Part shown: positions 1 through 64,000 of the stretch, piece by piece
How positions within the stretch are numbered: the first letter of the stretch is position 1
Layout: each line of letters starts with the position of its first letter
Origin: an archaeon
Lineage (GTDB): Archaea; Nanobdellota; Nanobdellia; Woesearchaeales; GW2011-AR9
Assembly (NCBI GenBank): GCA_002688265.1
Contig: NZCK01000007.1
Coordinates: 33,685-97,684 of the forward strand
Length of the DNA: 64,000 nt
Direction: 5' to 3'
The notes under the pieces: generated by a model
The model's database searches: none
What the model was told of the DNA's origin: nothing
The model's input: only the letters and a program-made list of their open reading frames with translations
Translations under genes and position numbers: made by a program

Positions 1-624
1 TTAACCTCACAAGGAAAAGAAACAAAAAAAGTTCCAAAACATAAACTTAGCGATAAACATTACCAAAAAATTGCAATAGTTTCTATTTTTAGTATTGCAC
101 TACTTGCAATTATGTTACTTTACGTTAAACAAAGTGTAGGATTTGCAGTCTATTACGATGGGATTACAAATAGTGACTTATCAACACTAGTGGAAGAAAC
201 AATTGAATTATCAGTTGAACAAAATAGTTTCTATTCGTTAATTGAATATGCTGACCTTTGCGTGCAAGTGAACGATGCCGATGCTAGTGCTTCATTTAGA
301 GTGTTAAAAACTCCGTATGGACATACAGTTGAAGGATTAGATGAAAACTGTGATGCTACTTCAGAGAATTACGACTTTGCAGTTTCTTTTAGCACTTGGA
401 ATGATTTTTACACCTTAAGTAACACTATGACTTGTTCAGGTTTAGAAGCAGCTCACTCAGTTCAGCAGAATAGTGTGGCTGCTCGAGGAATGTATGTGTT
501 ACCTTCATATTATGTTGAATCCGGATTTAACAAAGTTGATGGTCGATCGTATACTGACTTTTGTGATGCATTATCTTTGTGTTTAAGTTCTAGTGATTTG
601 GCATTGTTGGATTTGGGATGTTGA
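1..624 (+). CDS. Hypothetical membrane-anchored protein, 5'-partial. The frame is open back to window position 1; the first ATG is at 112.
   Basis: Frame 1 has no stop codon from nt 1. The N-terminal hydrophobic stretch KIAIVSIFSIALLAIMLLYV is followed by a Thr/Ser/Asp-rich soluble domain. No recognisable family. Confidence 0.4.
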   Translation, partial: LTSQGKETKKVPKHKLSDKHYQKIAIVSIFSIALLAIMLLYVKQSVGFAVYYDGITNSDLSTLVEETIELSVEQNSFYSLIEYADLCVQVNDADASASFRVLKTPYGHTVEGLDENCDATSENYDFAVSFSTWNDFYTLSNTMTCSGLEAAHSVQQNSVAARGMYVLPSYYVESGFNKVDGRSYTDFCDALSLCLSSSDLALLDLGC

Positions 625-659
625 GAAAAAAAAAACTAATTATTAAAATATAAAAAAAA

Positions 660-1016
660 TCAACAAAACATTACTCGAAGGTCATAGTCAAACCTTGCTA
701 AGAATTCTTCAGCTGCAACAGAGTTTACATCTTTGATTTGATAATAAATATCCTTACTAAAACAATGAGCACACAAACCCATCTCACTGCCACAACTAAT
801 ACAATGAGTATCGCCAGCAAAATTACTGGTTACAATTCTATCCGGTAAAGCAGGATCTATCTCTCCTAAAACCTGTTTCATCTGATTACCAAGACACTCA
901 GAACAAACAGGATTACTTATTACTTCAGTGCAATCAATACAACGATGAAAAATTGCATTCTTATTTTGCCTAAGTGTATTATCCCAAGAACCCTTTCCAA
1001 GAACGTGACCAACCAT
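660..1016 (-). CDS. Cys/His-rich zinc-finger protein. The track ORF is 660..1109; the likely start is the internal Met of MVGHVLGKG.
   Basis: Motifs HRCIDC, CSEC and HCISCGSEMGLCAHC give eight Cys plus His arranged as paired CxxC knuckles. The N-terminal 31 aa of the track ORF are hydrophobic junk running toward a GC-rich island. Confidence 0.4.
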   Translation of the reverse strand: MVGHVLGKGSWDNTLRQNKNAIFHRCIDCTEVISNPVCSECLGNQMKQVLGEIDPALPDRIVTSNFAGDTHCISCGSEMGLCAHCFSKDIYYQIKDVNSVAAEEFLARFDYDLRVMFC

Positions 1017-1154
1017 ATTATAGCACCTCGCTTTTAGTATATTAGAAAAGAGAAATAGAAGAGATATATATAGTTTGTGAAAATACCATATAGGACAATA
1101 TATATTCATAATAAATTAGGAAAAATTATCTTTTGGTATCTTAATTTAATTAAA

Positions 1155-1300
1155 GAAATAAGAGGGAGCCCATAGGACTCCCAACATCCATCCACCTCTT
1201 GTGATATGATATAAGAGGAAAGGTTAAGAGCAGATGTTCCTGCGAGAGGGGGGTGAGGGTGGTAGAATGCAGGAACATCCAATCTCAATCCGTTAATAAC
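1155..1300. ncRNA. GC-rich structured RNA-like island, candidate ncRNA of unknown class.
   Basis: Local GC is far above the surroundings. A perfect 11-bp stem (1233-1243 gatgttcctgc with 1269-1279 gcaggaacatc) encloses the purine-rich loop gagaggggggtgagggtggtagaat. Two further hairpins are gggag/ctccc and cctctt/aagagg. The overlapping track ORF 1106..1306 is judged spurious. Confidence 0.3.
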
Positions 1301-1489
1301 AAGCAAAGTGCCTTATGTATATAAATGTTACTATTTTGTATACTGGTGTGTATTCGTGGCACAATTGTACCTTAATTTGCTCAAATCTGCCCAAAAAAGC
1401 AAGAGGTTACGCGCTTTACAGATATTATCATCCTAATATTATAGCCCAGTTTCAGCAATAATTATAAAGCACAAAACATTCATCTTCTC

Positions 1490-2053
1490 TTGATGGTTGA
1501 ACAAATTAAAGAGGCACAAGTTGTACAAAAACACCTCAGTACGATTCTTTCAGCACAATTATTCTTCTCAATTTTGTTTGGAGGTTTGGGATTTTGGATG
1601 TTCAGTAAACTTGGAAAACAATTTGCAGGCATCATCACAGTGATATTCTCGTTAGAAAATTTTAGCTCTCACTCAATGGCTTCAGTAATTATGGCAAGTG
1701 TGGCTTTTATTGCAATTAATTTTTTAGTTGTTTACACAGTAGGAGCTCACTATGGAATGAAAAAAAGTTTTTCAACTAGTATTATTGGAATGCTAGCAAC
1801 ATCAGCTTTGGCTGTAATGTTAATCTCAGTTACTGATTCAAGTTTACTAATTCCAATTTTATTACTCTCATTATTAATTGCAGTCTTTGGATTTCATAGT
1901 TCTAATCAAGTTCATGCCAGCTTGCAGATAAGTAAAACAATTTCTAAATCAAGAAAAGTTTATAGAAAGAAAATTAAGAAAAAAACTGTTCCTAAAGTAA
2001 GAATCAAATCAAAATCTAACACAAAACAAAAAAGAAGAAAAAAGAGAAAGTAG
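1490..2053 (+). CDS. Small multi-TM membrane protein with a Lys-rich C-terminal tail.
   Basis: Four to five hydrophobic helices, then KSRKVYRKKIKKKTVPKVRIKSKSNTKQKRRKKRK. No family recognised. Confidence 0.5.
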   Translation: MMVEQIKEAQVVQKHLSTILSAQLFFSILFGGLGFWMFSKLGKQFAGIITVIFSLENFSSHSMASVIMASVAFIAINFLVVYTVGAHYGMKKSFSTSIIGMLATSALAVMLISVTDSSLLIPILLLSLLIAVFGFHSSNQVHASLQISKTISKSRKVYRKKIKKKTVPKVRIKSKSNTKQKRRKKRK

Positions 2054-2061
2054 GTCTTTTT

Positions 2062-3321
2062 ATGAAAGAAGCAGTACGTCAAAGTTTGATTAAAGATGTA
2101 GATCGTGCAATTAATATTCTAAACGAAGACTCTTCTAAAGAAAGAAAAGATCTTCAGAGTTTAAGTGAACATGTAATTGGAGATGTTGCCTTATATCGTA
2201 ATGTTGATGCTGTAACACTGGCTATATTAATCTATTCCATCTACAAAACTCTTCCTTGTATCTCTGAAAAACAACAAGAGGAATTAGTTACTAGACTAAC
2301 AAAACTAAGAATACATCTACAGAAAAAACAGTTTACTAAGTATAATGACTCTATGAAAAGATTGTTTGAAATGCTGCGATTATGTAATTCACAGATTAAA
2401 ACACATATTCAAGATGTGTTCTACGCTGCTAAAATCAAAAAAGGAACAAACCTACTGGAACAAGGATTGTCACTGGCACGGGCAGCAGATTTAATGGGAG
2501 TTAGTCGATGGGATGTCCTACAATATGGGGGATCAAGCGTAACACAAACAGAACACAGTGAAAGTTGGCCGGCAGCAAAAAGGTTGGCACTAGCCCGCAA
2601 AGTATTTTCGGCTAACAGTCTCCACAAAGTATTGTTGGTTGATGCTGGACCAATAATAACTCTTGCTTTATCGCAATTACTTTGGGTTTTAAAACCACTC
2701 AAAGAAAAAACAGGTATGACTTTTTACATTACTCCTGCTGTTTATTCAGAGTTAGTTGAAAAACCACAAACAATTAAAAGATTTCAATTTGAAGCATTGC
2801 ATGTACAGAAGTTGATCAGGGAAGGCGTTTTAACAATGTATGAAAAAAGAATTAGTAAACAAGTAACTTCTAGTTTAACACGACTTGCTAACAATTCTTT
2901 TATGATTAAAGAAGGCCCTTTGGAAATATTACAAGCAGGTGAGCTGGAGACTTTGGCTCTATCCATTGAAACTAAAGCAGCGATGTTAATGGATGAGAGA
3001 ACTTTGCGTTTGTTAATTGAAAGACCAGAAGGAATGAAAAGATTACTTGAAGATCGGAAACGTAAGAAAGTTAAGAAGAACCCCAAGAAGTTAAAAGAGT
3101 TTCAACAACTAGCTGGTCGTCCAGGGATTATTCGCTCAATTGAAGTGATTGCAGTTGCTTTTGAGTTGGGTTTGCTTGATCCTTATTTGCCAACAGAAGG
3201 TGATCTTTCTTCTCGAAGGGAAACCTTGTTAAAAGCAATTTTATGGAATGCTAAGTATCATGGGGCTTCTGTAATTGATCATGAAATTGATGAATTGATA
3301 AGAGGAGTTTTGGGGAAGTGA
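2062..3321 (+). CDS. Helix-turn-helix plus PIN-like nuclease domain protein.
   Basis: HTH-like segment LSLARAADLMGVSRWDVLQY. PIN-like core is LLVDAGPIITL ... EALHVQKL ... GELETLALSIE ... LMDERTLR, with the acidic residues in PIN-typical spacing. Ends with TGA. Confidence 0.5.
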   Translation: MKEAVRQSLIKDVDRAINILNEDSSKERKDLQSLSEHVIGDVALYRNVDAVTLAILIYSIYKTLPCISEKQQEELVTRLTKLRIHLQKKQFTKYNDSMKRLFEMLRLCNSQIKTHIQDVFYAAKIKKGTNLLEQGLSLARAADLMGVSRWDVLQYGGSSVTQTEHSESWPAAKRLALARKVFSANSLHKVLLVDAGPIITLALSQLLWVLKPLKEKTGMTFYITPAVYSELVEKPQTIKRFQFEALHVQKLIREGVLTMYEKRISKQVTSSLTRLANNSFMIKEGPLEILQAGELETLALSIETKAAMLMDERTLRLLIERPEGMKRLLEDRKRKKVKKNPKKLKEFQQLAGRPGIIRSIEVIAVAFELGLLDPYLPTEGDLSSRRETLLKAILWNAKYHGASVIDHEIDELIRGVLGK

Positions 3322-3342
3322 AAGTTATTATTCTCACAGTAG

Positions 3343-3486
3343 ATAAGGGCGAACGCGCGGCCCTACGCTAAAGCTTTAAATGTTTGACAAAGCTTGCGAT
3401 TTCGACCTGAGCGAAGCGAAGCTGAGAAGTGGAACCCAAGCCCGGCCGCGTTCCGAGCGTTTGTTGTACAAACGCGAAGCCTTATC
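3343..3486. ncRNA. Conserved GC-rich structured element, copy A. It is homologous to 53277-53425 in inverse orientation.
   Basis: Terminal helix gataagg/ccttatc. Inner long helix gggcgaacgcgcggcc with ggccgcgttcc. Internal hairpins aagcttt...aaagctt and cgtttg-ttgta-caaacg. It shares gggcgaacgYgcggcc, tcgacctgagc, gcgaagYtgagaRgYggaac, gcccggccgcgttccgag and cgaagcc with the reverse complement of copy B. The outer stem covaries between copies (ttggggagg/cctccccaa in B). Confidence 0.45.
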
Positions 3487-3547
3487 TACACCAATTTTCT
3501 TCTATTACAAGAGTAACTTATTTAAATTATTAAATTCTTGATACCGT

Positions 3548-3757
3548 ATGGACAAAAAATGTCTCATTTGTAATGCTCCAGCTGAGTACATGATTAAAGA
3601 CTCCACAGATTTCTACTGCAAAGGATGCGCTCTTGATTATTTTGCAGACCTAGATATGCTTTGCAAAGTTGAAGTTGAAGCGCAAAAGTTAAAAGAATTC
3701 TTGAATGATAAAGTTACACTTGATTCCGATGGACAGGTTGTGATGAAAGAAGAATAA
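3548..3757 (+). CDS. Small zinc-ribbon protein.
   Basis: CLIC...19 aa...CKGC, with an acidic C-terminus. 69 aa. Confidence 0.4.
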   Translation: MDKKCLICNAPAEYMIKDSTDFYCKGCALDYFADLDMLCKVEVEAQKLKEFLNDKVTLDSDGQVVMKEE

Positions 3758-3764
3758 TTTTGTA

Positions 3765-4532
3765 TCAATTTCTAATTGGTCTTTCTTCTAACATTTCTAA
3801 AAAGGAAGTTAAGGCTCCTGGTTTAGTTTGTTTTGAGAATGGAAGTTCTCTTACTGAGATATATTTATTTTTGTAGTTACCATCAATTCTACAACTGATA
3901 CTATCAACCCTAATTGAAAAAACTGATTGGCCACCTACAAAATACCTCCCTGAATTACTACCTAATTCAAAAGATAAATGACCTTGATCTTCTCCTTCTT
4001 CGTGAGTCCAAGATCGCCAGTGCCTTGAGTCATAAGAAGGGTCTCTGTTATGTGCTGGAATAATTGGGCTTGGAGAAAACAATATTCCTGCTGTGCTCTT
4101 AATCCGATGATAAGGCTGAGTTGGTCCAGAAATATCTGGAACAAGAAATCTAGCAGCAAGTTTTTGACGTTCACCGATAGGAAACTCAATTGCAGTTAAA
4201 AAAAGATCCACTTGTTGAATACCAATCATTCCTAAAAAATTAAAATATGGAGTTGCATCACTTCCACAAATTTCAGTAACAGATGCCGAAAGTTCTGCTT
4301 CTTTTGCTAATAATTGTTCATCAGTGACTCTTTGGTATGACCCCCAATCCAAATAACTTATCCCATAGCTCCCACTTAGTTCAGTAGTGAAAATCTTAGG
4401 ATTCTCATTAATTACTTCTGCACCTTCACCACCAGTCTCTGGAAGTTTTAATCCTTTAAGTTCAGTTAGAAATGAAGGATACCAATCTAGAAAATTAAGA
4501 ATCTTAGCTTCAATTCCTTTAACATTTTGCAT
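3765..4532 (-). CDS. Hypothetical soluble protein.
   Basis: 255-aa ORF with an AGGAAG-like spacing before the start. No motif I can assign with confidence. Confidence 0.45.
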   Translation of the reverse strand: MQNVKGIEAKILNFLDWYPSFLTELKGLKLPETGGEGAEVINENPKIFTTELSGSYGISYLDWGSYQRVTDEQLLAKEAELSASVTEICGSDATPYFNFLGMIGIQQVDLFLTAIEFPIGERQKLAARFLVPDISGPTQPYHRIKSTAGILFSPSPIIPAHNRDPSYDSRHWRSWTHEEGEDQGHLSFELGSNSGRYFVGGQSVFSIRVDSISCRIDGNYKNKYISVRELPFSKQTKPGALTSFLEMLEERPIRN

Positions 4533-4619
4533 GATTGCATATTTTAGCCTATTTTTTATAAATAATTCCTGTCTGTTTCATCACAACACATATAAAGCTA
4601 AATTTCTTTAGAAAGGAAG

Positions 4620-5246
4620 ATGTATCAATACCAAAAAAGTAAACCTATCAAACTAGGCCCTATAAAAACAAGTTCCATCGAACTTAAAGACATCCTCAAA
4701 GGATGGACTGCACTATCATTTGCATTTGCTTTATTGTACTCTGGAACCTATATGCTAGGAGGACAATCATTTAGTAACATTTTATCTCCTGGATTTGGGA
4801 TAATATTTTTAATTTCATTATTCACTGCAGGTCTTGGTTTTGTTCTACACGAACTAGCCCACAAATTTGTAGCTCAACATTACGGTTGCATTGCAGAATT
4901 TAGAGCCTTTGATAAAATGTTATATTTAGCAGTAGGCCTTGCAGCATTTGTTGGTTGGATCTTTGCAGCACCTGGAGCAGTTATGATCTCAGGAACTGTA
5001 ACACGAAAAGAAAATGGAATCATAAGTATTGCAGGACCTGCTACTAACTTTGTTTTGGCAGGCGTTTTTTGGTTTATAGCACAAACAATGCCTATCTTCA
5101 CAATAGGTTTTTTCGTGAACGCTTGGCTGGGACTATTTAATCTAATTCCATTCGGAAATTTGGATGGAAAGAAAGTCTTGATGTGGAGCAAAGCTTGGTG
5201 GACAGGATCTGTTGTAGTTGGTGTAGGATTGTTGTTTTTTCTGTAA
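4620..5246 (+). CDS. Site-2 protease family (M50) intramembrane zinc metalloprotease.
   Basis: HExxH motif (LHELAHKFVAQHYG) in a TM helix. It also has the S2P-type LFNLIPFGNLDGKKV (N-x2-P-x4-LDG) motif. Multi-TM protein with an AGGAAG RBS-like sequence before the ATG. Confidence 0.75.
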   Translation: MYQYQKSKPIKLGPIKTSSIELKDILKGWTALSFAFALLYSGTYMLGGQSFSNILSPGFGIIFLISLFTAGLGFVLHELAHKFVAQHYGCIAEFRAFDKMLYLAVGLAAFVGWIFAAPGAVMISGTVTRKENGIISIAGPATNFVLAGVFWFIAQTMPIFTIGFFVNAWLGLFNLIPFGNLDGKKVLMWSKAWWTGSVVVGVGLLFFL

Positions 5247-5335
5247 TTTTTTCCTACATTAGATTTAGCTATAACAATTTCAACCAGTAAACTACATCAA
5301 CAAATTTATAAATATTAATTACTTCTTAGAAAATT

Positions 5336-5536
5336 GTGGCACTTACAAAAACAGATAAAGAATTATTACATATTCTTGTACAAAAAGAAATCAATGAAAT
5401 GAAAGCAGATGCAAAAAAGCTTATGATTGTCAACGCAGAATACATCACAACTTCTAAAGATAATAGTGATTTAGAATTCTTAAAAGCTGAAGAGAAATAT
5501 GAAGAAATTCTCCAAAAATTACTGAAAAAGTTGTAG
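5336..5536 (+). CDS. Small charged coiled-coil protein with a GTG start.
   Basis: 66-aa K/E-rich ORF. No family. May not be expressed. Confidence 0.2.
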   Translation: MALTKTDKELLHILVQKEINEMKADAKKLMIVNAEYITTSKDNSDLEFLKAEEKYEEILQKLLKKL

Positions 5537-5847
5537 AAATAAACAAAGAGAAAACTATAAAGAAGATTGTTAATTTTCATCATTTCTAAAAAGCAAATCA
5601 TTGCATTAATTAATTATTGAAATTTCTAAAAAAGAAGTAAAAGATTATGCCAAATCAACAACAGGAAAACTTCGCCAAACGAGTGAAATAAAGACAAATT
5701 CTTCCTGTTTTACAGAAATGTTTATATACTTTAGAATTATTCGTTACTGGCACAAGGCAAATTTTATGCATTGTATAAAGAGGTAATTTGAATTTTTTAG
5801 AGGTGAAAAGTTCTTTATATTATTTCTTTGAAAACGAGGTGGTTGGA

Positions 5848-5973
5848 GTGAAACAATACGTTTTTCAAGAAGTTAAAAAGTTCAAAATACAAAGGTGCTG
5901 CAAAAGTTGCGGAACCAGAATGGTTGTTGAGAACGCAAACAGATATTATTGCAGAGGATGTCGGGGCTATTAG
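5848..5973 (+). CDS. Small zinc-ribbon protein. GTG start preceded by GAGGTGG; the track version starts at TTG 5788.
   Basis: CCKSCGTRMVVENANRYYCRGC is a C-x2-C...C-x2-C ribbon. A Shine-Dalgarno-like gaggtgg lies 8 nt upstream of GTG 5848. Confidence 0.35.
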   Translation: MKQYVFQEVKKFKIQRCCKSCGTRMVVENANRYYCRGCRGY

Positions 5974-6313
5974 CCCGATTCTTTTTTTCTTTTCATATTT
6001 ATTTTCAAAACTAACTAATCACAACTTAGATTCTATGATCAATAATAATTCACAATAGTGTTCACCAGACAGTGCAAAGGAACTTTAATATAGCAGTTTA
6101 TTTCTGAAAATGATACTCTTTTTTGGAGAAATATTAGCTTAATAAAACTGTTTTTGAAAACTCAACCTGAACAGATTATATTTTGCATTACAAGAAGATA
6201 TTTAAACTAATGAAACCCAAAATAGTAATTATAATTTACAATCAAATTGATTTAAAAAATAACAAAGATAAGTAAAAAATTGTTCACATTTTTTTACAAG
6301 AGGTGGTGTTAAA

Positions 6314-8899
6314 ATGATTACAAAAGTACAAAAAGCAGATGGAACAGTAGTAGATTTCGATAAAGATTTTACAATTTCTTCATTATCACATATCTTACAA
6401 GAAAAAGCATCAATGGCAGAATCTGAGGCTGTAGAGATTGCAACAAACATAGTCAAAGTGATTGATAACCGAGAGATCGAAACACCATCAACAACAGATT
6501 TTGAACAATTAGTTAACTTAGTTGTGACAACCACTAAACTGGCTAGCAAAGGACAAGAAGTTGCTAACGAAGAAACAATAACAGAATTAGAATCAAACAC
6601 AGAAGAAGTCCAAACACAAACAGTTTCTGAAACTGAAGAAAAAAATGAAGAAGTGGTTGAAGAAATCCTTACTCAAGAAACTGCAACAGAACTACAAACA
6701 GATTTGAAACATTTACAAGAACATAATATAGATGTTAACGAACAAGCAACAAGAATCCTTAGCGAATCTACTGTTTTCGATGAACTTGGAAGATCCATTT
6801 TCTTAGACCGATACTCACTAAAATGTAAAAGAGACGATATTGAACAAGGAGACTTAGTAATTGCAATTACAAAAGAAGATCCAAAATATCCTAAAAAAGA
6901 TTTAGGGATTGTTAAGTCAATTGAAGGGGATAAATTTGCTTTACATATGATAACCGGAATGTATGCAGACACTGAAAACAATTACGAATTTACAACTTCC
7001 ATTTGGAAATGCGATAAACCAATAGAATCAATTAAGCAAGCACACAAAAGAATCGCACATGCAGCATCCACTATGGAAAAAACTCCAGAACTACAAGAAA
7101 AATGGGAGGCTGCATTCTTTGAAGAATTAAGTAAAAAACATATTCAACCAGCAGGAAGAATTATGACTGGAGCAAATGTTGGAGAAGGATACACACAAAA
7201 CTTGACTCTTTACAACTGTTATGTAATTCCTAGCCCACAAGATAGTAGAGAAGGAATTATTCAAGAAACACTCCACCAAATGACAGAAATTATGAGTAGA
7301 GGAGGAGGTGTTGGAATTAACCTATCAACTTTGCGTCCACGATACTCATATGTACAAGGAGTACATGGAAAATCTAGTGGAGCAGTTTCATGGGGAGGAC
7401 TTTACAGTTACACAACTGCCTTAATTGAACAAGGCGGTAGTCGTCGTGGAGCGCTAATGCTAATGCTTCAAGATTGGCACCCAGATGTAATTGAATTTAT
7501 CTCAGCTAAACGGAAAAAAGGAATGATTGAAAATGCAAACATTTCAGTTTTGTTTTCTGATAAATTCATGGAAGCTTTATCTAAAGGAGAAGATTGGAAT
7601 TTGGAATTTCCAGACTACGAAGCTGCTGGAATAAAACCTATTTACAAAGATGAATGGACTGGAGATATTGATCTTTGGAAATCAAAAGGTTACCCTACCA
7701 AAATTTACAATACAATCCCTGCAAGTGAAATCTGGGATCAAGTTATTAGTTCTGCTCACGCTAGCGCCGAACCAGGATTAGTTTTCATGGAACGTTACAA
7801 TAAAATGAGTAATTCATATTACTTCAATCCAATAATTTGCACCAACCCGTGCGGCGAACAAGGTTTACCTGCTTGGGGGGTTTGTAACTTAGGTCATCTT
7901 TATTTAGCCTCATTTGCAAGAAAAGTTGGAGAAGATGAAATTGGACCACTTTATGAAATTAATTGGTCAGATTTAAAAAAAGCTACTGCAACCCTTTCAC
8001 GATTCTTGGATAATGTAATTGATCTTACTCCATACCACTTCCAAGAAAACGAAGATAATCAAAAAGGAGAAAGACGAATTGGACTTGGGACTTTAGGTCT
8101 AGGAGAATTATTAATTAAATTACGTCTACGTTACGGTTCACCAGAATCGTTGGAATTAATAGATGAAATTTACAAGCAAATTTCTTTAGCTGTTTACAAA
8201 AGCAGTATTGAACTATCTAAAGAAAAAGGCATGTTTCCAAAATGTGACCCTGAAAAAATTGTAAAAAGTGGATTCATTCAAACACTGCCTGAAGAATTGC
8301 AAGCAGAAATTGTAGAACACGGTTTGCGTAACGTGACATTGACAACACAAGCTCCAACTGGAACTGTAGGAACAATGCTTGGAACTTCAACTGGAATTGA
8401 ACCATACTATGCCTTCGAATTTTTTAGGCAATCACGATTGGGATTTCATAAAGTGAATATTCCTCTTGCTGAAGGATACAAAGATAGTGAAGGTAATTTG
8501 CCAGATTTTTTTGTAACTGCAATGCAGATGACCCCATTAGATCATATTAGGGTGCAAGCAGCTGTACAACGTTGGACAGATTCTTCAATATCTAAAACCG
8601 CAAATGCACCTGAAGACTTCACTGTAGAGCAAACAAAACAATTGTATGAAGAAGCGTATCGCCTAGGTTGTAAAGGAGTTACAATCTATCGGGACAATTG
8701 CAGATATGAACAAGTTCTAACTACTGATGCTGAAACTGAAGAAAAAAATGCTAACAATGGAGATTGGGAAGCCAGTAATAAAGTTGAAGCGAAAGCAGAA
8801 TTGGCTGCGGTCTCTGAAACTGAAGAAACAATTGAAGGTGGCAAATGCGAATTAAAGTTTGATGAGAACGGCCAGATGTTTAAAAGCTGTAGTGATTAG
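6314..8899 (+). CDS. nrdJ: Adenosylcobalamin-dependent (class II) ribonucleotide reductase with an N-terminal ATP-cone.
   Basis: The ATP-cone-like N-terminus is VQKADGTVVDFDKDF. Class II RNR signature region is LYNCYVIP ... CTNPCGEQGLPAWGVCNLGHL. 861 aa. An RBS-like agaggtggtg precedes the ATG. Confidence 0.88.
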   Translation: MITKVQKADGTVVDFDKDFTISSLSHILQEKASMAESEAVEIATNIVKVIDNREIETPSTTDFEQLVNLVVTTTKLASKGQEVANEETITELESNTEEVQTQTVSETEEKNEEVVEEILTQETATELQTDLKHLQEHNIDVNEQATRILSESTVFDELGRSIFLDRYSLKCKRDDIEQGDLVIAITKEDPKYPKKDLGIVKSIEGDKFALHMITGMYADTENNYEFTTSIWKCDKPIESIKQAHKRIAHAASTMEKTPELQEKWEAAFFEELSKKHIQPAGRIMTGANVGEGYTQNLTLYNCYVIPSPQDSREGIIQETLHQMTEIMSRGGGVGINLSTLRPRYSYVQGVHGKSSGAVSWGGLYSYTTALIEQGGSRRGALMLMLQDWHPDVIEFISAKRKKGMIENANISVLFSDKFMEALSKGEDWNLEFPDYEAAGIKPIYKDEWTGDIDLWKSKGYPTKIYNTIPASEIWDQVISSAHASAEPGLVFMERYNKMSNSYYFNPIICTNPCGEQGLPAWGVCNLGHLYLASFARKVGEDEIGPLYEINWSDLKKATATLSRFLDNVIDLTPYHFQENEDNQKGERRIGLGTLGLGELLIKLRLRYGSPESLELIDEIYKQISLAVYKSSIELSKEKGMFPKCDPEKIVKSGFIQTLPEELQAEIVEHGLRNVTLTTQAPTGTVGTMLGTSTGIEPYYAFEFFRQSRLGFHKVNIPLAEGYKDSEGNLPDFFVTAMQMTPLDHIRVQAAVQRWTDSSISKTANAPEDFTVEQTKQLYEEAYRLGCKGVTIYRDNCRYEQVLTTDAETEEKNANNGDWEASNKVEAKAELAAVSETEETIEGGKCELKFDENGQMFKSCSD

Positions 8900-8902
8900 G
8901 GA

Positions 8903-8935
8903 TTTTTTGGTTTTACTTTTTTTATTTCATTGTTA
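8903..8935 (+). terminator. T-rich tract downstream of nrdJ (archaeal oligo-T terminator candidate).
   Basis: ggattttttggttttactttttttatttc lies immediately after the TAG stop. Confidence 0.25.
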
Positions 8936-8990
8936 AGATTCTATAAATTGATTCTAAAAAACCGTACGTATTAAATTCCATTTAAAATAC

Positions 8991-9160
8991 TTCAAGAGTA
9001 TGGCGGCACGGCCTGTGGCTTAAACAAACACAATCTCGAGCAAAGCTCTCCAAGCTGACTTTGCTAAAGCAAAGTAAGTTTTCCTGAAAATCCTACAGAA
9101 TTTTCTTTAAAGGTAAAATGTTTCTGTTTAAGGGCCTCGATGGGCGGCCATACTCTTGAA
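8991..9160. ncRNA. Rod-like structured element with a perfect 14-bp terminal inverted repeat. It could be an ncRNA or a miniature inverted-repeat element.
   Basis: ttcaagagtatggc (8991-9004) is the exact reverse complement of gccatactcttgaa (9147-9160). The stem continues as ggcc/ggcc and cttaaac/gtttaag. Internal hairpins are agcaaag...ctttgct and gaaaat...attttc. The island sits in the 330-nt gap between nrdJ and pyrB. Confidence 0.35.
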
Positions 9161-9232
9161 AATGTAGTTAACTTAATACATACAAAAAACCAACATATTT
9201 TTATATTTCATTGATTTATAGATATTTTTGAT

Positions 9233-10360
9233 ATGGAAAAAATATTCTGGGGAGCAACTTCTCAAATAGGAGAATTTCATAAAAACAAATTTCAAGAATT
9301 TTTATCAAAAGGGCCTAATGAATTAAAAAAACTTTGCACAAAAAGTAATGGACGCCTAAGACACATCATCCGAGCAGAACACATGGATAAGGAATTCTTG
9401 AACATTATATATTACACTGCCAATGCAGCTAGAAAAATAAGTAAAATTGATCCAAACTACCTTAAACAAAAATTACAACATGTATCAATACTAAATTATT
9501 TTGCACAACCAAGCAGTAGAACTTTTCTCTCTTTCTCTCGAGCTGAAAGTAAACTTGGTATCCAGCGAGAAGAAGTTAGAGAACTGCAAACATCAAGCAC
9601 AGTTAAAGGTGAATCAGATTTAGATTCAATTAGAACTTTAAGTTCGTATTTTGAAGGGATGGTTATTCGTCACCCCAGCAATCAATTTGATGCATTTGCA
9701 GTATGGGCCTTACACAACTCAGCAAGACCAATTCCCATTATTAACGCTGGGAGTGGGAGCCAAGAACATCCAACTCAAGCATTACTTGATTATTACACTA
9801 TTAAAAGATCACTTAAAAAAATAGATGGCATCTCAGTTGCATTTGTGGGAGATTGTCTGCGAGGAAGAACGGTTCGCTCAGCTGCTAAATTGCTTTGTTT
9901 GTATAATGATGTTACACTATACTTTGTTGCACCAGAACATTTGCAAATTGATGAAGAAACCCAAGAATATTGTAGGTCCAATGGATTAAAAGTACACAAA
10001 ATTTCAACAGAAATTAAAGAAATTATTAAAGAAGTTGATGTATTATACATGACTAGAATTCAAAATGAACACGGAGGCGATGGAAAGTATCCTCTTGAGT
10101 TTAAACTAAATTTAGAAATGCTTGAAGCTATGAAAGAAAATAGTATTATTATGCATCCAATGCCCAAACGTGAAGAGATGGACCCAAGAATTGATTATCT
10201 AAAAAATAATCCAAAGGTAATGATTTGGCGTCAACAAAGAAATGGTATGTGGGTTAGAGTTGCAGTATTGGCTTACATTTATGGCAAAGACTTAGAAATT
10301 AGGAACCATTATGCGAAAATTGAACAAAAAATGGCTAAAATTCTTAGACATAAAGTTTAA
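9233..10360 (+). CDS. pyrB: Aspartate carbamoyltransferase catalytic chain.
   Basis: Block-by-block similarity to the PyrB sequence as recalled from memory, not checked against a database. Blocks are SSRTFLSFS (STRTR region), IRHP, EHPTQALLD, VAFVGDCLRGRTVRS, LYMTRIQNE and HPMPKREEM. HPTQ rather than HPCQ argues for ATCase over OTCase. There is an N-terminal extension of about 40 aa and no pyrI adjacent. Confidence 0.85.
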   Translation: MEKIFWGATSQIGEFHKNKFQEFLSKGPNELKKLCTKSNGRLRHIIRAEHMDKEFLNIIYYTANAARKISKIDPNYLKQKLQHVSILNYFAQPSSRTFLSFSRAESKLGIQREEVRELQTSSTVKGESDLDSIRTLSSYFEGMVIRHPSNQFDAFAVWALHNSARPIPIINAGSGSQEHPTQALLDYYTIKRSLKKIDGISVAFVGDCLRGRTVRSAAKLLCLYNDVTLYFVAPEHLQIDEETQEYCRSNGLKVHKISTEIKEIIKEVDVLYMTRIQNEHGGDGKYPLEFKLNLEMLEAMKENSIIMHPMPKREEMDPRIDYLKNNPKVMIWRQQRNGMWVRVAVLAYIYGKDLEIRNHYAKIEQKMAKILRHKV

Positions 10361-10384
10361 AATAAGCAAAAAAAATCAGTTCTT

Positions 10385-10717
10385 GTGAAATTTAAATTAG
10401 AAACAAAACAATCAAAAGCTATTCGCATATCTTTGCTAGATGATTCAGGGAAAGAAGTAGCTCGAGCGTTCATGTTTCTAATCACTAACGACTTACATGA
10501 AGGGCCATATGCGCTTTTAGAAGATGTATTTGTGAATGAAGAATTTAGGGGTCAAGGCTTAGGAAAACAGATTGTAAAGAAGGCTGTTGAAGAAGCCAAA
10601 AGTCTTGGGTGTTATAAAATAATTGGAACTAGCAGAAACTTAAGGGAAAAAGTTCACGAGTTCTATCGATTATTGGGTTTTGAAGAATACGGTAAAGAAT
10701 TTCGAATGAATCTATAA
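10385..10717 (+). CDS. GNAT-family N-acetyltransferase.
   Basis: Acetyl-CoA binding motif A is FRGQGLGKQIVKKAVEEAKSLG. 110 aa. Confidence 0.65.
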   Translation: MKFKLETKQSKAIRISLLDDSGKEVARAFMFLITNDLHEGPYALLEDVFVNEEFRGQGLGKQIVKKAVEEAKSLGCYKIIGTSRNLREKVHEFYRLLGFEEYGKEFRMNL

Positions 10718-10767
10718 GAAGTTACCAAAATACTTATAAACAGATTATTAGATTCTTGTGATTATAC

Positions 10768-10877
10768 GGGACTGTAGCTCAGCGGGAGAGCGCCAGACTG
10801 AAGATGCTCAAAAATCAGTGGTTTTTGGCCAATCATCTGACATCTGGATGTCAAGGGTTCAAATCCCTTCAGTCCCA
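10768..10877 (+). tRNA. tRNA-Phe (GAA) with an intron of about 38 nt at the canonical 37/38 position. No encoded CCA.
   Basis: Acceptor gggactg/cagtccc plus discriminator A. D-arm gctc...gagc. Anticodon stem ccaga/tctgg with loop cuGAAga. The stem is interrupted by tgctcaaaaatcagtggtttttggccaatcatctgaca. T-arm aaggg-ttcaaat-ccctt. Confidence 0.8.
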
Positions 10878-10950
10878 CTTTCTTTCCAATAATTTAAGTA
10901 CTCAAATAACTTCTTTAATTACCCCAGATTATAATTAAATAAAAGAGGAA

Positions 10951-11409
10951 TTGATAAAAATGGCAAATGAATTTATGGGAAGTTTACTCTTTGGATTAAT
11001 TGCATTAGTTGGGTTGTTAGCAATTGCATTATATGTCTATGGATCACTAGCACTAATGACTATTGCAAAACGAACTAAAACTGAAAACGCATGGCTAGCT
11101 TGGATTCCAATTGCAAACATCTACTTGATGATGAGAATTGGAAAACTGCCAACTTGGTCACTGGCACTTTGGGCACTAATTTTTGTTCCAATGCTTGGAG
11201 GACTTACTGCAGCCGGAATGAATGTGTGGTACTGGTGGATGATTGCAGAAAGACGAGGTAAAGAAGGATGGTGGGGCATCTTAATGTTAGTTCCAATTCT
11301 GAATTTGGTTTTACTAGGAATTTTAGCTTGGGGAGAAGATGAGAAGAAGCCCGCAGCAAAGAAGAAAAAGAAGGTAGCTAAGAAAAAGGTTACAACGCGC
11401 AAGAGATGA
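10951..11409 (+). CDS. Small membrane protein with a Lys-rich C-terminal tail.
   Basis: Three to four TM helices, then PAAKKKKKVAKKKVTTRKR. Confidence 0.5.
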   Translation: MIKMANEFMGSLLFGLIALVGLLAIALYVYGSLALMTIAKRTKTENAWLAWIPIANIYLMMRIGKLPTWSLALWALIFVPMLGGLTAAGMNVWYWWMIAERRGKEGWWGILMLVPILNLVLLGILAWGEDEKKPAAKKKKKVAKKKVTTRKR

Positions 11410-11458
11410 TTTGTTTTTTGTTTTTATTTATTTCATCTTGTTTTTTATTCAAGTTTCT

Positions 11459-13699
11459 TTATCCTAGCGTATTCTGCAACACAACACCAGCAAATAAATT
11501 GAACAGAATAATTACAACACCTGCAATCATACAATACAAACCAACACTCCTGGTTAAAGCCTTCCCAAGCGCATAACGTTCTCCTTGCTTATCAACACCA
11601 TTCTCAATACCATTAGCAAGCACAGTTAGAATATAAGCTAACTGAACTATGTAAATTCCCACAATCACCTGAAAATGAAATGTAGGAATACCAATTCCAA
11701 AAATAGTCACAAGGCCTCCAAAACCAGTACTCTCTCCACTACTTGAAAATTGAGATAACTGAGAACTTAATTTGGTTAGTACAGTTGAAATCATAGAAGT
11801 GATTCCAACCACAATTCCGGCAATCGCAGGAGTTAAAAACGCAACTTGTGCTTTCATACTTCCAATTACTTCTGCCATCAAATCTTTTAGTCGCTCTTCA
11901 ACTCGATGAATCTCTTTCATGTACCTGCTCATTGACAGAAGAGCTTGGGCAGCAATCAAAGGCCCACGTTTAATACTCTCAACTAAAACTTTCATAGAAG
12001 ACTCAATCACTTTTGAAGGATAAGAAACAACTGCTCCTACTTTGGGATCAAATAAAGATTCCTCCAAACCCATCCCTAACTTTAGAATATTTTTTTCAGC
12101 AAGGTTAAAAAATTCGCCAGAAGTTGAACCGCGCATTGTTTCAGCAACTTTAGCAAACGCAATCTCAGCCGGCAGACCATCACCTAATCTGTTCCCTAAT
12201 TGAAATAAGGCACTAGAAAATTCTTCTTCCAATTTCTTGGTGCGGTTACGGATCGCTATCACATTCTTGCTTCTTAATGAATAGAACAATCCTATCGACA
12301 ACCCAAAAGCTAAGATTACAACTAAAGAGAGTAGAGAAGCCCCCAAACCATAAGGACCCACCAAATCAGTGTCTTCACAACTTGCAAACTCAGGTGGACA
12401 AATATAACCCATCATAGAAATAGATTGATCCTCATTGGCAATTTCAAACCCTGGATCCACTGCGTGCAAGAGTATTGGACTCATACCAATAATAAACAAA
12501 AAAGCGAATAGAGTGATCGCGAAATAAAGGGGGTTAACTGCAAACTGAAAGTTTTTCCCTAAAGGAATAATTACGTTTTCATATCTCTTCAAACCAGGAT
12601 GACTTTTTACAGGGTCAGCTCCACCATAACCACTAGGCCTTTTTGAGAGAATTGTTTTTCCCAGATAAAATACTCCTACTGGCAATGTGATGTTATATAG
12701 CAAAGAAATGTAAATTGCCATAGTTAAAGTAGAAGTATCGCTGCTACTCATGAAACTTACAACTAATGGCAAAATTACCAAACCCAAAATTGGTAGGATA
12801 ATACCAAGCATATTCAGCATGGTCATTGGAGCCTTAAGATTATGCGCGTATCTTAGCATACCTTCGTATGTTCCGTCGAGGATCACATCCAAAGATTTGT
12901 CCAGAAGAGCAACTCTTCGATCATCACTTGGTTCTAATAAAGAAGATTCAATTAAATGAAAAGCTTCCACAAAATCACTATTCCACTCTTTCCAAGTTTC
13001 AAGGTAAGTGTCTGCAGAATCTTTGATTGATGAGAACTTTCCATTCTCTAAATCCCAAAGCATTTTTCGAAAATCAAGAGAAAGTGGAGCATCTAAATGT
13101 TCAGCTGCAAAAGCAATTGCCCTTTCTAGGTTAGAAGTATGGCGCATATAAGTTACTAAATAAAAAACACTTTGCACCATTTGATTACTTGCCTGAATCC
13201 TCCATTGATCAGCAAAAAATTGAGGTATCTTTTGGAAGGCAAAAATCATGGCCATCCCAAAAAAGATACAAAAGAAAACTAGAAACATCATATTAAAAAT
13301 TGCAAACGCGATTAAAGAACCAAATACAATAAACAGCATTGGCACCATGAATGATAGAGCTATTACTCCACTTGGGGTGCAGTTAAGATGACATGTTTCA
13401 ATTTGTTTAGTTAAGGTGGCAGCTTGTTTAGCATCAACCTTAAGTTTGAAAATAGATTCTGCTTTGTTACAAGCCTTTTCATAGAATGTAAAATGAGCAG
13501 GATAAATCTCTGACTTAAACTCTGAGTATTCACGGCTACCAACTGGAGTTGCTCCGGCACCGTCAGCTGAGACGCCAACATCTCCAAATTCAGCTTTGAT
13601 CCGCTCTTTATATTTAACTAAAATATCACCATACTCTTCCTCCCCGGAATCATCCTGAACTGGCGCTAACTCATTAGGATCATTTGTTTCATCCACCAC
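11459..13699 (-). CDS. Type IV pilus / archaellum membrane platform protein (TadC/ArlJ/FlaJ-like, two T2SSF-type domains).
   Basis: 746-aa polytopic protein. Two TM clusters are each followed by an alpha-helical cytoplasmic domain of about 130 aa. The arrangement is typical of GspF/TadC-like platform proteins. Apparent GTG start. Confidence 0.55.
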   Translation of the reverse strand: MVDETNDPNELAPVQDDSGEEEYGDILVKYKERIKAEFGDVGVSADGAGATPVGSREYSEFKSEIYPAHFTFYEKACNKAESIFKLKVDAKQAATLTKQIETCHLNCTPSGVIALSFMVPMLFIVFGSLIAFAIFNMMFLVFFCIFFGMAMIFAFQKIPQFFADQWRIQASNQMVQSVFYLVTYMRHTSNLERAIAFAAEHLDAPLSLDFRKMLWDLENGKFSSIKDSADTYLETWKEWNSDFVEAFHLIESSLLEPSDDRRVALLDKSLDVILDGTYEGMLRYAHNLKAPMTMLNMLGIILPILGLVILPLVVSFMSSSDTSTLTMAIYISLLYNITLPVGVFYLGKTILSKRPSGYGGADPVKSHPGLKRYENVIIPLGKNFQFAVNPLYFAITLFAFLFIIGMSPILLHAVDPGFEIANEDQSISMMGYICPPEFASCEDTDLVGPYGLGASLLSLVVILAFGLSIGLFYSLRSKNVIAIRNRTKKLEEEFSSALFQLGNRLGDGLPAEIAFAKVAETMRGSTSGEFFNLAEKNILKLGMGLEESLFDPKVGAVVSYPSKVIESSMKVLVESIKRGPLIAAQALLSMSRYMKEIHRVEERLKDLMAEVIGSMKAQVAFLTPAIAGIVVGITSMISTVLTKLSSQLSQFSSSGESTGFGGLVTIFGIGIPTFHFQVIVGIYIVQLAYILTVLANGIENGVDKQGERYALGKALTRSVGLYCMIAGVVIILFNLFAGVVLQNTLG

Positions 13700-13809
13700 A
13701 GCATAGAATGAATGAAAAGGGGTTTAAAAATAGTTTGGTTAAAGAAGGAGTTATCTCTTAACATGAAACCCAAATATTTATCAATAGAAAGTGAGTTATA
13801 TAGGTTAAA

Positions 13810-16569
13810 ATGAGGTGGAGTAAGTTTTCTTTAGTAGTATTAATTAGTTCTCTCTTAACTCCAATCTTTGCTTATGCTTCAGTTTCTAGCATTATCTCTA
13901 ATGTATTTGATACTATAATTAGTATAGGCTCGCTATCCTTCTTAGGTTTTCCAGGAGGAGACGATATTACTTCATTCTTAAGAATACTAATATTCATTCT
14001 AACATTTACTATCTATTTTACAGTTCTGACTGCTGCAAATGGATTCTTAAAAATATTTCAAAGAAACATTGCAATTGTAATTGCACTCATCTTATCAATA
14101 ATTACAACAATCTTTATTCCATCAACAGTGATGATAGCTTCAGGTACTGCTCTTGGAACATTAGTTTCAGTAGCATTACTGGCAGCCCCACTTCTTGGAA
14201 TATTGGCTTTGATCTTTTTCTTACCTGATCGTCCATGCTGGTGGTGGTTAGTTAAGTTATTTATTGCAGTTATTCTTTATTGGGTTTCAACACAAACACA
14301 AAATTACTTGGCTGATCCTGCATTTTCTTTCTCTACAAATGTGGCTGCAAGTTTAGCAGGCTTTTGGGAATGGATACTGTTTATTGAATTCTTAATTATA
14401 TTGTATTTGATCTATAAGTTACTCACTTGTGGAGATGATGAAACCGGAATTCCACTAAATCCAAAAGAATTGTTAGATAGAATTAAAAGAATAATTAATC
14501 CGAACGCGCCTGATCCTGGACGAGATGATCCCGATGGTGAGGAAGACCATTCTCCACCACCACCTCCTAATCCAGGAGCTAAGCCACCTAATTCAAATGA
14601 AGGAGATAATCCTATCCCTCCAGATAATCCTAAACTTAATGAACCAAAACATAAACCTATCCCTGGCACGCCTTTCTATAAACCAAAAAAACCAAAACCT
14701 CCTAAAGAAAAAAGAATTAAGATTGATTTATCTCCTTGGTTTCTTTCGGTTAGAAATCAAGATGGGCTTGGGGCTTGTGCTGCCTTTGCAGGTTCATCAA
14801 TTATGGAATACATCATTAATAGAATCTCTGGTTATCTTAATTACGATTACAAATTATCTGAATTATTTCTTTGGTACAACGCAAGAGAAGATAAGAACAG
14901 CAACTCTGGAACATGGCCTGTAGATTTAATGAATGAACTTCTAAAACAAGGTGATTGTAAAGAAAAATTATGGTCATTTGAAGGTGTAACTTCAACTAAG
15001 TATTTACAAATGCCCTTACAAAATTGTTTCCAAGATGCTTTGCAACAAAGAGCACTATCTGTTAAAAATGTTTCAACAGACCCAGACGAATGGATAAGAA
15101 TTCTTCTTGATGAACATCCATTATATTTTGGAATAGGAGTTCCACAAAATTTTGGCAAAGCTTATCTCACTGGAAAACCATTATATGAAAAAATAATATG
15201 GCCAACCAAAGGTGGGCATGGAATGGTAATTGTAGGATACGATTCACATTATCCTACACCTGATGGAAGAAAAATAGAAGCATTTAAAGTTAGAAATAGT
15301 TGGGGAGAACTCTTTGGAGAAGGAGGATACATTTGGATTCCAAGAATTTTATTACGAAATATGATTAACAAACAAGGGGATACACTTTACATCATTGACG
15401 GATGGAATAACAAAAAAGGAGACAAACAACTTTACACAATCAAAGGACGAGCAGTGTTTGATGATAAAAGATTCAAAGGATTTCCAGCAGTACCAAAACA
15501 ATGGACAGGACATCAAATTGTAAAGAGTAGCAAAATTAGTGCACCAAACGATCACGCATTCAAAGTTGCAGTAATGGCACAAATTCAAGGAAGGCCTGTG
15601 TTTTTGCCTGAAGCCGAAACTGTTGTACAAACAGGACAAAACGGAATGTTTAAACTTCAATTTACAGCTGATCCAACTCAATTTCAAAAACTAACACAGT
15701 TTCCTGAAGCATTTCCTCAACTCAAAGGAGTTGATTTTTCTAAACAAGCACCAGGATTAATTGTTGTTAAGAAACCTTACATGGAAGAAAACAGTGATAT
15801 GCACCAATGGTTCTTCCATGTTGCACAATTCAAATATTCTCACGCAGGACGGGGAGGAGAAGGGCACCACGAACCAACAAATCCTAGAAGCGATATTGCT
15901 AGTAAAACAAAAATACACTTTTCAGGTCGGCCAATTCAATTTGGACCTAACCATGATACTGAAGAGAATGTAGTAATTCCAGTAATGTTCTATGAAGAGA
16001 ATAAAACTGAGAACGAAGAAGATGAAGAGAAGAAAAAACATAAAGCAAAACTAGCTCTTGAGAGAATCCATAAACATGCCAAGAAAGAGTTGGATTGGAC
16101 GATGAGAGAATCAGACTTGTTAGTTGGTTTAGAACCTTCTTTACTAGCACAAGATATAAAAGCGTTTAGGCGGTTAGATAGCAGAATAAATCAAGCTTCA
16201 AGAAGAATTTATCGCGAATTTGTTACACTTAAGAAAACAATTAGTCATGAGACAAAGTCTCTTCCTTCAGGATTAAATAAAAAATTAAGTGGCAAACTAG
16301 AACAGTTAAGTGTAGCTGAGAAGAATTTTATTTTATTCTTACAATCATCAGATCCTATTCAAACTTCAGAAAACCCCAAACAACTGTCTGTTGAAGCTGC
16401 TAAAAAATATCTACAAAAACACCATAATGACGAAAGCAAAAAACAAGAGGTTGAACAAGCATGGATTGATTTAAGTTTTAGTTTTAAAGATTTGAAGAAA
16501 TGGCTAGCAGCAATGGTAACAACACTTGAAGATGTTGTTGAGTTGAGTGGCGAAAAGAAAGCAAAATAA
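13810..16569 (+). CDS. Membrane-anchored papain-like (C1 family) cysteine peptidase with a Pro-rich linker and a long C-terminal coiled-coil region.
   Basis: N-terminal multi-TM domain, then linker PPPPPNPGAKPPNS...KPKKPKPPKEK. Peptidase core has QDGLGACAAFAG (Cys), GGHGMVIVGYD (His) and VRNSWGELFGEGGYIWIP (Asn/Trp). 919 aa. Confidence 0.65.
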   Translation: MRWSKFSLVVLISSLLTPIFAYASVSSIISNVFDTIISIGSLSFLGFPGGDDITSFLRILIFILTFTIYFTVLTAANGFLKIFQRNIAIVIALILSIITTIFIPSTVMIASGTALGTLVSVALLAAPLLGILALIFFLPDRPCWWWLVKLFIAVILYWVSTQTQNYLADPAFSFSTNVAASLAGFWEWILFIEFLIILYLIYKLLTCGDDETGIPLNPKELLDRIKRIINPNAPDPGRDDPDGEEDHSPPPPPNPGAKPPNSNEGDNPIPPDNPKLNEPKHKPIPGTPFYKPKKPKPPKEKRIKIDLSPWFLSVRNQDGLGACAAFAGSSIMEYIINRISGYLNYDYKLSELFLWYNAREDKNSNSGTWPVDLMNELLKQGDCKEKLWSFEGVTSTKYLQMPLQNCFQDALQQRALSVKNVSTDPDEWIRILLDEHPLYFGIGVPQNFGKAYLTGKPLYEKIIWPTKGGHGMVIVGYDSHYPTPDGRKIEAFKVRNSWGELFGEGGYIWIPRILLRNMINKQGDTLYIIDGWNNKKGDKQLYTIKGRAVFDDKRFKGFPAVPKQWTGHQIVKSSKISAPNDHAFKVAVMAQIQGRPVFLPEAETVVQTGQNGMFKLQFTADPTQFQKLTQFPEAFPQLKGVDFSKQAPGLIVVKKPYMEENSDMHQWFFHVAQFKYSHAGRGGEGHHEPTNPRSDIASKTKIHFSGRPIQFGPNHDTEENVVIPVMFYEENKTENEEDEEKKKHKAKLALERIHKHAKKELDWTMRESDLLVGLEPSLLAQDIKAFRRLDSRINQASRRIYREFVTLKKTISHETKSLPSGLNKKLSGKLEQLSVAEKNFILFLQSSDPIQTSENPKQLSVEAAKKYLQKHHNDESKKQEVEQAWIDLSFSFKDLKKWLAAMVTTLEDVVELSGEKKAK

Positions 16570-16607
16570 TTGTTATTAATTCTAATTATCTACACAATAA
16601 CCATAAA

Positions 16608-18932
16608 TTAAGAATCTATTCTATGCTGCCGTTCTGCTTTTCTCTTAATCACTTCATTATCTAACCAACGTTTGTATTCAAAGAATATCCTATCAGGATC
16701 TAAATGTCCACGATCTTCTAACACCTTGCCACTTAAAATATGAAACTTATCATTAGCTCTAATCACAAACTCAGCTTCAAACATATCATGATCATTGGCT
16801 GCCACTGCAGCATCTACCAAAGCTTGCTTACACTTCCCCCTTAGAACTATATTATTCCAAACAGCATCCCAGTCTCCAGCAAACTCTTTAATTGAACCTG
16901 CCATCCTCTTTAGAATTTCAGAATTACCATTGATCAAATCGTCAGTGATTTCAAGTTCGTCAGTTTTAGGATTGTAAACCATCAAATCGACAAAAGCACC
17001 TTCCTTAAGTGGATCCTCTTCCCACTGCTTTCTAATCTCAGTCACTCTTAGAACACGCTTGAGTTTCTTCATCCCACTAGCACTCCTCACTGGATTAACA
17101 TTGATAATTATATCAGTTGCCTTAAATGAAGTTCTTGGAACCCCAATATCATTAACAACACGATCGTAAACACCATAAGGGCTGGCTGCGTGAATTGTTC
17201 CAGCTACAACGTTTGCTGCAGCACCAACTCTCATTGCTTCGAAAAGAGCTATTGCTTCTTTACTACGTACTTCCCCTACAATTAATGCACTGTCCCCTAA
17301 TCTTAAGGTTGATCTGATTCCAGTTGACGCATCAACCTCACTACCTTTCTCAACTGATAATGAAGAACCAACTTTCAAAGTTTCAATATTGTATCCAAGC
17401 GCTCTTAATGACTCATTAGGAATTTCTAATGTGTCTTCTAGTGTAATAATTCGATACCTGCGCATCATTTCTACTAGCACGCTTCCAAGATAAGAAGACT
17501 TACCACTACTTCTGGTCCCTGCGATAAGAATTGTCGCGTTACCATCGATAATAAAACTTAATAATCCTGCGCATGTGGCATTCATCATCTTAAATTTTGG
17601 ACTCATATACAAAGGAAATGTCCAAGGATGATCTCTGTGCCTTCGAAATGAAAAACCAATCCCAAACGGATCTAATGGTGCAGTAACTGCACTAACACGA
17701 GAGCTAAAACCCTCTACTTTCAATTCAGTATCTAAAATGGGGTTTGCTTCATCTAGTGGCCTTCCACTAATTAGCCTTAATTTTGTTGCCCAAGAATCAA
17801 CCTCTTGCGTTGTTGGATAAACATTAGTGTAACAATCACCATAGTCTTGATGCACAATAAAAATTGGTACCTCTCCATTTGGTGAATTAATATTTACATC
17901 TTGAATTTTTGGATCAGAAAGAAAGAGTTCAATAAGACCAAAACCAACTGTGTATCTTAAAAGAGCTTTGGCCAAAGCATCGATTCTACTCTCTTTCATC
18001 TTTAACTTTTTGTGTTGACTCAAATCTAACAACATATCTTTACCAATATTGAAAAACACTTCTCGCATTCTCTGCGGATCTACAAACTCCTTTTGAGTAG
18101 GTTTGTGCTCTGAAAGAATTCGTTTGGCTGCATCCAAAAGTTCGTATTCACTCTCTGAAAAAGTCATCTCTGGCGGTGTTATATGATACAAATATTTTAT
18201 AGAGTCATCAAAACCAAAAACATTGACTTCAACCTTATCGTCCCCTTCTCCAAAAGAATAACTTTCAAGTAGATTTCCTCCGACAGGAAATTCACTTTGT
18301 AATTTAGTATACATAAAATCTGGCCGTGTACTTGGATGCAAAACATAACCATAGATTTGCCGATCACCATGCTGATAATCTTTAAGATGAGGAAACAAAT
18401 TCCTAAGAATTGTTAACTGTTCTAATTTAGCTAAGGCATCAAGTAAAATGTGCACAAATTTTGTTTGACTCGCTTTATGTTCTTCACCCACTACGTTAGA
18501 TAGTTTGATCTTTTCTTGTCGCTCTAAACGTTTTAACTCTACATACGCTGCAACTGGGTCTTCTTTAAGCCGTTTTGAGAGGATTGCTTGAAACTGAGCA
18601 AAGGCAGATCGAATATATTTCTCATGCACAGGGTCAACAACAATATGTGAGTAGAGAAATCTTTCTTCTTTGCTGAATTTGCGGTAAAGTTGGGCTAATT
18701 CACTTAGTAGTTTTACTTGTGATAAATCATAATCATATTCGCGTTTTTGCGAAAGGATAATATTAGTAATTCCAGAATTTTGTAGCAACATATCAATAAC
18801 TTTACCCATACATTGCTCGCTGTACTCAATTGAAGGAGGGAACATACACTTTTCTAGGTAAATCTTTAAAATTTTATTTTCGCCTTCGTGGTAAATATCA
18901 AAAGCGAAACATTCTTTGGTGCTAGTATCCAT
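16608..18932 (-). CDS. Type IV pilus / archaellum assembly ATPase (FlaI/ArlI-TadA/VirB11 superfamily).
   Basis: Walker A AGTRSSGKSS followed by a TLEDTLEI-type Asp box. His-box-like GTIHA. Long N-terminal domain, 774 aa. Confidence 0.75.
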   Translation of the reverse strand: MDTSTKECFAFDIYHEGENKILKIYLEKCMFPPSIEYSEQCMGKVIDMLLQNSGITNIILSQKREYDYDLSQVKLLSELAQLYRKFSKEERFLYSHIVVDPVHEKYIRSAFAQFQAILSKRLKEDPVAAYVELKRLERQEKIKLSNVVGEEHKASQTKFVHILLDALAKLEQLTILRNLFPHLKDYQHGDRQIYGYVLHPSTRPDFMYTKLQSEFPVGGNLLESYSFGEGDDKVEVNVFGFDDSIKYLYHITPPEMTFSESEYELLDAAKRILSEHKPTQKEFVDPQRMREVFFNIGKDMLLDLSQHKKLKMKESRIDALAKALLRYTVGFGLIELFLSDPKIQDVNINSPNGEVPIFIVHQDYGDCYTNVYPTTQEVDSWATKLRLISGRPLDEANPILDTELKVEGFSSRVSAVTAPLDPFGIGFSFRRHRDHPWTFPLYMSPKFKMMNATCAGLLSFIIDGNATILIAGTRSSGKSSYLGSVLVEMMRRYRIITLEDTLEIPNESLRALGYNIETLKVGSSLSVEKGSEVDASTGIRSTLRLGDSALIVGEVRSKEAIALFEAMRVGAAANVVAGTIHAASPYGVYDRVVNDIGVPRTSFKATDIIINVNPVRSASGMKKLKRVLRVTEIRKQWEEDPLKEGAFVDLMVYNPKTDELEITDDLINGNSEILKRMAGSIKEFAGDWDAVWNNIVLRGKCKQALVDAAVAANDHDMFEAEFVIRANDKFHILSGKVLEDRGHLDPDRIFFEYKRWLDNEVIKRKAERQHRIDS

Positions 18933-19007
18933 AATTTATCCTCTTTTTTGTTTCTTATTCTTTTGTCTTTATTATGCTTTTGGGTTGTTGAGTAAACAAA
19001 AAAACCT

Positions 19008-19020
19008 ATCCTTTATATAC
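19008..19020 (+). promoter_or_regulatory. Putative archaeal TATA box for the 19046 gene (leaderless-type spacing).
   Basis: ctttatatacc lies about 27 nt upstream of ATG 19046, preceded by an A-rich BRE-like run. Confidence 0.3.
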
Positions 19021-19045
19021 CAAAAACTCCTTTCTTCTAGTTAGG

Positions 19046-19489
19046 ATGGATTTTGGAAAGAAACCAGCAGCGCCGGCCCCTAAACAAGAATTTGATAGCG
19101 CAAAAATGTTTACATGGGCTAAAGCATTAGAATCAAAACTGAATGGACTTAGGCGAGAATTTGATCTAGTTAAAAACAATTCTACAAGATCAGGGCAAGA
19201 CACTAAACAAAATATTCAAAATATTAATAGTGAGTTAACTGAATTGCAGCATAAAGTTAGCAAGATGGATGAAAAACTAGATTTAATTGTAGCAGAATTG
19301 AAAAGGACAGCTGGAAGCGAGGAACTAGATGTTTTGAAGAAATACATTGAGTTTTGGAACCCAATGGAATTTGTAACACAAAAAGATATTGACAGGATTG
19401 TAGAACAGAAAATGCAAGATTTTAAACATAACTCTGACAGTCCCGATAAACAAGAACAAGCACAAGATATAAAAAATACAGAAGATTAG
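19046..19489 (+). CDS. Coiled-coil protein.
   Basis: 147 aa with heptad-like K/E/L periodicity. No enzymatic motif. Confidence 0.45.
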   Translation: MDFGKKPAAPAPKQEFDSAKMFTWAKALESKLNGLRREFDLVKNNSTRSGQDTKQNIQNINSELTELQHKVSKMDEKLDLIVAELKRTAGSEELDVLKKYIEFWNPMEFVTQKDIDRIVEQKMQDFKHNSDSPDKQEQAQDIKNTED

Positions 19490-19525
19490 ATTATTATTAT
19501 AATAACAAAAATTAGGTGATAAAGG

Positions 19526-20185
19526 ATGGCATTATTCCCAGGACAAACAGGAGCAGGAGGACATTTAGATGTGGACGCTGAAGTACACACACTTCGTTCT
19601 CAAGGACTAACAGATGATCAAATTCTCTCAGAATTAACAGCTAAAGGAGCTAAAGAACAACAAGTGATTTCTAGTTTAAGTAAATTAGGAGCGCCTGGTG
19701 CCCCAGGGATGGGTGCTGGTGGACCACCTGCTATGCCAGGAATGCCACCAAGTCCTCCAGGACAAGGTATGGGCCCTGGAATTAGTATGCCTCCTCCAAG
19801 TTCTCCTCCTACAAGCCATGGTGCTGGACCCACTGATTCTCCACAAGACCTATACGATAGAATCGAAGAAATAACTGAAGAAATGATCGATGAAAAATGG
19901 GACGATTTGATTAAAGAAGTTCGTAAAATTGTGGAATGGAAAAACTCAGTAGAATCCAAAATGCAAAAGATGGATTCTGATCTCTCTAAACTAAAAGATG
20001 ATTTTAAAATTCTGCACCAAGGTGTTATTGGTAAAGTTGAAGAATACGATAAACGAATGCAAGAAGTTGGCACTGAACTCAAAGCAGTTGGTAAAGTATT
20101 CAAAGACGTAGTTCCAGTGTTTACAGAGAATGTGAAAGAACTTCGAAGTATTACGTCCGGTATGCGAGAAGGAAAGAAAGAGTAA
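19526..20185 (+). CDS. Pro/Gly-rich low-complexity plus coiled-coil protein.
   Basis: GAPGAPGMGAGGPPAMPGMPPSPPGQGMGPG, followed by an acidic coiled coil. Confidence 0.45.
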   Translation: MALFPGQTGAGGHLDVDAEVHTLRSQGLTDDQILSELTAKGAKEQQVISSLSKLGAPGAPGMGAGGPPAMPGMPPSPPGQGMGPGISMPPPSSPPTSHGAGPTDSPQDLYDRIEEITEEMIDEKWDDLIKEVRKIVEWKNSVESKMQKMDSDLSKLKDDFKILHQGVIGKVEEYDKRMQEVGTELKAVGKVFKDVVPVFTENVKELRSITSGMREGKKE

Positions 20186-20244
20186 GGTTTGTTTGTTTTT
20201 CTTTTTATTTTGTCTTATTATAACATATTAGAGTATCTACTTCT

Positions 20245-20655
20245 TTAAACTAACAAATTACGAGCATCAATCCACTTATTATCAACCCTAGCCCATAACT
20301 TACTAATTGAGAGAGGGTCAAACCCCACATATTTTATTCCAAGGCCATTTAAAGCCCTAGTATCAAAAATTTTACACTCAAACTCAAAAACTTTAACTGG
20401 ATGCATCTTCTGAAGTAAATCTATTATTTTTCCAAGCACCTCACCTTCTCCAATATTCTTTTCAGCATCAAATACACCTATTGATTTTACTATTGATCTG
20501 CCAGCAGGACCTTTAAACCGAAATGAAATTGTACCAACAGAAGTATTTTTCTTGCACTTTGAAGGAACTAAATAATTGTCGCCCTTGTAGCTTATTAAAT
20601 TAGGTGGAATCAATTGAAGTAAATCAAAATTGTCCCACAAAAATTGTATGATCAA
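20245..20655 (-). CDS. Hypothetical protein. It has only a TTG start and is in frame with 20683..20955.
   Basis: No ATG before Met at residue 100-plus. The frame is open all the way up to the TGA of the upstream ORF. Confidence 0.3.
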   Translation of the reverse strand: MIIQFLWDNFDLLQLIPPNLISYKGDNYLVPSKCKKNTSVGTISFRFKGPAGRSIVKSIGVFDAEKNIGEGEVLGKIIDLLQKMHPVKVFEFECKIFDTRALNGLGIKYVGFDPLSISKLWARVDNKWIDARNLLV

Positions 20656-20682
20656 CTGACCATTTGTTTCAGCATCTAAATC

Positions 20683-20955
20683 TCACTCTTTTGGATTCAA
20701 ATCAGCTCTAACTCTCACAAGCATTGGATATCCTTTCATCTTATTTTCTCGTTTTATGAACCTTAAATGCTCTATTGCTTGTTTTCTTGTAGTCCACATA
20801 TAAAACCCAGTACCCTGCCCATGTCCTAAAGCCCTGCTTGGATTAATTCCCTCTTTAACAAAAATTTTTAGATTCTCATTATTTTCTCCTGTACAAGTTG
20901 CATGATACAAAGAGTAAGGATGCTTTGGAATAAATTGAAATGCCATTGAAATCAT
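20683..20955 (-). CDS. Hypothetical protein. It may be the N-terminal part of a gene continuing in-frame into 20245..20655 across a TGA.
   Basis: 90-aa ORF ending in TGA at 20683-20685. The next ORF is in the same frame 27 nt downstream. Confidence 0.35.
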   Translation of the reverse strand: MISMAFQFIPKHPYSLYHATCTGENNENLKIFVKEGINPSRALGHGQGTGFYMWTTRKQAIEHLRFIKRENKMKGYPMLVRVRADLNPKE

Positions 20956-21045
20956 AAAAGAAATTAAATATATAAATATATCTGTTTTGTTTGATATCTG
21001 TATTGTTTGGAATTATTATTGTAATATGGATTAATTAGACCAAAA

Positions 21046-21429
21046 CTAAATACCTTGCCTCATCTTCACATACCACCACTGCCACACACAAAAGAAACCA
21101 GCAAAAATAATAGCAAACAACCATAAACTCTTAGGTCCGCCTTCTAAAGCGCCCCACACTAAACCTAAAGTTGCAGCAGCACTCCACAAAAGCTTGAGCC
21201 GAAGCATCACCATAAATGAATCGTAAGAACCTCTATTCATCCAAAGAGACATTCCACCAATTGCAAATAAAGCAGCAGCCACTAACCTTGCAAGATTCAC
21301 TTCTACAGTCTCAAAGCCAAAAAAACCAAGAAAAGAAACTGGAGCAAAAAATAATGGAAAAGCAAAAATCATATCAATTACAAAATGTAATTTAAACCAA
21401 TTGCGAACCTGAACAGGAGTATGTTTCAT
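21046..21429 (-). CDS. Small four-TM membrane protein.
   Basis: 127 aa. Hydrophobic helices with Trp-rich ends. Confidence 0.45.
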   Translation of the reverse strand: MKHTPVQVRNWFKLHFVIDMIFAFPLFFAPVSFLGFFGFETVEVNLARLVAAALFAIGGMSLWMNRGSYDSFMVMLRLKLLWSAAATLGLVWGALEGGPKSLWLFAIIFAGFFCVWQWWYVKMRQGI

Positions 21430-21440
21430 CTTCTAACACC

Positions 21441-21992
21441 TCAAGTCTTTCCCGTTAACAACGCAATTGCCATCACACAAATTGCAAACAGAACTAACAT
21501 CCCCAAAATCTTAGGATGAAAAATTGTCTCATAAATGTTACTCGCAAAATCACCACTATCAGCCGAACCTGTTCCATCAACACCTGCTGCTTGAGATTGA
21601 TCTACTAAACCTTGACCAAAAGTTGCGGCAAATCCAGCAAAAATTATCACAATTGCAATACCAAGCATTGTCCAAGTTACAGCAGCATCTTTAGTTACTA
21701 CGCTTAGAATTTGAGCATCAGTAGTTCCAAAGGTCTTCATCACAAGCAAGAACAATAATACCAGAATGAAAGTTAAAATAAACCAGGGGGATACAAAAAC
21801 TATCATAGCAATAGCAGATTCAGAAAGAGACGCCATGATGGCAGCACATATAGCAATGGTGGCATTAATTGAAATTGATTCACTAACAAATTTGGTTTTT
21901 TGAAGTATAGCGTAAACTAAAACAAATATTAGTAAAACAGGAAATATAACTCCAAAGTACTGCAATAATCCCAAATCCAACACACTTGCCAT
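21441..21992 (-). CDS. Paralogous membrane protein, copy 3 of a tandem triplet.
   Basis: N-terminus MASVLDLGLLQYFGVIFPVLLIFVLVYAIL aligns with the N-termini of 22073..22642 and 22736..23287 (LPFLLVFTxVxA block). About 185 aa with several TM helices. Confidence 0.55.
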   Translation of the reverse strand: MASVLDLGLLQYFGVIFPVLLIFVLVYAILQKTKFVSESISINATIAICAAIMASLSESAIAMIVFVSPWFILTFILVLLFLLVMKTFGTTDAQILSVVTKDAAVTWTMLGIAIVIIFAGFAATFGQGLVDQSQAAGVDGTGSADSGDFASNIYETIFHPKILGMLVLFAICVMAIALLTGKT

Positions 21993-22072
21993 CTTTTTAC
22001 CTGTTTAATCGCTTTCTAAATTATTTGAAATTAAATATTTAAAATAAAAAATATAAATGAAAAAAAGTGATT

Positions 22073-22642
22073 TCACCACTTCTTCTCAAACATCTTTCCA
22101 AAAGATTTCATGAAATTTTCTCCCTTAGATTTGTCTTTATCTGGATCACGGACAATGAACCACACTATTAATCCAAAGACTAAAATTATTATTAACAATT
22201 CCGTGACTTCACTACTCCACCAACCAAAAATATCATAAGGTCCAGTCCAGAGTCCTAAGGAGGCTCCGAATACATAAGCTACAAAACCAATAGAAACTAT
22301 TGCAATTAATGGAGCTGCAGCTTTGGCAAAATCTGTTCCAAATATACCCATCAATAAAAGTAACATAATTGCAGCAACAGAAATTAGAGAAATACTAGGT
22401 AAGGCGTTATTCATTACATCAACAGGGTCATATCCTAAAGGATAATTTCCAGTAATATGTGGTACCACAAACAGTAAGGCCAGAGTTAAAGCAATTACAA
22501 CTGAAAAATTCTTATTATCTTTAAACAGTGGCATTTTTGTTGCCACAGCATAGACAATTGTAAACACCAACAAGAATGGTAATAGAAAATCAACTACCCC
22601 CAAGTTTTGAAATAATTGTGCTAAATTTGAAAATGTTGCCAT
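22073..22642 (-). CDS. Paralogous membrane protein, copy 2 of a tandem triplet.
   Basis: MATFSNLAQLFQNLGVVDFLLPFLLVFTIVYAV. Same length class as its neighbours. Confidence 0.55.
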   Translation of the reverse strand: MATFSNLAQLFQNLGVVDFLLPFLLVFTIVYAVATKMPLFKDNKNFSVVIALTLALLFVVPHITGNYPLGYDPVDVMNNALPSISLISVAAIMLLLLMGIFGTDFAKAAAPLIAIVSIGFVAYVFGASLGLWTGPYDIFGWWSSEVTELLIIILVFGLIVWFIVRDPDKDKSKGENFMKSFGKMFEKKW

Positions 22643-22735
22643 AACTCTTATTCACCTCTTTTATCTAACCTATTAAAGTATCTTTATTACCTTTTTAATT
22701 GTTTTCATAAAATATCTAGTTTTATATTCATTATC

Positions 22736-23287
22736 TTAATCTTTATCCTTCTTTTTTGTTTTTGGTTCTCTAATAATTAAGCCAACCATCCCAGCTACTA
22801 ATAGTAAAAATACTAAGCTACTTACCCACTCAACATCCATCATATAAAGTAAACCAATTAAGGTTTCTAACCAACCCATTGCGTTGAGGAAAATTGCTGC
22901 GATACCAATAAACATGATTGTCATCATCATCTTAATCCAACCTGGAAAATCTTTAAGGGTAAATTCTCCTTCACCATGAAAACTACCCACTAATAACATA
23001 AAACAAACCGAAAGAATCAATAAAAGTACAACATTTGCTACTATCTCATTGATTACCCCAACCAATTGGGTTGAAGCGATAACTAAAAATGCACAAATAA
23101 AAGCAGTCATTGCATTAAGATTCTTTTTAGTAACTTTTTCACCTTCTAATTCACCAATCCCAAGAAGTTTTGTTTTTTCAAGGATAGCAAAGACTAAAGT
23201 AAAAACCAGTAAAAAAGGTAGAACTACATCATAAAGACCAATGTCGTTAAGAAATGTGATTGCATTCCTAAAAATAGTTTCAGCCAT
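22736..23287 (-). CDS. Paralogous membrane protein, copy 1 of a tandem triplet.
   Basis: MAETIFRNAITFLNDIGLYDVVLPFLLVFTLVFAIL. Basic C-terminus. Confidence 0.55.
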   Translation of the reverse strand: MAETIFRNAITFLNDIGLYDVVLPFLLVFTLVFAILEKTKLLGIGELEGEKVTKKNLNAMTAFICAFLVIASTQLVGVINEIVANVVLLLILSVCFMLLVGSFHGEGEFTLKDFPGWIKMMMTIMFIGIAAIFLNAMGWLETLIGLLYMMDVEWVSSLVFLLLVAGMVGLIIREPKTKKKDKD

Positions 23288-23828
23288 ACACCTACCTTTT
23301 AACCTCTTTTAATACAGCAATAAACACCTTTTGAGTATTTAAATCTTTGCTGAGAATGAGACTGCCAATAAAAGAAAAAAAAGAAGATAAAGCTTAAAAC
23401 TAGACTCTAGTAGCTGTAAATTTAAAAATAAGTTCATTTGTATGTCAAATGAAGTGGCAGGAAAAGATAAGAAAGCAAATTATGGAAAAGGTTGAAGAAA
23501 AATTTCCAGTAGCTATCTCAACCAAAGAGGTAAATAGATATTTTAAGTGGCAGAAAGGGAAAAAGTAGTGGCTCAAAATGTCACAAAATCATAGGTGAAT
23601 TTATATATCATCATATCCTCCATTAAACTGTTAAGTTCAAATATCAACTCAATGAAATTAGCATACTCTTTGCGCCAAAAGAGACAAAAATCAGTTCGTC
23701 AAAAATGAAACACATAGATTATGAAGGAAAGGCTCACAAGCCAAAATTCTGCAGTTTAAGGCATGTTATCACTGAATAGTGGTTTCAGTTCCGAAATGTT
23801 TATAAAGTAGACCCAACTATAGATTGTC

Positions 23829-25256
23829 ATGGATAGCGCACAAGCAATAGATTTGGGTAGAACAGATTTTGGAGATAGTTCAGAAACTCCAACCTTAGTA
23901 GATGTATCTCTTAGAAAAACTGCTTTGGATGCTATAAATCCTACTACTGATACTTCAGTTGGCTTAGATGGAATTGCAACTATGAGAACAAATGAATCTA
24001 CTAGTTCAGATTATGTAGTTCCAACAAATTACTCTTTGCTTGCCGATGACATTTTATCTGGACTTGGTCGAAGATCATTAGAATCAAGATTTAACAATTA
24101 TTCTCATGAAAATGGCTTTAAAGTCTTAGGAGGATATGAGGTTATTCAACAAATTGGTACAAACCCTTGTTCTGGGTACGAATTAGGTATTAGAGATAAC
24201 TGGGCATTGAAAGACAGACTAACTAATTTTGATGCTGTTGTAGACCAGATGTTTAATGATTACAGAAACACTGAAGAAGAGAATGGAAATTATGTACTGC
24301 CAAGTAATGTTGACACTTTTCTTGATGAAATTTCTAGTTTAGAAAGCTTGTTGAAAGATTTTGATGTTTCAAAGCGAAGATTAAGTAGAGTGAAAAATCC
24401 TCAATCAGTTCAATTTAAACACAAAAGAATTTTGCAAAAACTGGCTGATAAGAAAAAAGAAGTTGCAAAGCAACATGGAATAGAATTAGAAAACACAGAA
24501 TTAACTGATTTAGCTAATTTGGCTGAAGGAATTTTGTCAGGAGCTTCATCTCACAAATTACAATATGAAAATGGAGCTAATTATATCACAAGAAACCATT
24601 CTTGGGATGATAGACTAAATAACTTCTCATTCTTAGCACACAAAGTCTTTAAGGGGAATGCGAACAATGCAACTGGTGAATACAACCCAATTGTACCTGA
24701 AGGATTAAGTGTTGAACAATATCAAAATTTAAAATCAAAAGTTGAAACATTAGCAACTACATTAGATACTTACGTGCCTTGTGAAAAACGTTTGGCTAAA
24801 GTAAAGAGAGGAAAAGAAGTGGGACACCACGGCACTTTCCTTAAACAAATCTTTAGAATTGGATTAGAAGAAATTGATGCTAAAATTTCATACTTAGAAA
24901 ATTCAGCTAAACCAGCAGTTGAAGTAATGGCAGAAATTGAACTAGAAACACCAAGTGATGTGATATTAAAAACTTTGAAAGCGCCGTTTGGGTATATTAC
25001 ATTAGATGGAACTTATGTCTTTCATGATAGAAAGGCACAAGACGTTTGTGTTGGTGGAAAATTAGATGAGAATAATGTCTTTAGAGCTTTAAATGGAGAT
25101 CCCTTAATTGATTTGGATGAAAAATTATCAAAAAATACTCCTAAAGAAACAGAAGAAGCTATGCAACAAATGCAAACTCTTTCTCTTTACTTACCAGATA
25201 CACCTAGTTATGTAACTATGTATGATAATAGTTTTCTTCTTGAAGGAGAAAATTAA
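23829..25256 (+). CDS. Hypothetical protein with an internal duplication.
   Basis: 475 aa. Repeated segments around KRRLSRVKNP...KHKRILQKL and EKRLAKVKRGK...FLKQIFRI. No known domain recognised. Confidence 0.5.
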   Translation: MDSAQAIDLGRTDFGDSSETPTLVDVSLRKTALDAINPTTDTSVGLDGIATMRTNESTSSDYVVPTNYSLLADDILSGLGRRSLESRFNNYSHENGFKVLGGYEVIQQIGTNPCSGYELGIRDNWALKDRLTNFDAVVDQMFNDYRNTEEENGNYVLPSNVDTFLDEISSLESLLKDFDVSKRRLSRVKNPQSVQFKHKRILQKLADKKKEVAKQHGIELENTELTDLANLAEGILSGASSHKLQYENGANYITRNHSWDDRLNNFSFLAHKVFKGNANNATGEYNPIVPEGLSVEQYQNLKSKVETLATTLDTYVPCEKRLAKVKRGKEVGHHGTFLKQIFRIGLEEIDAKISYLENSAKPAVEVMAEIELETPSDVILKTLKAPFGYITLDGTYVFHDRKAQDVCVGGKLDENNVFRALNGDPLIDLDEKLSKNTPKETEEAMQQMQTLSLYLPDTPSYVTMYDNSFLLEGEN

Positions 25257-25258
25257 GA

Positions 25259-25723
25259 TTATTTTTTCTTCTTAACTATTGCTATTTTTAATTCTTCTTT
25301 TAACTCAGAAATTTCTTTTAAGTAAGTTGCTTTATCAATTACAGGCAATGTTTTTTTCTTGCTGATTACAAAAATATGTTCAAGAGAATTTAAACAATCT
25401 ATTTGCTTTTTCATATATTCATGACACTCTTCTATTTCTCTAATATCCACAGGACTGCCCTTAGGACTGCATTTGACTAAAGAAGTTAAGAAAACTTGAT
25501 CTTTTGTGATCTTTTTCTCTTTTAATAACTGTAATAATTGTCTTCCTACTTTACCATCCCACAAATTACCTTTGCGATCAGCAATTTCGTCAGGCGATTC
25601 TAGAACAATGAGTAATTTGACATTTTGTTTACCTTCACCAGGAAGTGCTTGAAGCCGGTGTTTCCAGAGTGGACATCTGGTGCACTTGCGGACCTGTTCT
25701 GCTATTGTTAATAGTGTCGACAT
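25259..25723 (-). CDS. Uracil-DNA glycosylase, family 4-like (Fe-S type).
   Basis: CTRCPLW (CxxC-x-L). The GE-x-PG-like LESPDE...GNLWDGKVGRQLLQLL and the LTSLVKCSP (VKCRP-like) motifs are present. Short at 154 aa. Confidence 0.65.
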   Translation of the reverse strand: MSTLLTIAEQVRKCTRCPLWKHRLQALPGEGKQNVKLLIVLESPDEIADRKGNLWDGKVGRQLLQLLKEKKITKDQVFLTSLVKCSPKGSPVDIREIEECHEYMKKQIDCLNSLEHIFVISKKKTLPVIDKATYLKEISELKEELKIAIVKKKK

Positions 25724-25835
25724 GATGTATTAGAATTAATCTTTAGTAATAAAAGTTTTGGAAAGAAATAATTTTGAATAAGAAGTAATAAAGTGAAACA
25801 AACCAAAAAAAAAGAAAAAAGAAAAATTAAGAAAT

Positions 25836-26153
25836 CTACAACATACTTCGAATGCTTTCGATGTTGCTTGCAACATCTCTGCCCTTAGTTGTTAACTCCA
25901 ATAACTTAAGCCGACCTTCTTTCTTGAAATTTATTAAATCAGCCTTCTGCATTTCCTGCAAAATCTTTACCACATGAGAATATGTGCAATCAATTTGTTT
26001 CGCTAAAACTGAAGCATAGATTTGACTGTTGGCGTTTTTTAACTCCACAAGCATCATGGCTGGCTTCTCACGAAAAAATACTTCAAATATTTCTTTATTT
26101 AATGTCATTGACTTTCCCCCAAATTTTCGTTTTCTGCCACCCATCGTTTCCAA
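25836..26153 (-). CDS. Winged-helix transcriptional regulator. The likely start is the internal Met at about 26108.
   Basis: wHTH-like SQIYASVLAKQIDCTYSHVVKILQEMQKADLINFKKEGRLKLLELTTKG. It lies immediately upstream of the UDG gene on the same strand. Confidence 0.5.
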   Translation of the reverse strand: METMGGRKRKFGGKSMTLNKEIFEVFFREKPAMMLVELKNANSQIYASVLAKQIDCTYSHVVKILQEMQKADLINFKKEGRLKLLELTTKGRDVASNIESIRSML

Positions 26154-26460
26154 TACCTAATTCAAAATAATATTTTTTAAACCCTTATTTTGCCTTTTTT
26201 ACTTACTAACATCCTAAGAGTAAACATCTAGGTTGAAGACTATTATTTAAAGCTTTTCTTCTGATGGAGTAAATAGTTGAAAAGATAGCAATCTTCGTCA
26301 CTTGTGGTCGATAAATTTATAGGAAAATATTCCTTTTAGAATATATATTATAGTGCAATGGAAATATCTGCTTGGTTTGATAAAGAAAATTGAACTTTTG
26401 GCATAAAAGTTGTTCTGTAATTACTAAATATATAAAAAAGCAGAACTTGTGTCAAAAAAT

Positions 26461-27636
26461 ATGGCACATGGAGACATAGGAATTATTGCTTGTAGATCTG
26501 GGCTGCCATTTGCTGAAGCCATAATTGCAGGACTAGAACACCAATATCAAAAAACTTGTCCAAAAGGAACTTGGTTACAAAGCGATTTAATGAGAAGAGG
26601 GCTTGATTCACTGGAAGTAAGACTTTCAAATTCTAGAAGTTTAACTGGTGGAATGAATCTTAGAAGAAGACTTATTACTGGATTAAAAGGAGAATTATTC
26701 CCCCCACGACATTTTCGTCTAATTAATTATGAAGAGATTCATTTTCCAAACGGTGAAATTAGAGCAGAGATTTTGGAATCTATTAGAGGAGCTGATATTT
26801 ATGTTATCCAGGATTGTGAAAATAAAGTTGATAAATTTGCTATTGACAAAAATTTTGTTGCTGGAAGACATGCACTTGATGCTGCAAAAAAAGCAGGAGC
26901 AGGAAGATTATCTGCAGTATTACCTTACTTACCTTACTCAAGACAAGATGTACCTAGAGGAAGACAAAATGTTTCAGCTGCCAGAGTTATTAGAGATTTA
27001 GAGAGTGATGGCGTGGACCAGATATTGACATTAGATGTTCACAATCCTGCAATTGCAGGAATTTGTGAAAAAGCATTGTTTGAAGATTTACATGCTTCAA
27101 AAAACCACCTTGATTATATCATAGAACATGTGCCTTTAGAAAACTTAGTTGTTTGTTCACCAGACACTGGAGCAGTTAATAGAAATAGATACTTTGCAAA
27201 CGTCTTAAAAACAGAACTGGCTATGATCTGGAAAAGAAGAGATTATTCTGGTGATAATGAAGTTGATGAAATGCAATTATTAGGAGATGTTCGAGGTAAA
27301 GATGTTCTCTTAGTTGATGACATGATTGCAACAGCCGGAACATTGATTAAAGCGTGTGAACTGTTAAAAGAACAAGGAGCAAGAGATATCTACTTTGCAA
27401 CATCTCTGCCATTGTTAACACATCCAGCAATCGATCGAATTGATGATGCTTATGAGAGAGGCATTATAAAACAAATTATTGGAACAGATGCTGTTTATCA
27501 TGGAGGAAAAGAGTTTAGCGATAAGCACCCATGGTATGTGGAAGTCTCAGTAGCTGACTATTTTGCAAAAGTCATTTGGAACCTAAATCACGACATGTCC
27601 ATAAGTGAATTGTTAAGATACAAACCTGCAGCGTAA
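26461..27636 (+). CDS. prs: Ribose-phosphate pyrophosphokinase (PRPP synthetase).
   Basis: LGDVRGKDVLLVDDMIATAGTLIKACELLKEQGA is the PRPP-binding loop plus Prs flag region. TATA-like aaatatataaaaaa lies about 25 nt upstream of ATG 26461, so the track's GTG 26449 is probably not the start. It is longer than typical Prs because of insertions. Confidence 0.8.
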   Translation: MAHGDIGIIACRSGLPFAEAIIAGLEHQYQKTCPKGTWLQSDLMRRGLDSLEVRLSNSRSLTGGMNLRRRLITGLKGELFPPRHFRLINYEEIHFPNGEIRAEILESIRGADIYVIQDCENKVDKFAIDKNFVAGRHALDAAKKAGAGRLSAVLPYLPYSRQDVPRGRQNVSAARVIRDLESDGVDQILTLDVHNPAIAGICEKALFEDLHASKNHLDYIIEHVPLENLVVCSPDTGAVNRNRYFANVLKTELAMIWKRRDYSGDNEVDEMQLLGDVRGKDVLLVDDMIATAGTLIKACELLKEQGARDIYFATSLPLLTHPAIDRIDDAYERGIIKQIIGTDAVYHGGKEFSDKHPWYVEVSVADYFAKVIWNLNHDMSISELLRYKPAA

Positions 27637-27678
27637 AAACATATACAAACATACCCACAAAGTTTAAGTACAGATGCT

Positions 27679-29598
27679 TTGCAAAAAAACTTGATGGTAA
27701 ACACTTCTCCAATCAATCACAAAGAACTCCTAAACGATCCAGAAATCTGCTTCCCACACAACTCACTTAGAGGTGGACAAGCAGAACTAGTTAAAGATAT
27801 CAAAGACACTCTGCACAATGGGGAAAAAATCTTAGCTCACGCGCCAACTGGCCTTGGAAAGACTGCTAGCGCTTTAAGCATCGCTGTGCCACTTGCAAAA
27901 AAACTAAAGAAAAAAGTTTTCTTTCTAACTAACAGACACACTCAACACAAAATTGTAATCGAAACTTTGCAAGAAATGCAAGAAAAATCTGGAGAACTAA
28001 TAATTGTCAGCGATATCATTGGGAAAAAAGGAATGTGCTCACAAGAAGTTGCTAAACTATTTGGATCAGATTTTAATGAATTTTGCAGATCAACAGTTGA
28101 AAAAGGAAATTGTTCCTATTACAGTAAAGTTAAAGGCAAAAAAGGAATCACAGTTGATGCTGAATACTTAATTGCTAAAATTAGAGCAGCAAAACCTATG
28201 CACACCGAAGAACTGCAGCTAGCTGCTAAACGCGAAGGAATGTGCAGTTACGAAATTGCAATTGAACTGGCCAAAAAAGCTGATGTGATTGTAGGAGATT
28301 ATTATTACCTATTCAATCCGATTGTCAGACAAAATATCTTGAAAAAATTGGATCTGGTCTTAGAAGACATCATCTTGGTTGTTGATGAAGGACACAACCT
28401 GCATAATAGAATTACCGAAATGCAATCAGCTAAACTAAGTCAAAACGTTCTCAAATATGCTGCCCAAGAAGCTCAAAAAAATGGTGCTGAAAATCTTGCA
28501 AATGTGTTACTTGATATTCAAGCAAAGTTCGCGAATTTGAAAAGACTTGATGGTAAAATGCAAGAGGCTAAGGTAAGCGAAGATGATTTTACTGCAATTG
28601 TAAAGACCTCTATTGACTATGAACAACTAATTGAAGACTTGGATTCTGTTGCTGATGAACTTCGCGCAAATCAGAAAAAAAGTTTTTGTGGATCAATTGC
28701 GGAATTCCTTCGCAAGTGGGTTGGGAAAAATAAAGGGTTTGCAAGAATTTTTCGTGAGACACAAGGTAAAATTGGTAAATACAAAGAATTAGAATATACT
28801 TGTTTGGATCCTAGTTTAGCCAGTAGTGAGATCTTTTCTGAATTGCACTCTGCTGTGATCATGAGTGGAACCTTAACTCCTCTTTCAATGTATGCTGATT
28901 TACTTGGAATTAAAAGTGCAGTTAAGAAAAAATATTGGTCTCCATTTCCTACTGAGAATAGACGCTGTATCGTTGTTCCAAAAACAAGCACCAAATATAC
29001 CAGCAGAACTGATTCAATGTACACAGAAATGGGAAAATTGATTTCAGAATACAGTCGCGTGATTCCAGGGAATTTGGCTGTGTTTTTTCCATCTTATTAT
29101 ATGAGAGACCAAGTAGCTCGCAAGATTCTGACACTCAAAAAAATCTTGCAAGAAGAAAGGAGTATGGATAAGGAAGCAAAAGAAGTTTTCTTAAAAGAAT
29201 TTCATTCTTACAAAGATAAAGGAGCTGTTTTACTTGGAGTTACTGGAGCGAATTTTGCTGAAGGAATTGATTTTCCAGGAGACTTATTGCAAGGAGTCGT
29301 AGTGGTGGGAATTCCACTGGCTCGCCCAGACTTGAAAACTAAGGAAACAATTGCTTACTATGATATTAAATTTGGTAAAGGGTGGGATTATGCTTACACT
29401 TATCCTGCAATTAACAAATGTATTCAATCGGCAGGTAGATGCATTAGAAGTGAGACTGATCGTGGAGTAATCATCTATTTAGATGAAAGGTTTGTTTGGC
29501 CAAAATATTTTGATTGTTTGCCAAGAGAAGGATTGATTGTGAAAAGAGAACCAGAAGAAATGATTAGTCAATTCTTCTCCGTTAATCAAGATAAATAA
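27679..29598 (+). CDS. xpd: XPD/Rad3-family Fe-S DNA helicase.
   Basis: Walker A APTGLGKT and DEAH-variant VVDEGHNL. A four-Cys Fe-S domain sits between them (CSQE, CRST, CSYY, CSYE). C-terminal helicase motifs are present. 639 aa. Confidence 0.85.
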   Translation: MQKNLMVNTSPINHKELLNDPEICFPHNSLRGGQAELVKDIKDTLHNGEKILAHAPTGLGKTASALSIAVPLAKKLKKKVFFLTNRHTQHKIVIETLQEMQEKSGELIIVSDIIGKKGMCSQEVAKLFGSDFNEFCRSTVEKGNCSYYSKVKGKKGITVDAEYLIAKIRAAKPMHTEELQLAAKREGMCSYEIAIELAKKADVIVGDYYYLFNPIVRQNILKKLDLVLEDIILVVDEGHNLHNRITEMQSAKLSQNVLKYAAQEAQKNGAENLANVLLDIQAKFANLKRLDGKMQEAKVSEDDFTAIVKTSIDYEQLIEDLDSVADELRANQKKSFCGSIAEFLRKWVGKNKGFARIFRETQGKIGKYKELEYTCLDPSLASSEIFSELHSAVIMSGTLTPLSMYADLLGIKSAVKKKYWSPFPTENRRCIVVPKTSTKYTSRTDSMYTEMGKLISEYSRVIPGNLAVFFPSYYMRDQVARKILTLKKILQEERSMDKEAKEVFLKEFHSYKDKGAVLLGVTGANFAEGIDFPGDLLQGVVVVGIPLARPDLKTKETIAYYDIKFGKGWDYAYTYPAINKCIQSAGRCIRSETDRGVIIYLDERFVWPKYFDCLPREGLIVKREPEEMISQFFSVNQDK

Positions 29599-29616
29599 AA
29601 AAATAAAATTTGAAAG

Positions 29617-29976
29617 TTATTTTCTCTTTTTCTTAGCTTTCTTTTTCACAGTTTTTCTTTTTACTGCTTTTTTCTTAGCTGCTTTTTTCTTAACTGTTGA
29701 TTTCTTTGCTGCAGCTTTTCTCTTAAGTTTAGACTTAGCTTTAACATAACCTCTGGCCTTAAGCTCTTTCTCAACTTGTTTTTTTACAGCATTATGAACT
29801 ATTTTATGATGCTTCTTCCCAACAGCAATCAAATCTCCAGCTAGACTTTTTGCCTCCTTTGAAGTTATCTTTCCTGCTTTCACTAAAGGAGCTAAATGTT
29901 TTTCTAATTCAGATTTCTTCATCCCAGCCGCCTTTAATCCCAAGGCTGCAACCTTTTTCATTTCTTTTAATACCAT
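29617..29976 (-). CDS. Lys/Ala-rich basic DNA-binding protein (histone H1-like tail).
   Basis: The C-terminal 45 aa are almost entirely K/A/R (KRKAAAKKSTVKKKAAKKKAVKRKTVKKKAKKKRK). Confidence 0.5.
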   Translation of the reverse strand: MVLKEMKKVAALGLKAAGMKKSELEKHLAPLVKAGKITSKEAKSLAGDLIAVGKKHHKIVHNAVKKQVEKELKARGYVKAKSKLKRKAAAKKSTVKKKAAKKKAVKRKTVKKKAKKKRK

Positions 29977-30101
29977 TTTTTTTCACCTGTAAAATTTTTT
30001 TTTCCTGTTTTATATTTTTATCTTTTATTATACTTCTTTGTTTTTCTTAATTGTTCTTTTTCTGTTTTCTTTTCTTTCTATATCATATTCTTCCTGCTTA
30101 T

Positions 30102-31787
30102 TCATTTTTTGCGCTGTATATCAGTTGCATCTTTAAGATTTAAAATAATTAGAAACAATAATAATAAAGCCCAAGTTACTGCAACAATAGAATATATTGA
30201 AATATCATAATACATTGGTCCTGTGTGAATTAAAATTGAAGCGCTCAATAAAAAGCTAGCAAATAACAATGAATAAATCCCTAATTTACTAACCCTCCAC
30301 ACAACATGAGATAAATAATGAAATGTTTGATCAATTGTTCCCATCCGATTTTCTAACATTGATAACTTGCGATCCAAACCTTGTAAAGTGGATGGTACTC
30401 TTCCAAATAGCTTCTGGCCCTCATGTAAGAAAATTAATGTCTTTTTGGGGAGACCACTAAAGTCAAATTTAGGAGTTAACATTTTCTCAACATAAGGTTT
30501 AGCTGATTCTACAATGTTAAAGCTAGGGTCTAATTCCCTACAAGAACCTTCAAGGGTTAAAAGTGATTTACTAAATAAAACCATTTGAGCTGGCAAAGAT
30601 ATATTATTCTTACGAGCAACATCAATACAATCGTTTAACATCTTAGCAATTGGTATTTCGCCTATTGGCAAATTATAATACTCTCCGATTGCATGATAAA
30701 TTCCAGTTTCAATATCTCTTAACGGAGGATTAGAATTGTTCACATTTAGATTAATTAATGCATTAGCTGTTTTCTCTAAGCTCCCCGAGATTAGCGCTAC
30801 AAATAATTCAGCAATTTGGTCTTTTAAAACAGAATCAATATAACCTACTATCCCAAAATCAAGAAATGCTATTTTCAAAGAAGAGTTTCTCTTATGAATA
30901 TTATTGGGGATTACAAAAATATTTCCTGGATGCAAATCTGCATGAAAAAAACCATCTACAAATAATTGTTTAAAAACTGCATCAGTTAATTTCTTTATTA
31001 CTTCTCTATTTTGTTTAAGACTTCTCTCTTCTAATAAATGCTCCCCTTCAATAAATTCTATAACTAAAATTTTTTCATTTGAAAGCTTAGGATAAATTTT
31101 TGGGATATGAACACTTTTTTCCCCTGCAAAATTTGTAGTAAACTTAGCCATGTTACGAGCTTCATGGGTTAGATCTAATTCCTTCAAAGTATAAGTTTCA
31201 AACTCTTCAATTACTTTTTCTGGGTTCATAAACTCTATGTTATACCTTCTACCTAATATTTTAGTAAAAGAATAAAGAATAGAAATATCACTTTTGAATC
31301 TTTTTTCAATATTTGGGCGTCTGATTTTTACAGCAACAGTTGTACCATCATGCAAATTTGCTTTGTGGACTTGAGCAATTGAACCACTGGCAATTGCTTT
31401 CTTGCTTATTCTTTTGAAAGATTTTATCCCTTTTGGCAAACATTCTTCTAGACACAATTCTAACTCATCCCACTCCAGGGGCTCTACATGATCTAAAAGC
31501 TTTTCAAAAGATTTTGCATATTCAACTCCAACTAAATCTGGACGCAAAGCTAACAGCTGACCTAACTTCAAAAAACCACCACCTAATCTTTCAAATATCT
31601 GACGGACGGTTTCAGGATGAGTGTGAGCATCATTACCTAAATTTGTTTTTGTATGAAATCTTCTATGCCAAGGAAGATGATGCTTTAAAGAAAAAATATC
31701 AATAAAATGATGGAGTTCTAATTCTAAAAATACAACAGCAATTTCTCTTAGGCGTGCTACCTGCTCGATTGTTTGTTTGACTCCCAT
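30102..31787 (-). CDS. UbiB/ABC1 (AarF) atypical protein kinase family membrane protein.
   Basis: GFFHADLHPGNIFV catalytic motif with the kinase-like N-lobe. C-terminal TM helices. 561 aa. Confidence 0.75.
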   Translation of the reverse strand: MGVKQTIEQVARLREIAVVFLELELHHFIDIFSLKHHLPWHRRFHTKTNLGNDAHTHPETVRQIFERLGGGFLKLGQLLALRPDLVGVEYAKSFEKLLDHVEPLEWDELELCLEECLPKGIKSFKRISKKAIASGSIAQVHKANLHDGTTVAVKIRRPNIEKRFKSDISILYSFTKILGRRYNIEFMNPEKVIEEFETYTLKELDLTHEARNMAKFTTNFAGEKSVHIPKIYPKLSNEKILVIEFIEGEHLLEERSLKQNREVIKKLTDAVFKQLFVDGFFHADLHPGNIFVIPNNIHKRNSSLKIAFLDFGIVGYIDSVLKDQIAELFVALISGSLEKTANALINLNVNNSNPPLRDIETGIYHAIGEYYNLPIGEIPIAKMLNDCIDVARKNNISLPAQMVLFSKSLLTLEGSCRELDPSFNIVESAKPYVEKMLTPKFDFSGLPKKTLIFLHEGQKLFGRVPSTLQGLDRKLSMLENRMGTIDQTFHYLSHVVWRVSKLGIYSLLFASFLLSASILIHTGPMYYDISIYSIVAVTWALLLLFLIILNLKDATDIQRKK

Positions 31788-31894
31788 CCTAAACTAGTAA
31801 TTTATGTTACTAAATACTAATTTAACGCTATTTAATAGTTGTGGTGAATTAAGTACAGTAGAACTAATTCCACTTGTCCTAATTGTATCTGTTG

Positions 31895-32287
31895 TTAGTT
31901 ATCTTGTCCAATTATACTTTTGCAATTCTTAGACCCACACTTACACCCCATGCTTTCTCCAGGAACAAAAGAATCTGAATAATCACTAGTTATTTCCTCA
32001 CCTTTTTCTATGTCTCTCAAAGCAACATCAGAAGAATCATCTACTACTTTTGTATTTGGATCACAAGAATGATTTACATATCTGGCAGGAGGTTGTTGAA
32101 GAAGAAATTTATCTTTTAATGGGTAAACATATCTTCTTTCATTTTCTGAAATTTTTTTTACTTCTTCTTTTGTTAAAATAATATTAAGATTCCACTTAAT
32201 CACTAACTCGCCTTTCTTAAACTTGCGATTAGCAAACAAACCTTTTCCTTCAATGCCCGATTTTTGTATTACCACATCAGAGTTCAT
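31895..32287 (-). CDS. SET-domain protein lysine methyltransferase.
   Basis: RYVNHSCDPN and EITSDY SET motifs, plus a Cys-rich post-SET CKCGSKNCKS. 130 aa. Confidence 0.75.
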   Translation of the reverse strand: MNSDVVIQKSGIEGKGLFANRKFKKGELVIKWNLNIILTKEEVKKISENERRYVYPLKDKFLLQQPPARYVNHSCDPNTKVVDDSSDVALRDIEKGEEITSDYSDSFVPGESMGCKCGSKNCKSIIGQDN

Positions 32288-32385
32288 AAAAATAAATTGT
32301 AAAAGTAATTATTTATATTTTTGGGTATAAAGCCAAAAGTAATTTAAATAGATAGCTTGTTATGAAAGTTCATTCCCATTTTTAT

Positions 32386-32460
32386 GGGCCTGTAGCTTAG
32401 TCTGGATATAGCGGCCGGCTTCGGACCGGCAGGTCAGGGGTTCGAATCCTCTCAGGCTCA
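32386..32460 (+). tRNA. tRNA-Arg (TCG). No encoded CCA.
   Basis: Acceptor gggcctg/caggctc plus A. Anticodon arm gccgg-cuUCGga-ccggc. T-arm agggg-ttcgaat-cctct. No intron. Confidence 0.8.
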
Positions 32461-32555
32461 CTTTTTTCTCTTTTCTTTTCTATTTTTTGCGGATTCGAAC
32501 ATGCGCGAAAATAACTAAAATAAGTCTTCATTAGAGAAACTTTTATAACTTAAGA

Positions 32556-33608
32556 GTGATTACTCTTTTAAAAATGGGGCTTGAGAGATTATTGAGACTA
32601 AAAAATTTATTTGCTGCAGCACCTTTAATTTTAGCAATAGGCTGCCAAGATTATAATGTTAACCGGCTGCCAGAACCATGTGAACCTTGTGAAGATAGCG
32701 ATTTAGATGGCTATGTAGGTAGTGGGAATTGTCCAACTGAGTGTATCACAGATTGTGACGATACAAATTATGATATAAGTCCCATTGGAATTGAAGTTTG
32801 TGATGACCTTGATAATGATTGTAATGGAGTGATTGATGAAGCAGGAGGAGACTTGTACCACTTAGACTCAGATGGAGATGGATTTGGTGGTAAAGAAACC
32901 CATGATTTTTGTAACCCAGAATTTGGTTATGTTCTTAATGATGATGATTGTAATGATGAAGACGTTAATGTAAATCCTGCAGCAACTGAAATCTGCGATG
33001 GAATTGATAATGATTGTAACGGAGAAATAGATGAAGTTGGGAGCGAATGGTACTTAGATTCAGATGGAGATGGATTTGGAGATGTAAATAATAGTCAATT
33101 TGATTGTGACAAACCAGATGGATATGTTGATGATTTAACTGACTGCGATGATGGAAATGAGTTAGTCTTTCCTGGAGCAGAAGAAGTTTGTAACTTACTT
33201 GATGATGATTGTGAAGGAACAATAGATCTTGATCCTAACACTGGCTTTTCTGTATGCCCAGAGTTTCCAGCAACAACTGGCTATTGGCCTCTTGATAATG
33301 ATGGATTTGTAAGTGGAGATTTTGATGTGAAAGATTATAGTGTCAATGAAGTGCATGGAACAAACTCAAATGGAGTATATGTTGAAGGTGCTTTTTTGGA
33401 TACTGAAGGGGCAATATATTTTGATGGAAATAATTCAGAAATTGATTTTGGAGAATTTGCTGGAAACGCTAGTCCTTTGTTACATAATTCAACAGATTCT
33501 TTCACAATAATGCTTTGGATTAATACTTCAATTATCCTTCAGGAAATGCACCAATCATTTGTGAAGATTATGCAAGCTTTGAAAATGAAGAACTTGGCTT
33601 GTATGTAA
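32556..33608 (+). CDS. Secreted lipoprotein with MopE-like putative metal-binding repeats. This is the N-terminal part of a frameshifted gene.
   Basis: Lipobox LILAIGC. There are at least four repeats of the CDDx..P..E.CDxxDNDCNGxIDE pattern. The start of a LamG/ConA-like domain (AIYFDGNNSEIDF...FTIMLWINT) then runs into an out-of-frame tail. Confidence 0.55.
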   Translation: MITLLKMGLERLLRLKNLFAAAPLILAIGCQDYNVNRLPEPCEPCEDSDLDGYVGSGNCPTECITDCDDTNYDISPIGIEVCDDLDNDCNGVIDEAGGDLYHLDSDGDGFGGKETHDFCNPEFGYVLNDDDCNDEDVNVNPAATEICDGIDNDCNGEIDEVGSEWYLDSDGDGFGDVNNSQFDCDKPDGYVDDLTDCDDGNELVFPGAEEVCNLLDDDCEGTIDLDPNTGFSVCPEFPATTGYWPLDNDGFVSGDFDVKDYSVNEVHGTNSNGVYVEGAFLDTEGAIYFDGNNSEIDFGEFAGNASPLLHNSTDSFTIMLWINTSIILQEMHQSFVKIMQALKMKNLACM

Positions 33609-34006
33609 ACTCAGATGGAAATCTATTTTTTAATTTACGTGGTAGTGATGGCCCAGGAACCTCACTAAAAGCATACAGTACAAGCACTGTTGTCACAGGT
33701 TCTTGGGAACATATTGCAGCAGTTTACAGTGTTCAAGACTCAGAAATGAGAATTTATGTCAATGGTACTCTTGAAGGAAGCCAAATAACTGATGGGAGTA
33801 CTGGACTTGGAACCCTTTCTGGATCTTTACAAAACGGTTCTTTGCACTTTGCAAAAAAACCAAGCGATATTAATGATGATAATTTTGCTGTTATAACATT
33901 AGACGATGTAGCATGGTTTGATGATGCACTTGAAGCTAGTACGGCAGAAGATACACTTAGTACGTACCTTTCTTTAGGTATTCCTTTTGGTGATTATTAT
34001 CCTTAA
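33599..34006 (+). CDS. LamG/concanavalin-A-like domain, C-terminal part of the frameshifted lipoprotein gene. The frame is open from 33524.
   Basis: YPSGNAPII...LYVNSDGNLFFNL...HIAAVYSVQDSEMRIYVNGTL continues the LamG fold begun in frame 0. An apparent -1 shift lies between 33524 and 33538. Confidence 0.5.
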   Translation: MYVNSDGNLFFNLRGSDGPGTSLKAYSTSTVVTGSWEHIAAVYSVQDSEMRIYVNGTLEGSQITDGSTGLGTLSGSLQNGSLHFAKKPSDINDDNFAVITLDDVAWFDDALEASTAEDTLSTYLSLGIPFGDYYP

Positions 34007-34072
34007 TTTAGAAATATTTGCTTCTTTTTGATTGAAAGACTTTTTAAATACTTGGCGTTTTAGTAGTATATT

Positions 34073-35422
34073 ATGGTCTTAGAAAAATTAGGAGATAGTC
34101 TTCGTGCAACACTAAAGAAGATTACTGGAGCTGGCCTAGTTGATGAAAAAATTATCAACGAATTAGTAAAGGATATTCAACGTGCTCTTCTGCAAAGCGA
34201 CACAAATGTAAAACTAGTCTTTGCTCTTGGGAAAAAGATTAAAGAAAGGGCAAGGCAACCAGCACCAACAGGCATTTCTCAAAGAGAATACTTAATCAAT
34301 ATTGTATATGAAGAATTGGTAGCATTCTTGGGAGCTGAAGCAAGAGAAATCGTGCTTGATAAAAAACCAAAAAAAATTATGTTAGTTGGACTATTTGGTT
34401 CTGGAAAAACCACCACTTGTGGGAAACTTGCTAAATATTATAAAAAACGAGGGATGAAAGTTGCAGTTATCCAAACCGATACTTGGAGACCCGCAGCCTA
34501 CGAACAACTTAAACAATTAGCTTCAAAAGTAGGAGTTGATTTCTTTGGCGATGAATCTCTTAAAGATCCTAGTGCTATTTATTCCAAATATGAAAAAGAA
34601 CTTTTACAATATGATCTTGTGATCGTTGACACCGCTGGACGTGATGCACTCTCAGATGAATTAATTAGTGAGTTAACAGCAATTCATTCTGCTGTTGGTG
34701 CTGATGAAAAACTTCTCGTTATCTCTGCAGACATAGGACAATCTGCCCAAAAACAAGCACAAATGTTCCACGACACTTGTGCAGTTACCGGAGTAATTGT
34801 TACTAAACTAGAAGGGACTGCAAAAGGAGGAGGAGCACTATCTGCTTGTGCAGTTACAGGTGCACCAATTATGTTTATTGGAATTGGAGAAAAAGTTGAT
34901 GACTTAGAAGTTTTCTATCCAAAGAGGTTTGTAGGTAGATTACTTGGAATGGGAGACATTGAAAGTTTACTCGAGAAAGCACGCGAAGCAATTACTGAAG
35001 ATGAAGCTGCTGACATGACTGACAAATTCATGAGTGGAGATTTCAATCTTAATGATCTATATGAACAAATGGCATCCATGAAAAAAATGGGGTCCCTTGG
35101 AAAATTAATGGAAATGATCCCTGGAATGGGTGCATTGAAGCTTCCTAAGGAGATGTTAGATGTACAGGAGGGGAAATTGCAAAAATGGAAATATGCAATG
35201 GATTCTATGACTGCAAAAGAGAGGGAAGAACCTTCAGTATTTAGTAGTTCTAGAATTGAAAGGGTTGCTACTGGAGCTGGAATTTCAGTTAGGGATGTTA
35301 GGGATTTACTTAAACAATTTAGACAAAGTAAAAAGATGATGAAAATGTTTAAAGGAGAAAAAGATCCTGCCGCTATGATGAAAAAATTTAAAGGGAAATT
35401 GCCGGCAGGGTTTGGTGGGTAA
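34073..35422 (+). CDS. srp54: Signal recognition particle protein SRP54.
   Basis: N domain plus GTPase with GLFGSGKTTTCGKLA, DTAGR and TKLEGTAKGG. Met-rich M domain (MMKMFKG...MMKKFKG). Confidence 0.9.
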   Translation: MVLEKLGDSLRATLKKITGAGLVDEKIINELVKDIQRALLQSDTNVKLVFALGKKIKERARQPAPTGISQREYLINIVYEELVAFLGAEAREIVLDKKPKKIMLVGLFGSGKTTTCGKLAKYYKKRGMKVAVIQTDTWRPAAYEQLKQLASKVGVDFFGDESLKDPSAIYSKYEKELLQYDLVIVDTAGRDALSDELISELTAIHSAVGADEKLLVISADIGQSAQKQAQMFHDTCAVTGVIVTKLEGTAKGGGALSACAVTGAPIMFIGIGEKVDDLEVFYPKRFVGRLLGMGDIESLLEKAREAITEDEAADMTDKFMSGDFNLNDLYEQMASMKKMGSLGKLMEMIPGMGALKLPKEMLDVQEGKLQKWKYAMDSMTAKEREEPSVFSSSRIERVATGAGISVRDVRDLLKQFRQSKKMMKMFKGEKDPAAMMKKFKGKLPAGFGG

Positions 35423-35586
35423 ATAACACTTTTTATAAAAAGAAATAAAAAGGTCTTCTTCTTTATTTATCTCATTTGTGAAATTGAATCTATAGAGTGA
35501 TGAGTTGGCAAGATGACAAGTTTAGACCAAATTAAAATATTTTTAAGGAAATTAGATCTGATAGAAGGAAAGTTGTTCGTAGAGTT

Positions 35587-36177
35587 ATGAGCCAATATGC
35601 TGAGCTTAGGGATTTTGGAGGATTGTATAACCATCCTAGGATGAATGAATTTGAACATTCAGAATATTTTGATAACAAGAACGCAGCTTTTGCAAAAAGA
35701 GGAAGAAGATCTCTTAGAAAATCTATTGGGATTGAGAGGAAAGAAGCAAGACACTTTGATAAATTGTTAGAGTTTTTGAAAAAACTAGCGCCGCTACTTA
35801 CAGAACCTTACTTTAACCAATTAGGGTCAATAATTATTGCTCTTGAAACTTATCATGCTGGAACAGTTAAAGCCTTATCTGTTGGAGGATCATTGGACAA
35901 ACAAGTTCGGCAGAATAGTGATCTTCGAAAGATTGCCTCAACATTAATCCCACAAGTTAAAAAATTTATAGAGGAAGTTAATGTCCCTTTCATGGCTTCT
36001 CTTAAAGAATTAGATGCATTTTGTAACCAAGAAGCTGCGATACTTGAAGCAAAACGAAAAGCCATTACATTAAATATTCCTATTGATGCTGGTTTAAAAA
36101 GTTGTAATGTAACTCCAAAAATAATCTTGATGGATACTTCTTTCTTGTTCAGAGTGTTAGAAGCTAGGAAAAACTAA
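35587..36177 (+). CDS. Hypothetical protein whose C-terminus begins a PIN domain. It is terminated by an in-frame TAA.
   Basis: The last residues PKIILMDTSFLFRVLEARKN resemble PIN strand-1 with the catalytic Asp. TAA is at 36175-36177. Confidence 0.5.
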   Translation: MSQYAELRDFGGLYNHPRMNEFEHSEYFDNKNAAFAKRGRRSLRKSIGIERKEARHFDKLLEFLKKLAPLLTEPYFNQLGSIIIALETYHAGTVKALSVGGSLDKQVRQNSDLRKIASTLIPQVKKFIEEVNVPFMASLKELDAFCNQEAAILEAKRKAITLNIPIDAGLKSCNVTPKIILMDTSFLFRVLEARKN

Positions 36178-36621
36178 AAAAAAGAACTGGTTAATTTACA
36201 TCTGCCACCTCGAGTTGAAAAAAACTACCCTATAGAAGTACTTAGAGAAAAAAAACAAGGAGAGGTTAGAGTTTTTAGAAGAGTTCTTGATAATGAACAA
36301 TTTAGTTCAGTCCATATAGGACTGACAGATAAAGAAAAAAATGAAGTTTTATACCTTTGGAAAAAAACTGGCAAATATTCTGTTTCTACAGAAGAAGAAA
36401 AAAGAAAATTTTTTGCTTCAGCAGATATTAAATTACTAGGGTTGGCATTAAGAGAAGTTAGAAAATATCCTAGTGCAGTTGTAGTCATACTTACAACAGA
36501 CGCAGATATTTATGATACTGTTAGAAAAGCTAAATTTTATTACAGGGGAACTTATCCACACTGGCGACGAGTAAGTTGTTTTCAGTATTATGAAAGTACT
36601 GGATTTAAAAGAGCTGCCTAA
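36178..36621 (+). CDS. PIN-domain remainder. It continues in frame from 35587..36177 with no start codon, so it is either readthrough or a pseudogene fragment.
   Basis: 148 sense codons follow the TAA with no ATG or GTG. PIN C-terminal motifs are SADIKLLGLALRE and VVVILTTDADIY. This is statistically very unlikely to be non-coding in an AT-rich genome. Confidence 0.45.
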   Translation, partial: KKELVNLHLPPRVEKNYPIEVLREKKQGEVRVFRRVLDNEQFSSVHIGLTDKEKNEVLYLWKKTGKYSVSTEEEKRKFFASADIKLLGLALREVRKYPSAVVVILTTDADIYDTVRKAKFYYRGTYPHWRRVSCFQYYESTGFKRAA

Positions 36622-37076
36622 AGTAAATCTAACTCTTTTAGAAGACGTCTGCCATTAAGAGTTTTTCTGAGTTGACTTGCTGAAATAATAGAATAATCTG
36701 TTCTTTCAATAGTATCAATCTCTCCACCAACAGTAAGACGCACATCATACAATTCTAATTTGTTGCCAGTAGTAGTGAATACTCTTTGGGTTCTTTGAGA
36801 TGCAAATAATTCTCTGACATCCTCTTCAAATGAAGTGGATTCACCAATTATTGGAATAGAATATAACTCATCATAAGGAGTATTGAAAGGAATTGCAGAA
36901 GCAGAATAACTAAACAGCAAATCATTGATTATTTCAGTTTCTTGAAGAGAAAAAGCATCTCTTCTTACATGGAAATAATCACCAATATGAACTGAGTTTA
37001 TATCCAATAATGCTTTGTCAAGAACCCAAATTGGACGAAATGCAAATCGTAAATCTAAATCTGCTGCTGCCTCCAT
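36618..37076 (-). CDS. Hypothetical protein.
   Basis: 152-aa ORF. No family recognised. Confidence 0.4.
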   Translation of the reverse strand: MEAAADLDLRFAFRPIWVLDKALLDINSVHIGDYFHVRRDAFSLQETEIINDLLFSYSASAIPFNTPYDELYSIPIIGESTSFEEDVRELFASQRTQRVFTTTGNKLELYDVRLTVGGEIDTIERTDYSIISASQLRKTLNGRRLLKELDLL

Positions 37077-37259
37077 AAACCAAATATAGATGGTTTTTTA
37101 TAAAGTTATCTCTAGAACGTAGTTACAGTGTGTCAAATTAAGTAGAAATCTGTTTTTTATTTGGTACTAGGCCTTTCACTCCGATAGCCACAAACTTTAC
37201 AATACTTCACTAGATACATACCATCTGAGAACTTATGCTGACCTTTATGTAATTGTTTT

Positions 37260-37889
37260 TTACAATCGGGACACTGTGTGTTTTCCATCATCATTTACCT
37301 CAATTAAAGTACCTGTCTTTCCAACATTAAAAACTCTGGTATTTCCTATCTTTTCTTCCATTCCATGAGTTTCATGGATATGTCCACAGATATGAAGTGC
37401 TGGTTGGAACTCTTCTACTGCTTTACGTACACCAGTTGATCCTGGGAAAACTCCAAGTCCAATTACTGAATCACTTGGCTGGACATGTGAAACCATAATT
37501 TTATGTTTCACGTCTTTAACTTGTTCATGCGCTTGCTTTAAAGTTGCGAAAAATTCAGCTTCTGAAAGTTGATGAATTCCAACATCAGCATAACCACAAC
37601 CAAAAATTCCTACATCACCTTTCTGGATAACATAGCCGTGTAAACTTTTGGCATCATAATGTTTAGTTAGAAAATTAGTTTTAGCTAAACCTTCATGATT
37701 ACCAGGAATAATTGCAACATCTAAACCTTCTGCTTTTAGAGGACCCACTAAACCATCAATATTTCCATCATCATCAGCTAAGTCTCCAGCTAAAATAACT
37801 AAATCTACTTCCGCGGCCTTGCCTTTTTTGGCCATCTGCTGCATGAACCGTTTGTCCCCGTGAATGTCTGAGAGTGCTAGAATTTTCAT
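37260..37889 (-). CDS. Calcineurin-like metallophosphoesterase.
   Basis: LALSDIHGD, LAGDLADDDG, GNHE and GHIHE metal-binding motifs. Confidence 0.7.
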   Translation of the reverse strand: MKILALSDIHGDKRFMQQMAKKGKAAEVDLVILAGDLADDDGNIDGLVGPLKAEGLDVAIIPGNHEGLAKTNFLTKHYDAKSLHGYVIQKGDVGIFGCGYADVGIHQLSEAEFFATLKQAHEQVKDVKHKIMVSHVQPSDSVIGLGVFPGSTGVRKAVEEFQPALHICGHIHETHGMEEKIGNTRVFNVGKTGTLIEVNDDGKHTVSRL

Positions 37890-38023
37890 AAGTGTTTTTA
37901 AGGCATTTTGCTTTATAAATCTTTTGGTTAATTACTGTGCAGTGATTAAATTGATGCATTTTTGTCTTTTTTGAAGGATATTTTGCAATCGTCTTTATTA
38001 ATTAGGAGTTTTCTTGATTTCAT

Positions 38024-38989
38024 ATGCAAATCAAAAGAGATCCTAATCAGGCTTTTTATCTTTGGCTGAGTAGTGTTTTGTTGTACGGCCTTGGTCTGTT
38101 GTTCGTGCGCTTTGGACCACACTACTCCTGGTTTGTGTCTGCTCCTGTGCAAGAGATATTGTTTTGGATGTACCTAGGATTTGTGGTTTTGAGCATTCCA
38201 TATTATGTAATGACAGCAACTCGATATTCAACCAATAAATCCTTCTTGTTTTTTCGGTTTCTTTTCAAAAATATTTCTTCTTTGAGACAAGGAAAATTTT
38301 CTTCAGTTGAAAATGAAGAAAAAGTAGCTGTACTTTTTACTGGCGTGAAGTTGTTTTTTTTACCTTTAATGTTGCAATTTTTGTATCAGAACTATAATGA
38401 CTTACTAGGAGTTTTAAGTTCTCCTTGGTCTTATGGTTTCTTCTTGATCTTGTTGTTTACAATCGATACTGCCATCTTCGCTTTTGGATACACCTTTGAA
38501 TTTGCGTTTTTGAAAAATACAGTTCGTTCTGTTGAGCCAACTTTTTTTGGATGGTTGGTTTGTTTGCTCTGTTACCCACCATTTAATTGGAGACTGGGAG
38601 ATGTGATCCCTTGGGGAGCAAATGATTACATGTACTTTTGGAATCCAACATTAGATATTATTTGTAAAGTTTTAGTGATTGTTCTACTTTTGGGATATAC
38701 TTTAGCTTCAGTATGGCTCGGACCAAAAGCATCAAACTTAACCAATCGAGGAATTGTAACTAGTGGCCCTTATGCAATTATTCGTCATCCAGCTTACATC
38801 TGTAAAAACGGAATTTGGTGGTTGACACTCTTGCCTGTGATGTCTTGGCCATTCTTTTTTGGAATGTTGTTTTGGTCAGTCTTGTATTATTACCGAGCAC
38901 TAACAGAAGAGCGACATTTGGGAGAAGATGCTGATTATGTAGAGTACTGTAGACAAGTTAAGTGGCGGTTTGTGCCGTTTGTTTGGTGA
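38024..38989 (+). CDS. Membrane methyltransferase of the ICMT/PEMT (Ste14-like) family with an extended N-terminal multi-TM region.
   Basis: C-terminal IVTSGPYAIIRHPAYICKNG...EERHLGEDADYVEYCRQVKWRFVPF matches the isoprenylcysteine carboxyl / phospholipid methyltransferase signature. Confidence 0.65.
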   Translation: MQIKRDPNQAFYLWLSSVLLYGLGLLFVRFGPHYSWFVSAPVQEILFWMYLGFVVLSIPYYVMTATRYSTNKSFLFFRFLFKNISSLRQGKFSSVENEEKVAVLFTGVKLFFLPLMLQFLYQNYNDLLGVLSSPWSYGFFLILLFTIDTAIFAFGYTFEFAFLKNTVRSVEPTFFGWLVCLLCYPPFNWRLGDVIPWGANDYMYFWNPTLDIICKVLVIVLLLGYTLASVWLGPKASNLTNRGIVTSGPYAIIRHPAYICKNGIWWLTLLPVMSWPFFFGMLFWSVLYYYRALTEERHLGEDADYVEYCRQVKWRFVPFVW

Positions 38990-39000
38990 GGAGAAAAAAA

Positions 39001-39564
39001 TTACTTAACTCTCAACTTCAACTCTAAAACTAAATCTTGCAACTTGTTTAAAGAATATTTGATACTGTCTACTTTTTTTCTAAGTTCGTTGCCTCTGCTA
39101 TTTAATGTGAGGAATTGACCATAAATATTGTCAACTGCATCTCTGATTTTTTCTACTGCTTCTTTATTTCCTTTACTTGCTTGAAAAACTGCGCGTCTTA
39201 CTAATTCCCCTGGCAAATCTGCTAAGCCCAAGAGATAATGTTCAGGATGCAAGTTGCTTAGAACTTTTACTTCACCTGTTTGAACAAAATCCAAATATAG
39301 AATTGCTTCCACATACTCTTGCACAGCTATCTTGTAACTGCCTTCGTATTGAAGTTTGGTGTCATGTGCAGCGATTGATTCTAATTGTTTTAGTTCGGTT
39401 TCTATTGTTGTTTTGAATTCGGTTGCTTTTTGAATTTCGTCACGGTGTACTGCATAGATTAGAAGCTTTGAGAGTTTTAGAACGTCTCTACTCTTCTTGA
39501 TTAATTCTTCGCGTTTGCTATCGTACGCTGCTAGTTCTTTTTGAATCTTAGATAAGTCTATCAT
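39001..39564 (-). CDS. Hypothetical all-alpha protein.
   Basis: 187 aa, predicted helical. No confident family (translin-like or PhoU-like folds are possible). Confidence 0.4.
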   Translation of the reverse strand: MIDLSKIQKELAAYDSKREELIKKSRDVLKLSKLLIYAVHRDEIQKATEFKTTIETELKQLESIAAHDTKLQYEGSYKIAVQEYVEAILYLDFVQTGEVKVLSNLHPEHYLLGLADLPGELVRRAVFQASKGNKEAVEKIRDAVDNIYGQFLTLNSRGNELRKKVDSIKYSLNKLQDLVLELKLRVK

Positions 39565-39628
39565 AGAATAGTTAATTTGGAAGCTGTTTTTTAAGGGTTT
39601 CTGATATATTCACTTATTTAATATTAAT

Positions 39629-40798
39629 TCACTTTTCTAACACTTGACCAGGTAAAAGATTTTGCTTCACAGTTACACCATCAGCTACAACAGAACCCAA
39701 TTGATTCAACTTAGTATCAATCACTTGGCCTTTAATTTTCATCCTAATTGTTTTTTCTGGACTATTATAATTAGTTGTGATTTTGTCTTTAATATTCACC
39801 TTCTCACCAATAACCGAATGATGAATTCTACAATTTTTTCCGATTGTTGTATGATTACCAACCACAGAAGCTTCGATAATAGAATTGTTTTGGATTGTGC
39901 AATTATTGGCAATTGTAGTTGGACCAACAATAGTAGCATTTTCTTCTATTGTCACATTTTTCCCAATTGTAACTAAACCAGTAACCCTGGCACCTTTCTT
40001 AATTACAGAACCTGTATCCATACTAACTTCAGTCTCAACAATAGCGCCCGCATTAACAGATCCCTTATGAATTAATTCAGAATTGTGTTCTAATATTTTT
40101 TGCGTTGCAGTTAAGATATGCCAAGGATAACCAACAGGTTTCCAATACGCCCCCACTTTAGCATGATGCATCTTCTCAAGCCTTGCAAGTTTAGCTACAG
40201 CATCAGTTAACTCAATCTCACCACGCTTACTTGGTTTTAGTTTTTTTAATATTTCAAATAATTCCGCTTTGAAAGAATAAGCACCAACATTAACTAATTT
40301 TGACTCTGCTTCGCCTTCTGGTTTTTCTACAAAACCAGTTACCTTGCCTTCCTTGTTGACAGTTACAACACCAAAAGCAGAAACGTCTTCCAACTCTTGC
40401 AATAAAATGCAATTATTGTGGTCAGTAAGTTTTTGTAAATCTTTGTGAGAATACAAATCATCACCATTGATAACTAAGAATTGGTCATCTGTTTTTGCTG
40501 CTTTAAGGACATGCTCTTCAGTAACCATTACAGCATGTCCTGTTCCCTTACGTTCTTTTTGAGTTACATACTGGATAGGAATTTTATGGTAATAATCTTT
40601 GAAATATTCTTTTATGGTATCTTCTTTGTAACCAGTAACTAGAATTATTTTAGTAACTTTAGGAGTTAATTTACTTATCTCATGTAAGGTGTGTTCTAGA
40701 AGAGGACGGCCTGCGATATCAACCATAGCTTTTGGTTTGTTCTTAGTCATTGGCATTAGCCGAGTTCCAGAACCTGCTGCCATGATGATTACTTGCAT
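39629..40798 (-). CDS. glmU: Sugar-1-phosphate nucleotidyltransferase with C-terminal left-handed beta-helix acetyltransferase domain (GlmU-like).
   Basis: N-terminus MQVIIMAAGSGTRLMPMTKNKPKAM (G-x-G-T-R-L). C-terminal hexapeptide repeats (IGKNVTI, IGPTTIANNCTI, etc.). Confidence 0.75.
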   Translation of the reverse strand: MQVIIMAAGSGTRLMPMTKNKPKAMVDIAGRPLLEHTLHEISKLTPKVTKIILVTGYKEDTIKEYFKDYYHKIPIQYVTQKERKGTGHAVMVTEEHVLKAAKTDDQFLVINGDDLYSHKDLQKLTDHNNCILLQELEDVSAFGVVTVNKEGKVTGFVEKPEGEAESKLVNVGAYSFKAELFEILKKLKPSKRGEIELTDAVAKLARLEKMHHAKVGAYWKPVGYPWHILTATQKILEHNSELIHKGSVNAGAIVETEVSMDTGSVIKKGARVTGLVTIGKNVTIEENATIVGPTTIANNCTIQNNSIIEASVVGNHTTIGKNCRIHHSVIGEKVNIKDKITTNYNSPEKTIRMKIKGQVIDTKLNQLGSVVADGVTVKQNLLPGQVLEK

Positions 40799-40939
40799 TG
40801 TGTTTCCTCAAAACCAAATGGTTACGCGCATTTGATACGCAATGTGTGGCGTTACGCTTCACTTCAGCCCCACTATTTTTCTATGTTCCAGTAAATGGAC
40901 ATACACCAAAATAATTCTTCTTAGTATTTTTTTAACATA

Positions 40940-41614
40940 TTATTTTATCTTATCAATAATATCAAAAACTTCCTTTAAAGACTTTATGGAAAAAGAAGGC
41001 TCAGTTTGAGGAGTATATTGTATATGTTTTCCACGACCATGTCGCATATGAATTGTCTTGATACCTAAATTTTTTGCAGGAATTAAATCTCTTTGAATAC
41101 TATCTCCAATTACAACTGCATTGTCTGGGGTAAGTGAAAATTTAGTTAGAACTTTTTGATAATAAAGCTCCTTATCTCTCTTGGGAGTAATATGAATCTC
41201 TGAAAACAAAGACTGATCTAACTTAGCTTTTTGCATTTTTTTTATCTGCTGCACAAAATCACCATGTGAAACCAAAACTATCTTGTGATCATGCTGTATT
41301 AATTGCTCTATTGTGGGAATTGCATCTGGCATTAATGGAATTTCAATATTATCAACTTTAATATTACCATAATACTCATTGATTCCAAAACTTTGGAATT
41401 GGGGTTGACCATAACTCTTACAAAAAGTTTGAATAGTATTTTTACCGCTGGTGCAGGTCTGATCTAAACTAAGAAGTTGTTCGTAGGCCAAATCAACTGA
41501 AGAAATTTGCATTCCTTCTTTAATCATTGTTGCTAGTGCATCTTTTAATTTGATGGGACCTAAACTTGCTGATCTATCAATCAAAGTATCATCCAAATCA
41601 AAAATAACTAACAT
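40940..41614 (-). CDS. HAD-superfamily hydrolase.
   Basis: Motif I VIFDLDDTLID, a downstream Ser/Thr, a Lys, and the DD motif region (GDSIQRDL). Confidence 0.7.
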   Translation of the reverse strand: MLVIFDLDDTLIDRSASLGPIKLKDALATMIKEGMQISSVDLAYEQLLSLDQTCTSGKNTIQTFCKSYGQPQFQSFGINEYYGNIKVDNIEIPLMPDAIPTIEQLIQHDHKIVLVSHGDFVQQIKKMQKAKLDQSLFSEIHITPKRDKELYYQKVLTKFSLTPDNAVVIGDSIQRDLIPAKNLGIKTIHMRHGRGKHIQYTPQTEPSFSIKSLKEVFDIIDKIK

Positions 41615-42586
41615 CTATTCCACTCCATCAAGAACTTTTATCAATTCTTCTGCAATCTTTTTGTGATCATGACGAATCAGATTACGCTTTAATAAATCGC
41701 CATTTTGAACTTCTTTCAACTTTTCACTCAAAAGATCTGTTGCAATTACATGACTATCTTTTATCAAATCGTTTTCAACTAAACTTGATTCTTTGGCATA
41801 CGCTTCAACTAAGGTATTTGCAGGGAGACCATTATTTATTAAAATATGATCAAACAAATCAGATGGCATGAACTTTGAAAGTTCTCTTAGATAACTGGAA
41901 GCCTTGAAACTATCAGTTTGGCCTTTGCGATTCATTAAATTCATAACAAAAACTTTCTCTGCCATGGTTTCTTTTAATGCACCAACAATTCCTGGGACCA
42001 ATAGTAAAGGTATAAGTGAAGAATATAATCCTCCAGGCCCAAAAACAATTAAATCAGCAGCCATAATTTCTGAAATTGCTTGGTTATGTGGGCTAGGAGT
42101 TGGTTCTAAAAAAATTCGTTTGTAACCTTGACTGATTTTTTCTGAGCCATATATTTGACCTTCGCCATTAAGCATGGACCCATCACTAAGTTCCATTCTA
42201 AGTCTTACATCAGTAGTTGTAACTGGAATCACCTTACCATTGATTTTGAGAACTTTGCCAACTTCTTCAACTGCTTTTTCAAAAGAACCTGTCACTTTTT
42301 CCATTGCGCAGAGTAATAAATTTCCAAAACTGTGACCCTTAAGACAACCTTCTTCAAAACGATAACTCATTAAAGAGCGCATTAACCTACTTGAATCTGA
42401 TAATGCAACTAAACATTGCCTCACATCACCTGGTGGCAAAACACCTAATTCATCCCTTAAAACTCCAGTGCTACCCCCATCATCAGCCATAGAAACTATC
42501 GCAGAAAGTTCAACTTCGTGACGTTTTAGACCCCTTAGAACAGTAAAACTACCTGTTCCTCCACCTAAAACCACTATCTTTTTCAT
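41615..42586 (-). CDS. CofD/YvcK (UPF0052) family protein: 2-phospho-L-lactate transferase-like or gluconeogenesis factor.
   Basis: N-terminus MKKIVVLGGGTGSFTVLRGLK and the overall family pattern. Its TAG is immediately followed by the HAD gene ATG (operon). Confidence 0.7.
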   Translation of the reverse strand: MKKIVVLGGGTGSFTVLRGLKRHEVELSAIVSMADDGGSTGVLRDELGVLPPGDVRQCLVALSDSSRLMRSLMSYRFEEGCLKGHSFGNLLLCAMEKVTGSFEKAVEEVGKVLKINGKVIPVTTTDVRLRMELSDGSMLNGEGQIYGSEKISQGYKRIFLEPTPSPHNQAISEIMAADLIVFGPGGLYSSLIPLLLVPGIVGALKETMAEKVFVMNLMNRKGQTDSFKASSYLRELSKFMPSDLFDHILINNGLPANTLVEAYAKESSLVENDLIKDSHVIATDLLSEKLKEVQNGDLLKRNLIRHDHKKIAEELIKVLDGVE

Positions 42587-42620
42587 TGATTGGTTTTTAG
42601 AAAAATTGTATTTAAGGTTT

Positions 42621-42665
42621 ATGAAAAGCTATGCTTTTCATGCACTGACGTTGTTTGTGAAAAGC
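42621..42665. promoter_or_regulatory. Operator-like inverted repeat plus a third half-site in the divergent promoter region.
   Basis: atgaaaagc-ta-tgcttttcat is a perfect palindrome at 42621-42641. A further gtgaaaagc lies at 42657-42665, just upstream of the TATA-like tttttatatac (42671-42681). Confidence 0.3.
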
Positions 42666-42841
42666 TGGGTTTTTTATATACTATTTTGTTCGTTAGGATG
42701 ATTTTTAATAATATAGAAAGGGAATCTAACAAAGCAAGGTTATGAAATTAAGGCAGATTTCAGTAACCTATGAAAATAATTCTATTTTCAAGCTTTAGGA
42801 CATACAAAAGCTTTATAAATAAGCCATTATCCAGCATTGCT

Positions 42842-43288
42842 ATGAGTCATATCTTAGTAGTCAACGGAAATGAACTGGTTAACAGAGCTGCAGCTCAACT
42901 AAAAGAACATAAATTAGTCTCTGCGCCAGAATGGTCAGTCTTCGTAAAAACCGGAGCACACAAAGAACGTCTTCCTGAAGACGCTGATTGGTGGTACATG
43001 CGTTCAGCAGCAATCCTTCGAAAAGTAGCACAACTAGGGCCTGTTGGAACCAGCAAACTCCGTGTTAAATTTGGTGGTAGAAAAAACCGAGGACACAAAC
43101 CAGGTAGATTTGTAGCTGGCTCAGGATCAATTATTAGAAAATCACTACAACAATTAGAATCAAGCGGTTTAATTGCCCAAACAGCAAAAGGAGTACATAA
43201 AGGAAGAGTATTAACCCCAAAAGGTGTGTCTTTCTTAGACAAAATCGCAATGCAAATGCTCAAAGAGTCAAGAACAGAAAAGAAGTGA
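42842..43288 (+). CDS. rps19e: Ribosomal protein S19e.
   Basis: PEWSVFVKTGAHKERLPED..WWY.RSAAILRKV...GGRKNRGHKPGRF..GSGSIIRK is the S19e signature. The start is taken at MSHILVV (the track ORF starts upstream at 42770). Confidence 0.85.
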   Translation: MSHILVVNGNELVNRAAAQLKEHKLVSAPEWSVFVKTGAHKERLPEDADWWYMRSAAILRKVAQLGPVGTSKLRVKFGGRKNRGHKPGRFVAGSGSIIRKSLQQLESSGLIAQTAKGVHKGRVLTPKGVSFLDKIAMQMLKESRTEKK

Positions 43289-43295
43289 ATGAACA

Positions 43296-43469
43296 ATGGC
43301 ACGATACATACACCCAAGTCGAAAAAAACGACTGATAAAACATGGTAAGCAAACTAAATGGGCCCCATTCTGGACCGTTCTAAAAGCATTTGGGAAAGGA
43401 AAAAGAATACACCCTTCAAGATTAACAGCAGTTAAAAGAAGCTGGAAAAACTCTAGTACCAAAGCATAA
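43296..43469 (+). CDS. rpl39e: Ribosomal protein L39e. It is not in the ORF track (57 aa).
   Basis: Translation is MARYIHPSRKKRLIKHGKQTKWAPFWTVLKAFGKGKRIHPSRLTAVKRSWKNSSTKA. It has the basic KKRL..KQ...P.W...K....HP.R....W pattern of L39e. It sits between S19e and L31e as in many archaea. Confidence 0.7.
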   Translation: MARYIHPSRKKRLIKHGKQTKWAPFWTVLKAFGKGKRIHPSRLTAVKRSWKNSSTKA

Positions 43470-43490
43470 TTTTAGATTAATAATAAAAAA

Positions 43491-43889
43491 ATGGCAGATG
43501 CAAAAAAAATGGAGAGGAGTTACACAATTCCTTTGCGTAGAGAATTTTTGAAAGTTCCTCGTTACAAACGAGCTAAAAAAGCAACTGCTGCTATAAAACA
43601 ATTCTTAACTAAGCACATGAAAAGTGATAAAATTAAAGTTGGAACTTCTATTAATGAAAAAGTCTGGGAAAACGGTATGCGAAATCCGCCTTCCAAAGTT
43701 CGTGTCCAAGTAGTTAAGGACGAAGAAGGAACTGTTACTGCGGAATTATTTGGTGCTAAGAAAACTGAAGTTAAAAAAGTTAACAAGAAAGCTCCTGTTA
43801 AAAAGAAAGAAGCACAAAAACCTGCACCTGCAAAAGAGAAGAAAACTGAAGATAAACCAGTTGAAGCCGCTCCTGCCAAATCAGAATAA
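43491..43889 (+). CDS. rpl31e: Ribosomal protein L31e with a Lys/Ala/Pro-rich C-terminal extension.
   Basis: [24 protein letters not shown]...[25 protein letters not shown] is the L31e core. Confidence 0.85.
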
Positions 43890-43948
43890 TTCTAATTGAA
43901 ATTTTATTGCCAATACTTTTATTAAGAAACTACTATGTTGAATGTTCC

Positions 43949-44896
43949 ATGCCAGATACTATTGTAATCGAAGAATCTACTGGAGAAATTGGTTGCGCTC
44001 CCACTGAGAGAAGCGTTAAGACTCTTTTAAATTACGGAATTGTCAACATCGATAAAGTCAAAGGGCCAAGCTCACACCAAGTTTCAGATTACGTTCAAAA
44101 AATTCTTGGTCTTAAAAAAGCAGGACACTCAGGAACACTGGATCCAGCTGTTACTGGAGTTCAACCGGTTGCTATTGGCAGAGCTACAAAAATCACTCAG
44201 TTTTTATTAACAGCTCCAAAAGAATACATTTGCGTGATGCACGTTCATAAAGATTTGGATCCTGAGAAAATAACTTCTGTTATGAACACTTTTAAAGGTA
44301 AAATTCAACAAATGCCGCCAGTTAAAAGTGCAGTTAAAAGACAATTGCGAACACGAGAAATTTATGAGCTTGAAATATTAGAGATCGATAAAAGAGATGT
44401 GTTGTTTAGAGTAAAGTGTGAAGCCGGTACTTACATTCGTGCTTTATGTAATGATATTGGAAAGAAAATTGGTGGAGCACATATGGCTTGTTTGCGTAGG
44501 TCGGCTGCTGGAGCGTTTGATGAAACAGATAACTTAGTTACACTTGATGATTTGCGTGATGCACTTTGGTATTGGAAGGAGAAAAGTAATGACAAATACT
44601 TGCGTTATTGTATTCAACCTGTTGAGAATGCACTTAAATATATGAAAAAAATCTGGGTCTTTGATTCAGCTTTACTAAGTTTAAGTCATGGACGAGATTT
44701 GGGAGCTCCAGGGATTTCTAAATTAGAGAATTTCAAAAGTGGAGAAACTGTAGCCATCATGACTCTGAAAGGAGAAGTTGTGGCTTGCGGAGTTGCTGAA
44801 ATGTCAGCTGTTCAGATAAGTACGATGCGCAAAGGGATGGCAGTTAAAACTTCAAAAGTGTTTTTTGAAATGCCTTCTGAAGGCAAAGAATTATAA
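43949..44896 (+). CDS. cbf5: tRNA/rRNA pseudouridine synthase Cbf5 (TruB family) with C-terminal PUA domain.
   Basis: KKAGHSGTLDPAVTGVQPVAIGRATK is the TruB catalytic Asp motif. N-terminal GIVNIDKVKGPSSHQV. PUA-like C-terminus. The ATG at 43949 is preferred over the TTG at 43907 of the track ORF. Confidence 0.8.
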   Translation: MPDTIVIEESTGEIGCAPTERSVKTLLNYGIVNIDKVKGPSSHQVSDYVQKILGLKKAGHSGTLDPAVTGVQPVAIGRATKITQFLLTAPKEYICVMHVHKDLDPEKITSVMNTFKGKIQQMPPVKSAVKRQLRTREIYELEILEIDKRDVLFRVKCEAGTYIRALCNDIGKKIGGAHMACLRRSAAGAFDETDNLVTLDDLRDALWYWKEKSNDKYLRYCIQPVENALKYMKKIWVFDSALLSLSHGRDLGAPGISKLENFKSGETVAIMTLKGEVVACGVAEMSAVQISTMRKGMAVKTSKVFFEMPSEGKEL

Positions 44897-44949
44897 GCTT
44901 CTATTTTATTATTTTATTTGAGATTTATATATTTAGAGGATTATAGTAG

Positions 44950-46719
44950 ATGGCGTTATCATTACCATTTGATATTTCATTCGGACTTCTTTCTAGTTCT
45001 GCTAGTAATTTTCTTTCAATTGCACTAGGGGTTCTAATAATTTTTGCATTTCTTTGGATCTGGGCACATGTTGGATCTAAAGGAGAACATAAACGGGAAA
45101 AGAAAGCAGCAAAAGAAGCAGGAGGTAGTTTTCCAAGACTCGCTGCTGCTGAAGAGGCAGCTGAAGATGAACAAAAAAAAGATGCAGCAGCCGAAGAAGC
45201 TGCAATGCAAGCAGTTGAAGAAGAAACTCATGACCAGACAAAAGAAGATGAAGATTCTGCTGACAAGAAAGTTGACAAACAAGTTGAAGAGTCTGTTAAA
45301 GCTGCAGCTGCTGACGAAGAAGATCAAGAAAAATTAGTTGAAGATGCTGAAGAAATCGAAAGAGAAGTTACCGCAATTGTAGCTGACACACAAGTTATTA
45401 GAGAAGGAGTTCACAAAGAAATCCAAGAAGAATTAACCTTAACTCAGTTAGAAGAGAAAGAAGTTGCTCAACTTGAAGCACTCGAAGGAAGAATTAAACA
45501 ACTTGAAAGTTTCGGAGAAATAAACAAAGAAACTGCCATTTACCTTGATAAATACTATGAAGACCTTATTGCACACACTCAAAAAGAAGTTACTTTTGAA
45601 AAAGAAAGAGAACAAGTAAGAACCAGAATGGTTAGAGGGTGTCGCCACGCAATTGAAGAGATGATAAAAATTAGCAATTATGCTAAAAGAAAAGTTAGAG
45701 ATTTAGTAAAAATCCAAAAAAGAGAAAAACGACATTTTAGAAAAGAAGTTAGAGCACTTGGTCGAGCAATTGTTAGAAAAACAGCAAGGTTAACAGTTGA
45801 AATGGCTAAAGGAAGAAAAGCAGACCCCGCACTGGTTGCCCAATTACAAAAAGAAATAGTAATGCTGTACGCAAATAGAAAATCATTGAAAACTGTTAAT
45901 AAAAAATTGAAAGAAACGCATGGGCTTTTAGATTTTGAAGTTAAAAAACTCAAAAAGATGATGAAGATAGTTATCAAAACTGTGAGAAAAGAAAAGAAAA
46001 AAGAAAGAGCTCTACAAAAAAGAGAAGAAAAAATTCCAAAAACAGTTCATAAACTTGAAGAAAACCAAGGCAAACTATATGAATCTACTGAGAAGTTAAA
46101 GGAAACATCAAGACTGCACGCTGCTGTTCTGCAAATATCAATTAAACTAAAAGATTATTTCTCACACTATGAAGGATTGCTAAAAGAAGATGTGAATTTT
46201 ATCAGCTTAATGGAAGTATTACTAAACTCAACTTTGGATGTGGAGAAAAAAATCGAATCTTTAACACCACTTGTTGGAAGTGTCTTAGAATCAACAGAAG
46301 CTTTAGAAAACGGCACAGCTGCTTTGATTGGGATATTAGCAAATATGCTGAACGCTAATATTTCAGGACAGTTGCAATCCCAATCAACTAGTATTGAAAG
46401 AGAAGTTGTGATTATAGAAAAACAAAAACAGATTAATGATACAATCGCTGCCATTGAAAAAGAAATTGAGAAAGGAATTTTAGAAAACGAAGCATTGATG
46501 AGACAGTTAGAAGAATTCTTGAATAAATTAATTGCAGAGAATCAAGCATTGTTTAAAGATGAGTCTGAACACTTAGCTGAGAGTATGGCTACAGCATTAT
46601 CCAAGAAGGAAGCGTTGTCAAAAGGTTATCAACAAACTACAAATAATTTTGCAGAAAAATTGAATGAAAGAAATGCTGCAGCCGGAGAAGCTTTTGAGAG
46701 AGCAATGAAAGCAGCTTAG
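44950..46719 (+). CDS. Membrane-anchored acidic coiled-coil protein.
   Basis: N-terminal TM, E/A/D-rich low-complexity region, then about 400 aa of coiled coil. The internal antisense track ORFs are spurious. Confidence 0.5.
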   Translation: MALSLPFDISFGLLSSSASNFLSIALGVLIIFAFLWIWAHVGSKGEHKREKKAAKEAGGSFPRLAAAEEAAEDEQKKDAAAEEAAMQAVEEETHDQTKEDEDSADKKVDKQVEESVKAAAADEEDQEKLVEDAEEIEREVTAIVADTQVIREGVHKEIQEELTLTQLEEKEVAQLEALEGRIKQLESFGEINKETAIYLDKYYEDLIAHTQKEVTFEKEREQVRTRMVRGCRHAIEEMIKISNYAKRKVRDLVKIQKREKRHFRKEVRALGRAIVRKTARLTVEMAKGRKADPALVAQLQKEIVMLYANRKSLKTVNKKLKETHGLLDFEVKKLKKMMKIVIKTVRKEKKKERALQKREEKIPKTVHKLEENQGKLYESTEKLKETSRLHAAVLQISIKLKDYFSHYEGLLKEDVNFISLMEVLLNSTLDVEKKIESLTPLVGSVLESTEALENGTAALIGILANMLNANISGQLQSQSTSIEREVVIIEKQKQINDTIAAIEKEIEKGILENEALMRQLEEFLNKLIAENQALFKDESEHLAESMATALSKKEALSKGYQQTTNNFAEKLNERNAAAGEAFERAMKAA

Positions 46720-46740
46720 AAAATTCTTTTGTTTAAGTTG

Positions 46741-46854
46741 TTGGCGCGCAGGTCCATTTGCCGAGATATACAAAATCACTGCGCAGTTGCCTTTCTGGCA
46801 CCAAGAATCTTCGATTGTTGAGTGTTTGGGGTGGCCCGGTCTGACCAGCGCCAA
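46741..46854. ncRNA. GC-rich structured element C (TTGGCGCG...CGCCAA-flanked). Related to element D.
   Basis: Terminal helix ttggcgcgcaggtc/gaccagcgccaa. It shares gatacaaaat...tgcgcag with the reverse complement of 62607-62737. It sits between convergent gene ends. Confidence 0.35.
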
Positions 46855-46883
46855 AACAACTTGATTTTTAATCTTAATAAAAA

Positions 46884-47480
46884 CTATTTCAACTCAATAA
46901 CCATACCATCCCAACAAGGGTTAATGACTTTAGTGTCTTTGATTTTATCAATTGCACCAATAGTCTCATGAATATGACCAGAAATAGCAAGCTTTGGTTT
47001 AATCCTCTCAATAAACTTACGATAATCCATATTACCAACATGACCCATTGACAACAAATCTAATTTGGTTTTGTAAACTGGACCATGAGTTACAAGTACA
47101 ACTTTCTTCTTCTTGTACTTGCCATACCAAATTCTTGCAACCTTCCTAAACTCTGGATCTTGCTGAGAAAAACCATCGCCACCATACCCAAGCAAGACAT
47201 AATCGCCTACCTCTACCTCAGTCTTGTGTAAGTTGATCAGATTGTCATAACGTTGAATCGTGACAGTATATTCTTCTCCCTCTTCATGATTGCCTGGAAT
47301 AATGTAAACAGGTTTATCCCAAGAATCAAATTTCTTGAACATCTGAGTTAAAGAACGATTAAAATTTGTGAAATCTCCAGCAATAATTACAAACTCAATG
47401 TCCTTGTCTTTCGCTCGCTTATCTAACTTGGCAAGATGTTTTTTATCCTCATGGATATCCGAAAATACTAGGAATTTCAT
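46884..47480 (-). CDS. Calcineurin-like metallophosphoesterase.
   Basis: MKFLVFSDIHED, IIAGDFTNF, GNHE and GHIHE. The TATA-like tatatatc about 30 nt upstream of this ATG lies inside the longer track ORF, so the start is reassigned from 47525 to 47480. Confidence 0.7.
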   Translation of the reverse strand: MKFLVFSDIHEDKKHLAKLDKRAKDKDIEFVIIAGDFTNFNRSLTQMFKKFDSWDKPVYIIPGNHEEGEEYTVTIQRYDNLINLHKTEVEVGDYVLLGYGGDGFSQQDPEFRKVARIWYGKYKKKKVVLVTHGPVYKTKLDLLSMGHVGNMDYRKFIERIKPKLAISGHIHETIGAIDKIKDTKVINPCWDGMVIELK

Positions 47481-47579
47481 TGTTACCCTTTTTTGATTGT
47501 TTATTTTTAAAGATATATAGGCCAAGGTAAATAATTAGTAAAAAATTAAAGAAAATAAAAAGAAAAAAGAAGTTTGTAC

Positions 47580-48320
47580 TTATTCTTGGTCTGCCTTAGA
47601 CTCATCTATTTCTTCAGATTCTTCTACTGTTTCTTCTTTAACAGTGGCATCTACTTCATCAGTGAATTCTTCAATTTTTCTTCTTTCTTTAACATCACTA
47701 ATTTGACCAGCAGATTTCTTCTCTAATCGCACAGCTTTCTTCTCATCAATTAATTCCATGCCACGAATTAAAACTTCTTTCACAGGAAACATTTTGTTAA
47801 TACTTCTCTTTGCTGCACTTTGAACTTTAATTCCAACAATCTTTCCTACAAATTCATCAAAAGAACTTTTCTTTAATTCTTCAGCAACCATTGCTTTTAG
47901 TTTACTTCTTAGAACTAAACCCATTGATCTGTTGATCCTATTGTAAGTTACAATCAAAGTTTTTAATTGCACAGCCTCATTATCTTTACTTCTTAGAATA
48001 TAAACATCATCTAAACGGCTGGTTCTCTTTCTAACTAACTTTTTTACAAAACCAGGCACAACACCATATCCGACAGTTTTTGTTTTTAACTGCTGGCCAT
48101 CAAGCTCGGATAAAAGTAATTTAACCTTTACATTCTGATCACGCATAGATCCTGTTAATTCTTTCAAAGAAACAGTCATGTTTCTTCCAATTAGACCTTC
48201 TGCTTTAGTAGTATAAGATTCTCCTATTTCTCTGCCACCAAAACTTTTTGGTGCTGTGATCTTTACCCAAGTTTTCTTCTTTGCTTTTACTTTTGTTTTT
48301 TTAACGTCTTTTTTTGCCAT
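47580..48320 (-). CDS. rps3ae: Ribosomal protein S3Ae (S1e).
   Basis: KKKTWVKITAPKSFGGREIGESYT...GRNMTVSLKELTG is the S3Ae signature. Acidic C-terminus. Confidence 0.85.
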   Translation of the reverse strand: MAKKDVKKTKVKAKKKTWVKITAPKSFGGREIGESYTTKAEGLIGRNMTVSLKELTGSMRDQNVKVKLLLSELDGQQLKTKTVGYGVVPGFVKKLVRKRTSRLDDVYILRSKDNEAVQLKTLIVTYNRINRSMGLVLRSKLKAMVAEELKKSSFDEFVGKIVGIKVQSAAKRSINKMFPVKEVLIRGMELIDEKKAVRLEKKSAGQISDVKERRKIEEFTDEVDATVKEETVEESEEIDESKADQE

Positions 48321-48739
48321 ATTGATGTAAGAGATATATCTCTACTTCCTCCGTGCTTTATGACCAAAGAAAAGTAAGTCTTTTTGTCTTTTCTTCAGAG
48401 CTCTTAAAGAGCATTTAGTGTAATTGACTTGTTTTTTTTGTTCTTGGTTTATAAATTTATTGGGGAGTTGTTGTGGAATTCTATTTTTATGTTTAATTTT
48501 TTGTTTTGATATGTAGACTTTAGATGAAGAAAGTTTATAATGTGAGTATTTTGGAGTGGTGTTCTAAAGACAACAAAAGAAAACAGTTGGCCTGAAATAA
48601 GAAATAAAGATTAAAATTTGCTTTAAAACCAATTAAACAAAATTAATTTGTTTGAGGAATCTGTAAAAAAGACATAATTTTGCTTTGTTCAGGATTAGAA
48701 AGATATTTAAATTAGTAAATGTTTACTTTTGGTAATAAA

Positions 48740-49510
48740 ATGGTTAAAACAATAGGAATTCTGGGAGGGATGGGTCCCGAAGCGACAAATCAGCTAAGTT
48801 TTTTGATTACTTCACTTACTCCAGCTTCAAAAGACCAAGATCACATCCCAGTCATTACATGGAATAATTCCAAAATCCCCCACAGAATTGATGCAATTTT
48901 TAAAAACACAAAAAGCCCAGTGCCAGAAATGGTAAGGATGGCGCAAGGACTAGAATTTTTGGGTTGCGATTATTTAGTTATGCCATGTAACACCGCCCAC
49001 CTCTATCTCAAAGACATACAGCCCAACATAAGAATCCCTTTCATAAACTTCATGGAAGAAGTTACAAGATACATTAAAGAACAATTTCCAAAAGTGCGAA
49101 GAATTGGACTTCTAGGCACCAACATGACTGCAAAGATGAAACTTTACGAAACACCTTTGCTCCGCGAAGATTTTGTAGTCTTAATGCCTTCTGAAGAAAA
49201 AATAGAGGATGTAACTAAAGCAATTTATGAAATAAAGAGCGGACGTAAAGATAGAGCTAGGATATTATTTAAACAGGCAGCAAAAGAACTTATTGACAAT
49301 GGAGCAGAAGTTGTTATTTCAGGATGCACAGAGATCCCACTTGTTCTAAATCAAGAAAATGTAAATTTCCCTTTGATTGACCCCTCTCTTGTTGTGGCAA
49401 AGAGAGTTGTGGAGTTATCCCTTGGAGAACAAGCAAACACAGAATTATTAAGTGTAGCTACACAAGAAGTTATATCTGTTCAAAGTTCTGCGAATTTCTC
49501 GGTGAAGTAA
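48740..49510 (+). CDS. Asp/Glu/hydantoin racemase family enzyme (aspartate racemase-like).
   Basis: IGILGGMGPEAT N-terminal motif and a second conserved Cys region (ISGCTEIP). The track ORF starts 21 nt upstream. Confidence 0.7.
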   Translation: MVKTIGILGGMGPEATNQLSFLITSLTPASKDQDHIPVITWNNSKIPHRIDAIFKNTKSPVPEMVRMAQGLEFLGCDYLVMPCNTAHLYLKDIQPNIRIPFINFMEEVTRYIKEQFPKVRRIGLLGTNMTAKMKLYETPLLREDFVVLMPSEEKIEDVTKAIYEIKSGRKDRARILFKQAAKELIDNGAEVVISGCTEIPLVLNQENVNFPLIDPSLVVAKRVVELSLGEQANTELLSVATQEVISVQSSANFSVK

Positions 49511-49511
49511 A

Positions 49512-51071
49512 ATGTATGATATTTTGATTATTAATGGAGACGTGATAGATGGAACAGGGAAGCCAAGATATAAAGCAGACCTAGGAATTATTGGAAAAAA
49601 GATAGTAAAGATAAGAGATTTAAAGAATTCCAAAGCAAAGAAAATTATTGATGCAAAAGATAAAATTGTTTGTCCTGGATTTATAGATATACATTCTCAT
49701 TCTGATTTCTCAATATTAACTAACCCTTTTGCTAATAGCAAAATCCTCCAAGGCGTAACCACAGAGGTTGTCGGAAATTGTGGAGACTCAGCATTTCCCA
49801 TTAGAGAAAGAAATAGAGAAGAAATCCAAGAACTTGTTCAAAATAAATATGGATTTTCGCCCAGTTGGGAAGATTATGAAGAATACGTAAAATTAGTTAG
49901 TAAAAAAGGATGCGCAGTAAACATATTACCATTATTAGGATACAATACACTAAGATCAGCAATTGTGGGGCACGAAGACATTATTCTTTCAAATGAACAA
50001 AAAACTCTAATGAAAACAATTATTGAAGATTACATGAAAAAAGGAGGCATTGGCATCTCAACAGGACTTATTTATTCTCCAGGAACATTTGTTGGAACAG
50101 AAGAGATTATAGAGATGTGCAAGGTTGTTGCAAAACACAATGGGATTTACACAACACATATCAGAGGAGAGGACGAGAGAATAATCAAATCAATTCTTGA
50201 AGCAAATGAAATTGCAGAAAAAGCAGAAATTAGCACTCAGATTTCTCACTTAAAAATATTAGAAGAAGAAAACTGGCACCTTATTGGAGATTTGATTAAA
50301 ATATTAGATGAGAAAATTTCAGCAAACAAAAATATTAGTTGTGACCAATACCCATATACTGCCTCATTTAAAAACCTTAAAGCAATTCTTCCAAATTGGG
50401 CAAAAGAAGGAGGAGACAAAAAAATAATTGAAAGACTCTCAGATAAAGAATCTTTAATAAAAATAGAAAAAGAAATAAAAATAAATCCAGACAAGATCAA
50501 GGTGTCTTTCCTATCAAATGAAAAATTTCAAAATCTTATAGGAAAAAAACTAAGTAGAATTGCAGATGAATTAAAAGTAACCGAATTTGAAGCATTTTCA
50601 ATAATACTAAAAGCAGATATCAAAACAAAAGCCATATTCATAAATCAATCTGAAGAAGTTATTGAGAAACTCATGAAAAAAGACTATGTCATGATTGGTT
50701 CAGATGGTTACGCAAGAAACACACAAGGAATCTTATCAAATGGAGCAAACCACCCAAGAGATTTCGGATCATTCACAAGAGTTCTTTCAAACTATGTTAG
50801 AGAGAGAAAAATTATCTCTCTTGAAAAAGCAATTAAAAAAATGACTTCTTTGCCAGCAATAAAACTAAATCTGCAAGATAGAGGAACTATTGAAGTTAAT
50901 AAAATTTCTGATATAATAATATTTGATGCACTAGAGGTTAAAGACAAGGCAACATTTGACTCTCCAAAACAATATTCAAAAGGAGTAGAAGAAGTCATTG
51001 TTAATGGAAAGCATGTTGTTGAGATGGGCAAAATAAACAACATACTAGCAGGAGAGGTAATTAGAATATGA
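49512..51071 (+). CDS. N-acyl-D-amino-acid deacylase (D-aminoacylase) family amidohydrolase.
   Basis: MYDILIINGDVIDGTG...VCPGFIDIHSHSD is the metal-dependent amidohydrolase N-terminus typical of D-aminoacylases. 519 aa. Its start is 2 nt after the racemase stop and its end overlaps the next gene (ATGA). Confidence 0.7.
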   Translation: MYDILIINGDVIDGTGKPRYKADLGIIGKKIVKIRDLKNSKAKKIIDAKDKIVCPGFIDIHSHSDFSILTNPFANSKILQGVTTEVVGNCGDSAFPIRERNREEIQELVQNKYGFSPSWEDYEEYVKLVSKKGCAVNILPLLGYNTLRSAIVGHEDIILSNEQKTLMKTIIEDYMKKGGIGISTGLIYSPGTFVGTEEIIEMCKVVAKHNGIYTTHIRGEDERIIKSILEANEIAEKAEISTQISHLKILEEENWHLIGDLIKILDEKISANKNISCDQYPYTASFKNLKAILPNWAKEGGDKKIIERLSDKESLIKIEKEIKINPDKIKVSFLSNEKFQNLIGKKLSRIADELKVTEFEAFSIILKADIKTKAIFINQSEEVIEKLMKKDYVMIGSDGYARNTQGILSNGANHPRDFGSFTRVLSNYVRERKIISLEKAIKKMTSLPAIKLNLQDRGTIEVNKISDIIIFDALEVKDKATFDSPKQYSKGVEEVIVNGKHVVEMGKINNILAGEVIRI

Positions 51072-52450
51072 AAACAGTAGCAGAGCAACTAATAGATATG
51101 CAAATTGGACAAAGCGCAACATATCTTCTCTCAATCAGAGGTGCCCATCCCGCATATATGGCAACACTATCAGACAGATTAATCGAGGAAGGCAGACATT
51201 TAGGAGACAATGTTGTTAATATAAACATAACCTCAGAACCATCTTCAGACTATGGAGGACATAGAACAGTCTTAGTTACGGATCCAAGAAGAGAAACAAA
51301 TGGACAGATTGGAAATGGATATGTTCACCCAACTCTTGAAGAAGAAGAATTACATGAAATGGTATTTGGAAACTCAGAAACTATTGCTGTGTTAAGACAA
51401 CTAATTGAAGAAGGAAATAGAGTAGTTATTAATCCATATAAAAATTCTTTACACATTGATGGACTTGACATAGCAATTCCAGATATTGAAGTTCTTGGAC
51501 CAACAGGAAATCTTGTTGAAAGTTGGGACAATAAGTTTTACCAGTTCTCAAGATTCCAAGAATCTGGCCTAAATGTTCCACCAGGAGAAATTGTAGAAGG
51601 ATTAAATGAGCTTGAGAGAAAATTAGCGGAAATTGATTCAGAGGAAGGTGCATTTGTAACAATAAAAAATAGTCACTCTGGACTTGGAAGCGCTCGAGTT
51701 AGATCAGTAGAAGATATAAGAAGAAGATTTACAAATCCTCATGAAACTTATTTAATTACTAGTTGGATAAAAGATATTGTATGTGCACCTTGTTGTTTTG
51801 GAATTGTTGGAGATGAAGGAGTATTAGTATTAGATCCCGCAGACCAAATCTTTGAAAACCAAGTCCAATATAGAGGAAACATTTTTCCATCAATCCTGTC
51901 AAGAGAACTGCAAAATAAAGTAAGAGAAGAGAATAGAAAAGTAGGAGAACTTCTTAAAAAAGATGACTATAGAGGAATCTACTGTTGCGATTTTATCAGC
52001 GATGGAAAGGAGATTTACCTCATTGAGGTGAACCCAAGAAAGTTTGGCCACCTCTCTACATTGACACTGATGTACGATGCTGAAGGAAAAGTAAACATCC
52101 CACAGTTAATTTTGAATTCCCATTTCTCTGAACCAATTTTCAATGGAGAAGATAAGCAACAAGTAGGTGTTAATCCAAATTATAATTGGTCAATGTACAG
52201 GATTGTTCAAAATACAGAAACTCCTTTAATTTTGACCAAAGATATTTCTGAATTAGTTGGAGAAACAGATGAAGCAAAAACATTTGACAGTTATGGTGTT
52301 GTTGCAGTAAATCCTTTGGCAGCAGGCACCATCATTCATCCAGGAGCAACGTTGGCAAGATTATGTGTATATCAACCTTCAAGAGAAGATGTGCTTAAGG
52401 CAATTAGATCCACCGAAGCACTTATTAGGCAAAACACGAAACCATACTAA
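51068..52450 (+). CDS. ATP-grasp family ligase of unknown substrate.
   Basis: C-terminal IYCCDFISDGKEIYLIEVNPRK (E-x-N-x-R Mg/ATP motif) and the preceding glycine-rich loop region. The N-terminal substrate domain is unassigned. Confidence 0.6.
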   Translation: MKTVAEQLIDMQIGQSATYLLSIRGAHPAYMATLSDRLIEEGRHLGDNVVNINITSEPSSDYGGHRTVLVTDPRRETNGQIGNGYVHPTLEEEELHEMVFGNSETIAVLRQLIEEGNRVVINPYKNSLHIDGLDIAIPDIEVLGPTGNLVESWDNKFYQFSRFQESGLNVPPGEIVEGLNELERKLAEIDSEEGAFVTIKNSHSGLGSARVRSVEDIRRRFTNPHETYLITSWIKDIVCAPCCFGIVGDEGVLVLDPADQIFENQVQYRGNIFPSILSRELQNKVREENRKVGELLKKDDYRGIYCCDFISDGKEIYLIEVNPRKFGHLSTLTLMYDAEGKVNIPQLILNSHFSEPIFNGEDKQQVGVNPNYNWSMYRIVQNTETPLILTKDISELVGETDEAKTFDSYGVVAVNPLAAGTIIHPGATLARLCVYQPSREDVLKAIRSTEALIRQNTKPY

Positions 52451-52483
52451 GATTTATAACAAAGAAAATTATACTAACTGACA

Positions 52484-53089
52484 ATGCAACCATACTTCGC
52501 AACTACAGAATACACTACAGCAGCCTCTGCTGTTCTCAACATCATGAAGATCTTAGACTCTTCTGTTGAAATGTGTCAAAGCGAAGAGTTTCGCATCTGG
52601 CAAAAAACAACCATCCTACCAACTAGAGCTAGCTCAGTATTTGCTCTAGCTAAATACGCTAAAGAAAAAGGGCTGAACGTTAAAGTAATCGCAGCCAAAG
52701 AAGAATATGATTTCCCAGATTACAGATTCTACAGATACAGCAAAGCAGATGTAGATAGCGCAAAGTTAAGCGCTAGACTCCTTCGAGAAGAAGCAATTAA
52801 CTCAGGAGTACCAGTAGAGATTAGAGATTTTGATCTGAAAGAAATCAACTCTGAGTTAAAGAAAGGAAATATTTTACTATTACGATTGAACGTGAAACCA
52901 ATTAGAAATCTAAAACGTAACTCAAGTAATTACATAATCATCAAAGAATTCGATGGTAAAAACTACAACATTATTGACACCGGCAATTCAGCCATGACCA
53001 TCAGCTGCGAAATGCTCCAAGAATGTTTTGAAACATTAGAGTCAAAGAAACATAGAGACCATAGGATGATTGTGTTTTCTAGAGAGTGA
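52484..53089 (+). CDS. Hypothetical protein, last gene of the racemase/ATP-grasp cluster.
   Basis: 201 aa, ends in TGA. It has a weak resemblance to papain-like/C39-like folds but lacks a clear catalytic Cys. Confidence 0.4.
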   Translation: MQPYFATTEYTTAASAVLNIMKILDSSVEMCQSEEFRIWQKTTILPTRASSVFALAKYAKEKGLNVKVIAAKEEYDFPDYRFYRYSKADVDSAKLSARLLREEAINSGVPVEIRDFDLKEINSELKKGNILLLRLNVKPIRNLKRNSSNYIIIKEFDGKNYNIIDTGNSAMTISCEMLQECFETLESKKHRDHRMIVFSRE

Positions 53090-53276
53090 TTTAAAGTAAT
53101 TTTTAGGTTTTTTTCTTATTTGAAGACAATATTTAAATTCATTACTAAGTAATTTAGGAGAATTTTCGTTGAAACTAGCTAGCAATTAATATTTTAGCTT
53201 CAAAAGATTTAAATAAGTAAGATATATACATAGTTGTGAAAATATACTTTTTTGTATATTGGATTAGAGTAATTTA

Positions 53277-53425
53277 TTGGGGAGGCTTCGCTCGCTAACG
53301 CTCACTCGGAACGCGGCCGGGCCTAAGTTCCGCCTCTCAACTTCGCCTTTCTTTAAAAGGCTCAGGTCGAGATCAATGTTTGATTTGCTGCTTTGGCATA
53401 TTGGCCGCACGTTCGCCCTCCCCAA
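53277..53425. ncRNA. Conserved GC-rich structured element, copy B. It is in inverse orientation relative to copy A at 3343-3486.
   Basis: Its reverse complement aligns block-for-block with copy A. The terminal helix ttggggagg/cctccccaa covaries with A's gataagg/ccttatc. The overlapping 5' end of track ORF 53277..54218 is judged non-coding. Confidence 0.45.
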
Positions 53426-53447
53426 TAAAAACTTAGGAGAAAATAAC

Positions 53448-54218
53448 ATGTGCAGAATATTGATTGCAGCAGGAAAAATAAACAGTGAAGAATTACTTCA
53501 AGCAACAATAGCCATGGCTAAAGATGAAACCTCTACTCACGAATTTAATGAAGCAAATGGCCCTGGATCATGGCAACATGACGACGGATGGGGCATTGCT
53601 TGGATAAAAGACAACGACTGGCAACGATTCAAATCCACAACAGCAATCTTTAATGACCCACAAGTTAGATCTTTCTCAAACCTTGAAAGTGAGTTTATTA
53701 TGATACATGTTAGAAGAAGAATGGGAAGCGAAACTGCAATTGAAAACACACACCCATTTCATATGAACCGTCACGATGTAGGAAATTTTATGTTCTGCCA
53801 CAACGGATACGCAGGAGAAAAGTTTTCATTTTGCCCTAGTTTTAAATTAAAAGGGAAAACAGATTCTGAAAGATTATTTTACTCAATCCTAACAGAAATG
53901 AAAAACCACGACATCAGATGCTCAATCAGAAACGTTTTTACAAACATAGAAACAAAAACAGGAAGTAATGTGGTCTTAGCAAACACAGACAAATCTTTTA
54001 TCGCACTTAAAGAAAATAAATATCCTGTATACTACAGCATGTATATTGGAAGACGTGAAGGATGCGTTGTAATATCAAGTGAAAAATTGAATAAGCTGGA
54101 AGGATTTACTTGGGAAAAAGTTTCTATTGGAGAACTGATCAGTTTAGACCACAGAAACTTAGAAATTGAAAAATTGAAAACTACTGCTTGCCAACAAAAA
54201 CAAATAATTAATGGATGA
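53448..54218 (+). CDS. Class II (Ntn) glutamine amidotransferase-like protein (YafJ/EgtC-type).
   Basis: It starts MCRILIA, with the nucleophilic Cys2 directly after Met1. RBS-like aggag lies 9 nt upstream. Downstream are HDDGWGIAW and NGYAGEK-type Ntn motifs. Confidence 0.65.
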   Translation: MCRILIAAGKINSEELLQATIAMAKDETSTHEFNEANGPGSWQHDDGWGIAWIKDNDWQRFKSTTAIFNDPQVRSFSNLESEFIMIHVRRRMGSETAIENTHPFHMNRHDVGNFMFCHNGYAGEKFSFCPSFKLKGKTDSERLFYSILTEMKNHDIRCSIRNVFTNIETKTGSNVVLANTDKSFIALKENKYPVYYSMYIGRREGCVVISSEKLNKLEGFTWEKVSIGELISLDHRNLEIEKLKTTACQQKQIING

Positions 54219-54387
54219 ATATCCCTTTGTTCTAATTAAAAAATATATTTGAATATATGTTATTCCAATAGAGATTAGATTGTATAGGTTATAATATAGA
54301 TTATTACTGTCTTCATTTGATATTTATTCTCAAGCTTACAAATCTTTATATAGAGTTCCCTGTGCAAACCAATTGGTGATAAAACCG

Positions 54388-55998
54388 ATGGAGCAAAAAG
54401 GTTTAGATGAGATAGAAGAATCCTTCTTAGGTGAAGAGATAATTGAAGATGAGGTGTCATTCATGGCAGAGACAAAGACAGCAAAAACTGCAGCGAAAAA
54501 AGCTAAGGCAAGTAAAGCCACTAGCACTGAAAAAGAAACTGCAGCGAAAAAAGCTGAAAAAGTAGAAGTGGTTGAAGTAAAACAAGAAGAAGTTACTATC
54601 AGCCCAGTTGAAAAAGTTCCAGAACCAAAAGTAGATAAGGTTCAGAAAGAAGTTAAAGTTGAGCCAGTTGCTGAAAAGAAAACCGAACCAAAAGTTGAAG
54701 CATGGGGCAAAGACCCAACTGAAGCAAACGGAAGTAATGCATGGGCTATTCTTAGCGGAGTTTTAGTTGTACTGCTATTGATAAGTGTCTTTACACAAGG
54801 TTTTTCCTTTGGAGACAATACTGCATTAAGTGGAGAAGAGATTGGTCTTTCTGCTGCAGAAGAGTTAGTACAAGAATATGTTAACACAAACTTACTACCA
54901 GACCCATTTACAGCAGGTCTTGTTAGTAGTGAAGAGTTGAATGATTTATACAGAGTAACATTAACAGTGAACGGACAAGAAATTGATTCGTACATAACAA
55001 AAAGCGGAGATCTATTCTTTCCACAAGGATTAGAAATTGAAGATGTTGCAGATACAACAGATACCGAACTTGAAGCTGTTGACAGAGTTGATGTTTCAAC
55101 TGACGACGATACAGTTAAAGGTGACCCTAATGCACCAGTTACTATTGTTGAATTCAGTGACTACGAATGTCCTTTCTGTGGAAAATTTTATGATGACACA
55201 TATGCTTTGTTAGTAGAAAATTATATTGATACTGGTATCGCAAAATTGGCATTTAGAGACTTCCCATTATCATTCCATCCCGAAGCTGAAGGAGCTGCAA
55301 TTGCAGCCGAATGTGCCGGCGAACAAGACGCATACTTTGGAATGCATGACTTACTTTTCGAAAACCAAGAAAGCCTAAGTTCTGAGTTATACTTAGCTTT
55401 GGCTGAAGAACTGGAACTTGATTTAGTAGAGTTTAACACCTGCTTAGATGATCCAGCAATGGCAGACGAAGTGGCAGCCGACATGGCAGATGGAAGCTCT
55501 TTTGGCGTTTCAGGAACACCTGCGTTTTTCATTAACGGAGAATTGATTTCAGGAGCACAACCTTACGAAGCGTTTGTTGCAGCAATTGAACGAGCTTTAG
55601 CAGAATTATCTGTTGAAGAGGTAGAAGTTGAAGCAGCTGAGGAAGTTGTTGAAGAGGTTGCTGAAGTTGAGGAAGATGTCGCGGAAGAAGAAACTGTAGA
55701 AGAAGTAGCTGAAGAAGTTGTAGCTTCTGGAGAAACAGTATCTGTTGAACTGACCGCAAAGAAATGGAGATTCACCCCAAGTGACGTTTCTGTTTCTGTT
55801 GGAGATACTGTTGAATTAACAGTTGTTCCAGAAGACTTAGATGATTTTACTTTTAGCATTGCAGATCTTGGTGTAGAAGAAACTATTAGTGGAGAAACCC
55901 TAATTAGTTTTACAGCTACATACACTGGTAGCTTTGAGTACAGTTGTTCAAGTTGCGAAGAATGGCGTGGAATGACAGGTCAACTAGTTGTTGAGTAG
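54388..55998 (+). CDS. Membrane-anchored DsbA-like thiol-disulfide oxidoreductase fused to a C-terminal cupredoxin-like beta-sandwich domain.
   Basis: K/E/A-rich N-terminus, a TM helix, and a thioredoxin-fold CPFC active site (FSDYECPFCGKFYD). An acidic EEV repeat linker follows. The C-terminal domain is WRFTPSDVSVSVGDTVELTVV...YSCSSCEEWRGMTGQLVV. Confidence 0.6.
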   Translation: MEQKGLDEIEESFLGEEIIEDEVSFMAETKTAKTAAKKAKASKATSTEKETAAKKAEKVEVVEVKQEEVTISPVEKVPEPKVDKVQKEVKVEPVAEKKTEPKVEAWGKDPTEANGSNAWAILSGVLVVLLLISVFTQGFSFGDNTALSGEEIGLSAAEELVQEYVNTNLLPDPFTAGLVSSEELNDLYRVTLTVNGQEIDSYITKSGDLFFPQGLEIEDVADTTDTELEAVDRVDVSTDDDTVKGDPNAPVTIVEFSDYECPFCGKFYDDTYALLVENYIDTGIAKLAFRDFPLSFHPEAEGAAIAAECAGEQDAYFGMHDLLFENQESLSSELYLALAEELELDLVEFNTCLDDPAMADEVAADMADGSSFGVSGTPAFFINGELISGAQPYEAFVAAIERALAELSVEEVEVEAAEEVVEEVAEVEEDVAEEETVEEVAEEVVASGETVSVELTAKKWRFTPSDVSVSVGDTVELTVVPEDLDDFTFSIADLGVEETISGETLISFTATYTGSFEYSCSSCEEWRGMTGQLVVE

Positions 55999-56131
55999 AA
56001 TTCTTTGTTTTTTTGTTTTTTTTATTTTATATTTTTTTCTTATTTGTTTTAATTGATTTATATTCTAATTCCTTAATTAATACATTTCAATTTAGTAAAG
56101 TTTATAGATAATAAAGTTCGCTGAAACTACC

Positions 56132-57343
56132 ATGACACACATAAAATTCCTAGAAAAAGTAGCAAGCTTAATGCAGTTAAACGCTGAAGAACAAACCTAC
56201 CTCTCAACACCTGCTAGAATTCACACAGCAACAATTAACCTCTCTGGAGAAGAATGCCCCGCTTTTAGAATTCAATACAACGATGCAAGAGGACCAACCA
56301 AAGGAGGAATCAGATTTCACCCAGAAGTTGATGAACAAGAAGTTACATCCTTGGCTTTTTGGATGTCACTAAAAACAGCTGTAGTTGACATTCCATTAGG
56401 TGGTGCTAAAGGAGGAATACAAGTAAACCCAAAAAAACTCTCTAAAGAACAGCTGCAAGAATTAAGTCGGAAATATATTAGAGCATTTGTCGATCACATT
56501 GGCGTTGACAAAGATATACCTGCGCCAGACGTTTACACCACACCAGAAATTATGGCATGGATGTTAGATGAATTCGAAACAATTACAGGTAAAACTGAAC
56601 CAGGAATGATTACAGGAAAACCCCTAACTGTTGGAGGATCTAAATTAAGAGGAATTGCAACAGCATTAGGAGGAGTATATGTCCTACAAGAAGCATTAAG
56701 AAAAATTAACTTAGAAGGAAAAAGAGTAATCATTGAAGGGTTTGGAAACGCAGGAATGACAGCTGCAAAATTACTCGCTGAAAGAGGTTTCACTATTGTT
56801 GGAGTCAGTGATTCTACTGGAGGAATCTATAATGGTGAGGGATTAAATGTAGAAGAAATTATCAAAGCAAAAAAAGCTACAAGATCAGTAAAAACTTATG
56901 CAGAGGAACATGATGCAATAGAAGTTACTGGCAACGGTATTTTATTTGAAGCATGTGATATATTAGTTCCAGCAGCACTGGCAGATTCTATTACTGAAGA
57001 AAATGCAAATAAAATTAAAGCAAAAATAATTTTGGAACTTGCCAACGGACCAATAACAGCAGCAGCTGATGAAATTTTACACCAGAATAATATTCTGGTA
57101 TTGCCAGACATCTTAGCAAACGCAGGAGGAGTTACAGTTAGTTATTTTGAATGGGTACAAAACAGACAAGGATTCTACTGGGAAAAAGATTTAATTGACA
57201 GCCGATTAAAAAAGAAAATGATGGATTCCTTTAATCAAATCTGGGAAAGATTTGAATCGAACAATTATAGTTTTCGAGAGAACACCTACATTTTATCGAT
57301 TGAAAGAATTTTGATTGCCGCCAAACTTAGAGGAAAAATCTAA
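56132..57343 (+). CDS. gdhA: Glutamate (Glu/Leu/Phe/Val) dehydrogenase.
   Basis: KGGIRFHP, the catalytic-Lys block PLGGAKGGI, and the NAD(P) Rossmann motif GFGNAGM. Confidence 0.85.
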   Translation: MTHIKFLEKVASLMQLNAEEQTYLSTPARIHTATINLSGEECPAFRIQYNDARGPTKGGIRFHPEVDEQEVTSLAFWMSLKTAVVDIPLGGAKGGIQVNPKKLSKEQLQELSRKYIRAFVDHIGVDKDIPAPDVYTTPEIMAWMLDEFETITGKTEPGMITGKPLTVGGSKLRGIATALGGVYVLQEALRKINLEGKRVIIEGFGNAGMTAAKLLAERGFTIVGVSDSTGGIYNGEGLNVEEIIKAKKATRSVKTYAEEHDAIEVTGNGILFEACDILVPAALADSITEENANKIKAKIILELANGPITAAADEILHQNNILVLPDILANAGGVTVSYFEWVQNRQGFYWEKDLIDSRLKKKMMDSFNQIWERFESNNYSFRENTYILSIERILIAAKLRGKI

Positions 57344-58245
57344 TGCGAATTCACCATTATGTCCTAATTGCGTTAGGATTTTTTCTAATTTATTTTGGTT
57401 TATTTTCTTCTGCTGTTGATCAAGATTTAGGAGAAGTAGAATATATCATCTTAGATGATTTAGTGATTGGTGAAACAACAATCCCAGATAATAGAGAGGT
57501 GATGCTTGATGCAAAACCAATATTTATTGAAGGCAATTCCAATGAAGCTGTTTTAATATTTCATGGATATCTGGCTAGCCCACAAGAAGTTGCAGAGCTT
57601 GCAGAATATTTAGGAGATAAAAATTATACAGTCCTGGCACCTTTAATGAGTGGCCATGGAAGTCATCCTGAGGCCTTAGCAGAAATTAATTTTGAAGACT
57701 GGCAATCTGATGCCACAACTTACTATCAAGCATTAGATGCAGAGTATGACACCGTGCATGTGATTGGGTTCTCTCTGGGCTCTTTGTCAGCTTTATATCT
57801 TGCTGAACAATATGAACTAGATTCTGTAACGGCCATTGGACCACCATTTTACATTGGACATGAAATGTTAGACAACCTTAATTTGAGTAATGTTTTTCTG
57901 GAACTTGCAGAATATGTGCCAACAATCCCAAACCCAGTTAGCGTAAGTGACACTGTTGTTGGACGAGAACTTTATGATGAGTTCCCATTAGAATCAGTAA
58001 TTGAAATTTTAGAATATTGTGAGTTGGTTGAATCTGATCTAGCACTAGTAACTGAGAAAACATTGTTGATACACGGACAATTTGATACAACAGCAGACCC
58101 AGAAGGATCCATCTTGGTTTATGATTCAATCAGTTCCGAAGAAAAAGAGTTGGTTGAAGTTGCATCATTACACCCCGTTTTAATGGGCATACACAAAGAA
58201 GAAGTGTTTGAAGAGACCTATTTGTTTTTAGAAGAGGCAGAATAA
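57343..58245 (+). CDS. Alpha/beta-hydrolase fold esterase/lipase.
   Basis: G-x-S-x-G nucleophile elbow VIGFSLGSLSA with an N-terminal TM/signal. Its start overlaps the gdhA stop. Confidence 0.65.
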   Translation: MRIHHYVLIALGFFLIYFGLFSSAVDQDLGEVEYIILDDLVIGETTIPDNREVMLDAKPIFIEGNSNEAVLIFHGYLASPQEVAELAEYLGDKNYTVLAPLMSGHGSHPEALAEINFEDWQSDATTYYQALDAEYDTVHVIGFSLGSLSALYLAEQYELDSVTAIGPPFYIGHEMLDNLNLSNVFLELAEYVPTIPNPVSVSDTVVGRELYDEFPLESVIEILEYCELVESDLALVTEKTLLIHGQFDTTADPEGSILVYDSISSEEKELVEVASLHPVLMGIHKEEVFEETYLFLEEAE

Positions 58246-58247
58246 GC

Positions 58248-59414
58248 TCATTCAGCATTAGGTGAAAAATTGTGTTGAGTTGTCATAAAATCACTCACAA
58301 CTGTGTATCTGTCTTTTATTGTTCGAAGATATTCATCTGAAGGATTATAACCTGCAATCCCTGCTTGCACAGAAGGAGAATTAATATCAAAAAAAAGCTG
58401 GTTGCCTAAAAATGCAGAGTATTCTCTGCGCATGTTTAACTGACCAATCAGATTAGTAGTATCTTCCCAATGACTATTGGTTTCTTCTGAATCCATAGTA
58501 TACCACAATAATTTTCCCTTTCTATTTCTAACAGCTGTCTTCCCACTCAAGATTTCTTTCTTCCAGAACTGCTTTAACATTTTTCTAAGCCTAACATTAT
58601 CTTTTTGTTGGGCTCTTCTTAACTGACCCATCTCTTGAAGTAAAACATCATCCCTTGGATTGTCAAAAGCTTTTTTAGCTGCAACAATATCTTTATACTC
58701 TTTCTCTACAGTAGCATACCTTACTTTTCGATCCTCAAGATTCTCTTGATACTCACTTAGAGAAAAATCTTCAGTTGCAATCACTGAATCTAAATCACTT
58801 AAAATATCTGAACTCATTTCTGAAAAAGCCAAATTATGCATGGCAATATATCTCTCATTTCCAGCAACTGCCCTTGACTCCAAAGATCCAGGATTTAATG
58901 TTGCTACCTTAGATCTTCCTAGTTTGTTGAACCCCCCAGGCACACTTAGCATACTATACATTGTCTCAAGAAAAGCAATTTCTTTTACTTGACCAGAACC
59001 ACAAGCTGGAGACCTGGCATTTGAACAACGCATAACCGCAAAATCGCTTCCTTCTCCAACCTCAGTATACAATTGAGCAGCAATAAAAGAAAAATCTGTT
59101 GGAACTAATTCCGTATACTGCCTAATCAAATCTTGATTTGTGACAGTTGCTTCCAAAAGCATTCTATCTTCATTTGATAATTCATGATGACTGGCAAGAT
59201 ATTCCGGCAATAATTCTTCTAGATTAGGAATTGCTCTAATTTGACTGTTATTAGTAACTATAGCAGTTGTAAGTTCTGAAGAAAGTTCTAAATTTTCTGC
59301 AGCTCCAGCACCCTTATCTGAACAAAACTGGGATTTAATTACAGCACCTAAACCTAACAAAGAAGCAGCCAAGATACCTGCTGTTGCAACCCTTAGTCTT
59401 TTGTTTTTCATCAC
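58248..59414 (-). CDS. Secreted hypothetical protein.
   Basis: N-terminal signal/anchor MMKNKRLRVATAGILAASLLGLGAV. 388 aa. No family recognised. Confidence 0.45.
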   Translation of the reverse strand: MMKNKRLRVATAGILAASLLGLGAVIKSQFCSDKGAGAAENLELSSELTTAIVTNNSQIRAIPNLEELLPEYLASHHELSNEDRMLLEATVTNQDLIRQYTELVPTDFSFIAAQLYTEVGEGSDFAVMRCSNARSPACGSGQVKEIAFLETMYSMLSVPGGFNKLGRSKVATLNPGSLESRAVAGNERYIAMHNLAFSEMSSDILSDLDSVIATEDFSLSEYQENLEDRKVRYATVEKEYKDIVAAKKAFDNPRDDVLLQEMGQLRRAQQKDNVRLRKMLKQFWKKEILSGKTAVRNRKGKLLWYTMDSEETNSHWEDTTNLIGQLNMRREYSAFLGNQLFFDINSPSVQAGIAGYNPSDEYLRTIKDRYTVVSDFMTTQHNFSPNAE

Positions 59415-59509
59415 TTTGTGGTGATGGCGTCTTTTTTATAAGGTTTTTGATTATTATTATAGAAAATTTCCCCAACCCTTTAAATACTACTTATCTTTGT
59501 TTTTTGCTT

Positions 59510-60877
59510 ATGTTACGAACACACACTTGTGGAGAATTATCGAAGGCCAATGCAGGCGAGACCGTTACTTTAGCTGGATGGATAAATTCAGCTAGAATTT
59601 CTAGTAAAATTGGGTTTTTGGATCTTAGAGATCGATATGGGAAAACACAAGTGTTTATTGGCAAAAATTTAGTTGAACAGTGTGCAGGATTACATAGAGA
59701 AGATATTATTTCAGTAACAGGTACAGTAAAAGCTCGCCCGGAAAATCAAGTGAAAGGTGCTGGCACCGGAGAAATAGAACTTAGTGCCAAATCTGTTGAA
59801 GTTTTGAAAAAAGTTCCAGAACTACCTTTAGAATTCTCTGGAGACATTGAAAGTACGGAAGAGACTAGACTAAAATATCGTTATTTAGATTTGCGAAGCT
59901 CTGAAATGCAACACGCACTTTTAATTCGTCACAAATTAGTAAAAGCAATTAGAGACTTTTTAGACACTGAGAAATTCTTAGACATTGAAACACCAATCTT
60001 AGCAAAAGCAACACCAGAAGGAGCACGAGATTATGTTGTGCCTTCACGAACTTTCCCTCACAGTTTTTTTGCTCTACCACAATCACCACAAGTTTTCAAA
60101 CAACTGTTGATGATCGCTGGGTACGATAAATATTTTCAAATCGCAAGATGTTTCCGTGATGAAGACCTAAGAGCAGATCGGCAACCAGAATTCACTCAAC
60201 TGGACTTAGAGATGAGTTTTGTGGAAGAAGAAGATCTGTATAACTTGATTGAAAGATTAATGCAATATGTGTTTAAACAAGTTTTAGACGTTGAGATAAA
60301 AGTTCCGTTTGTTCGACTTACACATGCTGAATCTATGAAAAAATATAATTCCGACAAACCAGATTTACGAAAAGAAATTGGTGAAGATTTTGCGTTTGTT
60401 TGGATCACAGAATTTCCTATGTTTGAGTGGAGTGAAACACAAAACAGATTCTTAGCAGAACATCACCCCTTCACTGCACCAAAAGCTGAAGACATTGAAT
60501 TTTTACACACTGATAAAGCCAAGGTGCGTTCACGAGGATATGATTTGGCACTAAACGGACTCGAATTAGGTGGAGGATCAATCAGAATCCATGATGAAAA
60601 ACTACAATCTGAAGTTTTCAAAGCCCTGGGACTCGACGATGCTCAAGTAGAACGTAAATTTGGATTTTTATTGGAGGCACTTAAATTTGCACCACCTCAT
60701 GGAGGCCTAGCTTTTGGACTCGATAGATGGGCGATGATAATGGCAGGCAAGGATAATATTCGAGAAGTGATCGCTTTTCCAAAGAATAAAGATGCCAGAG
60801 ATTTGATGCTTGACTCCCCATCAATTATTTCAAAAGAACAGTTAGATGAATTGGCTGTCGCTTTGAAGAAAAAATAA
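59510..60877 (+). CDS. aspS: Aspartyl-tRNA synthetase (class IIb).
   Basis: OB-fold N-domain (FLDLRDRYG). Class II motif 2 is FRDEDLRADRQPEFTQLD and motif 3 is GGGSIRIHD...GLDR. TATA-like tttaaatac lies about 24 nt upstream. The track ORF 59384 start is trimmed to the ATG at 59510. Confidence 0.85.
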   Translation: MLRTHTCGELSKANAGETVTLAGWINSARISSKIGFLDLRDRYGKTQVFIGKNLVEQCAGLHREDIISVTGTVKARPENQVKGAGTGEIELSAKSVEVLKKVPELPLEFSGDIESTEETRLKYRYLDLRSSEMQHALLIRHKLVKAIRDFLDTEKFLDIETPILAKATPEGARDYVVPSRTFPHSFFALPQSPQVFKQLLMIAGYDKYFQIARCFRDEDLRADRQPEFTQLDLEMSFVEEEDLYNLIERLMQYVFKQVLDVEIKVPFVRLTHAESMKKYNSDKPDLRKEIGEDFAFVWITEFPMFEWSETQNRFLAEHHPFTAPKAEDIEFLHTDKAKVRSRGYDLALNGLELGGGSIRIHDEKLQSEVFKALGLDDAQVERKFGFLLEALKFAPPHGGLAFGLDRWAMIMAGKDNIREVIAFPKNKDARDLMLDSPSIISKEQLDELAVALKKK

Positions 60878-60929
60878 AGTTGATTTAATTATTATTCTAT
60901 TTTTTTTATCTTTTATGTTATTATTATTA

Positions 60930-61376
60930 TTATGAATTAAACCCGTGACAATAATCTCCAAACTTTACACCATAAGGTTTACCCCAAAGATCAACATTGA
61001 TTGTTTTGTTTTTACTAATTTTTATTTGAAGGTATTGATGAGGAGAAATATACCAAACAAATGACCATTTTAACTTAATATCATCTTCTTTGAACATTTT
61101 GCTTTTGATCAACAAAATTCTTATCAAGAGATTTATTTTTGGGCAATGAAGAAAACCAGGTTTTGACCAAATTCGGTTAAGGTTAAGATCAAACAATTCG
61201 AAAAATCTCAAGTAGGTGAGCCCACGGTAACCCCGATACCTGTTTGAAATAAAATTATAAACTTCTCTCAGAACTACTTCTTTACTCCTAGATTTTTTTA
61301 AACTATTTGCAAATTCTTGCATCTCTGAAGGGAGCTTGCTAGGAATTTTAGCTTTGGAAAATAAATTGAAACACAT
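60930..61376 (-). CDS. Transglutaminase-like cysteine-protease-fold small protein.
   Basis: Candidate Cys-His-Asp triad at PGFLHCPKINLLIRILL, FVWYISPHQYLQI and NVDLWG. The spacing resembles the transglutaminase-core/lasso-peptide B2-type fold. Tentative. Confidence 0.35.
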   Translation of the reverse strand: MCFNLFSKAKIPSKLPSEMQEFANSLKKSRSKEVVLREVYNFISNRYRGYRGLTYLRFFELFDLNLNRIWSKPGFLHCPKINLLIRILLIKSKMFKEDDIKLKWSFVWYISPHQYLQIKISKNKTINVDLWGKPYGVKFGDYCHGFNS

Positions 61377-61377
61377 T

Positions 61378-62022
61378 TTATTTGCTCTTGAATGTTTTTA
61401 GTAATTCCTTCATTGCTTTTTTGGAATTTTCTGCTTTCATTAGATATGAACCTGAAATAAAAATATCTGCTCCTGCACTTTTGCATAATTTAAGATGTTC
61501 GGGATTCATAGACCCATCGATGATTATCTTTGTTTGAAACTTGTTCTTTTTAATGTAATCTTTAACTTGTTTGATTTTTTTTAATTGACTTTTCTGAAAC
61601 TTACTACCATAAAAACCTGGTTTGACAGTTAGAATCAAAACATAATCTAATCCAGAGATTATTGTTTTCAATTTTGTGAAAGTGGTTTTGGGCAATACAG
61701 CCATTGCGACTACAATCTTTTCTTTCTGACAAAATTTTAAGTAACTATCAGGATTATTAAAAACTTCAAAATGAGGGAAAAATAATTGGATTCTTCTTTT
61801 GTTTTTTCTGATAAAAGGCAGAGGTTTATTTATCATCAAATGCGCAGAATATTCTAAATTGCGTTTTAATCTGAATGGGAATTGTAATATTTTGTTTGGA
61901 GCAAATCTACCATCGACAACATCTAAATGAACCACTTTGCTGATAGTAATTGCTTTAGATAATTGACTACTTAATTCAGATTGAGACTTTGCCATAATTG
62001 ATGGCCAAATTGAAGATTGCAT
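61378..62022 (-). CDS. rpe: Ribulose-phosphate 3-epimerase.
   Basis: VHLDVVDGRFAPN, AHLMINKP, VLILTVKPGFYGSKFQ, IIIDGSMN and AGADIFISGS match the Rpe metal and phosphate sites. Confidence 0.75.
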   Translation of the reverse strand: MQSSIWPSIMAKSQSELSSQLSKAITISKVVHLDVVDGRFAPNKILQFPFRLKRNLEYSAHLMINKPLPFIRKNKRRIQLFFPHFEVFNNPDSYLKFCQKEKIVVAMAVLPKTTFTKLKTIISGLDYVLILTVKPGFYGSKFQKSQLKKIKQVKDYIKKNKFQTKIIIDGSMNPEHLKLCKSAGADIFISGSYLMKAENSKKAMKELLKTFKSK

Positions 62023-62049
62023 TTTTAGTAAAATTAATTTTTGTGGTTA

Positions 62050-62538
62050 CTATTTGAAATTTTGTTTTTCTATTCTCTTGATCTTATTAATCCTCCTTAC
62101 ATGCCTTTGGGCTTTGCTTGGTTTAGCTGCCAAGAATTCTAAAACAAGTAATTTGGCTTTTTTAATTACCACCCTATCTGCTGGCATACAAATTACATTA
62201 GCATGATCATGTTTAACTGCAAGCTCAGTTTGCTCTTTCTGTTCCACTATTGCGGCCCTGATTCCTTTAAACTTGTTGGCAGTTATACAAACACCCTCTG
62301 CTGATCCACAAATAAGTAATCCCTTAGATTGAAATTTTGATGCTTGAACTTTTTTTGCAACTTGTTTGGCGTAATCTGGATAGTCATCATCTTTTTTGTA
62401 GTTGAGATCTCCACAATCGATAAAAGAAATATTTTGTTTTATTAGAAACTGCTTTATTTGTTCTTTAAGCTGAAAGCCACGATGATCCGCACCTAAGTAA
62501 AGCAAGTTTTGTACTTTTTTTGTTGCCATCCCAATCAA
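62050..62538 (-). CDS. rpiB: Ribose-5-phosphate isomerase B (RpiB/LacAB family).
   Basis: LGADHRGFQLKEQIKQFL and the catalytic LICGSAEGVCITANKFKGIRAA region. Confidence 0.8.
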   Translation of the reverse strand: MIGMATKKVQNLLYLGADHRGFQLKEQIKQFLIKQNISFIDCGDLNYKKDDDYPDYAKQVAKKVQASKFQSKGLLICGSAEGVCITANKFKGIRAAIVEQKEQTELAVKHDHANVICMPADRVVIKKAKLLVLEFLAAKPSKAQRHVRRINKIKRIEKQNFK

Positions 62539-62606
62539 AGAAAAGTATTTTTTGCTTATAATGTTTGCTATTTGGCTTTGGAGAAGAGAATAATTGAGAT
62601 TAATTC

Positions 62607-62737
62607 TTGGCGCGGGTCAGGCTGAGCCACACCATAGCACTGCGCACCCATTTTGTATCTTGCCTTGAGCAAAACAAAATACTTGTGCTAAATTGTTAAT
62701 TTCACTTGATATTCCAGCGAGGGGACCCACGCGCCAA
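62607..62737. ncRNA. GC-rich structured element D (TTGGCGCGGG...CCCACGCGCCAA-flanked). Related to element C in opposite orientation.
   Basis: Terminal helix ttggcgcgggtc/gacccacgcgccaa. It contains gcactgcgcacccattttgtatc, the reverse complement of C's gatacaaaat..tgcgcag block. A cgcc-aaa-ggcg-tttt hairpin plus T-run lies at its 3' edge. It sits in the divergent promoter region between rpiB and the arginase-like gene. Confidence 0.35.
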
Positions 62738-62798
62738 AGGCGTTTTATTGGGAGCAGAATACGAAAGCTAAATAAACCCGTTTTGAGTTATTTACTTC

Positions 62799-63455
62799 AT
62801 GAGGTTGATTTTTGACAGCGAGGCATTCAAAGGCATAGCCTTAAGAGCCAGTAAAGAAGAGATAACAGAAGAAGGAATTCCTATCGATTTTAAAGTACAT
62901 GCTCGTGAAGGAATTATGTTTGGAGCCAAAGAAGAAAGAAAAATTTTCTTATCAGCTAACATTATTTCTAGCCTAGAACATATAAGGCACTTTATTCTAG
63001 AAAAGAAAAATCCAGGAGTGATTATTATCTCAGATCGACCATATTTGCACGCAAACGAATTAATGAATAAAATTCTCCTAAACAAGATTATTAGACCACA
63101 CAACATCATTTTTTTAGGACAACATATCTATGCGAAAGCTGAACGCACATTCATAACACAAAATCGATTTCATTCTTTTCCAATGCGAGAAATTAGCATA
63201 GAAGGACATATGGAAGTTAGTGAGTCAGTGATGTCAATTGCTAAAAAATGGTCTGATTGCTTTATTCTTGTCGATAGCACCTGCTTAGATAGCTCTGTTG
63301 CTAAAACTAATTGGGCAGGAGGACTAACCTTAAGAGAATTAATCTTCTTTGTACAAAGATTTAAACGACTACATAACTTTAAAGCAAGTGAACTGGTGAT
63401 TCCACCTGCAGCTAAGAAAATTGCAGTGAAATTGTTGGTTGAAATGTATAGATGA
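62799..63455 (+). CDS. Arginase/agmatinase-family-like protein. It is short and possibly catalytically degenerate.
   Basis: The C-terminal LVDSTCLDSSVAKTNWAGGLTLRELIFF resembles the ureohydrolase S-x-D-x-D...GGLT motif. The N-terminal GGDHS/DAH metal motifs are not evident. 218 aa. Confidence 0.45.
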   Translation: MRLIFDSEAFKGIALRASKEEITEEGIPIDFKVHAREGIMFGAKEERKIFLSANIISSLEHIRHFILEKKNPGVIIISDRPYLHANELMNKILLNKIIRPHNIIFLGQHIYAKAERTFITQNRFHSFPMREISIEGHMEVSESVMSIAKKWSDCFILVDSTCLDSSVAKTNWAGGLTLRELIFFVQRFKRLHNFKASELVIPPAAKKIAVKLLVEMYR

Positions 63456-63462
63456 ATGATAT

Positions 63463-64000
63463 TTAAGCAACATCATCCAAATTCTTTGATAAATCTACTA
63501 CATGAGGTCTTAGATTTAGATTATGGCCAACACCGTAATGTAACCTTTTATTGTGAAAAACCTCTGTTGCCCCAACAATTAAATCATCTGTTTTGCTGAA
63601 TAAATCATAACTAAATGGAAGATCAGGACTTAAAATTCTAGGCAAACCACTGCCACCATGAGGCCTGGCAATATCAAAAATAAATGTTTTATTATCTGGA
63701 TCACTCACTACAATAAATGAATGTGGGCTTAATCCATCCCTAATTGATCTTGTATAAACCCCACCCATATAAGATGAAGAGAACCCTTCTTCTAAACAAC
63801 CTTGAAGTAAATATTGTCCCATAGCTGCTTGTTCTGCACACATCGCGAATCCAACTAAGTCACTTAATTTAAGGACGTTTCCGGCACATGAAAATTTTAG
63901 ATCCCTTTCATTAGAATTAATCGAATCAATAGAATCTAAAGCAAAAACTTTTCGAACCTTTTTTTGAACAGTATCTGTTACAGCGAATAAATATGGGTCT
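63463..64000 (-). CDS. Hypothetical protein, 5'-partial (N-terminus beyond window end).
   Basis: The minus-strand frame is open from 63463 to the window edge (more than 178 codons). No family assigned. Confidence 0.4.
   Translation of the reverse strand, partial: DPYLFAVTDTVQKKVRKVFALDSIDSINSNERDLKFSCAGNVLKLSDLVGFAMCAEQAAMGQYLLQGCLEEGFSSSYMGGVYTRSIRDGLSPHSFIVVSDPDNKTFIFDIARPHGGSGLPRILSPDLPFSYDLFSKTDDLIVGATEVFHNKRLHYGVGHNLNLRPHVVDLSKNLDDVA

Follow-up and report, generated by a model that had tools for sequence, protein, structure and literature searches.

What are the two GC-rich islands that stand out from an otherwise AT-rich region in the genome of a Woesearchaeales archaeon, and to what kind of RNA or element do they belong? 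The DNA analysed (the window) is a 64,000-nt stretch of contig NZCK01000007.1 (assembly GCA_002688265.1) with a GC content of 34.7%; a tRNA with a 41-nt intron is among its features and likewise suggests an archaeal source. A flanking 419-aa gene recurs with 100% identity on a 209.6-kb TARA Oceans scaffold and in an archaeal MAG, and its relatives carry Nanoarchaeota or Woesearchaeota labels. A first-pass annotation of the window had described the islands as two copies of one structured element, and a GC scan, together with the positions of the conserved blocks, confirmed both islands where it had placed them. Stretches of 120 nt in which the GC fraction is at least 0.52 occur four times in the window, and two of the four are the islands:

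3329-3482: GC-rich stretch, island w1
53272-53429: GC-rich stretch, island w2
46733-46864: GC-rich stretch, intergenic island
Remaining GC-rich stretch: Pro/Gly-rich coding sequence

The intergenic island at 46733-46864 was rejected as a member of the same family, as it is not matched by the family covariance model (R1). The matches of R1 to the other two islands correspond to the following elements:

3339-3498, plus strand: copy w1, whole element from helix P1 to an AAUUUU tract (R1 match 139 bits)
53428-53274, minus strand: copy w2, whole element (R1 match 178.6 bits), with P1 formed by UUAUUGGGGAGG (53428-53417) and CCUCCCCAAUAA (53285-53274)

The two copies, each of ~150 nt, have exact blocks of 14-18 nt in common. 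One of these, GGCCGCGTTCCGAG, occurs exactly twice in the window, at 3444-3457 (plus strand) and 53305-53318 (minus strand), with 0.35 occurrences expected when three mismatches are allowed. Another, GGGCGAACGYGCGGCC, also occurs twice, at 3347-3362 (plus strand) and 53403-53418 (minus strand), with 0.02 expected. Neither block is found anywhere else in the window, and the earlier claim of blocks conserved between the copies thus holds. The outer helix behaves differently from these blocks: its strands (GUAGAUAAGG/CCUUAUCUAC in w1 and UUAUUGGGGAGG/CCUCCCCAAUAA in w2) are unlike in sequence, and are fully paired in both copies.

A covariance model and a wider search had been proposed as a check on the two copies, and two further members were found when pattern scans were run. 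Scanning 185,579 species genomes with the pattern GGCCGCGTTCCGAG-N8-38-CGAAGCC gave 58 chance matches in GC-rich bacteria and one real member (L192, at 1619-1774), which comes from a DPANN relative at ~74% identity (MAG GCA_964439765.1). A metagenome scan with a three-block pattern gave six matches, one of them real (L204, at 5364-5522). L204 lies next to an RNase HII gene; we infer it to be copy w3, the third on the window's own ~210-kb TARA scaffold, outside the window. Pairwise identity among the four members is 67-75%, and the three copies of one genome are as distant from each other as they are from L192 of the other MAG. Despite this overall identity, blocks of 10-18 nt are invariant. 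Contigs bearing w1 from different samples (n = 6) were 100% identical, so they added no covariation that could be used.

Searches for more of the family returned little. R1 found no further copies over ~330 kb of relatives' DNA, in IMG/VR neither three of the conserved blocks nor the three-block pattern matched anything beyond chance occurrences in GC-rich phages, and blastn against plasmid and phage collections found nothing similar. The Rfam search that had also been proposed was run with both copies and L204 (inputs of 166-351 nt), and no family was returned either at gathering score or at E ≤ 10; what appeared at E ≤ 10 were chance matches only, to ToxI, MIR5643, RAGATH-17, asR3 and CRISPR-DR33. 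The four known members are found only in a narrow marine DPANN clade and are absent from Rfam.

The fold of the elements can be described by four main helices. The order P1-P2-P3 was obtained both in the RNAalifold consensus and in a structure drawn by hand, and it matches the haloarchaeal 5S consensus. The parts of the copies in the window, with their proposed 5S counterparts, are as follows:

3339-3348, plus strand: w1 P1 5' strand, GUAGAUAAGG, pairing with 3480-3489; proposed counterpart of 5S helix I
3480-3489, plus strand: w1 P1 3' strand, CCUUAUCUAC
3351-3362, plus strand: w1 P2 5' strand, GAAC-GC-GCGGCC, following the junction GC(GAA) and pairing with 3444-3453; invariant in the four members; proposed counterpart of 5S helix II
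3400-3427, plus strand: w1 P4 arm, UUUCGAC-C-CUGAG / CGAAG-CUGAGA, with tandem G.A and a short tip; putative extra arm in the beta domain
3431-3457, plus strand: w1 5S-like core, GGAACCCAAGCCC-GGCCGCG-UUCCGAG, at nhmmer profile positions 48-74 (z 3.2 versus Haloarcula marismortui)
3454-3479, plus strand: w1 P3 side hairpin, flanks CCGAG...CGAAG, with two covarying apex pairs; putative equivalent of a shrunken 5S domain gamma
53305-53332, minus strand: w2 5S-like core, CGGAACUUAGGCCC-GGCCGCG-UUCCGAG, at nhmmer profile positions 47-75

Covariation among the four members supports this structure. P1 (10 bp counted, up to 13) is paired in 100% of cells, and seven of its ten pairs are changed on both sides. 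The other covarying pairs are two at the apex of P3, one in P2a (GCY.RRG / CUU.RGC) and one at the tip of P4. Over the whole structure 97% of cells are paired, none of 500 column shuffles reached the observed covariation, and sliding the partners by 1-3 columns lowered the paired cells to 26-46%. Compensatory change in the outer helix, which had been noted from the two copies, is therefore borne out by four, and the view that the element is of a structure-constrained RNA type, and not a decaying repeat, is supported. P2 (GAAC-GY-GCGGCC / GGCCGC-GUUC; 8-10 bp) is invariant, and covariation can thus say nothing about it. P4 has the form UUUCGAC-C-CUGAG, a variable hairpin and CGAAG-YUGAGA, with a tip that varies in both length and sequence between copies, and P3 is flanked by CCGAG...CGA(A/U)G. 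As the flanks of both arms match, P3 and P4 carry the same tandem G.A motif. Folding of single sequences was modestly better than that of shuffles (z -2.4 and -2.9). The antisense strand folds as well as the sense strand, and the consensus folding energy is the same on both.

Which known RNA, if any, do the elements resemble? The first-pass annotation had excluded 5S rRNA. However, it is in one of the blocks that it had listed as conserved, 'ggaac..gcccggccgcgttccgag', that a significant alignment to archaeal 5S rRNA was obtained. In its structural position, with the 3' strand of helix II on one side and the 3' arm of a three-way junction on the other, the block agrees with 5S. In a first comparison, a striking match was obtained to H. 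marismortui 5S only; the sequence used is 99.2% identical to the real gene (PLSDB). We then used 5S genes of Haloarcula, Natrinema, Halarchaeum, Haladaptatus and Halorubrum, with Paenibacillus 5S as the outgroup, and compared Smith-Waterman scores with those of 500 dinucleotide-preserving shuffles. Against the five haloarchaeal 5S genes, w3 gave z values of 6.0-10.3 (0/500 shuffles reaching the score), L192 gave 5.4-6.8 (at most 1/500), and w2 gave 3.3-6.3 (0/500 with H. marismortui and Natrinema, 1-7/500 with the remaining genera). The signal of w1 was weaker, with a z of 3.2, and was seen against H. marismortui only. Reverse complements, the Paenibacillus outgroup and three GC-rich control stretches from the window all scored at background level, and the Gumbel p of the best pair was roughly 1e-6.

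The similarity is concentrated in one segment on the sense strand, GGAAGUUAAGC / helix II 3' strand / GCGUUCC / GGGAGUAC. In w3, GGAACUUAAGCCCGGCCGCGUUCCGAGGAGCAC is identical to GGAAGAUAAGCCCACCAGCGUUCCGGGGAGUAC of H. marismortui at 26 of 33 ungapped positions (79%). The aligned stretch runs in 5S through the helix III 3' strand, loop B, the helix II 3' strand, loop A and the 5' side of helix V/loop E, and in the element through the P2a 3' side, the P2 3' strand, the junction and the P3 5' side. As these helices and this junction correspond, the structural place of the stretch is the same in both. A haloarchaeal 5S profile, run with nhmmer over 445 kb of DPANN DNA, had as its top matches L204 (E 0.041), L192 (0.24) and w2 (10), with w1 (48) the weakest of the eight matches listed. 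The four members share profile positions and sense strand; they are not independent tests, and the significant similarity is confined to ~33-50 nt.

Covariance models did not connect the two families. Run with filters off, a model of the five haloarchaeal 5S genes (R2) misses the elements, and R1 in turn misses real 5S; RF00001 gave nothing at gathering score or at E ≤ 10 (inputs of 166-351 nt). We attribute the failure of the 5S models to the extra arm in the beta domain and to a gamma domain cut to 24-27 nt. A rebuilding of both outer domains would lead one to expect failure in both directions, which also means that homology rests on ~33-50 nt plus topology. Taking these results together, we regard 5S ancestry of the family as probable. 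The earlier proposal of a novel ncRNA family thus stands in that Rfam holds no match, and a 5S-like, remodelled family that is invisible to 5S models is the better description of it.

How far have the elements departed from a canonical archaeal 5S (RF00001)? As in 5S, their ends pair as a ~10-bp terminal helix, helix I evolves by compensatory change, and a three-way junction is followed by a GC-rich, 8-bp helix II. The segment GGAAGUUAAGC / helix II 3' strand / GCG(A/U)UCC / GGGAGUAC is kept at about 80% identity, and the 3' arm has non-Watson-Crick G.A pairs at the place of loop E. In contrast to 5S, the element is 145-150 nt long rather than about 120, an A-rich linker and a base-paired, 38-nt P4 arm replace or absorb helix III/loop C, and three copies at 67-75% identity are present, none of them syntenic with relatives. 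Its gamma domain measures 24-27 nt and not ~41 as in H. marismortui (~41-45 for a complete domain), and is thus ~17 nt short; the canonical gamma 3' strands (helix V/IV; CUCUGG-GAAA-CCCGG) are absent from the P3 arm.

Traces of loops C and D are less clear. An invariant GAU(U/C)UCGACCUGAG resembles (C)AUUUCGAACCCGG / CCCAUCCCGAACACGG, although it lacks one A and is predicted to be paired within P4. The loop C motif is approximate only (UCGACC compared to CCGAAC) and is base-paired in the element. The invariant GAUUUCGACCUGAG and CGAAGUUGAG resemble the loop C (CAUUUCGAACCCGG and CCCAUCCCGAACACGG) and GGAAGUUAAG motifs, and by this likeness a GAAGUUAAG-like motif is present twice. In L192 and w2, AGUGAGCGAAGCC resembles AGUGCGCGAGCC of the haloarchaeal loop D region and abuts the 3' strand of helix I, as if ~18 nt, comprising the 3' strands of helix IV, loop E and helix V, had been deleted from the gamma domain.

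A canonical 5S was found neither in ~85 kb of the window's scaffold nor in 148 kb of relatives. Unusual 5S genes have precedents. Among 208 complete Nanobdellota genomes, RF00001 misses 5S in three, and one of the set carries six 5S loci (bioRxiv 10.64898/2026.05.13.725050). The 5S of Halococcus has a 108-nt insert (PMC7530397); its match here covers query positions 3-105 only. Normal and expanded 5S types can coexist in one genome, and 5S-like remnants with insertions also occur (PMC7812874). Like the elements, the expanded 5S RNAs of Halococcus/Halalkalicoccus and Thermoanaerobacterales have inserts that are internally base-paired, and different 5S types are found in one genome (PMC7812874, PMC7530397). 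Unlike them, those RNAs keep the whole canonical core, domain gamma included, and 5S models detect them, whereas here the core is trimmed and rewired. The bacterial 5S-like remnants are similar in being extra, 5S-derived copies with large insertions outside rRNA operons (PMC7812874), but they are without one or both termini and look dead, whereas here compensatory change keeps both termini paired and the core retains invariant blocks.

On balance, we lean towards reading the elements as genes, or gene-like copies, of a structured RNA that is derived from 5S rRNA and remodelled, encoded on the plus strand at 3339-3498 and on the minus strand at 53428-53274. Such an RNA would keep the 5S ground plan (a P1 of 10-13 bp, the loop A three-way junction, an invariant P2 of 8-10 bp and the 3' arm P3) and the signature GGAA(C)UUAAGC / helix II 3' strand / GCGUUCC / GAG. 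Its beta domain (helix III/loop C) would have been enlarged by the A-rich linker and by the 38-nt P4 arm with tandem G.A, and its gamma domain would have lost roughly its 3' half and been refolded as a hairpin of 24-27 nt flanked by CYGAG/CGAAG. The RNA may still bind uL18, and perhaps uL5, which recognise helix I / loop A / helix II. Its role could be that of an aberrant 5S rRNA proper to the lineage, or that of a paralogue resembling 5S.

A different explanation is that the elements form an undescribed family of trans-acting small RNAs, RNP scaffolds or regulators, that is unrelated to 5S, has paralogues that relocate, and resembles 5S by convergence or by chance. The strong covariation and the invariant single-stranded blocks would suit such a family, as would the lack of an Rfam match and the failure of every covariance-model cross-test with 5S. 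In the modelled fold, the CYGAG-hairpin-CGAAG arrangement with tandem G.A in two arms could also be taken for a protein-binding module, and archaeal small RNA genes are known to relocate, as those of the C/D box type do, and to have no promoters of their own (PMC6009581). This explanation nevertheless leaves the 5S similarity to coincidence, and that similarity is far beyond shuffles (z up to 10), strand-specific and located at a structurally equivalent place. It was also reproduced with the five haloarchaeal 5S genes and two further archaeal 5S sequences, and not with controls. We consider a small RNA family without 5S ancestry to be unlikely.

The genomic placement of the copies bears on whether the family is mobile. 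Both w1 and w3 lie 17-20 nt after a same-strand gene and ~60 nt before another, and w2 and L192 lie between genes of the other strand. In an alignment with five relatives, w1 is a ~175-nt insertion: its spacer measures 226 nt in the window compared to ~10-90 nt in relatives at 79, 76, 74, 72 and 70% identity. The site of w2, beside GATase_4, is empty in the relative L009. The spacer of w3 is empty in relatives at 92% RNase HII identity, and holds an unrelated 112-aa gene in a relative at 89%. Short relics were found elsewhere. One, at the w1 spacer in L211/L212, is a 17-nt piece of the 3' end that lies the other way round, and the other, in L007, is a P3-like hairpin in a 76-nt insert that is bounded by a duplicated tRNA-Phe 3' end. 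The empty syntenic sites and the relics show that the family relocates: it duplicates and moves as a unit of ~150-175 nt, and at least three copies exist, whose intergenic spacers are all empty in close relatives. Three of the four copies have an AAUUUU tract 9-13 nt past P1, from which it would seem that a terminator moves with the unit; no convincing archaeal TATA box was seen at a fixed upstream distance in the copies.

Covariation had been put forward as an argument against mobile origin, and here the first-pass annotation is not upheld, since all three checkable syntenic sites are empty in close relatives and short relics lie elsewhere. Could the elements then be selfish, non-autonomous mobile elements of the MITE, ERIC or yeast-mitochondrial GC-cluster type, with a 5S likeness due to a captured fragment or to chance? 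On this explanation a GC-rich, imperfect palindrome would enter AT-rich spacers in either orientation, and its hairpin, or a read-through transcript, would keep the pairing. GC-rich palindromic mobile elements are known in AT-rich genomes. Besides the empty sites and the relics in L211/L212 and L007, the explanation is favoured by the presence of copies in both orientations relative to their neighbours, by both strands folding equally well, and by a TA next to the inverted repeats: three of the four copies have a TA at each end, although TA/TA also simply lengthens the helix. MITE-like elements that resemble small RNAs have been described (PMC6009581). ERIC, Correia and MITE-like palindromes, and the Pyrobaculum elements and mobile C/D sRNA genes (PMC6009581), are likewise imperfect palindromes of ~130-150 nt that are intergenic, lie in either orientation, differ in presence or absence between close relatives and can be co-transcribed with their neighbours.

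Several properties of the copies do not fit a mobile palindrome of this kind. The terminal inverted repeats are the least conserved part of the element (five or more of ten positions differ, and P1 differs between copies at 7 of 10 columns) and are nevertheless always paired, whereas a transposase needs conserved ends. No direct repeats of 8 nt or more, such as a target-site duplication would leave, flank any copy. The 185,579 species genomes, IMG/VR and the plasmid and phage collections yielded no partner with a matching 3' end, and no autonomous partner was found. The family has very few copies (three on the 210-kb scaffold and one detectable in the related MAG), and the copies are 25-33% diverged, which is not burst-like. 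The conserved core is asymmetric, with a side arm and long, unpaired invariant stretches, and the 5S similarity is on the sense strand only. The elements thus differ from ERIC, Correia and MITE-like palindromes in their ends, which are not conserved in sequence, in the lack of flanking direct repeats of 8 nt or more, in their few and deeply diverged copies, and in an asymmetric, 5S-like core. We judge a purely selfish origin a little more improbable than an unrelated small RNA.

It is very improbable, and largely refuted, that the elements belong to an established class of guide or housekeeping RNA for which the models fit DPANN poorly (H/ACA, C/D, SRP, RNase P, or an intron-containing or permuted tRNA). 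In favour of such a class, genes for Cbf5, SRP54 and Rpp14 are present in the lineage, w1 has a 9-10-bp lower stem with ACA directly after P1, and a K-turn-like GA...NNN-GA is possible in the P3 of L204 only, but the K-turn is not conserved in w1, w2 and L192, no Rfam match to these families was obtained at E ≤ 10 (the sole evidence for SRP RNA and RNase P RNA), and ARAGORN calls two tRNAs in the window, neither at w1 or w2. The poor fit to H/ACA that had been noted earlier was confirmed, as P1 is followed by ACA in w1 and AUA in w2 with no ANA box there in L192 or L204, and hence none at a fixed place, and the would-be pocket flanking P1 (GCGAAC / CGAAG) is invariant among paralogues while P1 varies. 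The same is true of the missing C/D consensus, with no RUGAUGA/UGAUGA in any member and an invariant sequence upstream of CUGA.

Other candidate identities were tried and rejected. A template/variable repeat of a DGR does not fit, as the differences between copies are not adenine-specific; nor does a BHB intron (P1 is without the 3-4-3 bulge-helix-bulge), a hammerhead (CUGA is missing from the junction) or an integron attC site (the R box is non-contiguous and the polarity is wrong). No reverse transcriptase was found nearby that would suit a retron, and a riboswitch or 5' UTR element is at odds with the two of four copies that have no downstream gene on the same strand. Boundary repeats of a 50-kb island were rejected because housekeeping genes fill the interval. 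As for a small ORF, the frame is not conserved, w1 is frameshifted and there is no common start codon. A six-frame concatenate of the element gave no protein match, and a full HMMER scan with the 61-aa ORF of w2 gave only a chance match to a repetitive Bacteroidetes adhesin.

We return to the reading as a 5S-derived, remodelled RNA, and to the two roles that it allows. A compensated, intact helix I and an invariant helix II and loop A would fit a real 5S. Ordinary 5S genes, in contrast, would not be expected as three copies of ~70% identity that lack synteny even with relatives at 92% RNase HII identity. Within this reading we favour the paralogue over the lineage's own 5S, because the gamma domain is half-deleted, 'loop C' is paired, and three copies of ~70% identity show a fast turnover of location. 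We think it unlikely that the lineage has no 5S rRNA other than this rewired molecule.

In eukaryotes, SINEs derived from 5S are 5S-derived copies that disperse to new loci. It is possible, though doubtful, that the elements are a prokaryotic counterpart, namely a dispersing archaeal family of 5S-derived RNAs under selection at the RNA level. A 5S copy would in that case have lost half of its gamma domain, gained an arm, and spread to new intergenic sites. The copies described here differ from these SINEs in that no reverse transcriptase, poly-A or target duplication was seen with them.

5S rRNA is among the most conserved of RNAs, and few departures from it are known in prokaryotes (Halococcus, some clostridia). 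If the remodelled RNA is the lineage's own 5S, it would be a very unusual ribosomal 5S that is invisible to standard annotation and to MIMAG-style rRNA checks. If it is the only 5S, it would explain the 'missing 5S' in some Nanobdellota genomes, and would imply a ribosome with a half-deleted domain gamma. If it is a paralogue, it would be the first 5S-derived paralogous or mobile RNA in Archaea. On either reading, the question can be put directly to marine metagenomes and TARA metatranscriptomes with R1 and the four sequences.

The gene neighbourhoods that contain copies of the structured RNA element are conserved, and they also take up small lineage-specific genes without a Pfam match, both in the window and in its relatives (L211 and L217 are loci from such relatives), for example:

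Window 3765-4532, minus strand: 255-aa gene.
L217 10626-10964, minus strand: 112-aa gene, in the RNase HII spacer.
L211 5656-6504: 94-aa and 121-aa genes.

The intergenic spacers that receive elements and small genes appear to be insertion hot spots. Relics of the element were found in relatives as well. A 17-nt sequence corresponding to its 3' end (UAGUGAGCGAAGCCUUA) occupies, at two loci, the spacer between the DUF3368 gene and the 70-aa gene. In the window this spacer houses copy w1, to which the relic is oppositely oriented:

L211 5370-5386, minus strand: 17-nt relic.
L212 1358-1374, minus strand: 17-nt relic.

At a third locus, L007 (11127-11245), the 3' end of the tRNA-Phe gene (ATCCCTCCGATCCCACTTTTTT) recurs about 97 nt downstream, the two copies being separated by a 76-nt insert. 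Such an arrangement resembles either a partly duplicated tRNA or an attL/attR scar. Within the insert is GUGAACAUUAGUGAGCG, which is near-identical to the P3 hairpin, on the 3' side, of the element at L192 in a related DPANN MAG.

Two tRNA features of the window were called by one program and not by the other:

10768-10877, plus strand: tRNA-Phe(GAA)-like gene, interrupted by an intron of 41 nt (Rfam, 63 bits).
22139-22228, minus strand: 90-nt tRNA-Ile(AAU) call (ARAGORN).

ARAGORN made no call for the tRNA-Phe(GAA)-like gene, of which the related MAG has an intronless orthologue (L007 11066-11139). The tRNA-Ile(AAU) call falls within a 189-aa ORF (22073-22642, minus strand), had no tRNA match in Rfam, and is probably a false positive.

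A further GC-rich island lies between convergent genes:

46733-46864, either strand: intergenic island of about 130 nt.

It has a terminal helix of 13-15 bp (AAGUUGUUGGCGC...GCGCCAAAACAACUU). Rfam at E ≤ 10 returned nothing beyond a chance Histone3 match, the covariance model of the element family (R1) did not match it, and comparison with 5S showed no similarity. The island is a candidate for a further ncRNA.

Beside the w1 spacer is a protein-coding gene that is conserved throughout the clade:

2062-3321, plus strand: 419-aa protein, weakly matching DUF3368 (PIN-like).

Its N-terminal half seems specific to this clade, because the homologues common in Woesearchaeota and Nanoarchaeota are half-length (~230 aa).

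Finally, free-standing LAGLIDADG homing-endonuclease-like genes recur across the relatives' loci:

L009 16933-17574: one gene.
L013 17782-18498: one gene.
L208 12145-12798: one gene.
L217 3241-4257 and 8904-9923: two genes.

The L208 gene abuts a tRNA gene matched at 12059-12163, and that of L009 sits at the corresponding spot, after an acetyltransferase gene. Their recurrence suggests that small mobile elements are active in the clade of the window archaeon.

Follow-up and report, generated by a model that had tools for sequence, protein, structure and literature searches.

A predicted cytoplasm-facing papain-family protease with a DPANN-restricted membrane module, encoded beside a pilus-type ATPase gene

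Papain-fold cysteine peptidases have been seen beside archaeal pilus genes before. Transglutaminase-family 'surface peptidases' (arCOG02164, arCOG09555 and arCOG03450), with a role given as unknown, are linked to some euryarchaeal type IV pilus (T4P) loci, and the authors call this linkage 'strong' (Makarova et al. 2016, PMC4858521). C1A domains occur in DPANN archaea in single-domain and multidomain proteins; the multidomain forms, per the authors, were not analysed further (Kordis & Turk 2023, PMC10380794). An earlier note on the DNA studied here described a papain-like protease gene within a pilus-type locus as not a standard archaeal arrangement, a claim tempered by the T4P-linked peptidases already known in some euryarchaea.

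We analysed a single stretch of 64,000 nucleotides (the window). Three ORFs, encoding proteins of 746, 919 and 774 aa, have exactly the coordinates and strands that the earlier note gave them. The protease and ATPase genes converge across a 38-bp gap, so this gene pair is not co-transcribed. The features are:

11459..13699, minus strand: 746-aa polytopic membrane protein, putative TadC/FlaJ-type platform (ORF call)
13700..13809, no strand: divergent intergenic region of 110 bp between the platform and protease genes, a junction seen only in the window
13810-16569, plus strand: 919-aa membrane-anchored C1 protease gene (ORF call)
13810..14442, plus strand: TMdom module, residues 1-211, with a signal-peptide-like segment, an amphipathic helix and five predicted transmembrane (TM) helices
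14527..14715, plus strand: conserved Pro/Lys-rich segment, about residues 240-302, directly before the catalytic domain
14716..15369, plus strand: peptidase C1A catalytic domain, residues 303-520, with Q317/C323/H470/N496
15385..15984, plus strand: beta-rich domain of unknown fold, residues 526-725 (alignment and low-confidence models)
16024..16551, plus strand: C-terminal helical, coiled-coil-like region, residues 739-914 (AF2 helices)
16608..18932, minus strand: 774-aa secretion-superfamily ATPase of FlaI/TadA/GspE2 type (profile matches)
19046..20185, plus strand: two soluble coiled-coil proteins, 147 and 219 aa, with orthologues adjoining the ATPase gene in L004, L005 and L008
21046..23287, minus strand: 127-aa DUF8292-like protein and three paralogous polytopic membrane proteins of 183-189 aa

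The only Pfam matches of the 919-aa protein are Peptidase_C1 (PF00112; residues 313-512, E=2.9e-11, with 44.3 bits where the cutoff is 20.7) and C1_2; a transglutaminase-core domain is not among them. Its best solved relative is xylellain (PDB 3OIS, E=3.9e-15, residues 303-517), with which the Gln, Cys, His and Asn residues align in the C1A order of oxyanion Gln, catalytic Cys, His and Asn. These residues, Q317 (codon 14758-60), C323 (14776-78), H470 (15217-19) and N496 (15295-97), are invariant across 11 full-length homologues. The predicted active site looks intact, and the protein is best read as a catalytically competent cysteine peptidase of the papain family (C1A, xylellain-like). The motifs quoted in the earlier note for a complete C1 core were all found, and the enzyme does not appear to be catalytically dead. 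Cathepsin-L-like members of C1A typically carry an I29-type propeptide and are secreted as zymogens. The Pfam scan identified no I29 or other inhibitor domain in the window protein, in which the Pro/Lys-rich segment stands before the C1 domain instead. Two structure models were poor (pLDDT 54 and 53), and a Foldseek search with a low-confidence model retrieved cathepsins, ficin and xylellain only; the top 50 were all C1A enzymes, at a TM-score on the target of only 0.31-0.50.

Three further features that the earlier note described around the catalytic domain are present: a polytopic N-terminus, a Pro-rich linker and a helical C-terminus, the last of these as helices of a low-confidence model (residues 739-914, pLDDT 70-85). 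This C-terminal region is poorly conserved, and no homology between it and the paralogues' C-terminal domains could be detected. The beta-rich domain (526-725) has no Pfam or PDB match; within it, GRGGE (680-684) and SGRPI (705-709) are invariant. Invariant positions of the Pro/Lys-rich segment include P249, P251, P252, K258, P259, G265, D266, P268 and P270, and the unrelated architectures L013-L017, L019 and L029 likewise have a Pro-rich segment ahead of C1.

The N-terminal membrane domain defines what appears to be a previously unannotated, DPANN-restricted (Woesearchaeota/Nanoarchaeota) family, new here, which we call TMdom. An exhaustive profile search retrieved 528 clusters; the proteins of the 150 clusters listed range from about 117 to 913 aa. 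The module has no Pfam, PDB or PHROG match, and the family has no real match in PADLOC and none found in IMG/VR. Tandem paralogues of 181, ~245, ~370 and ~535 aa match the protease N-terminus, and R58, F66, F102, P104, A110, G112 and T117 are invariant across paralogues; the module has a conserved intramembrane Arg, and its external amphipathic helix and loops are conserved. The family occurs in tandem arrays, in split or fused forms and with swappable C-terminal cargo, of which the protease is one variant. The arrays are variable, lie at one chromosomal site (S19e to L35Ae) and are interleaved with Bro-N and HEPN/nucleotidyltransferase-like genes. In the two-gene forms the split point is the last external loop.

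The topology of the protease was judged from hydropathy, the positive-inside rule and comparative architecture. Six N-terminal hydrophobic segments, read as a signal peptide and five TM helices, bear out the claim that the protein is membrane-anchored. Loops on the N-terminal side contain 7-13 Lys and Arg residues, vs 0-2 on the other side. The N-termini of TMdom paralogues carry a signal peptide or lipobox, followed in some by a Ser/Thr/Pro-rich extension of ~100 aa. In split pairs the partner gene encodes an acidic tail first, then one TM and a K/R-rich stretch, with 0-1 K/R before the TM vs 4-9 after it. Among related DPANN C1 proteins, L017 is without a TM or signal peptide; in L018, L019, L023 and L029 a 2-TM hairpin runs into RRRGRS or GRRRP; and fusions to aldo/keto reductase (L015, 4.7e-24) or FliG_M/MgtE_N (L019, 7e-18) domains also occur. 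Because of the signal peptide and five TM helices, the strong positive-inside bias, the split paralogue pairs and the relatives that are TM-less or fused to cytoplasmic domains, the active C1 domain most likely faces the cytoplasm and not the cell surface. The 'surface-tethered' protease of the earlier note is therefore not what these features predict, and cutting of host or partner surface proteins is unlikely. Several observations run against the cytoplasmic reading. Some family members carry features that are usually extracellular, namely CarboxypepD_reg (P0233), PKD (L039) and (PTPPG)n linkers (P0272); the K/P-rich segment of the protease resembles a TonB-like periplasm-spanning rod; and C143 and C207, invariant across protease orthologues, fall on the predicted cytoplasmic face, where a disulfide would be unexpected.

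The convergent protease-ATPase pair is kept in 5/5 close genomes, as expected from shared ancestry of the synteny block, and C1 genes with an ATPase or platform gene nearby are limited to the window, L004, L005(=L011), L069 and L070. Adjacency of platform and protease is unique to the window; in the relatives the gene upstream of the protease encodes TrmB (L005, L069) or NUDIX (L004, L070). In the sister genome L008, the TrmB and ATPase genes abut with no protease between them. The distant orthologues in L001, L003, L006 and L007 sit between ribosomal-protein genes and have no ATPase or platform gene within 10 kb, no other archaeal C1 relative has an adjoining ATPase or platform gene, and the platform loci L009 and L010 have no protease, nor an ATPase gene within 8 kb. 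Against L004/L005, the protease is 59-60% identical and ordinary neighbours 52-71%, vs 87-90% for the ATPase and platform; across the five close genomes the protease diverges to 59-73% identity. The position of the protease next to the pilus-type ATPase reflects a rearrangement limited to a single small clade; the enzyme is not a conserved component of the pilus locus. The earlier note, which saw the protease as embedded in a pilus locus, had named an unlinked gene in relatives as evidence of a coincidental neighbourhood; synteny found the gene unlinked in the four distant genomes and absent from the ATPase/platform locus of L008 and the platform loci of L009 and L010. Given adjacency in all five close genomes, there may be a clade-specific functional tie between protease and ATPase.

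The ATPase matches the profiles T2SSE (E=7e-14), NCBIfam FlaI (1e-35) and TadA (6e-30), as well as A. fulgidus GspE2 (PDB 2OAP, 2.5e-29, aligned from query residue 213); its core matches FlaI (PDB 4II7, 3.8e-15) and CpaF (9e-15). The Walker A motif is GTRSSGKS at residue 472, and LEDTLE, IVGEVR and GTIHA boxes are present. As the earlier note observed, the protein is long and has an N-terminal extension, but this is a family-wide trait (769-780 aa in L004, L005 and L008). No relatives of the extension (~190-210 aa) were detectable. The 'TadC/ArlJ-like platform' is a tentative assignment: nine hydrophobic segments and two soluble regions of ~150 aa fit the FlaJ/TadC layout, and similarity to T2SSF is weak, with matches in 7/21 platform homologues (best E=3.5e-4). 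The window protein itself has no Pfam or NCBIfam match at E<=0.1 (T2SSF E=5 over residues 500-616), no detectable internal repeat and no PDB profile match. JGI names two members of the family TadB. Homologues number >2700, with 63-92% identity among the 120 listed, and the mean column identity of the alignment is 73%; the gene for the putative platform belongs to the highly conserved gene core of Woesearchaeota/Nanoarchaeota.

The 147- and 219-aa proteins, whose matches in a Pfam scan of the genes near the locus are at noise level only, are possible cytoplasmic accessory subunits. The genes at 21046..23287 share a conserved synteny block with the ATPase gene; their products are not pilins. Heuristic ORF scans, which atypical pilins could escape, found no pilin-like gene in the 64-kb window, including none with the class III signal peptide that the earlier note had in mind, and the small genes adjoining the platform gene in L004, L005 and L008 are not pilin-like. 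ATPase and platform appear to form a core machine of these archaea, separate from the protease and far more conserved.

Taken as a whole, the locus is probably best explained by a cytoplasm-facing C1A protease that is a TMdom cargo variant and whose gene was relocated beside the ATPase in a small clade. The N-terminal module would anchor the protease in the cell membrane, with everything after the last helix (Pro/Lys-rich segment, C1 domain, beta domain and helical tail) in the cytoplasm. The same TM module would be joined to differing cytoplasmic C-terminal regions, either in one polypeptide or through two adjacent genes. The protease gene would have moved, or been inserted, into the interval between the gene for the regulator TrmB and the ATPase gene's 3' end; with TrmB also missing in the window, the protease lies between the platform and ATPase genes. 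We infer that the Pro-rich segment could act as a rigid spacer or, like a prosegment, cover the active site, that the helical tail may serve oligomerisation or partner binding, and that substrates would be cytoplasmic or membrane-proximal proteins.

It is very unlikely, in our judgement, that the protease is borne on a Pro-rich stalk at the cell surface and acts together with a pilus machine, either to trim pilins or to attack surface proteins of a host or partner. Adjacency to the ATPase in the five close genomes, the K- and P-rich TonB-like linker, the CarboxypepD_reg or PT-repeat linkers of some TMdom paralogues and the transglutaminase-family precedent at euryarchaeal T4P loci (PMC4858521) speak for such a role, but loop charges, split-gene partners and the TM-less and cytoplasmic-fused relatives place C1 inside. 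Moreover, linkage is absent for the orthologues of four distant genomes, the L008, L009 and L010 loci have no protease, no pilin gene was found in the window or beside the platform genes examined, and the convergent pair is not co-transcribed. A cytoplasmic protease could instead have been recruited to the ATPase/platform machine in this clade only, for example to cleave the ATPase N-terminal extension or the coiled-coil accessories. Protease and machine would then share a membrane face, and the adjacency persisted through the divergence of the protease in five genomes while its upstream neighbour changed and the ATPase side stayed constant. We nevertheless consider recruitment unlikely, given the convergent orientation with its 38-bp gap, the equally syntenic block beyond the ATPase, for which plain inheritance is possible, and the same machine without a protease in sister genome L008.

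TMdom proteins might be membrane sensors or anchors with interchangeable cytoplasmic effectors in anti-virus conflict or host interaction, the protease being released or activated by an external cue. This would suit the variable arrays at the S19e-L35Ae site with Bro-N and HEPN/nucleotidyltransferase-like genes between, the swappable cargo in split and fused forms, and the conserved external helix and loops; it is an unlikely reading in view of the lack of real PADLOC or PHROG matches and of any in IMG/VR, and of a protease that is not unusually fast-evolving vs ordinary neighbours. Quite unlikely is a broader scheme, in which TMdom would be a new DPANN-specific class of outside-in sensor or anchor, with hypervariable arrays between ribosomal-protein genes and interchangeable fused or split effectors (known cargo includes a papain-like protease, an aldo/keto reductase, repeats of beta-sandwich type and long coiled coils), and a protease copy captured beside the pilus-type ATPase would regulate that machine by inner-face proteolysis.

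Woesearchaeota and related DPANN archaea are uncultivated, and their proteome is largely unannotated. If the topology call is true, the protease does not belong in lists of surface or host-attack factors, and the reading of such loci in DPANN genome surveys changes. The more useful product is an unannotated membrane module of 528 clusters, with fused and split forms and swappable cargo: a defined family, marked by a clear split point and an intramembrane Arg that is conserved, and testable for assembly, signalling or proteolytic function. The unusual conservation of ATPase and platform (87-90% vs 52-71% for neighbours; platform at least 63% among the 120 best homologues) without nearby pilins makes them worth attention as a core machine of unknown output.

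Compared with archaeal pairs of ATPase and FlaJ/TadC proteins (2OAP, 4II7; PMC4858521), the window is alike in ATPase core, platform layout and weak T2SSF similarity, and coiled-coil accessories beside the ATPase gene likewise recall some archaeal systems (PMC4858521). It differs in the ~200-aa N-terminal extension of the ATPase, the lack of detected pilins and the absence of an operon, the ATPase and platform genes being often unlinked in relatives. Xylellain, the C1A enzyme of Xylella fastidiosa (PDB 3OIS), resembles the window protease in its catalytic domain with aligned Gln/Cys/His/Asn; it lacks the papain disulfide pattern, and the window C1 domain has only 3 Cys. With ~290 residues, xylellain has no polytopic membrane module, Pro/Lys-rich segment, beta domain or coiled-coil tail. 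The architecture of the window protease and its TM module are not described in the Kordis & Turk survey (PMC10380794). The transglutaminase-family T4P peptidases are also papain-fold cysteine peptidases encoded beside T4P genes, as the window protease adjoins a pilus-type ATPase, but they have a transglutaminase core and are described as surface enzymes, whereas the window protease is C1A and predicted to face the cytoplasm. Their linkage to T4P loci is 'strong' (PMC4858521), while that of the window protease is limited to one small clade.

The three genes of the locus have exactly the coordinates, strands and lengths that the earlier note, made from the sequence alone, gave them. That note had claimed a surface-tethered papain-like protease embedded in a type IV pilus-like locus. 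The genes and their surroundings, in a window with a GC content of ~35%, are as follows.

Genes around the protease (window positions, strand, description)
10768-10877, plus: tRNA of 110 nt (Rfam, 63 bits), intron-type and presumably intron-containing, missed by ARAGORN
10951-11409, plus: small DUF5684 membrane protein ending in a poly-lysine tail, directly downstream of the platform gene and with an orthologue in the relative L005
11459-13699, minus: platform, likely FlaJ/TadC type, 746 aa (ORF check)
13810-16569, plus: C1 protease, 919 aa (ORF check)
16608-18932, minus: secretion-superfamily ATPase, 774 aa (ORF check)
19046-19489 and 19526-20185, plus: soluble coiled-coil proteins of 147 aa and 219 aa
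20245-20955, minus: two small adjacent ORFs of 136 aa and 90 aa
21046-23287, minus: DUF8292-like protein of 127 aa and three paralogous polytopic membrane proteins (183-189 aa), which form a block kept with the ATPase in relatives

The neighbouring genes have homologues labelled Woesearchaeota or Nanoarchaeota, which places the organism in that part of the DPANN archaea. The protease has already been deposited publicly from Tara material as "hypothetical protein CL619_00935 [archaeon]". A tRNA-Ile(aat) called by ARAGORN at 22139-22228 (minus strand) lies within an ORF (22073-22642), lacks Rfam support and is probably false.

Residues 313-512 of the protease match Pfam Peptidase_C1 (E=2.9e-11, above the curated cutoff), and its nearest sequence relative of known structure is xylellain (3OIS, E=3.9e-15). 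When 11 full-length homologues (36-73% identity) are aligned, Gln317, Cys323, His470, Asn496 and Trp498 do not vary (codons checked). Thus the protein is not a dead paralogue; as the earlier note supposed, the C1A active site is intact, and the enzyme looks active. The Pro/Lys-rich segment directly ahead of the catalytic domain is conserved in the same alignment, suggesting a role beyond that of a floppy linker. Residues 526-725 form a beta-rich domain with invariant GRGGE and SGRPI motifs, and the C-terminal region (739-914) is poorly conserved and modelled as helical. Two AlphaFold2 models, of the full length (11 sequences, pLDDT 54) and of residues 300-740 (10 sequences, pLDDT 53), are both of low confidence and their use was restricted to helix counting. 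A fold search with the low-confidence 300-740 model retrieved papain-family (C1A) enzymes only, with no match to the beta domain. We found no description of this protease architecture in the literature.

Residues 9-211 of the protease match many smaller genes in distant loci (BLAST, E 1e-8 to 1e-25), and define what we call the TM module. Across 18 aligned copies, R58 (within the second helix), F66, F102-x-P104, A110-x-G112 and T117 are invariant. An exhaustive profile search recovered 528 clusters at E<=1e-3, 230 of them at E<=1e-10. Every named member comes from Woesearchaeota or Nanoarchaeota, and among the 150 listed the protein lengths cluster around 165-190, 370-500, 530-670 and 874-913 aa. 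The attached C-terminal regions vary: coiled coils occur, as do a set of three CarboxypepD_reg repeats, small beta domains on PT-repeat linkers, and the C1 cassette. Alignment with hhalign revealed no homology between the C-terminal helical region of the protease and the C-terminal domains of these paralogues, so an origin of the protease from such a paralogue by insertion of a C1 cassette is unproven. The TM module has no relative in Pfam, PDB, PHROG or PADLOC; PADLOC matches to ZorA, LmuB, DndD and PbeC (E ~1e-3) were dismissed as coiled-coil noise. Scans of IMG/VR with profiles of the TM module and of the C1 plus beta domains returned no relatives, leaving a viral origin unsupported. Most of the interest here lies in this unannotated modular membrane family and in the ATPase/platform pair described below.

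The N-terminus of the protease resembles a Sec signal peptide (MRWSK followed by a hydrophobic core and AYA|S) and is followed by five more TM helices. Paralogues begin with a signal peptide or a lipobox, and some carry a Ser/Thr/Pro-rich extension of ~100 aa behind the signal peptide. For proteins in which all six hydrophobic segments are found, the N-terminal-side loops carry 7-13 Lys and Arg residues versus 0-2 on the other side, a bias that would put everything beyond the last helix in the cytoplasm. In the tandem arrays of paralogues the module is often divided between two abutting genes, the first (~181 aa) ending after the fifth hydrophobic segment and the second (206-290 aa) opening with a short acidic tail, to which a single TM helix and a K/R-rich coiled coil are added. 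These second genes have 0-1 K/R ahead of the helix versus 4-9 behind it, the signature of an N-out/C-in anchor. The protease orthologue of L005 (9470-12223; the same locus as L011, 9080-11833) is broken by an in-frame stop into two ORFs, one of 152 aa with the TM module and one of 754 aa starting ahead of the last TM helix. The stop lies in an external loop, at the split point of the two-gene paralogues, and the break may be natural or may reflect an assembly error.

Other DPANN proteins carry the Pro-rich segment and C1 domain as one cassette. Among these, L017 has neither TM helix nor signal peptide, whereas L018, L019, L023 and L029 have a two-helix hairpin with RRRGRS or GRRRP behind the second helix. 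Behind the C1 domain lies an aldo/keto reductase domain (4.7e-24) in L015 (3-2426; 807 aa, contig-truncated) and a FliG_M/MgtE_N domain (7e-18) in L019 (9371-14872; 1833 aa), both of which are cytoplasmic domain types. Three independent comparisons (split pairs, TM-less or hairpin relatives, and cytoplasmic fusions) agree in predicting that the C1 domain is inside. Against this reading are CarboxypepD_reg repeats in one paralogue, a PKD domain in one relative, PT repeats in some linkers, and two conserved cysteines of the membrane part, C143 and C207, invariant on the predicted inner face. Weighing these, we consider a cytoplasmic C1 domain probable; the membrane anchor claimed earlier stands, and the surface tethering does not. 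The fusions in L015 and L019 are, in themselves, unusual for a papain-family peptidase.

The 774-aa protein matches T2SSE (7e-14) and the NCBIfam models FlaI (1e-35) and TadA (6e-30) and, among PDB sequences, A. fulgidus GspE2 (2.5e-29), FlaI (3.8e-15) and CpaF (9e-15). It is a secretion-superfamily ATPase with intact Walker A, Asp, Walker B and His boxes. The PDB alignments start near residue 213, so ~200 N-terminal residues have no detectable relative. The unusual length remarked on earlier is real and, given orthologues of 769-780 aa, a family trait. The platform itself has no Pfam or NCBIfam match, its profile matches no PDB sequence, and hhalign detects no repeat between its halves. It belongs to a very large, highly conserved family (>2700 matches; 63-92% identity among the best 120), in which T2SSF gives weak matches to 7 of 21 members (best E=3.5e-4). 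Its layout, nine hydrophobic segments with two soluble stretches of ~150 aa each, fits FlaJ/TadC, and it is likely a platform of that type.

Two heuristic scans for class III signal peptides found no pilin-like ORFs in the 64 kb, the matches being internal fragments of other proteins, and none was found beside the platform genes inspected. The DUF8292-like protein and the three membrane proteins at 21046-23287, which share an N-terminal helix (LLPFLLVFT), are not pilins. The 147-aa and 219-aa coiled-coil proteins, the latter Gly/Pro/Met-rich in its middle part, have no family match in Pfam or NCBIfam; they always adjoin the ATPase in L004, L005 and L008 and may be cytoplasmic accessory subunits of the ATPase machine. 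The ORF pair at 20245-20955, without Pfam match or counterpart in L004 or L005, resembles either a local insertion or a gene that was disrupted, within an otherwise conserved block. Compared with L004 and L005, the ATPase and platform are 87-90% identical and the protease 59-60%, which resembles ordinary neighbours (52-71%: GNAT 52%, UDG 53%, DUF5684 63%, RNR 71%). We therefore dropped the idea of an unusually fast-evolving protease; on these identities the unusual conservation is that of the ATPase and platform. This pair without nearby pilins is the second main point of interest.

The protease and ATPase lie tail-to-tail in five genomes of one clade (the window, L004, L005/L011, L069 and L070; protease identity 59-73%), and the protease may have a clade-specific role on the ATPase machine. 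Only in the window is the platform the gene upstream of the protease; in L005 and L069 this is a TrmB regulator, in L004 and L070 NUDIX, and in L005 platform and protease are three genes apart. In the sister genome L008 (platform 76% identical) TrmB abuts the ATPase with a 20-bp gap and no protease, and in two further Woesearchaeota, L009 and L010, there is no ATPase within 8 kb of the platform genes. The orthologous protease of L001, L003, L006 and L007 (36-42% identity) sits between the S19e/L31e and L35Ae ribosomal-protein genes, neither ATPase nor platform lying within 10 kb, and no ATPase was found near other archaeal C1-domain relatives in species-representative genomes. The linkage is clade-limited, the protease is not a conserved member of the locus, and its functional embedding there is not upheld. 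The simplest reading is that the gene relocated into the TrmB/ATPase gap in the ancestor of the clade, and the embedded look of the window would then come from one further local change.

The S19e-L35Ae interval of L001, L003, L006 and L007 also holds variable tandem arrays of split and fused TM-module paralogues interleaved with Bro-N proteins, joined in L007 by a HEPN gene adjoining a nucleotidyltransferase-like gene; the whole TM-module family may have a sensor-effector role. The window's own S19e/L31e/Cbf5 cluster (42.8-44.9 kb) has no TM-module array beside it. In L006 the Cbf5/TruB pseudouridine synthase gene (420-2909, minus strand) encodes 829 aa including an intein with a LAGLIDADG endonuclease; the L001 counterpart is 312 aa long.

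The protease is membrane-anchored and belongs to a modular family. Its catalytic domain would act at the inner face of the membrane. The Pro/Lys-rich segment, which accompanies the C1 domain in unrelated architectures, could be a rigid spacer or a prosegment-like cover of the active site, and the helical tail could mediate self-association or partner binding.

C1A peptidases, including multidomain forms, have been recorded in DPANN archaea and not analysed further (PMC10380794). Transglutaminase-family papain-fold peptidases are linked to some euryarchaeal T4P loci, their role not known; nanoarchaeal ATPases that lack identifiable pilins have also been noted, as have coiled-coil cytoplasmic subunits (PMC4858521). 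By these precedents a protease gene beside archaeal T4P genes is not unprecedented. What survives of the earlier note is the observation itself, with a membrane-anchored, active-looking protease and a long ATPase, and not the surface tethering or functional embedding. The window protease differs from the transglutaminase-family peptidases linked to T4P loci in its family, in its probably inward orientation and in not being a conserved component of its locus.

Follow-up and report, generated by a model that had tools for sequence, protein, structure and literature searches.

Three consecutive genes on the minus strand of the window, by which is meant the whole 64,000 nucleotide stretch of archaeal DNA analyzed here, encode small polytopic membrane proteins, referred to below as A, B, and C. 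Judging from their sequences and genomic setting, they may well constitute a hetero-oligomeric membrane accessory complex (a scaffold or stator) of a lineage-specific TFF-like machine, a reading to which we give about an even chance. The three proteins are probably undescribed parts of such a machine because they are nearly always found beside a pilus-type ATPase, a platform protein, and two coiled-coil proteins. The relevant features of the window are as follows.

22736-23287, minus strand: paralog A, an open reading frame of 183 amino acids, ~5 TM helices
22073-22642, minus strand: paralog B, an open reading frame of 189 amino acids, 5 TM helices, the best conserved of the three
21441-21992, minus strand: paralog C, an open reading frame of 183 amino acids, the least conserved of the three
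21046-21429, minus strand: protein D, 127 amino acids, TM-rich, lineage-specific
19526-20185, plus strand: cc219, cytoplasmic, convergent with A-B-C
19046-19489, plus strand: cc147, a small cytoplasmic coiled-coil protein, divergent from the ATPase
16608-18932, minus strand: GspE/FlaI/TadA-type secretion ATPase, 774 amino acids, PF00437
11459-13699, minus strand: platform-like polytopic protein, 746 amino acids

The A, B, and C proteins

The three open reading frames fall exactly where an earlier note on this DNA had placed minus-strand genes for proteins of 183, 189, and 183 residues. Each is preceded by a Shine-Dalgarno-like element (GGTG/GAGGTG), and TATA-like boxes, TTTAAATA, are positioned upstream of A and C. 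The famA, famB, and famC HMMs match A, B, and C with E-values of 1e-81, 1.7e-95, and 8.7e-66, respectively. Paralog A, which is 100% identical to P0121 ("hypothetical protein CL619_00980 [archaeon]"), has orthologues in 77 of 80 loci with a median identity of 55%. The median identity of C to its orthologues is 43%. There are 492 homologues of B at 64-93% identity, every one of which is annotated as "hypothetical."

The paralogy of A, B, and C is far beyond chance. A and B are homologous over their full lengths, with a BLASTP E-value of 1e-10 and a probability of 99.6% over 164 columns in a profile-profile comparison of the orthologue groups. C is homologous to A and B over TM1-TM3, the N-terminal half, only. 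The BLASTP E-values are 9e-7 for A versus C and 5e-5 for B versus C, both arising from the N-terminal region, and hhalign comparisons of the orthologue-group profiles gave probabilities of 98.5% and 97.8%, respectively, over ~85 columns. The N-terminal consensus that had been described as common to all three proteins holds for A and B, but not for C, in which FPVLLIF replaces LPFLLVF and the aspartate is absent. A protein of 365 residues, P0168, was considered as a possible A-B fusion of the Rosetta-stone type and rejected. Its contig, L168, is full of frameshifts, with the C-terminus of B and the C gene broken. Additionally, the apparent "linker" includes the Shine-Dalgarno element (GGAGGT) and start codon (ATG) of B, and a fusion would breach the predicted topology.

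That further transmembrane helices follow the N-terminal one, as had been proposed, is borne out by topology prediction, with Kyte-Doolittle hydropathy windows and the AF2 model of B agreeing on ~5 TM helices for each protein. The model of B, of moderate confidence (pLDDT 76.6), is all-helical, and its transmembrane-length helices are delineated by residues 16-36, 44-64, 73-101, 103-128, and 144-164. On the basis of the charge distribution, the N-termini of A, B, and C are predicted to lie outside and the C-termini inside. TM1 is the segment conserved across all three paralogs, as would be expected of a shared packing or interface helix. It carries a conserved aspartate at its outer end and conserved Lys/Thr residues at its inner end.

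Each paralog has distinguishing features. The signature of A is GxYDvvLPFLLVFTxxFAILEKT, followed by KKNxN after TM1, and its C-terminal tail is basic. In B, one outer loop is conserved as PHxxGxYPxGYDPVxVxNxxLPS, another outer loop is rich in tryptophan, and the C-terminal helix is both basic and amphipathic. C is characterized by a long Gly/Asp/Ser-rich loop preceding the last TM helix and by the absence of a basic tail.

A conserved gene module

The genes occur in the order A-B-C, then cc219 and cc147 on the opposite strand, then the GspE/FlaI-type ATPase, and usually then a GspF/PilC-like platform. Across 85 loci anchored on B, the cluster counts are 85 for A-B-C, 70 for cc219, 58 for cc147, and 57 for the ATPase. 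Apart from two clade-specific upstream genes, each gene outside the block is conserved in 14 or fewer of these 85 loci. The order A, B(n), C is fixed, with median intergenic gaps of 50 and 13 bp and one copy per subtype, B alone being sometimes multiplied (as in L064, L082, and L087). This fixed order, together with the short gaps and the single copy of each subtype, fits subunits of one complex.

The triplet and the coiled-coil genes are transcribed toward each other, and the triplet lies outside the ATPase operon. The distance of ~2.5 kb between C and the FlaI/TadA-type ATPase that the earlier note had pointed out was confirmed, and the co-occurrence of the family with the ATPase proved to be evolutionarily conserved across loci, beyond local proximity. 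In loci with enough downstream flank, the triplet is accompanied by cc219 in 60 of 62, by cc147 in 56 of 60, and by the ATPase in 40 of 46. When the test was reversed, A-B-C was found upstream of the ATPase in 28 of the 42 ATPase-anchored metagenome loci; the other 14 contain no triplet within 10 kb, and several of these consist of the ATPase and the platform only. A few triplets (L027, L038, and L071) have no ATPase nearby. The module order is kept down to ~33% identity while the remaining neighbors change. Indeed, the block is present in the P0243 contig and in L086 and L087, where A is 33-35% identical and all other neighbors are different. Conservation across the sampled loci is ~68% identity for the ATPase and ~64% for both the platform and B, and the A-B-C/cc219/cc147/ATPase/platform module is among the best-conserved membrane systems of Woesearchaeota and relatives.

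No genes are linked to the triplet more tightly than those for cc219 and cc147, which the earlier note does not mention. At its N-terminus, cc219 carries a small helical domain that is conserved, and a Pro/Gly-rich linker connects this domain to a highly conserved coiled coil at the C-terminus; the protein is also found in the distant lineages L086 and L087. The smaller cc147 is encoded in 43 of 57 ATPase-anchored loci and, again, in L086 and L087. For both proteins, the Pfam and PDB matches were to generic coiled coils only. The match of cc219 to the ArlX Pfam family, observed in just 2 of 20 orthologues, is too weak to rely on.

Protein D, which had been listed as a fourth and divergent small TM protein following the three paralogs, is neither a member of the family nor part of the conserved module. 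Its hhalign probability against the family is 0.3%, its homologues are confined to L006 and L007, and searches of Pfam and NCBIfam gave no match.

Searches for known families

The family comprises more than 3,600 proteins, which form 2,518 clusters at 50% identity, and all of its named members are from Woesearchaeota/Nanoarchaeota MAGs. It is unnamed, and to date its members are known from Woesearchaeota-type DPANN archaea only. The original description of A, B, and C as proteins of unknown family still stands: no family reached threshold in searches of Pfam and NCBIfam with the three proteins or of Pfam with 45 diverse family members, and a profile search of the PDB with the family gave no match. 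A Foldseek search with the AF2 model of B against the PDB and BFVD (viral) likewise revealed no fold match, the PDB E-values all being greater than 1. No literature on the A/B/C family was found.

Several classes of membrane proteins were considered individually. With regard to the prepilin peptidases (Peptidase_A24; PibD/FlaK), PF01478 was absent from the Pfam and NCBIfam results for A, B, and C. The catalytic aspartate pair is missing, there being one near-invariant aspartate (D18 in B) and no conserved GxGD. For the MotA/ExbB/TolQ stators, no Pfam or NCBIfam match was observed in any of the 45 members, MotA/ExbB structures do not appear among the Foldseek matches of the B model, and the conserved module contains no MotB/ExbD-like partner. 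A, B, and C gave no Pfam match to the T2SSF platform family (GspF/PilC/TadC/FlaJ, PF00482). The notion that they are fragments or relatives of the platform was discarded, the hhalign probability for the family against the platform alignment of the locus being 0.3%.

The one recurrent similarity was to DUF2070 (PF09843), an archaeal "predicted membrane protein" family, for which sub-threshold matches were observed in 11 of the 45 diverse A/B/C members with a best E-value of 6e-6. The best member scored 25.3 bits and B of the window 17.1 bits, compared to a gathering cut-off of 30. The alignments are consistently collinear, with residues ~4-180 of the A/B/C members placed against positions ~25-188 of the 561 in the profile, and a remote relationship is thus possible. 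Note that A- and C-type members rarely match DUF2070, and that DUF2070 proteins are ~3 times longer than A, B, and C and have no known function. No relevant literature on DUF2070 was found.

It could be argued that A, B, and C make up a small membrane complex that works on its own, for example a channel for ions or solutes, a permease, or a factor in membrane homeostasis, and that their genes lie near the ATPase gene through co-regulation or slow rearrangement, with no physical or functional coupling to the ATPase. Five-TM proteins carrying the aspartate and Lys/Thr residues at the two ends of TM1 are compatible with a pore, and the triplet has TATA-like boxes and Shine-Dalgarno sites of its own and is not co-transcribed with the ATPase. 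Its linkage to the ATPase is incomplete, as seen both in the reverse test and in the triplets that lack one, and there are weak, scattered Pfam matches to various transporter-like TM families. None of the transporter families, however, rose above threshold or recurred consistently among the diverse members in Pfam, and Foldseek revealed no transporter fold. Furthermore, inertia is hard to credit for a linkage that outlasts such divergence in A while the other neighbors turn over. We therefore regard this explanation as unlikely, albeit by no means far-fetched.

The secretion ATPase and the platform protein

The ATPase is a genuine TFF-type component, and the platform is probably one as well. 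The ATPase, which has ~210 extra N-terminal and ~115 extra C-terminal residues, belongs to the T2SSE family (PF00437, E = 7e-14, 51.7 bits versus a gathering cut-off of 24.9). Its similarities in the PDB are to afGspE (2oap, 2.5e-29), FlaI (4ii7, 3.8e-15), and CpaF (9e-15). Against the NCBIfam FlaI model it scores 123 bits, where the cut-off is 550, and thus it is not an archaellum FlaI. Its match to the BasE NCBIfam model is weak (E = 1.8e-10, 40 bits versus a cut-off of 1000). The ATPase orthologues in distant lineages score ~1,000 bits.

The platform contains a pair of helical domains in the cytoplasm, with TM helices after each, and an extracytoplasmic β-rich insert with conserved cysteines. 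It had been referred to as TadC-like, a designation that holds for the domain fold but not for the sequence. No match was obtained to Pfam T2SSF (PF00482), NCBIfam, or PDB sequences, even in a profile search, whereas in Foldseek the cytoplasmic domain of the AF2 model (pLDDT 71) matched the cytoplasmic domains of EpsF (2vmb, 3c1q), GspF, and OutF (5nbg) with a probability of 1.00, TM-scores (TMt) of 0.71-0.75, and an rmsd of ~3 Å. The Foldseek probability for PilC in 3jc8 was 0.82. The platform gene lies within 10 kb of the ATPase gene in 53 of 57 loci and is adjacent to it in 39 of the 57.

Two orthologues of the platform have been named "Flp pilus assembly protein TadB" by JGI.

A FlaFind-like scan of all open reading frames in the window revealed no pilin genes, the matches being internal starts of larger genes, and no pilins were observed beside the ATPase in the loci inspected. 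Thus the machine may be a filament or something else. In L096 and L105, single-TM proteins encoded upstream of the ATPase and platform genes were examined as candidate pilins, and proved to be an M50-type protease and proteins resembling lipoproteins. For nanoarchaeal ATPases, cognate pilins were likewise not identifiable (Makarova et al. 2016). One might envision the seven-gene module as a pilin-less TFF derivative specific to Woesearchaeota-type DPANN archaea, with A, B, and C as a membrane core of a new type. This core, a conduit or else a rotor/stator ring, would be driven by the ATPase, and the machine could function in symbiont-host contact or exchange instead of making a conventional pilus. 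This we consider improbable.

Genes upstream of the triplet

The genes for SepF (PF04472, E = 5e-11) and for an Ig-like/DUF11-like surface protein, which carries a signal peptide and a TM helix, are positioned divergently just 5' of A in 60 and 67 of the 85 loci, respectively. In L086, the gene for a PRC-barrel protein (25.6 bits, cut-off 21.2) precedes A by 31 bp in the same orientation, and PRC-barrel proteins are partners of SepF in haloarchaeal cell division. These neighbors suggest a decidedly improbable alternative, namely that A, B, and C are cell-division or envelope parts, acting as anchors or organizers for the FtsZ-SepF divisome or for an S-layer-like protein, with the ATPase module as a neighbor. 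Against it, the SepF and surface protein genes are absent from the whole 64 kb window, the nearest relatives likewise lack both, and in a second clade the usual gene upstream of A is Translin-like rather than SepF. Since the A-B-C/coiled-coil/ATPase arrangement is kept in all clades, the adjacency to division genes is clade-specific.

Comparison with pilins

The earlier note had stated that the paralogs carry no class III signal in the usual sense, and both a scan for cleavage motifs and an inspection of the N-termini were indeed negative. In the leaders of A, B, and C (MATFSNLAQLFQNLG, MAETIFRNAITFLNDIG, and MASVLDLGLLQYFG), position -2 is occupied by L, I, or F and not by a basic residue; the basic residues come after TM1 instead. 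The five hydrophobic segments are also at variance with the architecture of a pilin, which is that of a single N-terminal TM helix and a soluble extracytoplasmic domain. It is highly improbable that A, B, and C take the place of pilins, as non-canonical substrates of the ATPase-platform machine or as its filament subunits, with the N-terminal helix acting as pilin α1-N: although this helix is the most conserved stretch of the diverging paralogs, as in major and minor pilins, and has a near-invariant glycine before it with an acidic residue three positions later, and although pilin genes were not observed nearby, a basic leader with a [KR][GA] cleavage motif is absent, the positive charges after TM1 imply an orientation opposite to that of pilins, the four additional strongly hydrophobic TM helices make extraction from the membrane implausible, and Woesearchaeota are reported to carry and express flaB-type genes elsewhere in the genome (PMC11606122).

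A proposed role for A, B, and C

If A, B, and C are the accessory complex of a TFF-like machine, as we favor, the core of that machine in Woesearchaeota-type DPANN archaea would be formed by the hexameric GspE/FlaI-type ATPase and the GspF/PilC/TadC-like platform, with the ATPase docking onto the cytoplasmic domains of the latter. cc147 and cc219 would provide a cytoplasmic scaffold with a role like that of ArlX or ArlCDE in the archaellum. Within the membrane, A, B, and C would be arranged around or alongside the platform. A and B could tether the scaffold through their basic cytoplasmic tails, and the invariant outer loop of B may contact the cell envelope or the base of a filament. The three proteins would thus be the membrane anchor or stator needed for turning ATP hydrolysis into work. 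We infer their physical association, their stoichiometry, and a stator or scaffold function; the "stator-like" or "pilus accessory" role put forward in the earlier note is likewise drawn from genomic context and is without structural or sequence precedent, as searches of Pfam, NCBIfam, and the PDB and with Foldseek revealed no similarity in sequence or fold to known TFF accessory proteins.

The module can be compared to several known systems. In the archaellum, the FlaI-type ATPase and FlaJ-type platform also need an additional scaffold or stator (ArlX, ArlC/D/E; ArlF/ArlG; ArlH), and cc219 and cc147 recall ArlX. The module described here, however, contains no ArlH, ArlF, or ArlG, and its ATPase falls far under the FlaI cut-off. 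In the bacterial type IV pilus and type II secretion systems (PilM/N/O, GspL/M) and in the Tad system (TadB/TadC), membrane accessory proteins link the ATPase and platform with the envelope, and the cytoplasmic domain of the present platform has the GspF fold, but these accessory proteins have no sequence or fold similarity to A, B, and C. ArlF, ArlG, and ArlX are bitopic, and PilMNO and GspLM are bitopic or soluble; none has five TM helices, unlike A, B, and C. The bindosome assembly system of Sulfolobus, which makes no conventional pilus, is composed of BasABC, the BasE ATPase, and the BasF platform. Here, too, the genes for a TFF ATPase and platform are accompanied by those for three small accessory proteins. 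BasA, BasB, and BasC, however, resemble pilins, each carrying a class III signal peptide and a single TM helix, whereas A, B, and C have five TM helices and no class III signal.

The archaeal TFF "system 2" (clade 2), exemplified by the Haloferax PilB/PilC loci, has been classified previously (Makarova et al. 2016; bioRxiv 10.64898/2026.04.22.720090), and a few nanoarchaea fall inside its ATPase clade (Makarova et al. 2016). In its features, the present module resembles "system 2" in having an ATPase with extended N- and C-terminal regions, a single-gene platform, and accessory membrane proteins in its loci. It differs in that pilin or adhesin genes are absent from the locus and in that three five-TM paralogs and two coiled-coil proteins are not described in either report (Makarova et al. 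2016; bioRxiv 10.64898/2026.04.22.720090).

Five of the seven module proteins have no assigned family despite their strong conservation. Woesearchaeota and related archaea are abundant, have not been cultured, and possess small genomes; they presumably depend on other cells. The absence of recognizable pilins from their secretion ATPase loci has been noted before. The recognition that A, B, and C together with cc219 and cc147 constitute a fixed set accompanying the ATPase and platform provides a concrete target for study and offers annotation pipelines a family of more than 3,600 proteins now annotated as "hypothetical." If the complex represents a stator or conduit of a new kind, the architectural range of the type IV filament superfamily would be widened. 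Should the module be a pilin-less derivative, A, B, and C would found a new class of polytopic subunits associated with TFF machines.

Paralogy and family identity

Three consecutive genes on the minus strand encode the membrane proteins referred to here as A, B, and C, and they are present precisely as an earlier note, made from the sequence alone, had stated:

22736-23287, minus strand, paralog A, 183 aa
22073-22642, minus strand, paralog B, 189 aa
21441-21992, minus strand, paralog C, 183 aa

Each ATG is preceded by a Shine-Dalgarno-like GGTG/GAGGTG element, A and C have TTTAAATA boxes upstream, and an oligo-T tract is located 3' of B. On the basis of sequence comparisons, the paralogy is statistically solid. 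A and B match over their full lengths (BLASTP E = 1e-10), and the A-C (9e-7) and B-C (5e-5) matches lie in the N-terminal region. Profile-profile comparisons of the orthologue groups give a probability of 99.6% over 164 columns for A-B, and of 98.5% and 97.8% for A-C and B-C, respectively, over the ~85 columns corresponding to TM1-TM3. Taken together, these spans and the BLASTP results indicate that A and B are homologous throughout, with C resembling them in its N-terminal half only. Family HMMs locate three members in the window and no more. The protein encoded by 21046-21429 (D), previously noted as a fourth small TM protein of divergent sequence, proved to be unrelated (hhalign probability 0.3%), and its homologues are restricted to the two closest relatives.

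A, B, and C fall in no known family, in agreement with the earlier description. None matched Pfam or NCBIfam above threshold, a PDB profile search with the family gave no match, and a Foldseek search of PDB and BFVD with the AlphaFold2 model of B gave no match with E < 0.6. A word index provided 492 homologues of B (64-93% identity), all labelled "hypothetical", and a profile built from the three paralogs retrieved 3,659 proteins. When 1.84 billion cluster representatives were scanned exhaustively with HMMER, 2,518 scored E <=1e-3 and 1,094 scored <=1e-10, and almost all of the top 150 of the 2,518 are 170-215 aa long. The source names are all Woesearchaeota, Nanoarchaeota, Nanoarchaeia, or "archaeon", the exception being one "Hydrothermarchaeota" label. 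The entry "CL619_00980 [archaeon]", also found in Tara data, is 100% identical to A.

The sole recurrent weak signal was to Pfam DUF2070, an uncharacterized archaeal family on which a literature search returned nothing relevant. It was observed for 11 of 45 members (best E = 6e-6, 25 bits versus a cut-off of 30), with all alignments collinear at profile positions ~25-188 of 561. The family may thus be remotely related to the N-terminal membrane domain of DUF2070, at scores under the membership threshold.

Dozens of MAG records titled "uncultured Methanosarcinales archaeon" (L006, L008, L009, and others) contain a Woesearchaeota-type module in which B shares 56-87% identity with that of the window; the organism label of these bulk-submission MAGs looks generic or wrong. 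An apparent natural A-B fusion, P0168, was rejected as an artefact. Its contig (L168) carries multiple frameshifts that disrupt B at its C-terminus and divide C in two, and the "linker" includes the ribosome-binding site and start codon of B itself. These errors account for a spurious 365-aa "A-B fusion" in public protein collections.

The neighboring ATPase, platform, and coiled-coil genes

Four further genes of the window accompany the triplet:

19526-20185, opposite strand to A-B-C, coiled-coil protein cc219
19046-19489, opposite strand to A-B-C, coiled-coil protein cc147
16608-18932, GspE/FlaI-type ATPase
11459-13699, platform-like protein, 746 aa

The ATPase is a genuine secretion ATPase (PF00437, E = 7e-14), most similar within PDB to archaeal afGspE (2oap, 2.5e-29), FlaI, and CpaF, and it carries an extra ~210 N-terminal and ~115 C-terminal residues. 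It was rejected as an archaellum FlaI equivalog (123 bits versus a cut-off of 550). The 746-aa protein, which the earlier note had called TadC-like, has no Pfam or PDB match by sequence, profile searches included. In its AlphaFold2 model (pLDDT 71), however, the cytoplasmic helical domain superposes on those of EpsF, GspF, and OutF with a Foldseek probability of 1.00, a target TM-score of 0.71-0.75, and an rmsd of ~3 Å; the probability with PilC of the T4aP machine model is 0.82. The model therefore supports a platform-like assignment at the level of the domain fold. A beta-rich extracytoplasmic insert (residues ~376-450) contains the invariant cysteines C434 and C441; classical GspF and PilC proteins are not known to have such an insert.

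Searches with cc219 and cc147 gave generic coiled-coil matches and nothing more, and cc219 matched no Pfam family. At its N-terminus, cc219 has a small helical motif that is highly conserved, V-x-Q-L-R-Q-Q-G-L-T-D-D-x-I-x-x-E-L...G-Y-x-x-Q-Q-I (alignment A5), and that by eye resembles a UBA-like three-helix domain; a linker rich in Pro and Gly comes next, and then a C-terminal coiled coil in which many residues are invariant.

Between the ATPase and the platform gene, on the opposite strand, 13810-16569 encodes a 919-aa protein that joins five N-terminal TM helices and a papain-like C1 peptidase domain, conserved in the nearest relative (L006) only. In several other loci, a membrane metalloprotease of ~190-208 aa recurs beside ATPase-platform pairs:

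L001 18542-19168, metalloprotease, Peptidase_M50 confirmed (E = 6.5e-9)
L096 8306-8869, L103 9119-9682, and L105 9078-9644, candidates with a HELAHKF motif

Conservation of the gene neighborhood

The context of B was sampled in B-orthologue contigs and 80 species-representative genome loci (B identity 51-87%). The order is near-invariant: A, B, and C on one strand, cc219 and cc147 on the opposite strand, and a T2SSE ATPase of ~765 aa on the first strand; the next gene often encodes a polytopic protein of ~730 aa. Unbiased clustering of all ORFs from 85 loci placed the A/B/C family in every one (239 genes, all co-directional), cc219 in 70, cc147 in 58, the ATPase in 57, and two upstream genes in 67 and 60; any other cluster occurred in 14 or fewer. 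Median intergenic gaps are 50 bp for A-B and 13 bp for B-C. B is the only type that varies in copy number, with two copies in L064 and L082, and the five-gene tandem array of L087 (9941-13196) runs A, B, B, B, C.

Co-occurrence with FlaI-like ATPases had been proposed as a check in the earlier note. Given enough flank, the ATPase is present in 40 of 46 loci, cc219 in 60 of 62, and cc147 in 56 of 60. In the reverse direction, a metagenome scan was anchored on the ATPase (80 loci, 55-65% identical to a divergent ATPase). Of the 42 loci that were eligible, 28 have A-B-C upstream. The platform gene lies no more than 10 kb away in 53 of 57 and is adjacent in 39. Fourteen ATPase-anchored loci have no nearby triplet, several consisting of ATPase and platform alone. 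By these counts, linkage is tightest between ATPase and platform, followed by that of the coiled-coil pair and finally that of the triplet; overall, it is strong, not absolute.

A channel or transporter that is autonomous and simply remains close to the ATPase locus would accord with this incomplete linkage and with a triplet that is convergent with the coiled-coil genes and outside the ATPase operon. It is nevertheless unlikely, as the linkage persists through deep divergence while other neighbors turn over. Indeed, the block is retained in the contig encoding the homologue P0243 and in L086 and L087, where A is ~33-35% identical and all remaining neighbors differ (Translin, helicases, a PRC-barrel gene).

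The two upstream genes are divergent from A:

L004 7193-7660 and 7840-9276, example of the pair, ~2.2-2.8 kb upstream of B among L001-L085

In most Woesearchaeales loci, they encode a genuine SepF (E = 5e-11; 60 of 85 loci) and a ~477-aa surface protein that combines a signal peptide and a TM helix with DUF11/CARDB-like Ig domains (67 of 85). Furthermore, the divergent L086 encodes a 92-aa PRC-barrel protein (9146-9424; PF05239, above threshold) in the same orientation as A and 31 bp upstream of it, and PRC-barrel proteins partner SepF in haloarchaeal division. Although these neighbors would suit a role for A, B, and C in cell division or the envelope, such a role is improbable: both SepF and the surface protein are missing from the window and its nearest relatives, and a Translin-like gene occupies the position in a second clade.

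In the window, the place taken by the ~477-aa surface protein in other lineages belongs to 23829-25256, divergent from A, which encodes an unrelated 475-aa protein with no Pfam match and no signal peptide, and with homologues restricted to L006. Between D and cc219, two minus-strand ORFs of 136 and 90 aa (20245-20955) have no homologue in any related locus and no Pfam match; they may represent a lineage-specific insertion or a split gene.

Predicted topology and the search for prepilins

The topology was predicted from hydropathy windows and charge counts, which are concordant with the AlphaFold2 model of B (mean pLDDT 76.6, peaking at ~90 over TM1-TM2). A short, uncharged, amphipathic N-terminal helix precedes five helices of TM length (16-36, 44-64, 73-101, 103-128, and 144-164). 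Basic residues follow TM1 (KTK, KKNxN) and occur throughout the C-terminus, with a Lys-rich cytoplasmic tail in A and B. By the positive-inside rule, the N-terminus is predicted to be outside and the C-terminus inside, an orientation opposite to that of a prepilin. The signature of 45 diverse members is G-x-x-D-(V/F)-x-L-P-F-L-L-V-F-T-x-x-F-A-x-L-x-K-T, in which the Pro and one Leu are invariant. In B, one extracytoplasmic loop is almost invariant, P-H-x-x-G-x-Y-P-x-G-Y-D-P-V-x-V-x-N-x-x-L-P-S, and an outer loop is rich in Trp. Among the subfamilies, constraint is weakest in C.

A search for prepilin-type ORFs found none anywhere in the window and none flanking the ATPase in the loci inspected. 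Although the common N-terminal helix is reminiscent of pilins, it is very doubtful that A, B, and C are noncanonical filament subunits, given their leader, their orientation, and their four additional TM helices. The cognate pilins of nanoarchaeal ATPases were likewise not identifiable in the study of Makarova et al. (PMC4858521), but Woesearchaeota MAGs reportedly carry and express flaB, flaH, flaI, flaJ, and flaK elsewhere (PMC11606122). The closest published frame neither describes the A-B-C triplet nor mentions Woesearchaeota.

A putative membrane complex

Under the simplest interpretation, A, B, and C would be subunits of a single hetero-oligomeric membrane complex working with the ATPase, the platform, cc219, and cc147, given the fixed gene order, the single copy per subtype (B alone being multiplied), the shared conserved TM1, and the conserved linkage. 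With paralogy, predicted topology, distribution, and gene linkage established, we infer the association, stoichiometry, and role. The odds on this interpretation seem about even, with the complex proposed to anchor, scaffold, or act as a stator in the membrane for a lineage-specific machine resembling a type IV filament (TFF) system. The basic tails of A and B would face the cytoplasmic coiled-coil scaffold, and the invariant outer loop of B the envelope or filament base. The original observation thus holds, and the earlier suggestion, drawn from gene context, that these proteins could be pilus accessories receives partial support: the linkage stands, as a conserved seven-gene ATPase module, and the association and role would be those outlined here.

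The module, with its seven conserved genes, is assigned to the TFF-type machines, with putative, previously undescribed accessory subunits; with modest probability, it could be something less usual, a pilin-less TFF derivative. The family of polytopic proteins that A, B, and C represent is large, lineage-restricted, and unannotated.

Follow-up and report, generated by a model that had tools for sequence, protein, structure and literature searches.

A gene for a PIN-like protein interrupted by an in-frame TAA and a missing base in an archaeal metagenome-assembled genome: probably a young pseudogene

We analyzed a 64-kb stretch of archaeal DNA, referred to as the window, to which all coordinates refer. 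Downstream of the gene for SRP54 (34073..35422, + strand, ending with TAA) lies an open reading frame (ORF) of 196 aa (35587..36177, + strand) that starts with the ATG at 35587, closes with ...PKIILMDTSFLFRVLEARKN-TAA (stop at 36175-36177) and is known from public annotation as gene call CL619_01045. Behind this stop, the same frame remains open for 147 sense codons (36178-36618) up to a second TAA at 36619-36621, which is the original terminator of the gene. Neither ATG nor GTG occurs in frame within 36178-36618, and TTG does so once, at 36442. The original prediction had described exactly this arrangement, an ORF cut by an in-frame TAA with a long start-less open frame behind it, and its coordinates, its content and the lone late TTG were all borne out. 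On the opposite strand, a small convergent ORF (36618..37076, - strand, 152 aa, no Pfam match) abuts or overlaps the end of the gene, an arrangement that is kept in orthologous loci. As described below, the ancestral gene is now in three pieces: a 5' remnant (35513-35590), the 196-aa ORF as the middle fragment (35587-36177) and the start-less downstream fragment (36178-36621, + strand).

The length of the downstream frame is unusual for this DNA. At a G+C content of 35%, the chance of 147 consecutive open codons is about 1e-5 when calculated from base composition and about 1e-4 when calculated from the observed frequency of stop trinucleotides, and approximately 0.7 open segments of this length are expected by chance over the six frames of the window. 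Such chance segments are normally shadows of real genes, and 36178-36618 is not one. The claim that the stretch is coding rather than a chance opening is settled by homology: its codons align one to one with those for the C-terminal 40% of intact orthologs, and it encodes the remaining three quarters of a PIN-like domain (family HMM positions 226-370, E 6e-39).

To find relatives, the sequence joined across the stop was searched against 5.8 billion proteins, and only three clusters were recovered. P0002 is the 196-aa fragment itself at 100% identity ("hypothetical protein CL619_01045 [archaeon]," from a Tara Oceans MAG), and the other two are full-length proteins covering 100% of the joined query: P0001, with 365 aa and 59% identity, and P0003, with 370 aa and 50% identity. 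An exhaustive HMMER search with a profile of these three sequences added approximately 22 more distant relatives of 360-395 aa, every one of which is a single polypeptide across the stop site. At the DNA level, a search of six-frame translations with the family HMM showed an intact gene at L001, L002, L006/7, L008-10, L011, L013, L016 and L044, and of the 91 loci examined in this way, none but the window and its identical copies has a split gene. In profile scans for strain variants and for relatives closer than these, genome contigs gave no match and metagenomes gave the identical Tara contig alone. Three short family representatives (P0013, P0020 and P0023, with 147, 104 and 265 aa, respectively) match the C-terminal part of the profile only; either truncation at contig ends or further splitting of family members could account for them.

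The intact genes identify the first lesion. Where the window has TAA (36175..36177, + strand), both close orthologs, L001 and L002, have CAA, so that the stop appears as a nonsense mutation of a glutamine codon by a single C-to-T transition. The original prediction had named two things that orthologs might show at this position, a sense codon or a termination of their own; we found the former, CAA (Gln) in L001 and L002, and none of the latter, all relatives running through the site. In the wider family, the interrupted position is variable and is occupied by Q, A, H, K, F or D. The stop falls between strand 1/helix 1 of the PIN-like domain and the conserved glutamate, that is, between D183 and E221 and inside the catalytic core.

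A second lesion in the same gene, which the original prediction overlooked, lies at its 5' end. All 24 family members carry an N-terminal extension of approximately 25 residues ahead of the first methionine of the window ORF, and that methionine is itself an internal residue conserved in the two closest orthologs. Three-frame translation of the window showed that the start codon and first 8 codons of the orthologs (MTSLDQIK) survive at 35513 in a different frame, with the correct frame (…KEIRSDRRKVVRRVM…) picking up again a few codons later. The resulting remnant of the ancestral 5' end (35513..35590, + strand) comprises the conserved ATG, MTSLDQIK and out-of-frame codons up to a TGA at 35588-35590. 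In a DNA alignment with L001, L002 and L006, the distance from the ATG at 35513 to a conserved CAATATG is 98 nt in the window and 99 nt in the three orthologous loci, and the single-base gap is placed within 35537-35547. This 1-nt deletion separates the conserved first 25 codons from the rest of the gene. A programmed -1 frameshift was considered here and dismissed, as the site lacks an X XXY YYZ heptamer and the orthologs are simply one base longer. If the conserved internal methionine is used as the start codon, the frameshift could be harmless.

At 35587-35590, the TGA that ends the remnant ORF from 35513 overlaps the ATG of the 196-aa ORF (ATGA). Termination and re-initiation would be possible at such an overlap; coincidence is the most likely explanation, judging from the methionine codon, which is conserved in the two closest orthologs.

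The loci of P0001 and P0003 are syntenic with the window: SRP54 precedes the gene, and a small convergent ORF, a metallophosphatase and a PEMT-like gene follow it. The order SRP54, helical and PIN-like gene, convergent ORF, metallophosphatase (34073-37889 in the window) is kept in L001, L002, L008-L010 and L013, all of which also have SRP54 as the upstream neighbor. This gene order is maintained among orthologs of only 33-60% identity, and distant members of the family, such as L011, occur in other contexts. The relatives of the window's SRP54 (up to 83% identity) come from MAGs labeled Woesearchaeota, Nanoarchaeota or Nanobdellota, or from mislabeled ones, and on the basis of these relatives the host is assigned to the marine DPANN archaea. 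The PIN-like family itself was found in metagenomic sequences only, and its organism-labeled members belong to DPANN-type (Woesearchaeota) MAGs.

The joined protein is predicted to consist of an N-terminal bundle of long helices (residues 28-160; 35668..36066, + strand) and a C-terminal PIN-like alpha/beta domain (residues 161-344; 36067..36618, + strand), the latter being the domain that the stop interrupts. The AlphaFold2 model depends on alignment depth, with a mean pLDDT of 88.8 on the 25-sequence alignment and a pLDDT of 47 with 3 sequences. The C-terminal domain of the model has a Rossmann-like alpha/beta/alpha fold with a parallel sheet, as in the PIN-like superfamily, and the first of four conserved acids (D/E/D/D) lies at the end of strand 1. 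Across the 25 sequences, with pairwise identity down to 17%, D183, E221 and F275 are invariant, and V218, W258, D280 and D305 are conserved in at least 90%. In the family alignment (A2), the four acids D183 (36133-36135), E221 (36247-36249), D280 (36424-36426) and D305 (36499-36501), all on the + strand, sit in the motifs LxDxxF, PxxVxxE, SGDxxIL and ILSNDxDI, respectively. This four-acid arrangement is classical for PIN domains. The segments LMDTS, SADIKLL and TTDADIY, which had been picked out in the original prediction as parts of a PIN fold, indeed carry the invariant or near-invariant acids D183, D280 and D305 of the family.

Structural comparison points in the same direction. The top Foldseek matches in the PDB are a pre-40S complex chain (8cbj_a, E 0.012), Pyrococcus horikoshii Nob1 (2lcq, E 0.035, probability 1.0), the PIN domains of yeast and K. 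lactis Nmd4 and a chain of the SSU processome; the Foldseek E-values are only 0.01-0.2. Sequence models do not give the same answer. Neither half of the window protein nor the joined sequence matches Pfam, no curated PIN-clan model scores above its gathering threshold in the window protein or the 25 members, and NCBIfam and PADLOC have no significant match. Below threshold, PIN_4 was detected in 5 of the 25 members (best E 0.0078) and PIN_12 and NYN in one member each. In a PDB profile search, the only sensible matches of the C-terminal domain were HARP and 2qip (LabA/NYN-like), both nonsignificant at E ~1, and the helical domain gave coiled-coil noise only. The identification as PIN, made from motifs by eye, thus holds for the fold and the conserved D/E/D/D set and fails at the level of a Pfam PIN model at threshold. 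A PIN-like assignment is supported by the predicted fold and active site; membership in a curated PIN family is not established.

The family resembles PIN endonucleases of the Nob1/Nmd4/Utp24 type in its predicted alpha/beta/alpha fold and in the order of its acids, D on strand 1 followed by E, D and D. It also aligns with HARP, a PIN-like RNase P, over the D...P.V..EM motif, at a nonsignificant E-value. On the basis of the model and the conserved acids, the domain is presumably a Mg-dependent RNA nuclease. However, the family lacks the zinc ribbon of Nob1, adds a unique N-terminal helical bundle of approximately 160 aa to the endonuclease domain and, unlike known PIN endonucleases, has no Pfam, NCBIfam or PADLOC model at threshold. 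This combination of helical bundle and PIN-like domain (~365 aa) is previously undescribed, a mildly new item and the only one here, and as it lacks a model in these three resources it may deserve its own family definition.

The source of the window is a metagenome-assembled genome, which raises the question of whether the dominant genotype in the population is intact, the assemblers having fixed a consensus error or a low-frequency variant at the TAA, at the missing base or at both. The window gene is 100% identical in a MEGAHIT contig of run ERR594345 (L003, 52 kb), in the Tara assembly contig CEPX01399165 (L004/L005, 1.56 kb) and in the MAG, and the identity between the window and the contigs from the two other pipelines spans 6.6 kb and 1.56 kb. 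An assembly base error behind the TAA is unlikely given three separate assemblies that agree base for base. These were made with separate software and possibly from shared Tara reads, so that they are independent in method and perhaps not in data. Both lesions also lie within A-rich sequence, as an artefact might. Against this stands the condition of the long housekeeping ORFs in the window: SRP54, PRPP synthetase, an XPD-like helicase, Cbf5, L31e and a class II (D/K/N-type) aminoacyl-tRNA synthetase are all uninterrupted, which indicates a low overall rate of sequence error. The candidate lesions in the window are confined to lineage-specific or accessory genes, namely, the PIN-like gene, a LamG-domain surface protein and an ORFan, as would be expected if real mutations had been filtered by selection and less so if the errors were random. 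The types of lesion are also not those expected of an Illumina consensus: substitution-type consensus errors are rare on this platform, and indels in runs of 2-3 A are not among its failure modes.

Split genes caused by assembly error are nevertheless known from DPANN genome sets. In nanopore assemblies of Nanobdellota genomes, approximately 5.9 split-gene events per genome, or approximately 0.4% of loci, were counted (bioRxiv 10.64898/2026.05.13.725050). A case among our own loci supports the same concern. In L009 (1099-2447; JGI contig Ga0233449_1000397, from a related archaeon), SRP54 is called as two ORFs of 314 and 135 aa, and it is intact (449 aa) in ENA contigs whose PIN-like protein is identical to that of L009. 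The split there is probably an assembly frameshift, and such artefacts do occur in this type of data. Considering both sides, we regard an artefactual origin of the lesions in the PIN-like gene as unlikely.

If the lesions are real, the state of the downstream fragment bears on their age. With P0003 as the outgroup, the window lineage has 18 unique amino acid changes upstream of the stop versus 16 for P0001, and 14 versus 15 downstream. Downstream dN/dS (NG86) is 0.37 between the window and L001 and 0.49 between the two intact genes, at a dS of ~1 that is near saturation and gives the comparison low power. All family-invariant or conserved catalytic and core residues are kept downstream, and the 147 codons are free of other stops and of frameshifts. 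Relaxed selection downstream of the TAA is therefore not visible in unique changes, dN/dS or residues, in a test weakened by the near saturation of dS. The lack of extra divergence and the retention of the conserved residues suggest a young lesion; we infer that it is very recent at the scale of these divergences or that the downstream region is still translated.

The second of these readings requires functional read-through, in which the UAA is decoded often enough to be useful, either with a near-cognate tRNA (Gln, Lys or Tyr) or with a suppressor tRNA whose gene lies outside the window, and the full-length PIN-like protein is still made, possibly at a regulated low level. The lack of visible relaxation is the only argument that favors it: preservation of the 147 codons behind the stop is perfect, their rate of change is not accelerated and every conserved residue is in place, as would also be the case in a still-translated region. 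Read-through would be tolerable at this site, as the interrupted position is variable in the family and could accept any inserted residue, and the 64-kb window has two more start-less open frames, each located behind a stop or a frameshift. The locus shares with programmed read-through and natural suppression, such as viral leaky stops and Sec/Pyl recoding, an in-frame stop followed by a long conserved open frame. The resemblance ends there. Conservation of the stop is the hallmark of programmed read-through, and this stop is not conserved, with CAA in the close orthologs and assorted sense residues in distant relatives. It is also UAA rather than UGA or UAG. Among the stops, UAA leaks least, and termination in eRF1/aRF1-type systems is favored by a purine at +4; the context here, AAC-UAA-AAAAAAG (UAA-A), combines the two and would make for strong termination.

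Stimulatory elements were likewise not found at the site. A 119-nt downstream segment folds at -17.1 kcal/mol, no better than shuffled sequences (z = 0.21), and no Rfam element was detected there. ARAGORN and Rfam revealed no suppressor tRNA with anticodon UUA within the 64-kb window, where the only credible tRNAs are Arg(TCG) and Phe(GAA). The tRNA-Phe (10768-10877, + strand; Rfam 63 bits, ~110 nt, anticodon loop CUGAAGA) contains an intron and was missed by ARAGORN; it was considered as a suppressor and rejected since its anticodon reads GAA (Phe). ARAGORN also called a 90-nt tRNA-Ile(AAT) with an unusual anticodon (22139-22228, - strand). This call is probably a false positive, as it lies inside the ORF 22073..22642 and has no Rfam tRNA match even at E <= 1.

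A change in the genetic code can be set aside. Among the 40 open frames of at least 200 codons in the window, TAA is the main terminator (23 frames, followed by TGA with 11 and TAG with 6), and it ends SRP54 at the same C-terminal position as in the SRP54 ortholog, which rules out stop-codon reassignment. The dominance of TAA as a genuine terminator also counts against read-through at this one TAA, as does the frameshift in the same gene, which argues for decay. The literature that we searched contained no report of UAA read-through in archaea. Taken together, this makes functional read-through, including continued production of the full-length protein, very improbable.

Another possibility is that the gene was shortened with function retained. 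The 196-aa helical fragment could be a selected binding or scaffolding product without nuclease activity, or the two halves could form a split protein whose downstream half is initiated at a noncanonical codon. The 196-aa ORF does keep a conserved methionine as its start and a complete helical domain, and the ATGA overlap with the upstream remnant would permit coupled re-initiation. However, the cut runs through the PIN core, with strand 1/helix 1 on one side and strand 2 on the other, rather than along a domain boundary, and no relative in the databases is organized as two genes. The downstream half has no ATG or GTG, and starting at its only TTG (36442), beyond the conserved glutamate, would remove half of the domain. 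Even when both forms are considered jointly, a functional truncation is quite improbable.

We consider it likely that the PIN-like gene is an ordinary, recently inactivated and still young pseudogene. The original prediction had listed a recent pseudogene, an assembly error and read-through without ranking them; the first is now favored, the second appears unlikely and the third is unsupported. The pseudogene reading is preferred because the orthologs have CAA at the stop, because the gene carries a second disabling lesion and because its downstream half is undecayed. The gene thus shows a lesion where orthologs have a sense codon, an additional lesion and an identical sequence in three assemblies; counting against the reading, the downstream fragment shows no sign of relaxed constraint. 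Like ordinary prokaryotic pseudogenes formed by nonsense and frameshift mutations in non-essential genes, it has more than one lesion relative to intact syntenic orthologs, the rest of its ORF is recognizable, and it is a lineage-specific accessory gene. It differs from them in that relaxation is not measurable, which would make it very young or the test underpowered.

Under the pseudogene reading, the ancestral gene would have encoded a protein of approximately 370 aa that combined a helical bundle at the N terminus with a PIN-like domain at the C terminus; its orthologs are kept beside SRP54 in a subclade of marine and aquatic DPANN (Woesearchaeota-type) archaea. In the sampled population, a C-to-T change at 36175 would have turned CAA into TAA, and a 1-nt deletion approximately 30 nt into the gene would have cut off the first 25 codons. 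Translation from the internal ATG at 35587 would then stop at the TAA and yield a 196-aa product composed of the helical domain and the first strand and helix of the nuclease domain. As this product keeps one of the four conserved acids, nuclease activity would presumably be lost, and the 147 downstream codons would go untranslated and be intact for want of time to decay. What we observe are the two lesions, the intact orthologs, the identical assemblies, the normal use of TAA as a terminator and the lack of visible decay; the loss of function, the lack of downstream translation and the nuclease function itself are things that we infer.

A young pseudogene in a MAG is a textbook phenomenon. 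This one, if correctly read, could serve scans for stop-codon recoding in archaea as a clean negative control. It shows that recoding should not be called from an in-frame UAA and a long conserved frame behind it, and that the question is quickly answered by the codons of orthologs together with terminator usage. Annotation pipelines should also mark the 196-aa and 59-aa calls as pieces of a single gene.

The PIN-like gene is one of three places in the window where an undecayed, start-less open frame continues the preceding ORF, the others following the TGA at 20683-20685 and a frameshift near 33530. A more far-reaching reading of this coincidence is that the DPANN lineage tolerates or even exploits in-frame stops, with inefficient termination or suppressor tRNAs encoded outside the window leaving such genes in partial working order. 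If true, it would be the first case of UAA suppression in archaea; we consider it extremely unlikely.

The TGA case (20245-21012, - strand) had been mentioned in the original prediction as a second and weaker example, and as an observation it is real. A 90-aa ORF (20955..20683) ends with the TGA at 20685-20683 and is followed by 145 in-frame open codons, with the first ATG 92 codons into the downstream frame. The homolog search returned only its own 131-aa fragment, and there was no Pfam match. The arrangement may be a broken ORFan, a case of read-through or two genes. Several other same-frame ORF pairs (26428/27637, 9215/10361, 42628/41614 and 48563/48341) were considered as split genes and turned out to be separate, unrelated genes.

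The third case is a gene for a MopE-repeat/LamG surface protein (32556-34006, + strand), 2 kb upstream of the PIN-like gene, which consists of the ORFs 32556..33608 and 33599..34006, the latter within a frame open from 33524. When the two frames are joined at a junction near 33525-33535, the Laminin_G_3 match extends from profile positions 38-148 (57.4 bits) to 14-148 (71.9 bits). Matches in the homolog search of this gene were swamped by MopE-repeat proteins. From the extended domain match, it is probably a second gene broken, in this case by a frameshift.
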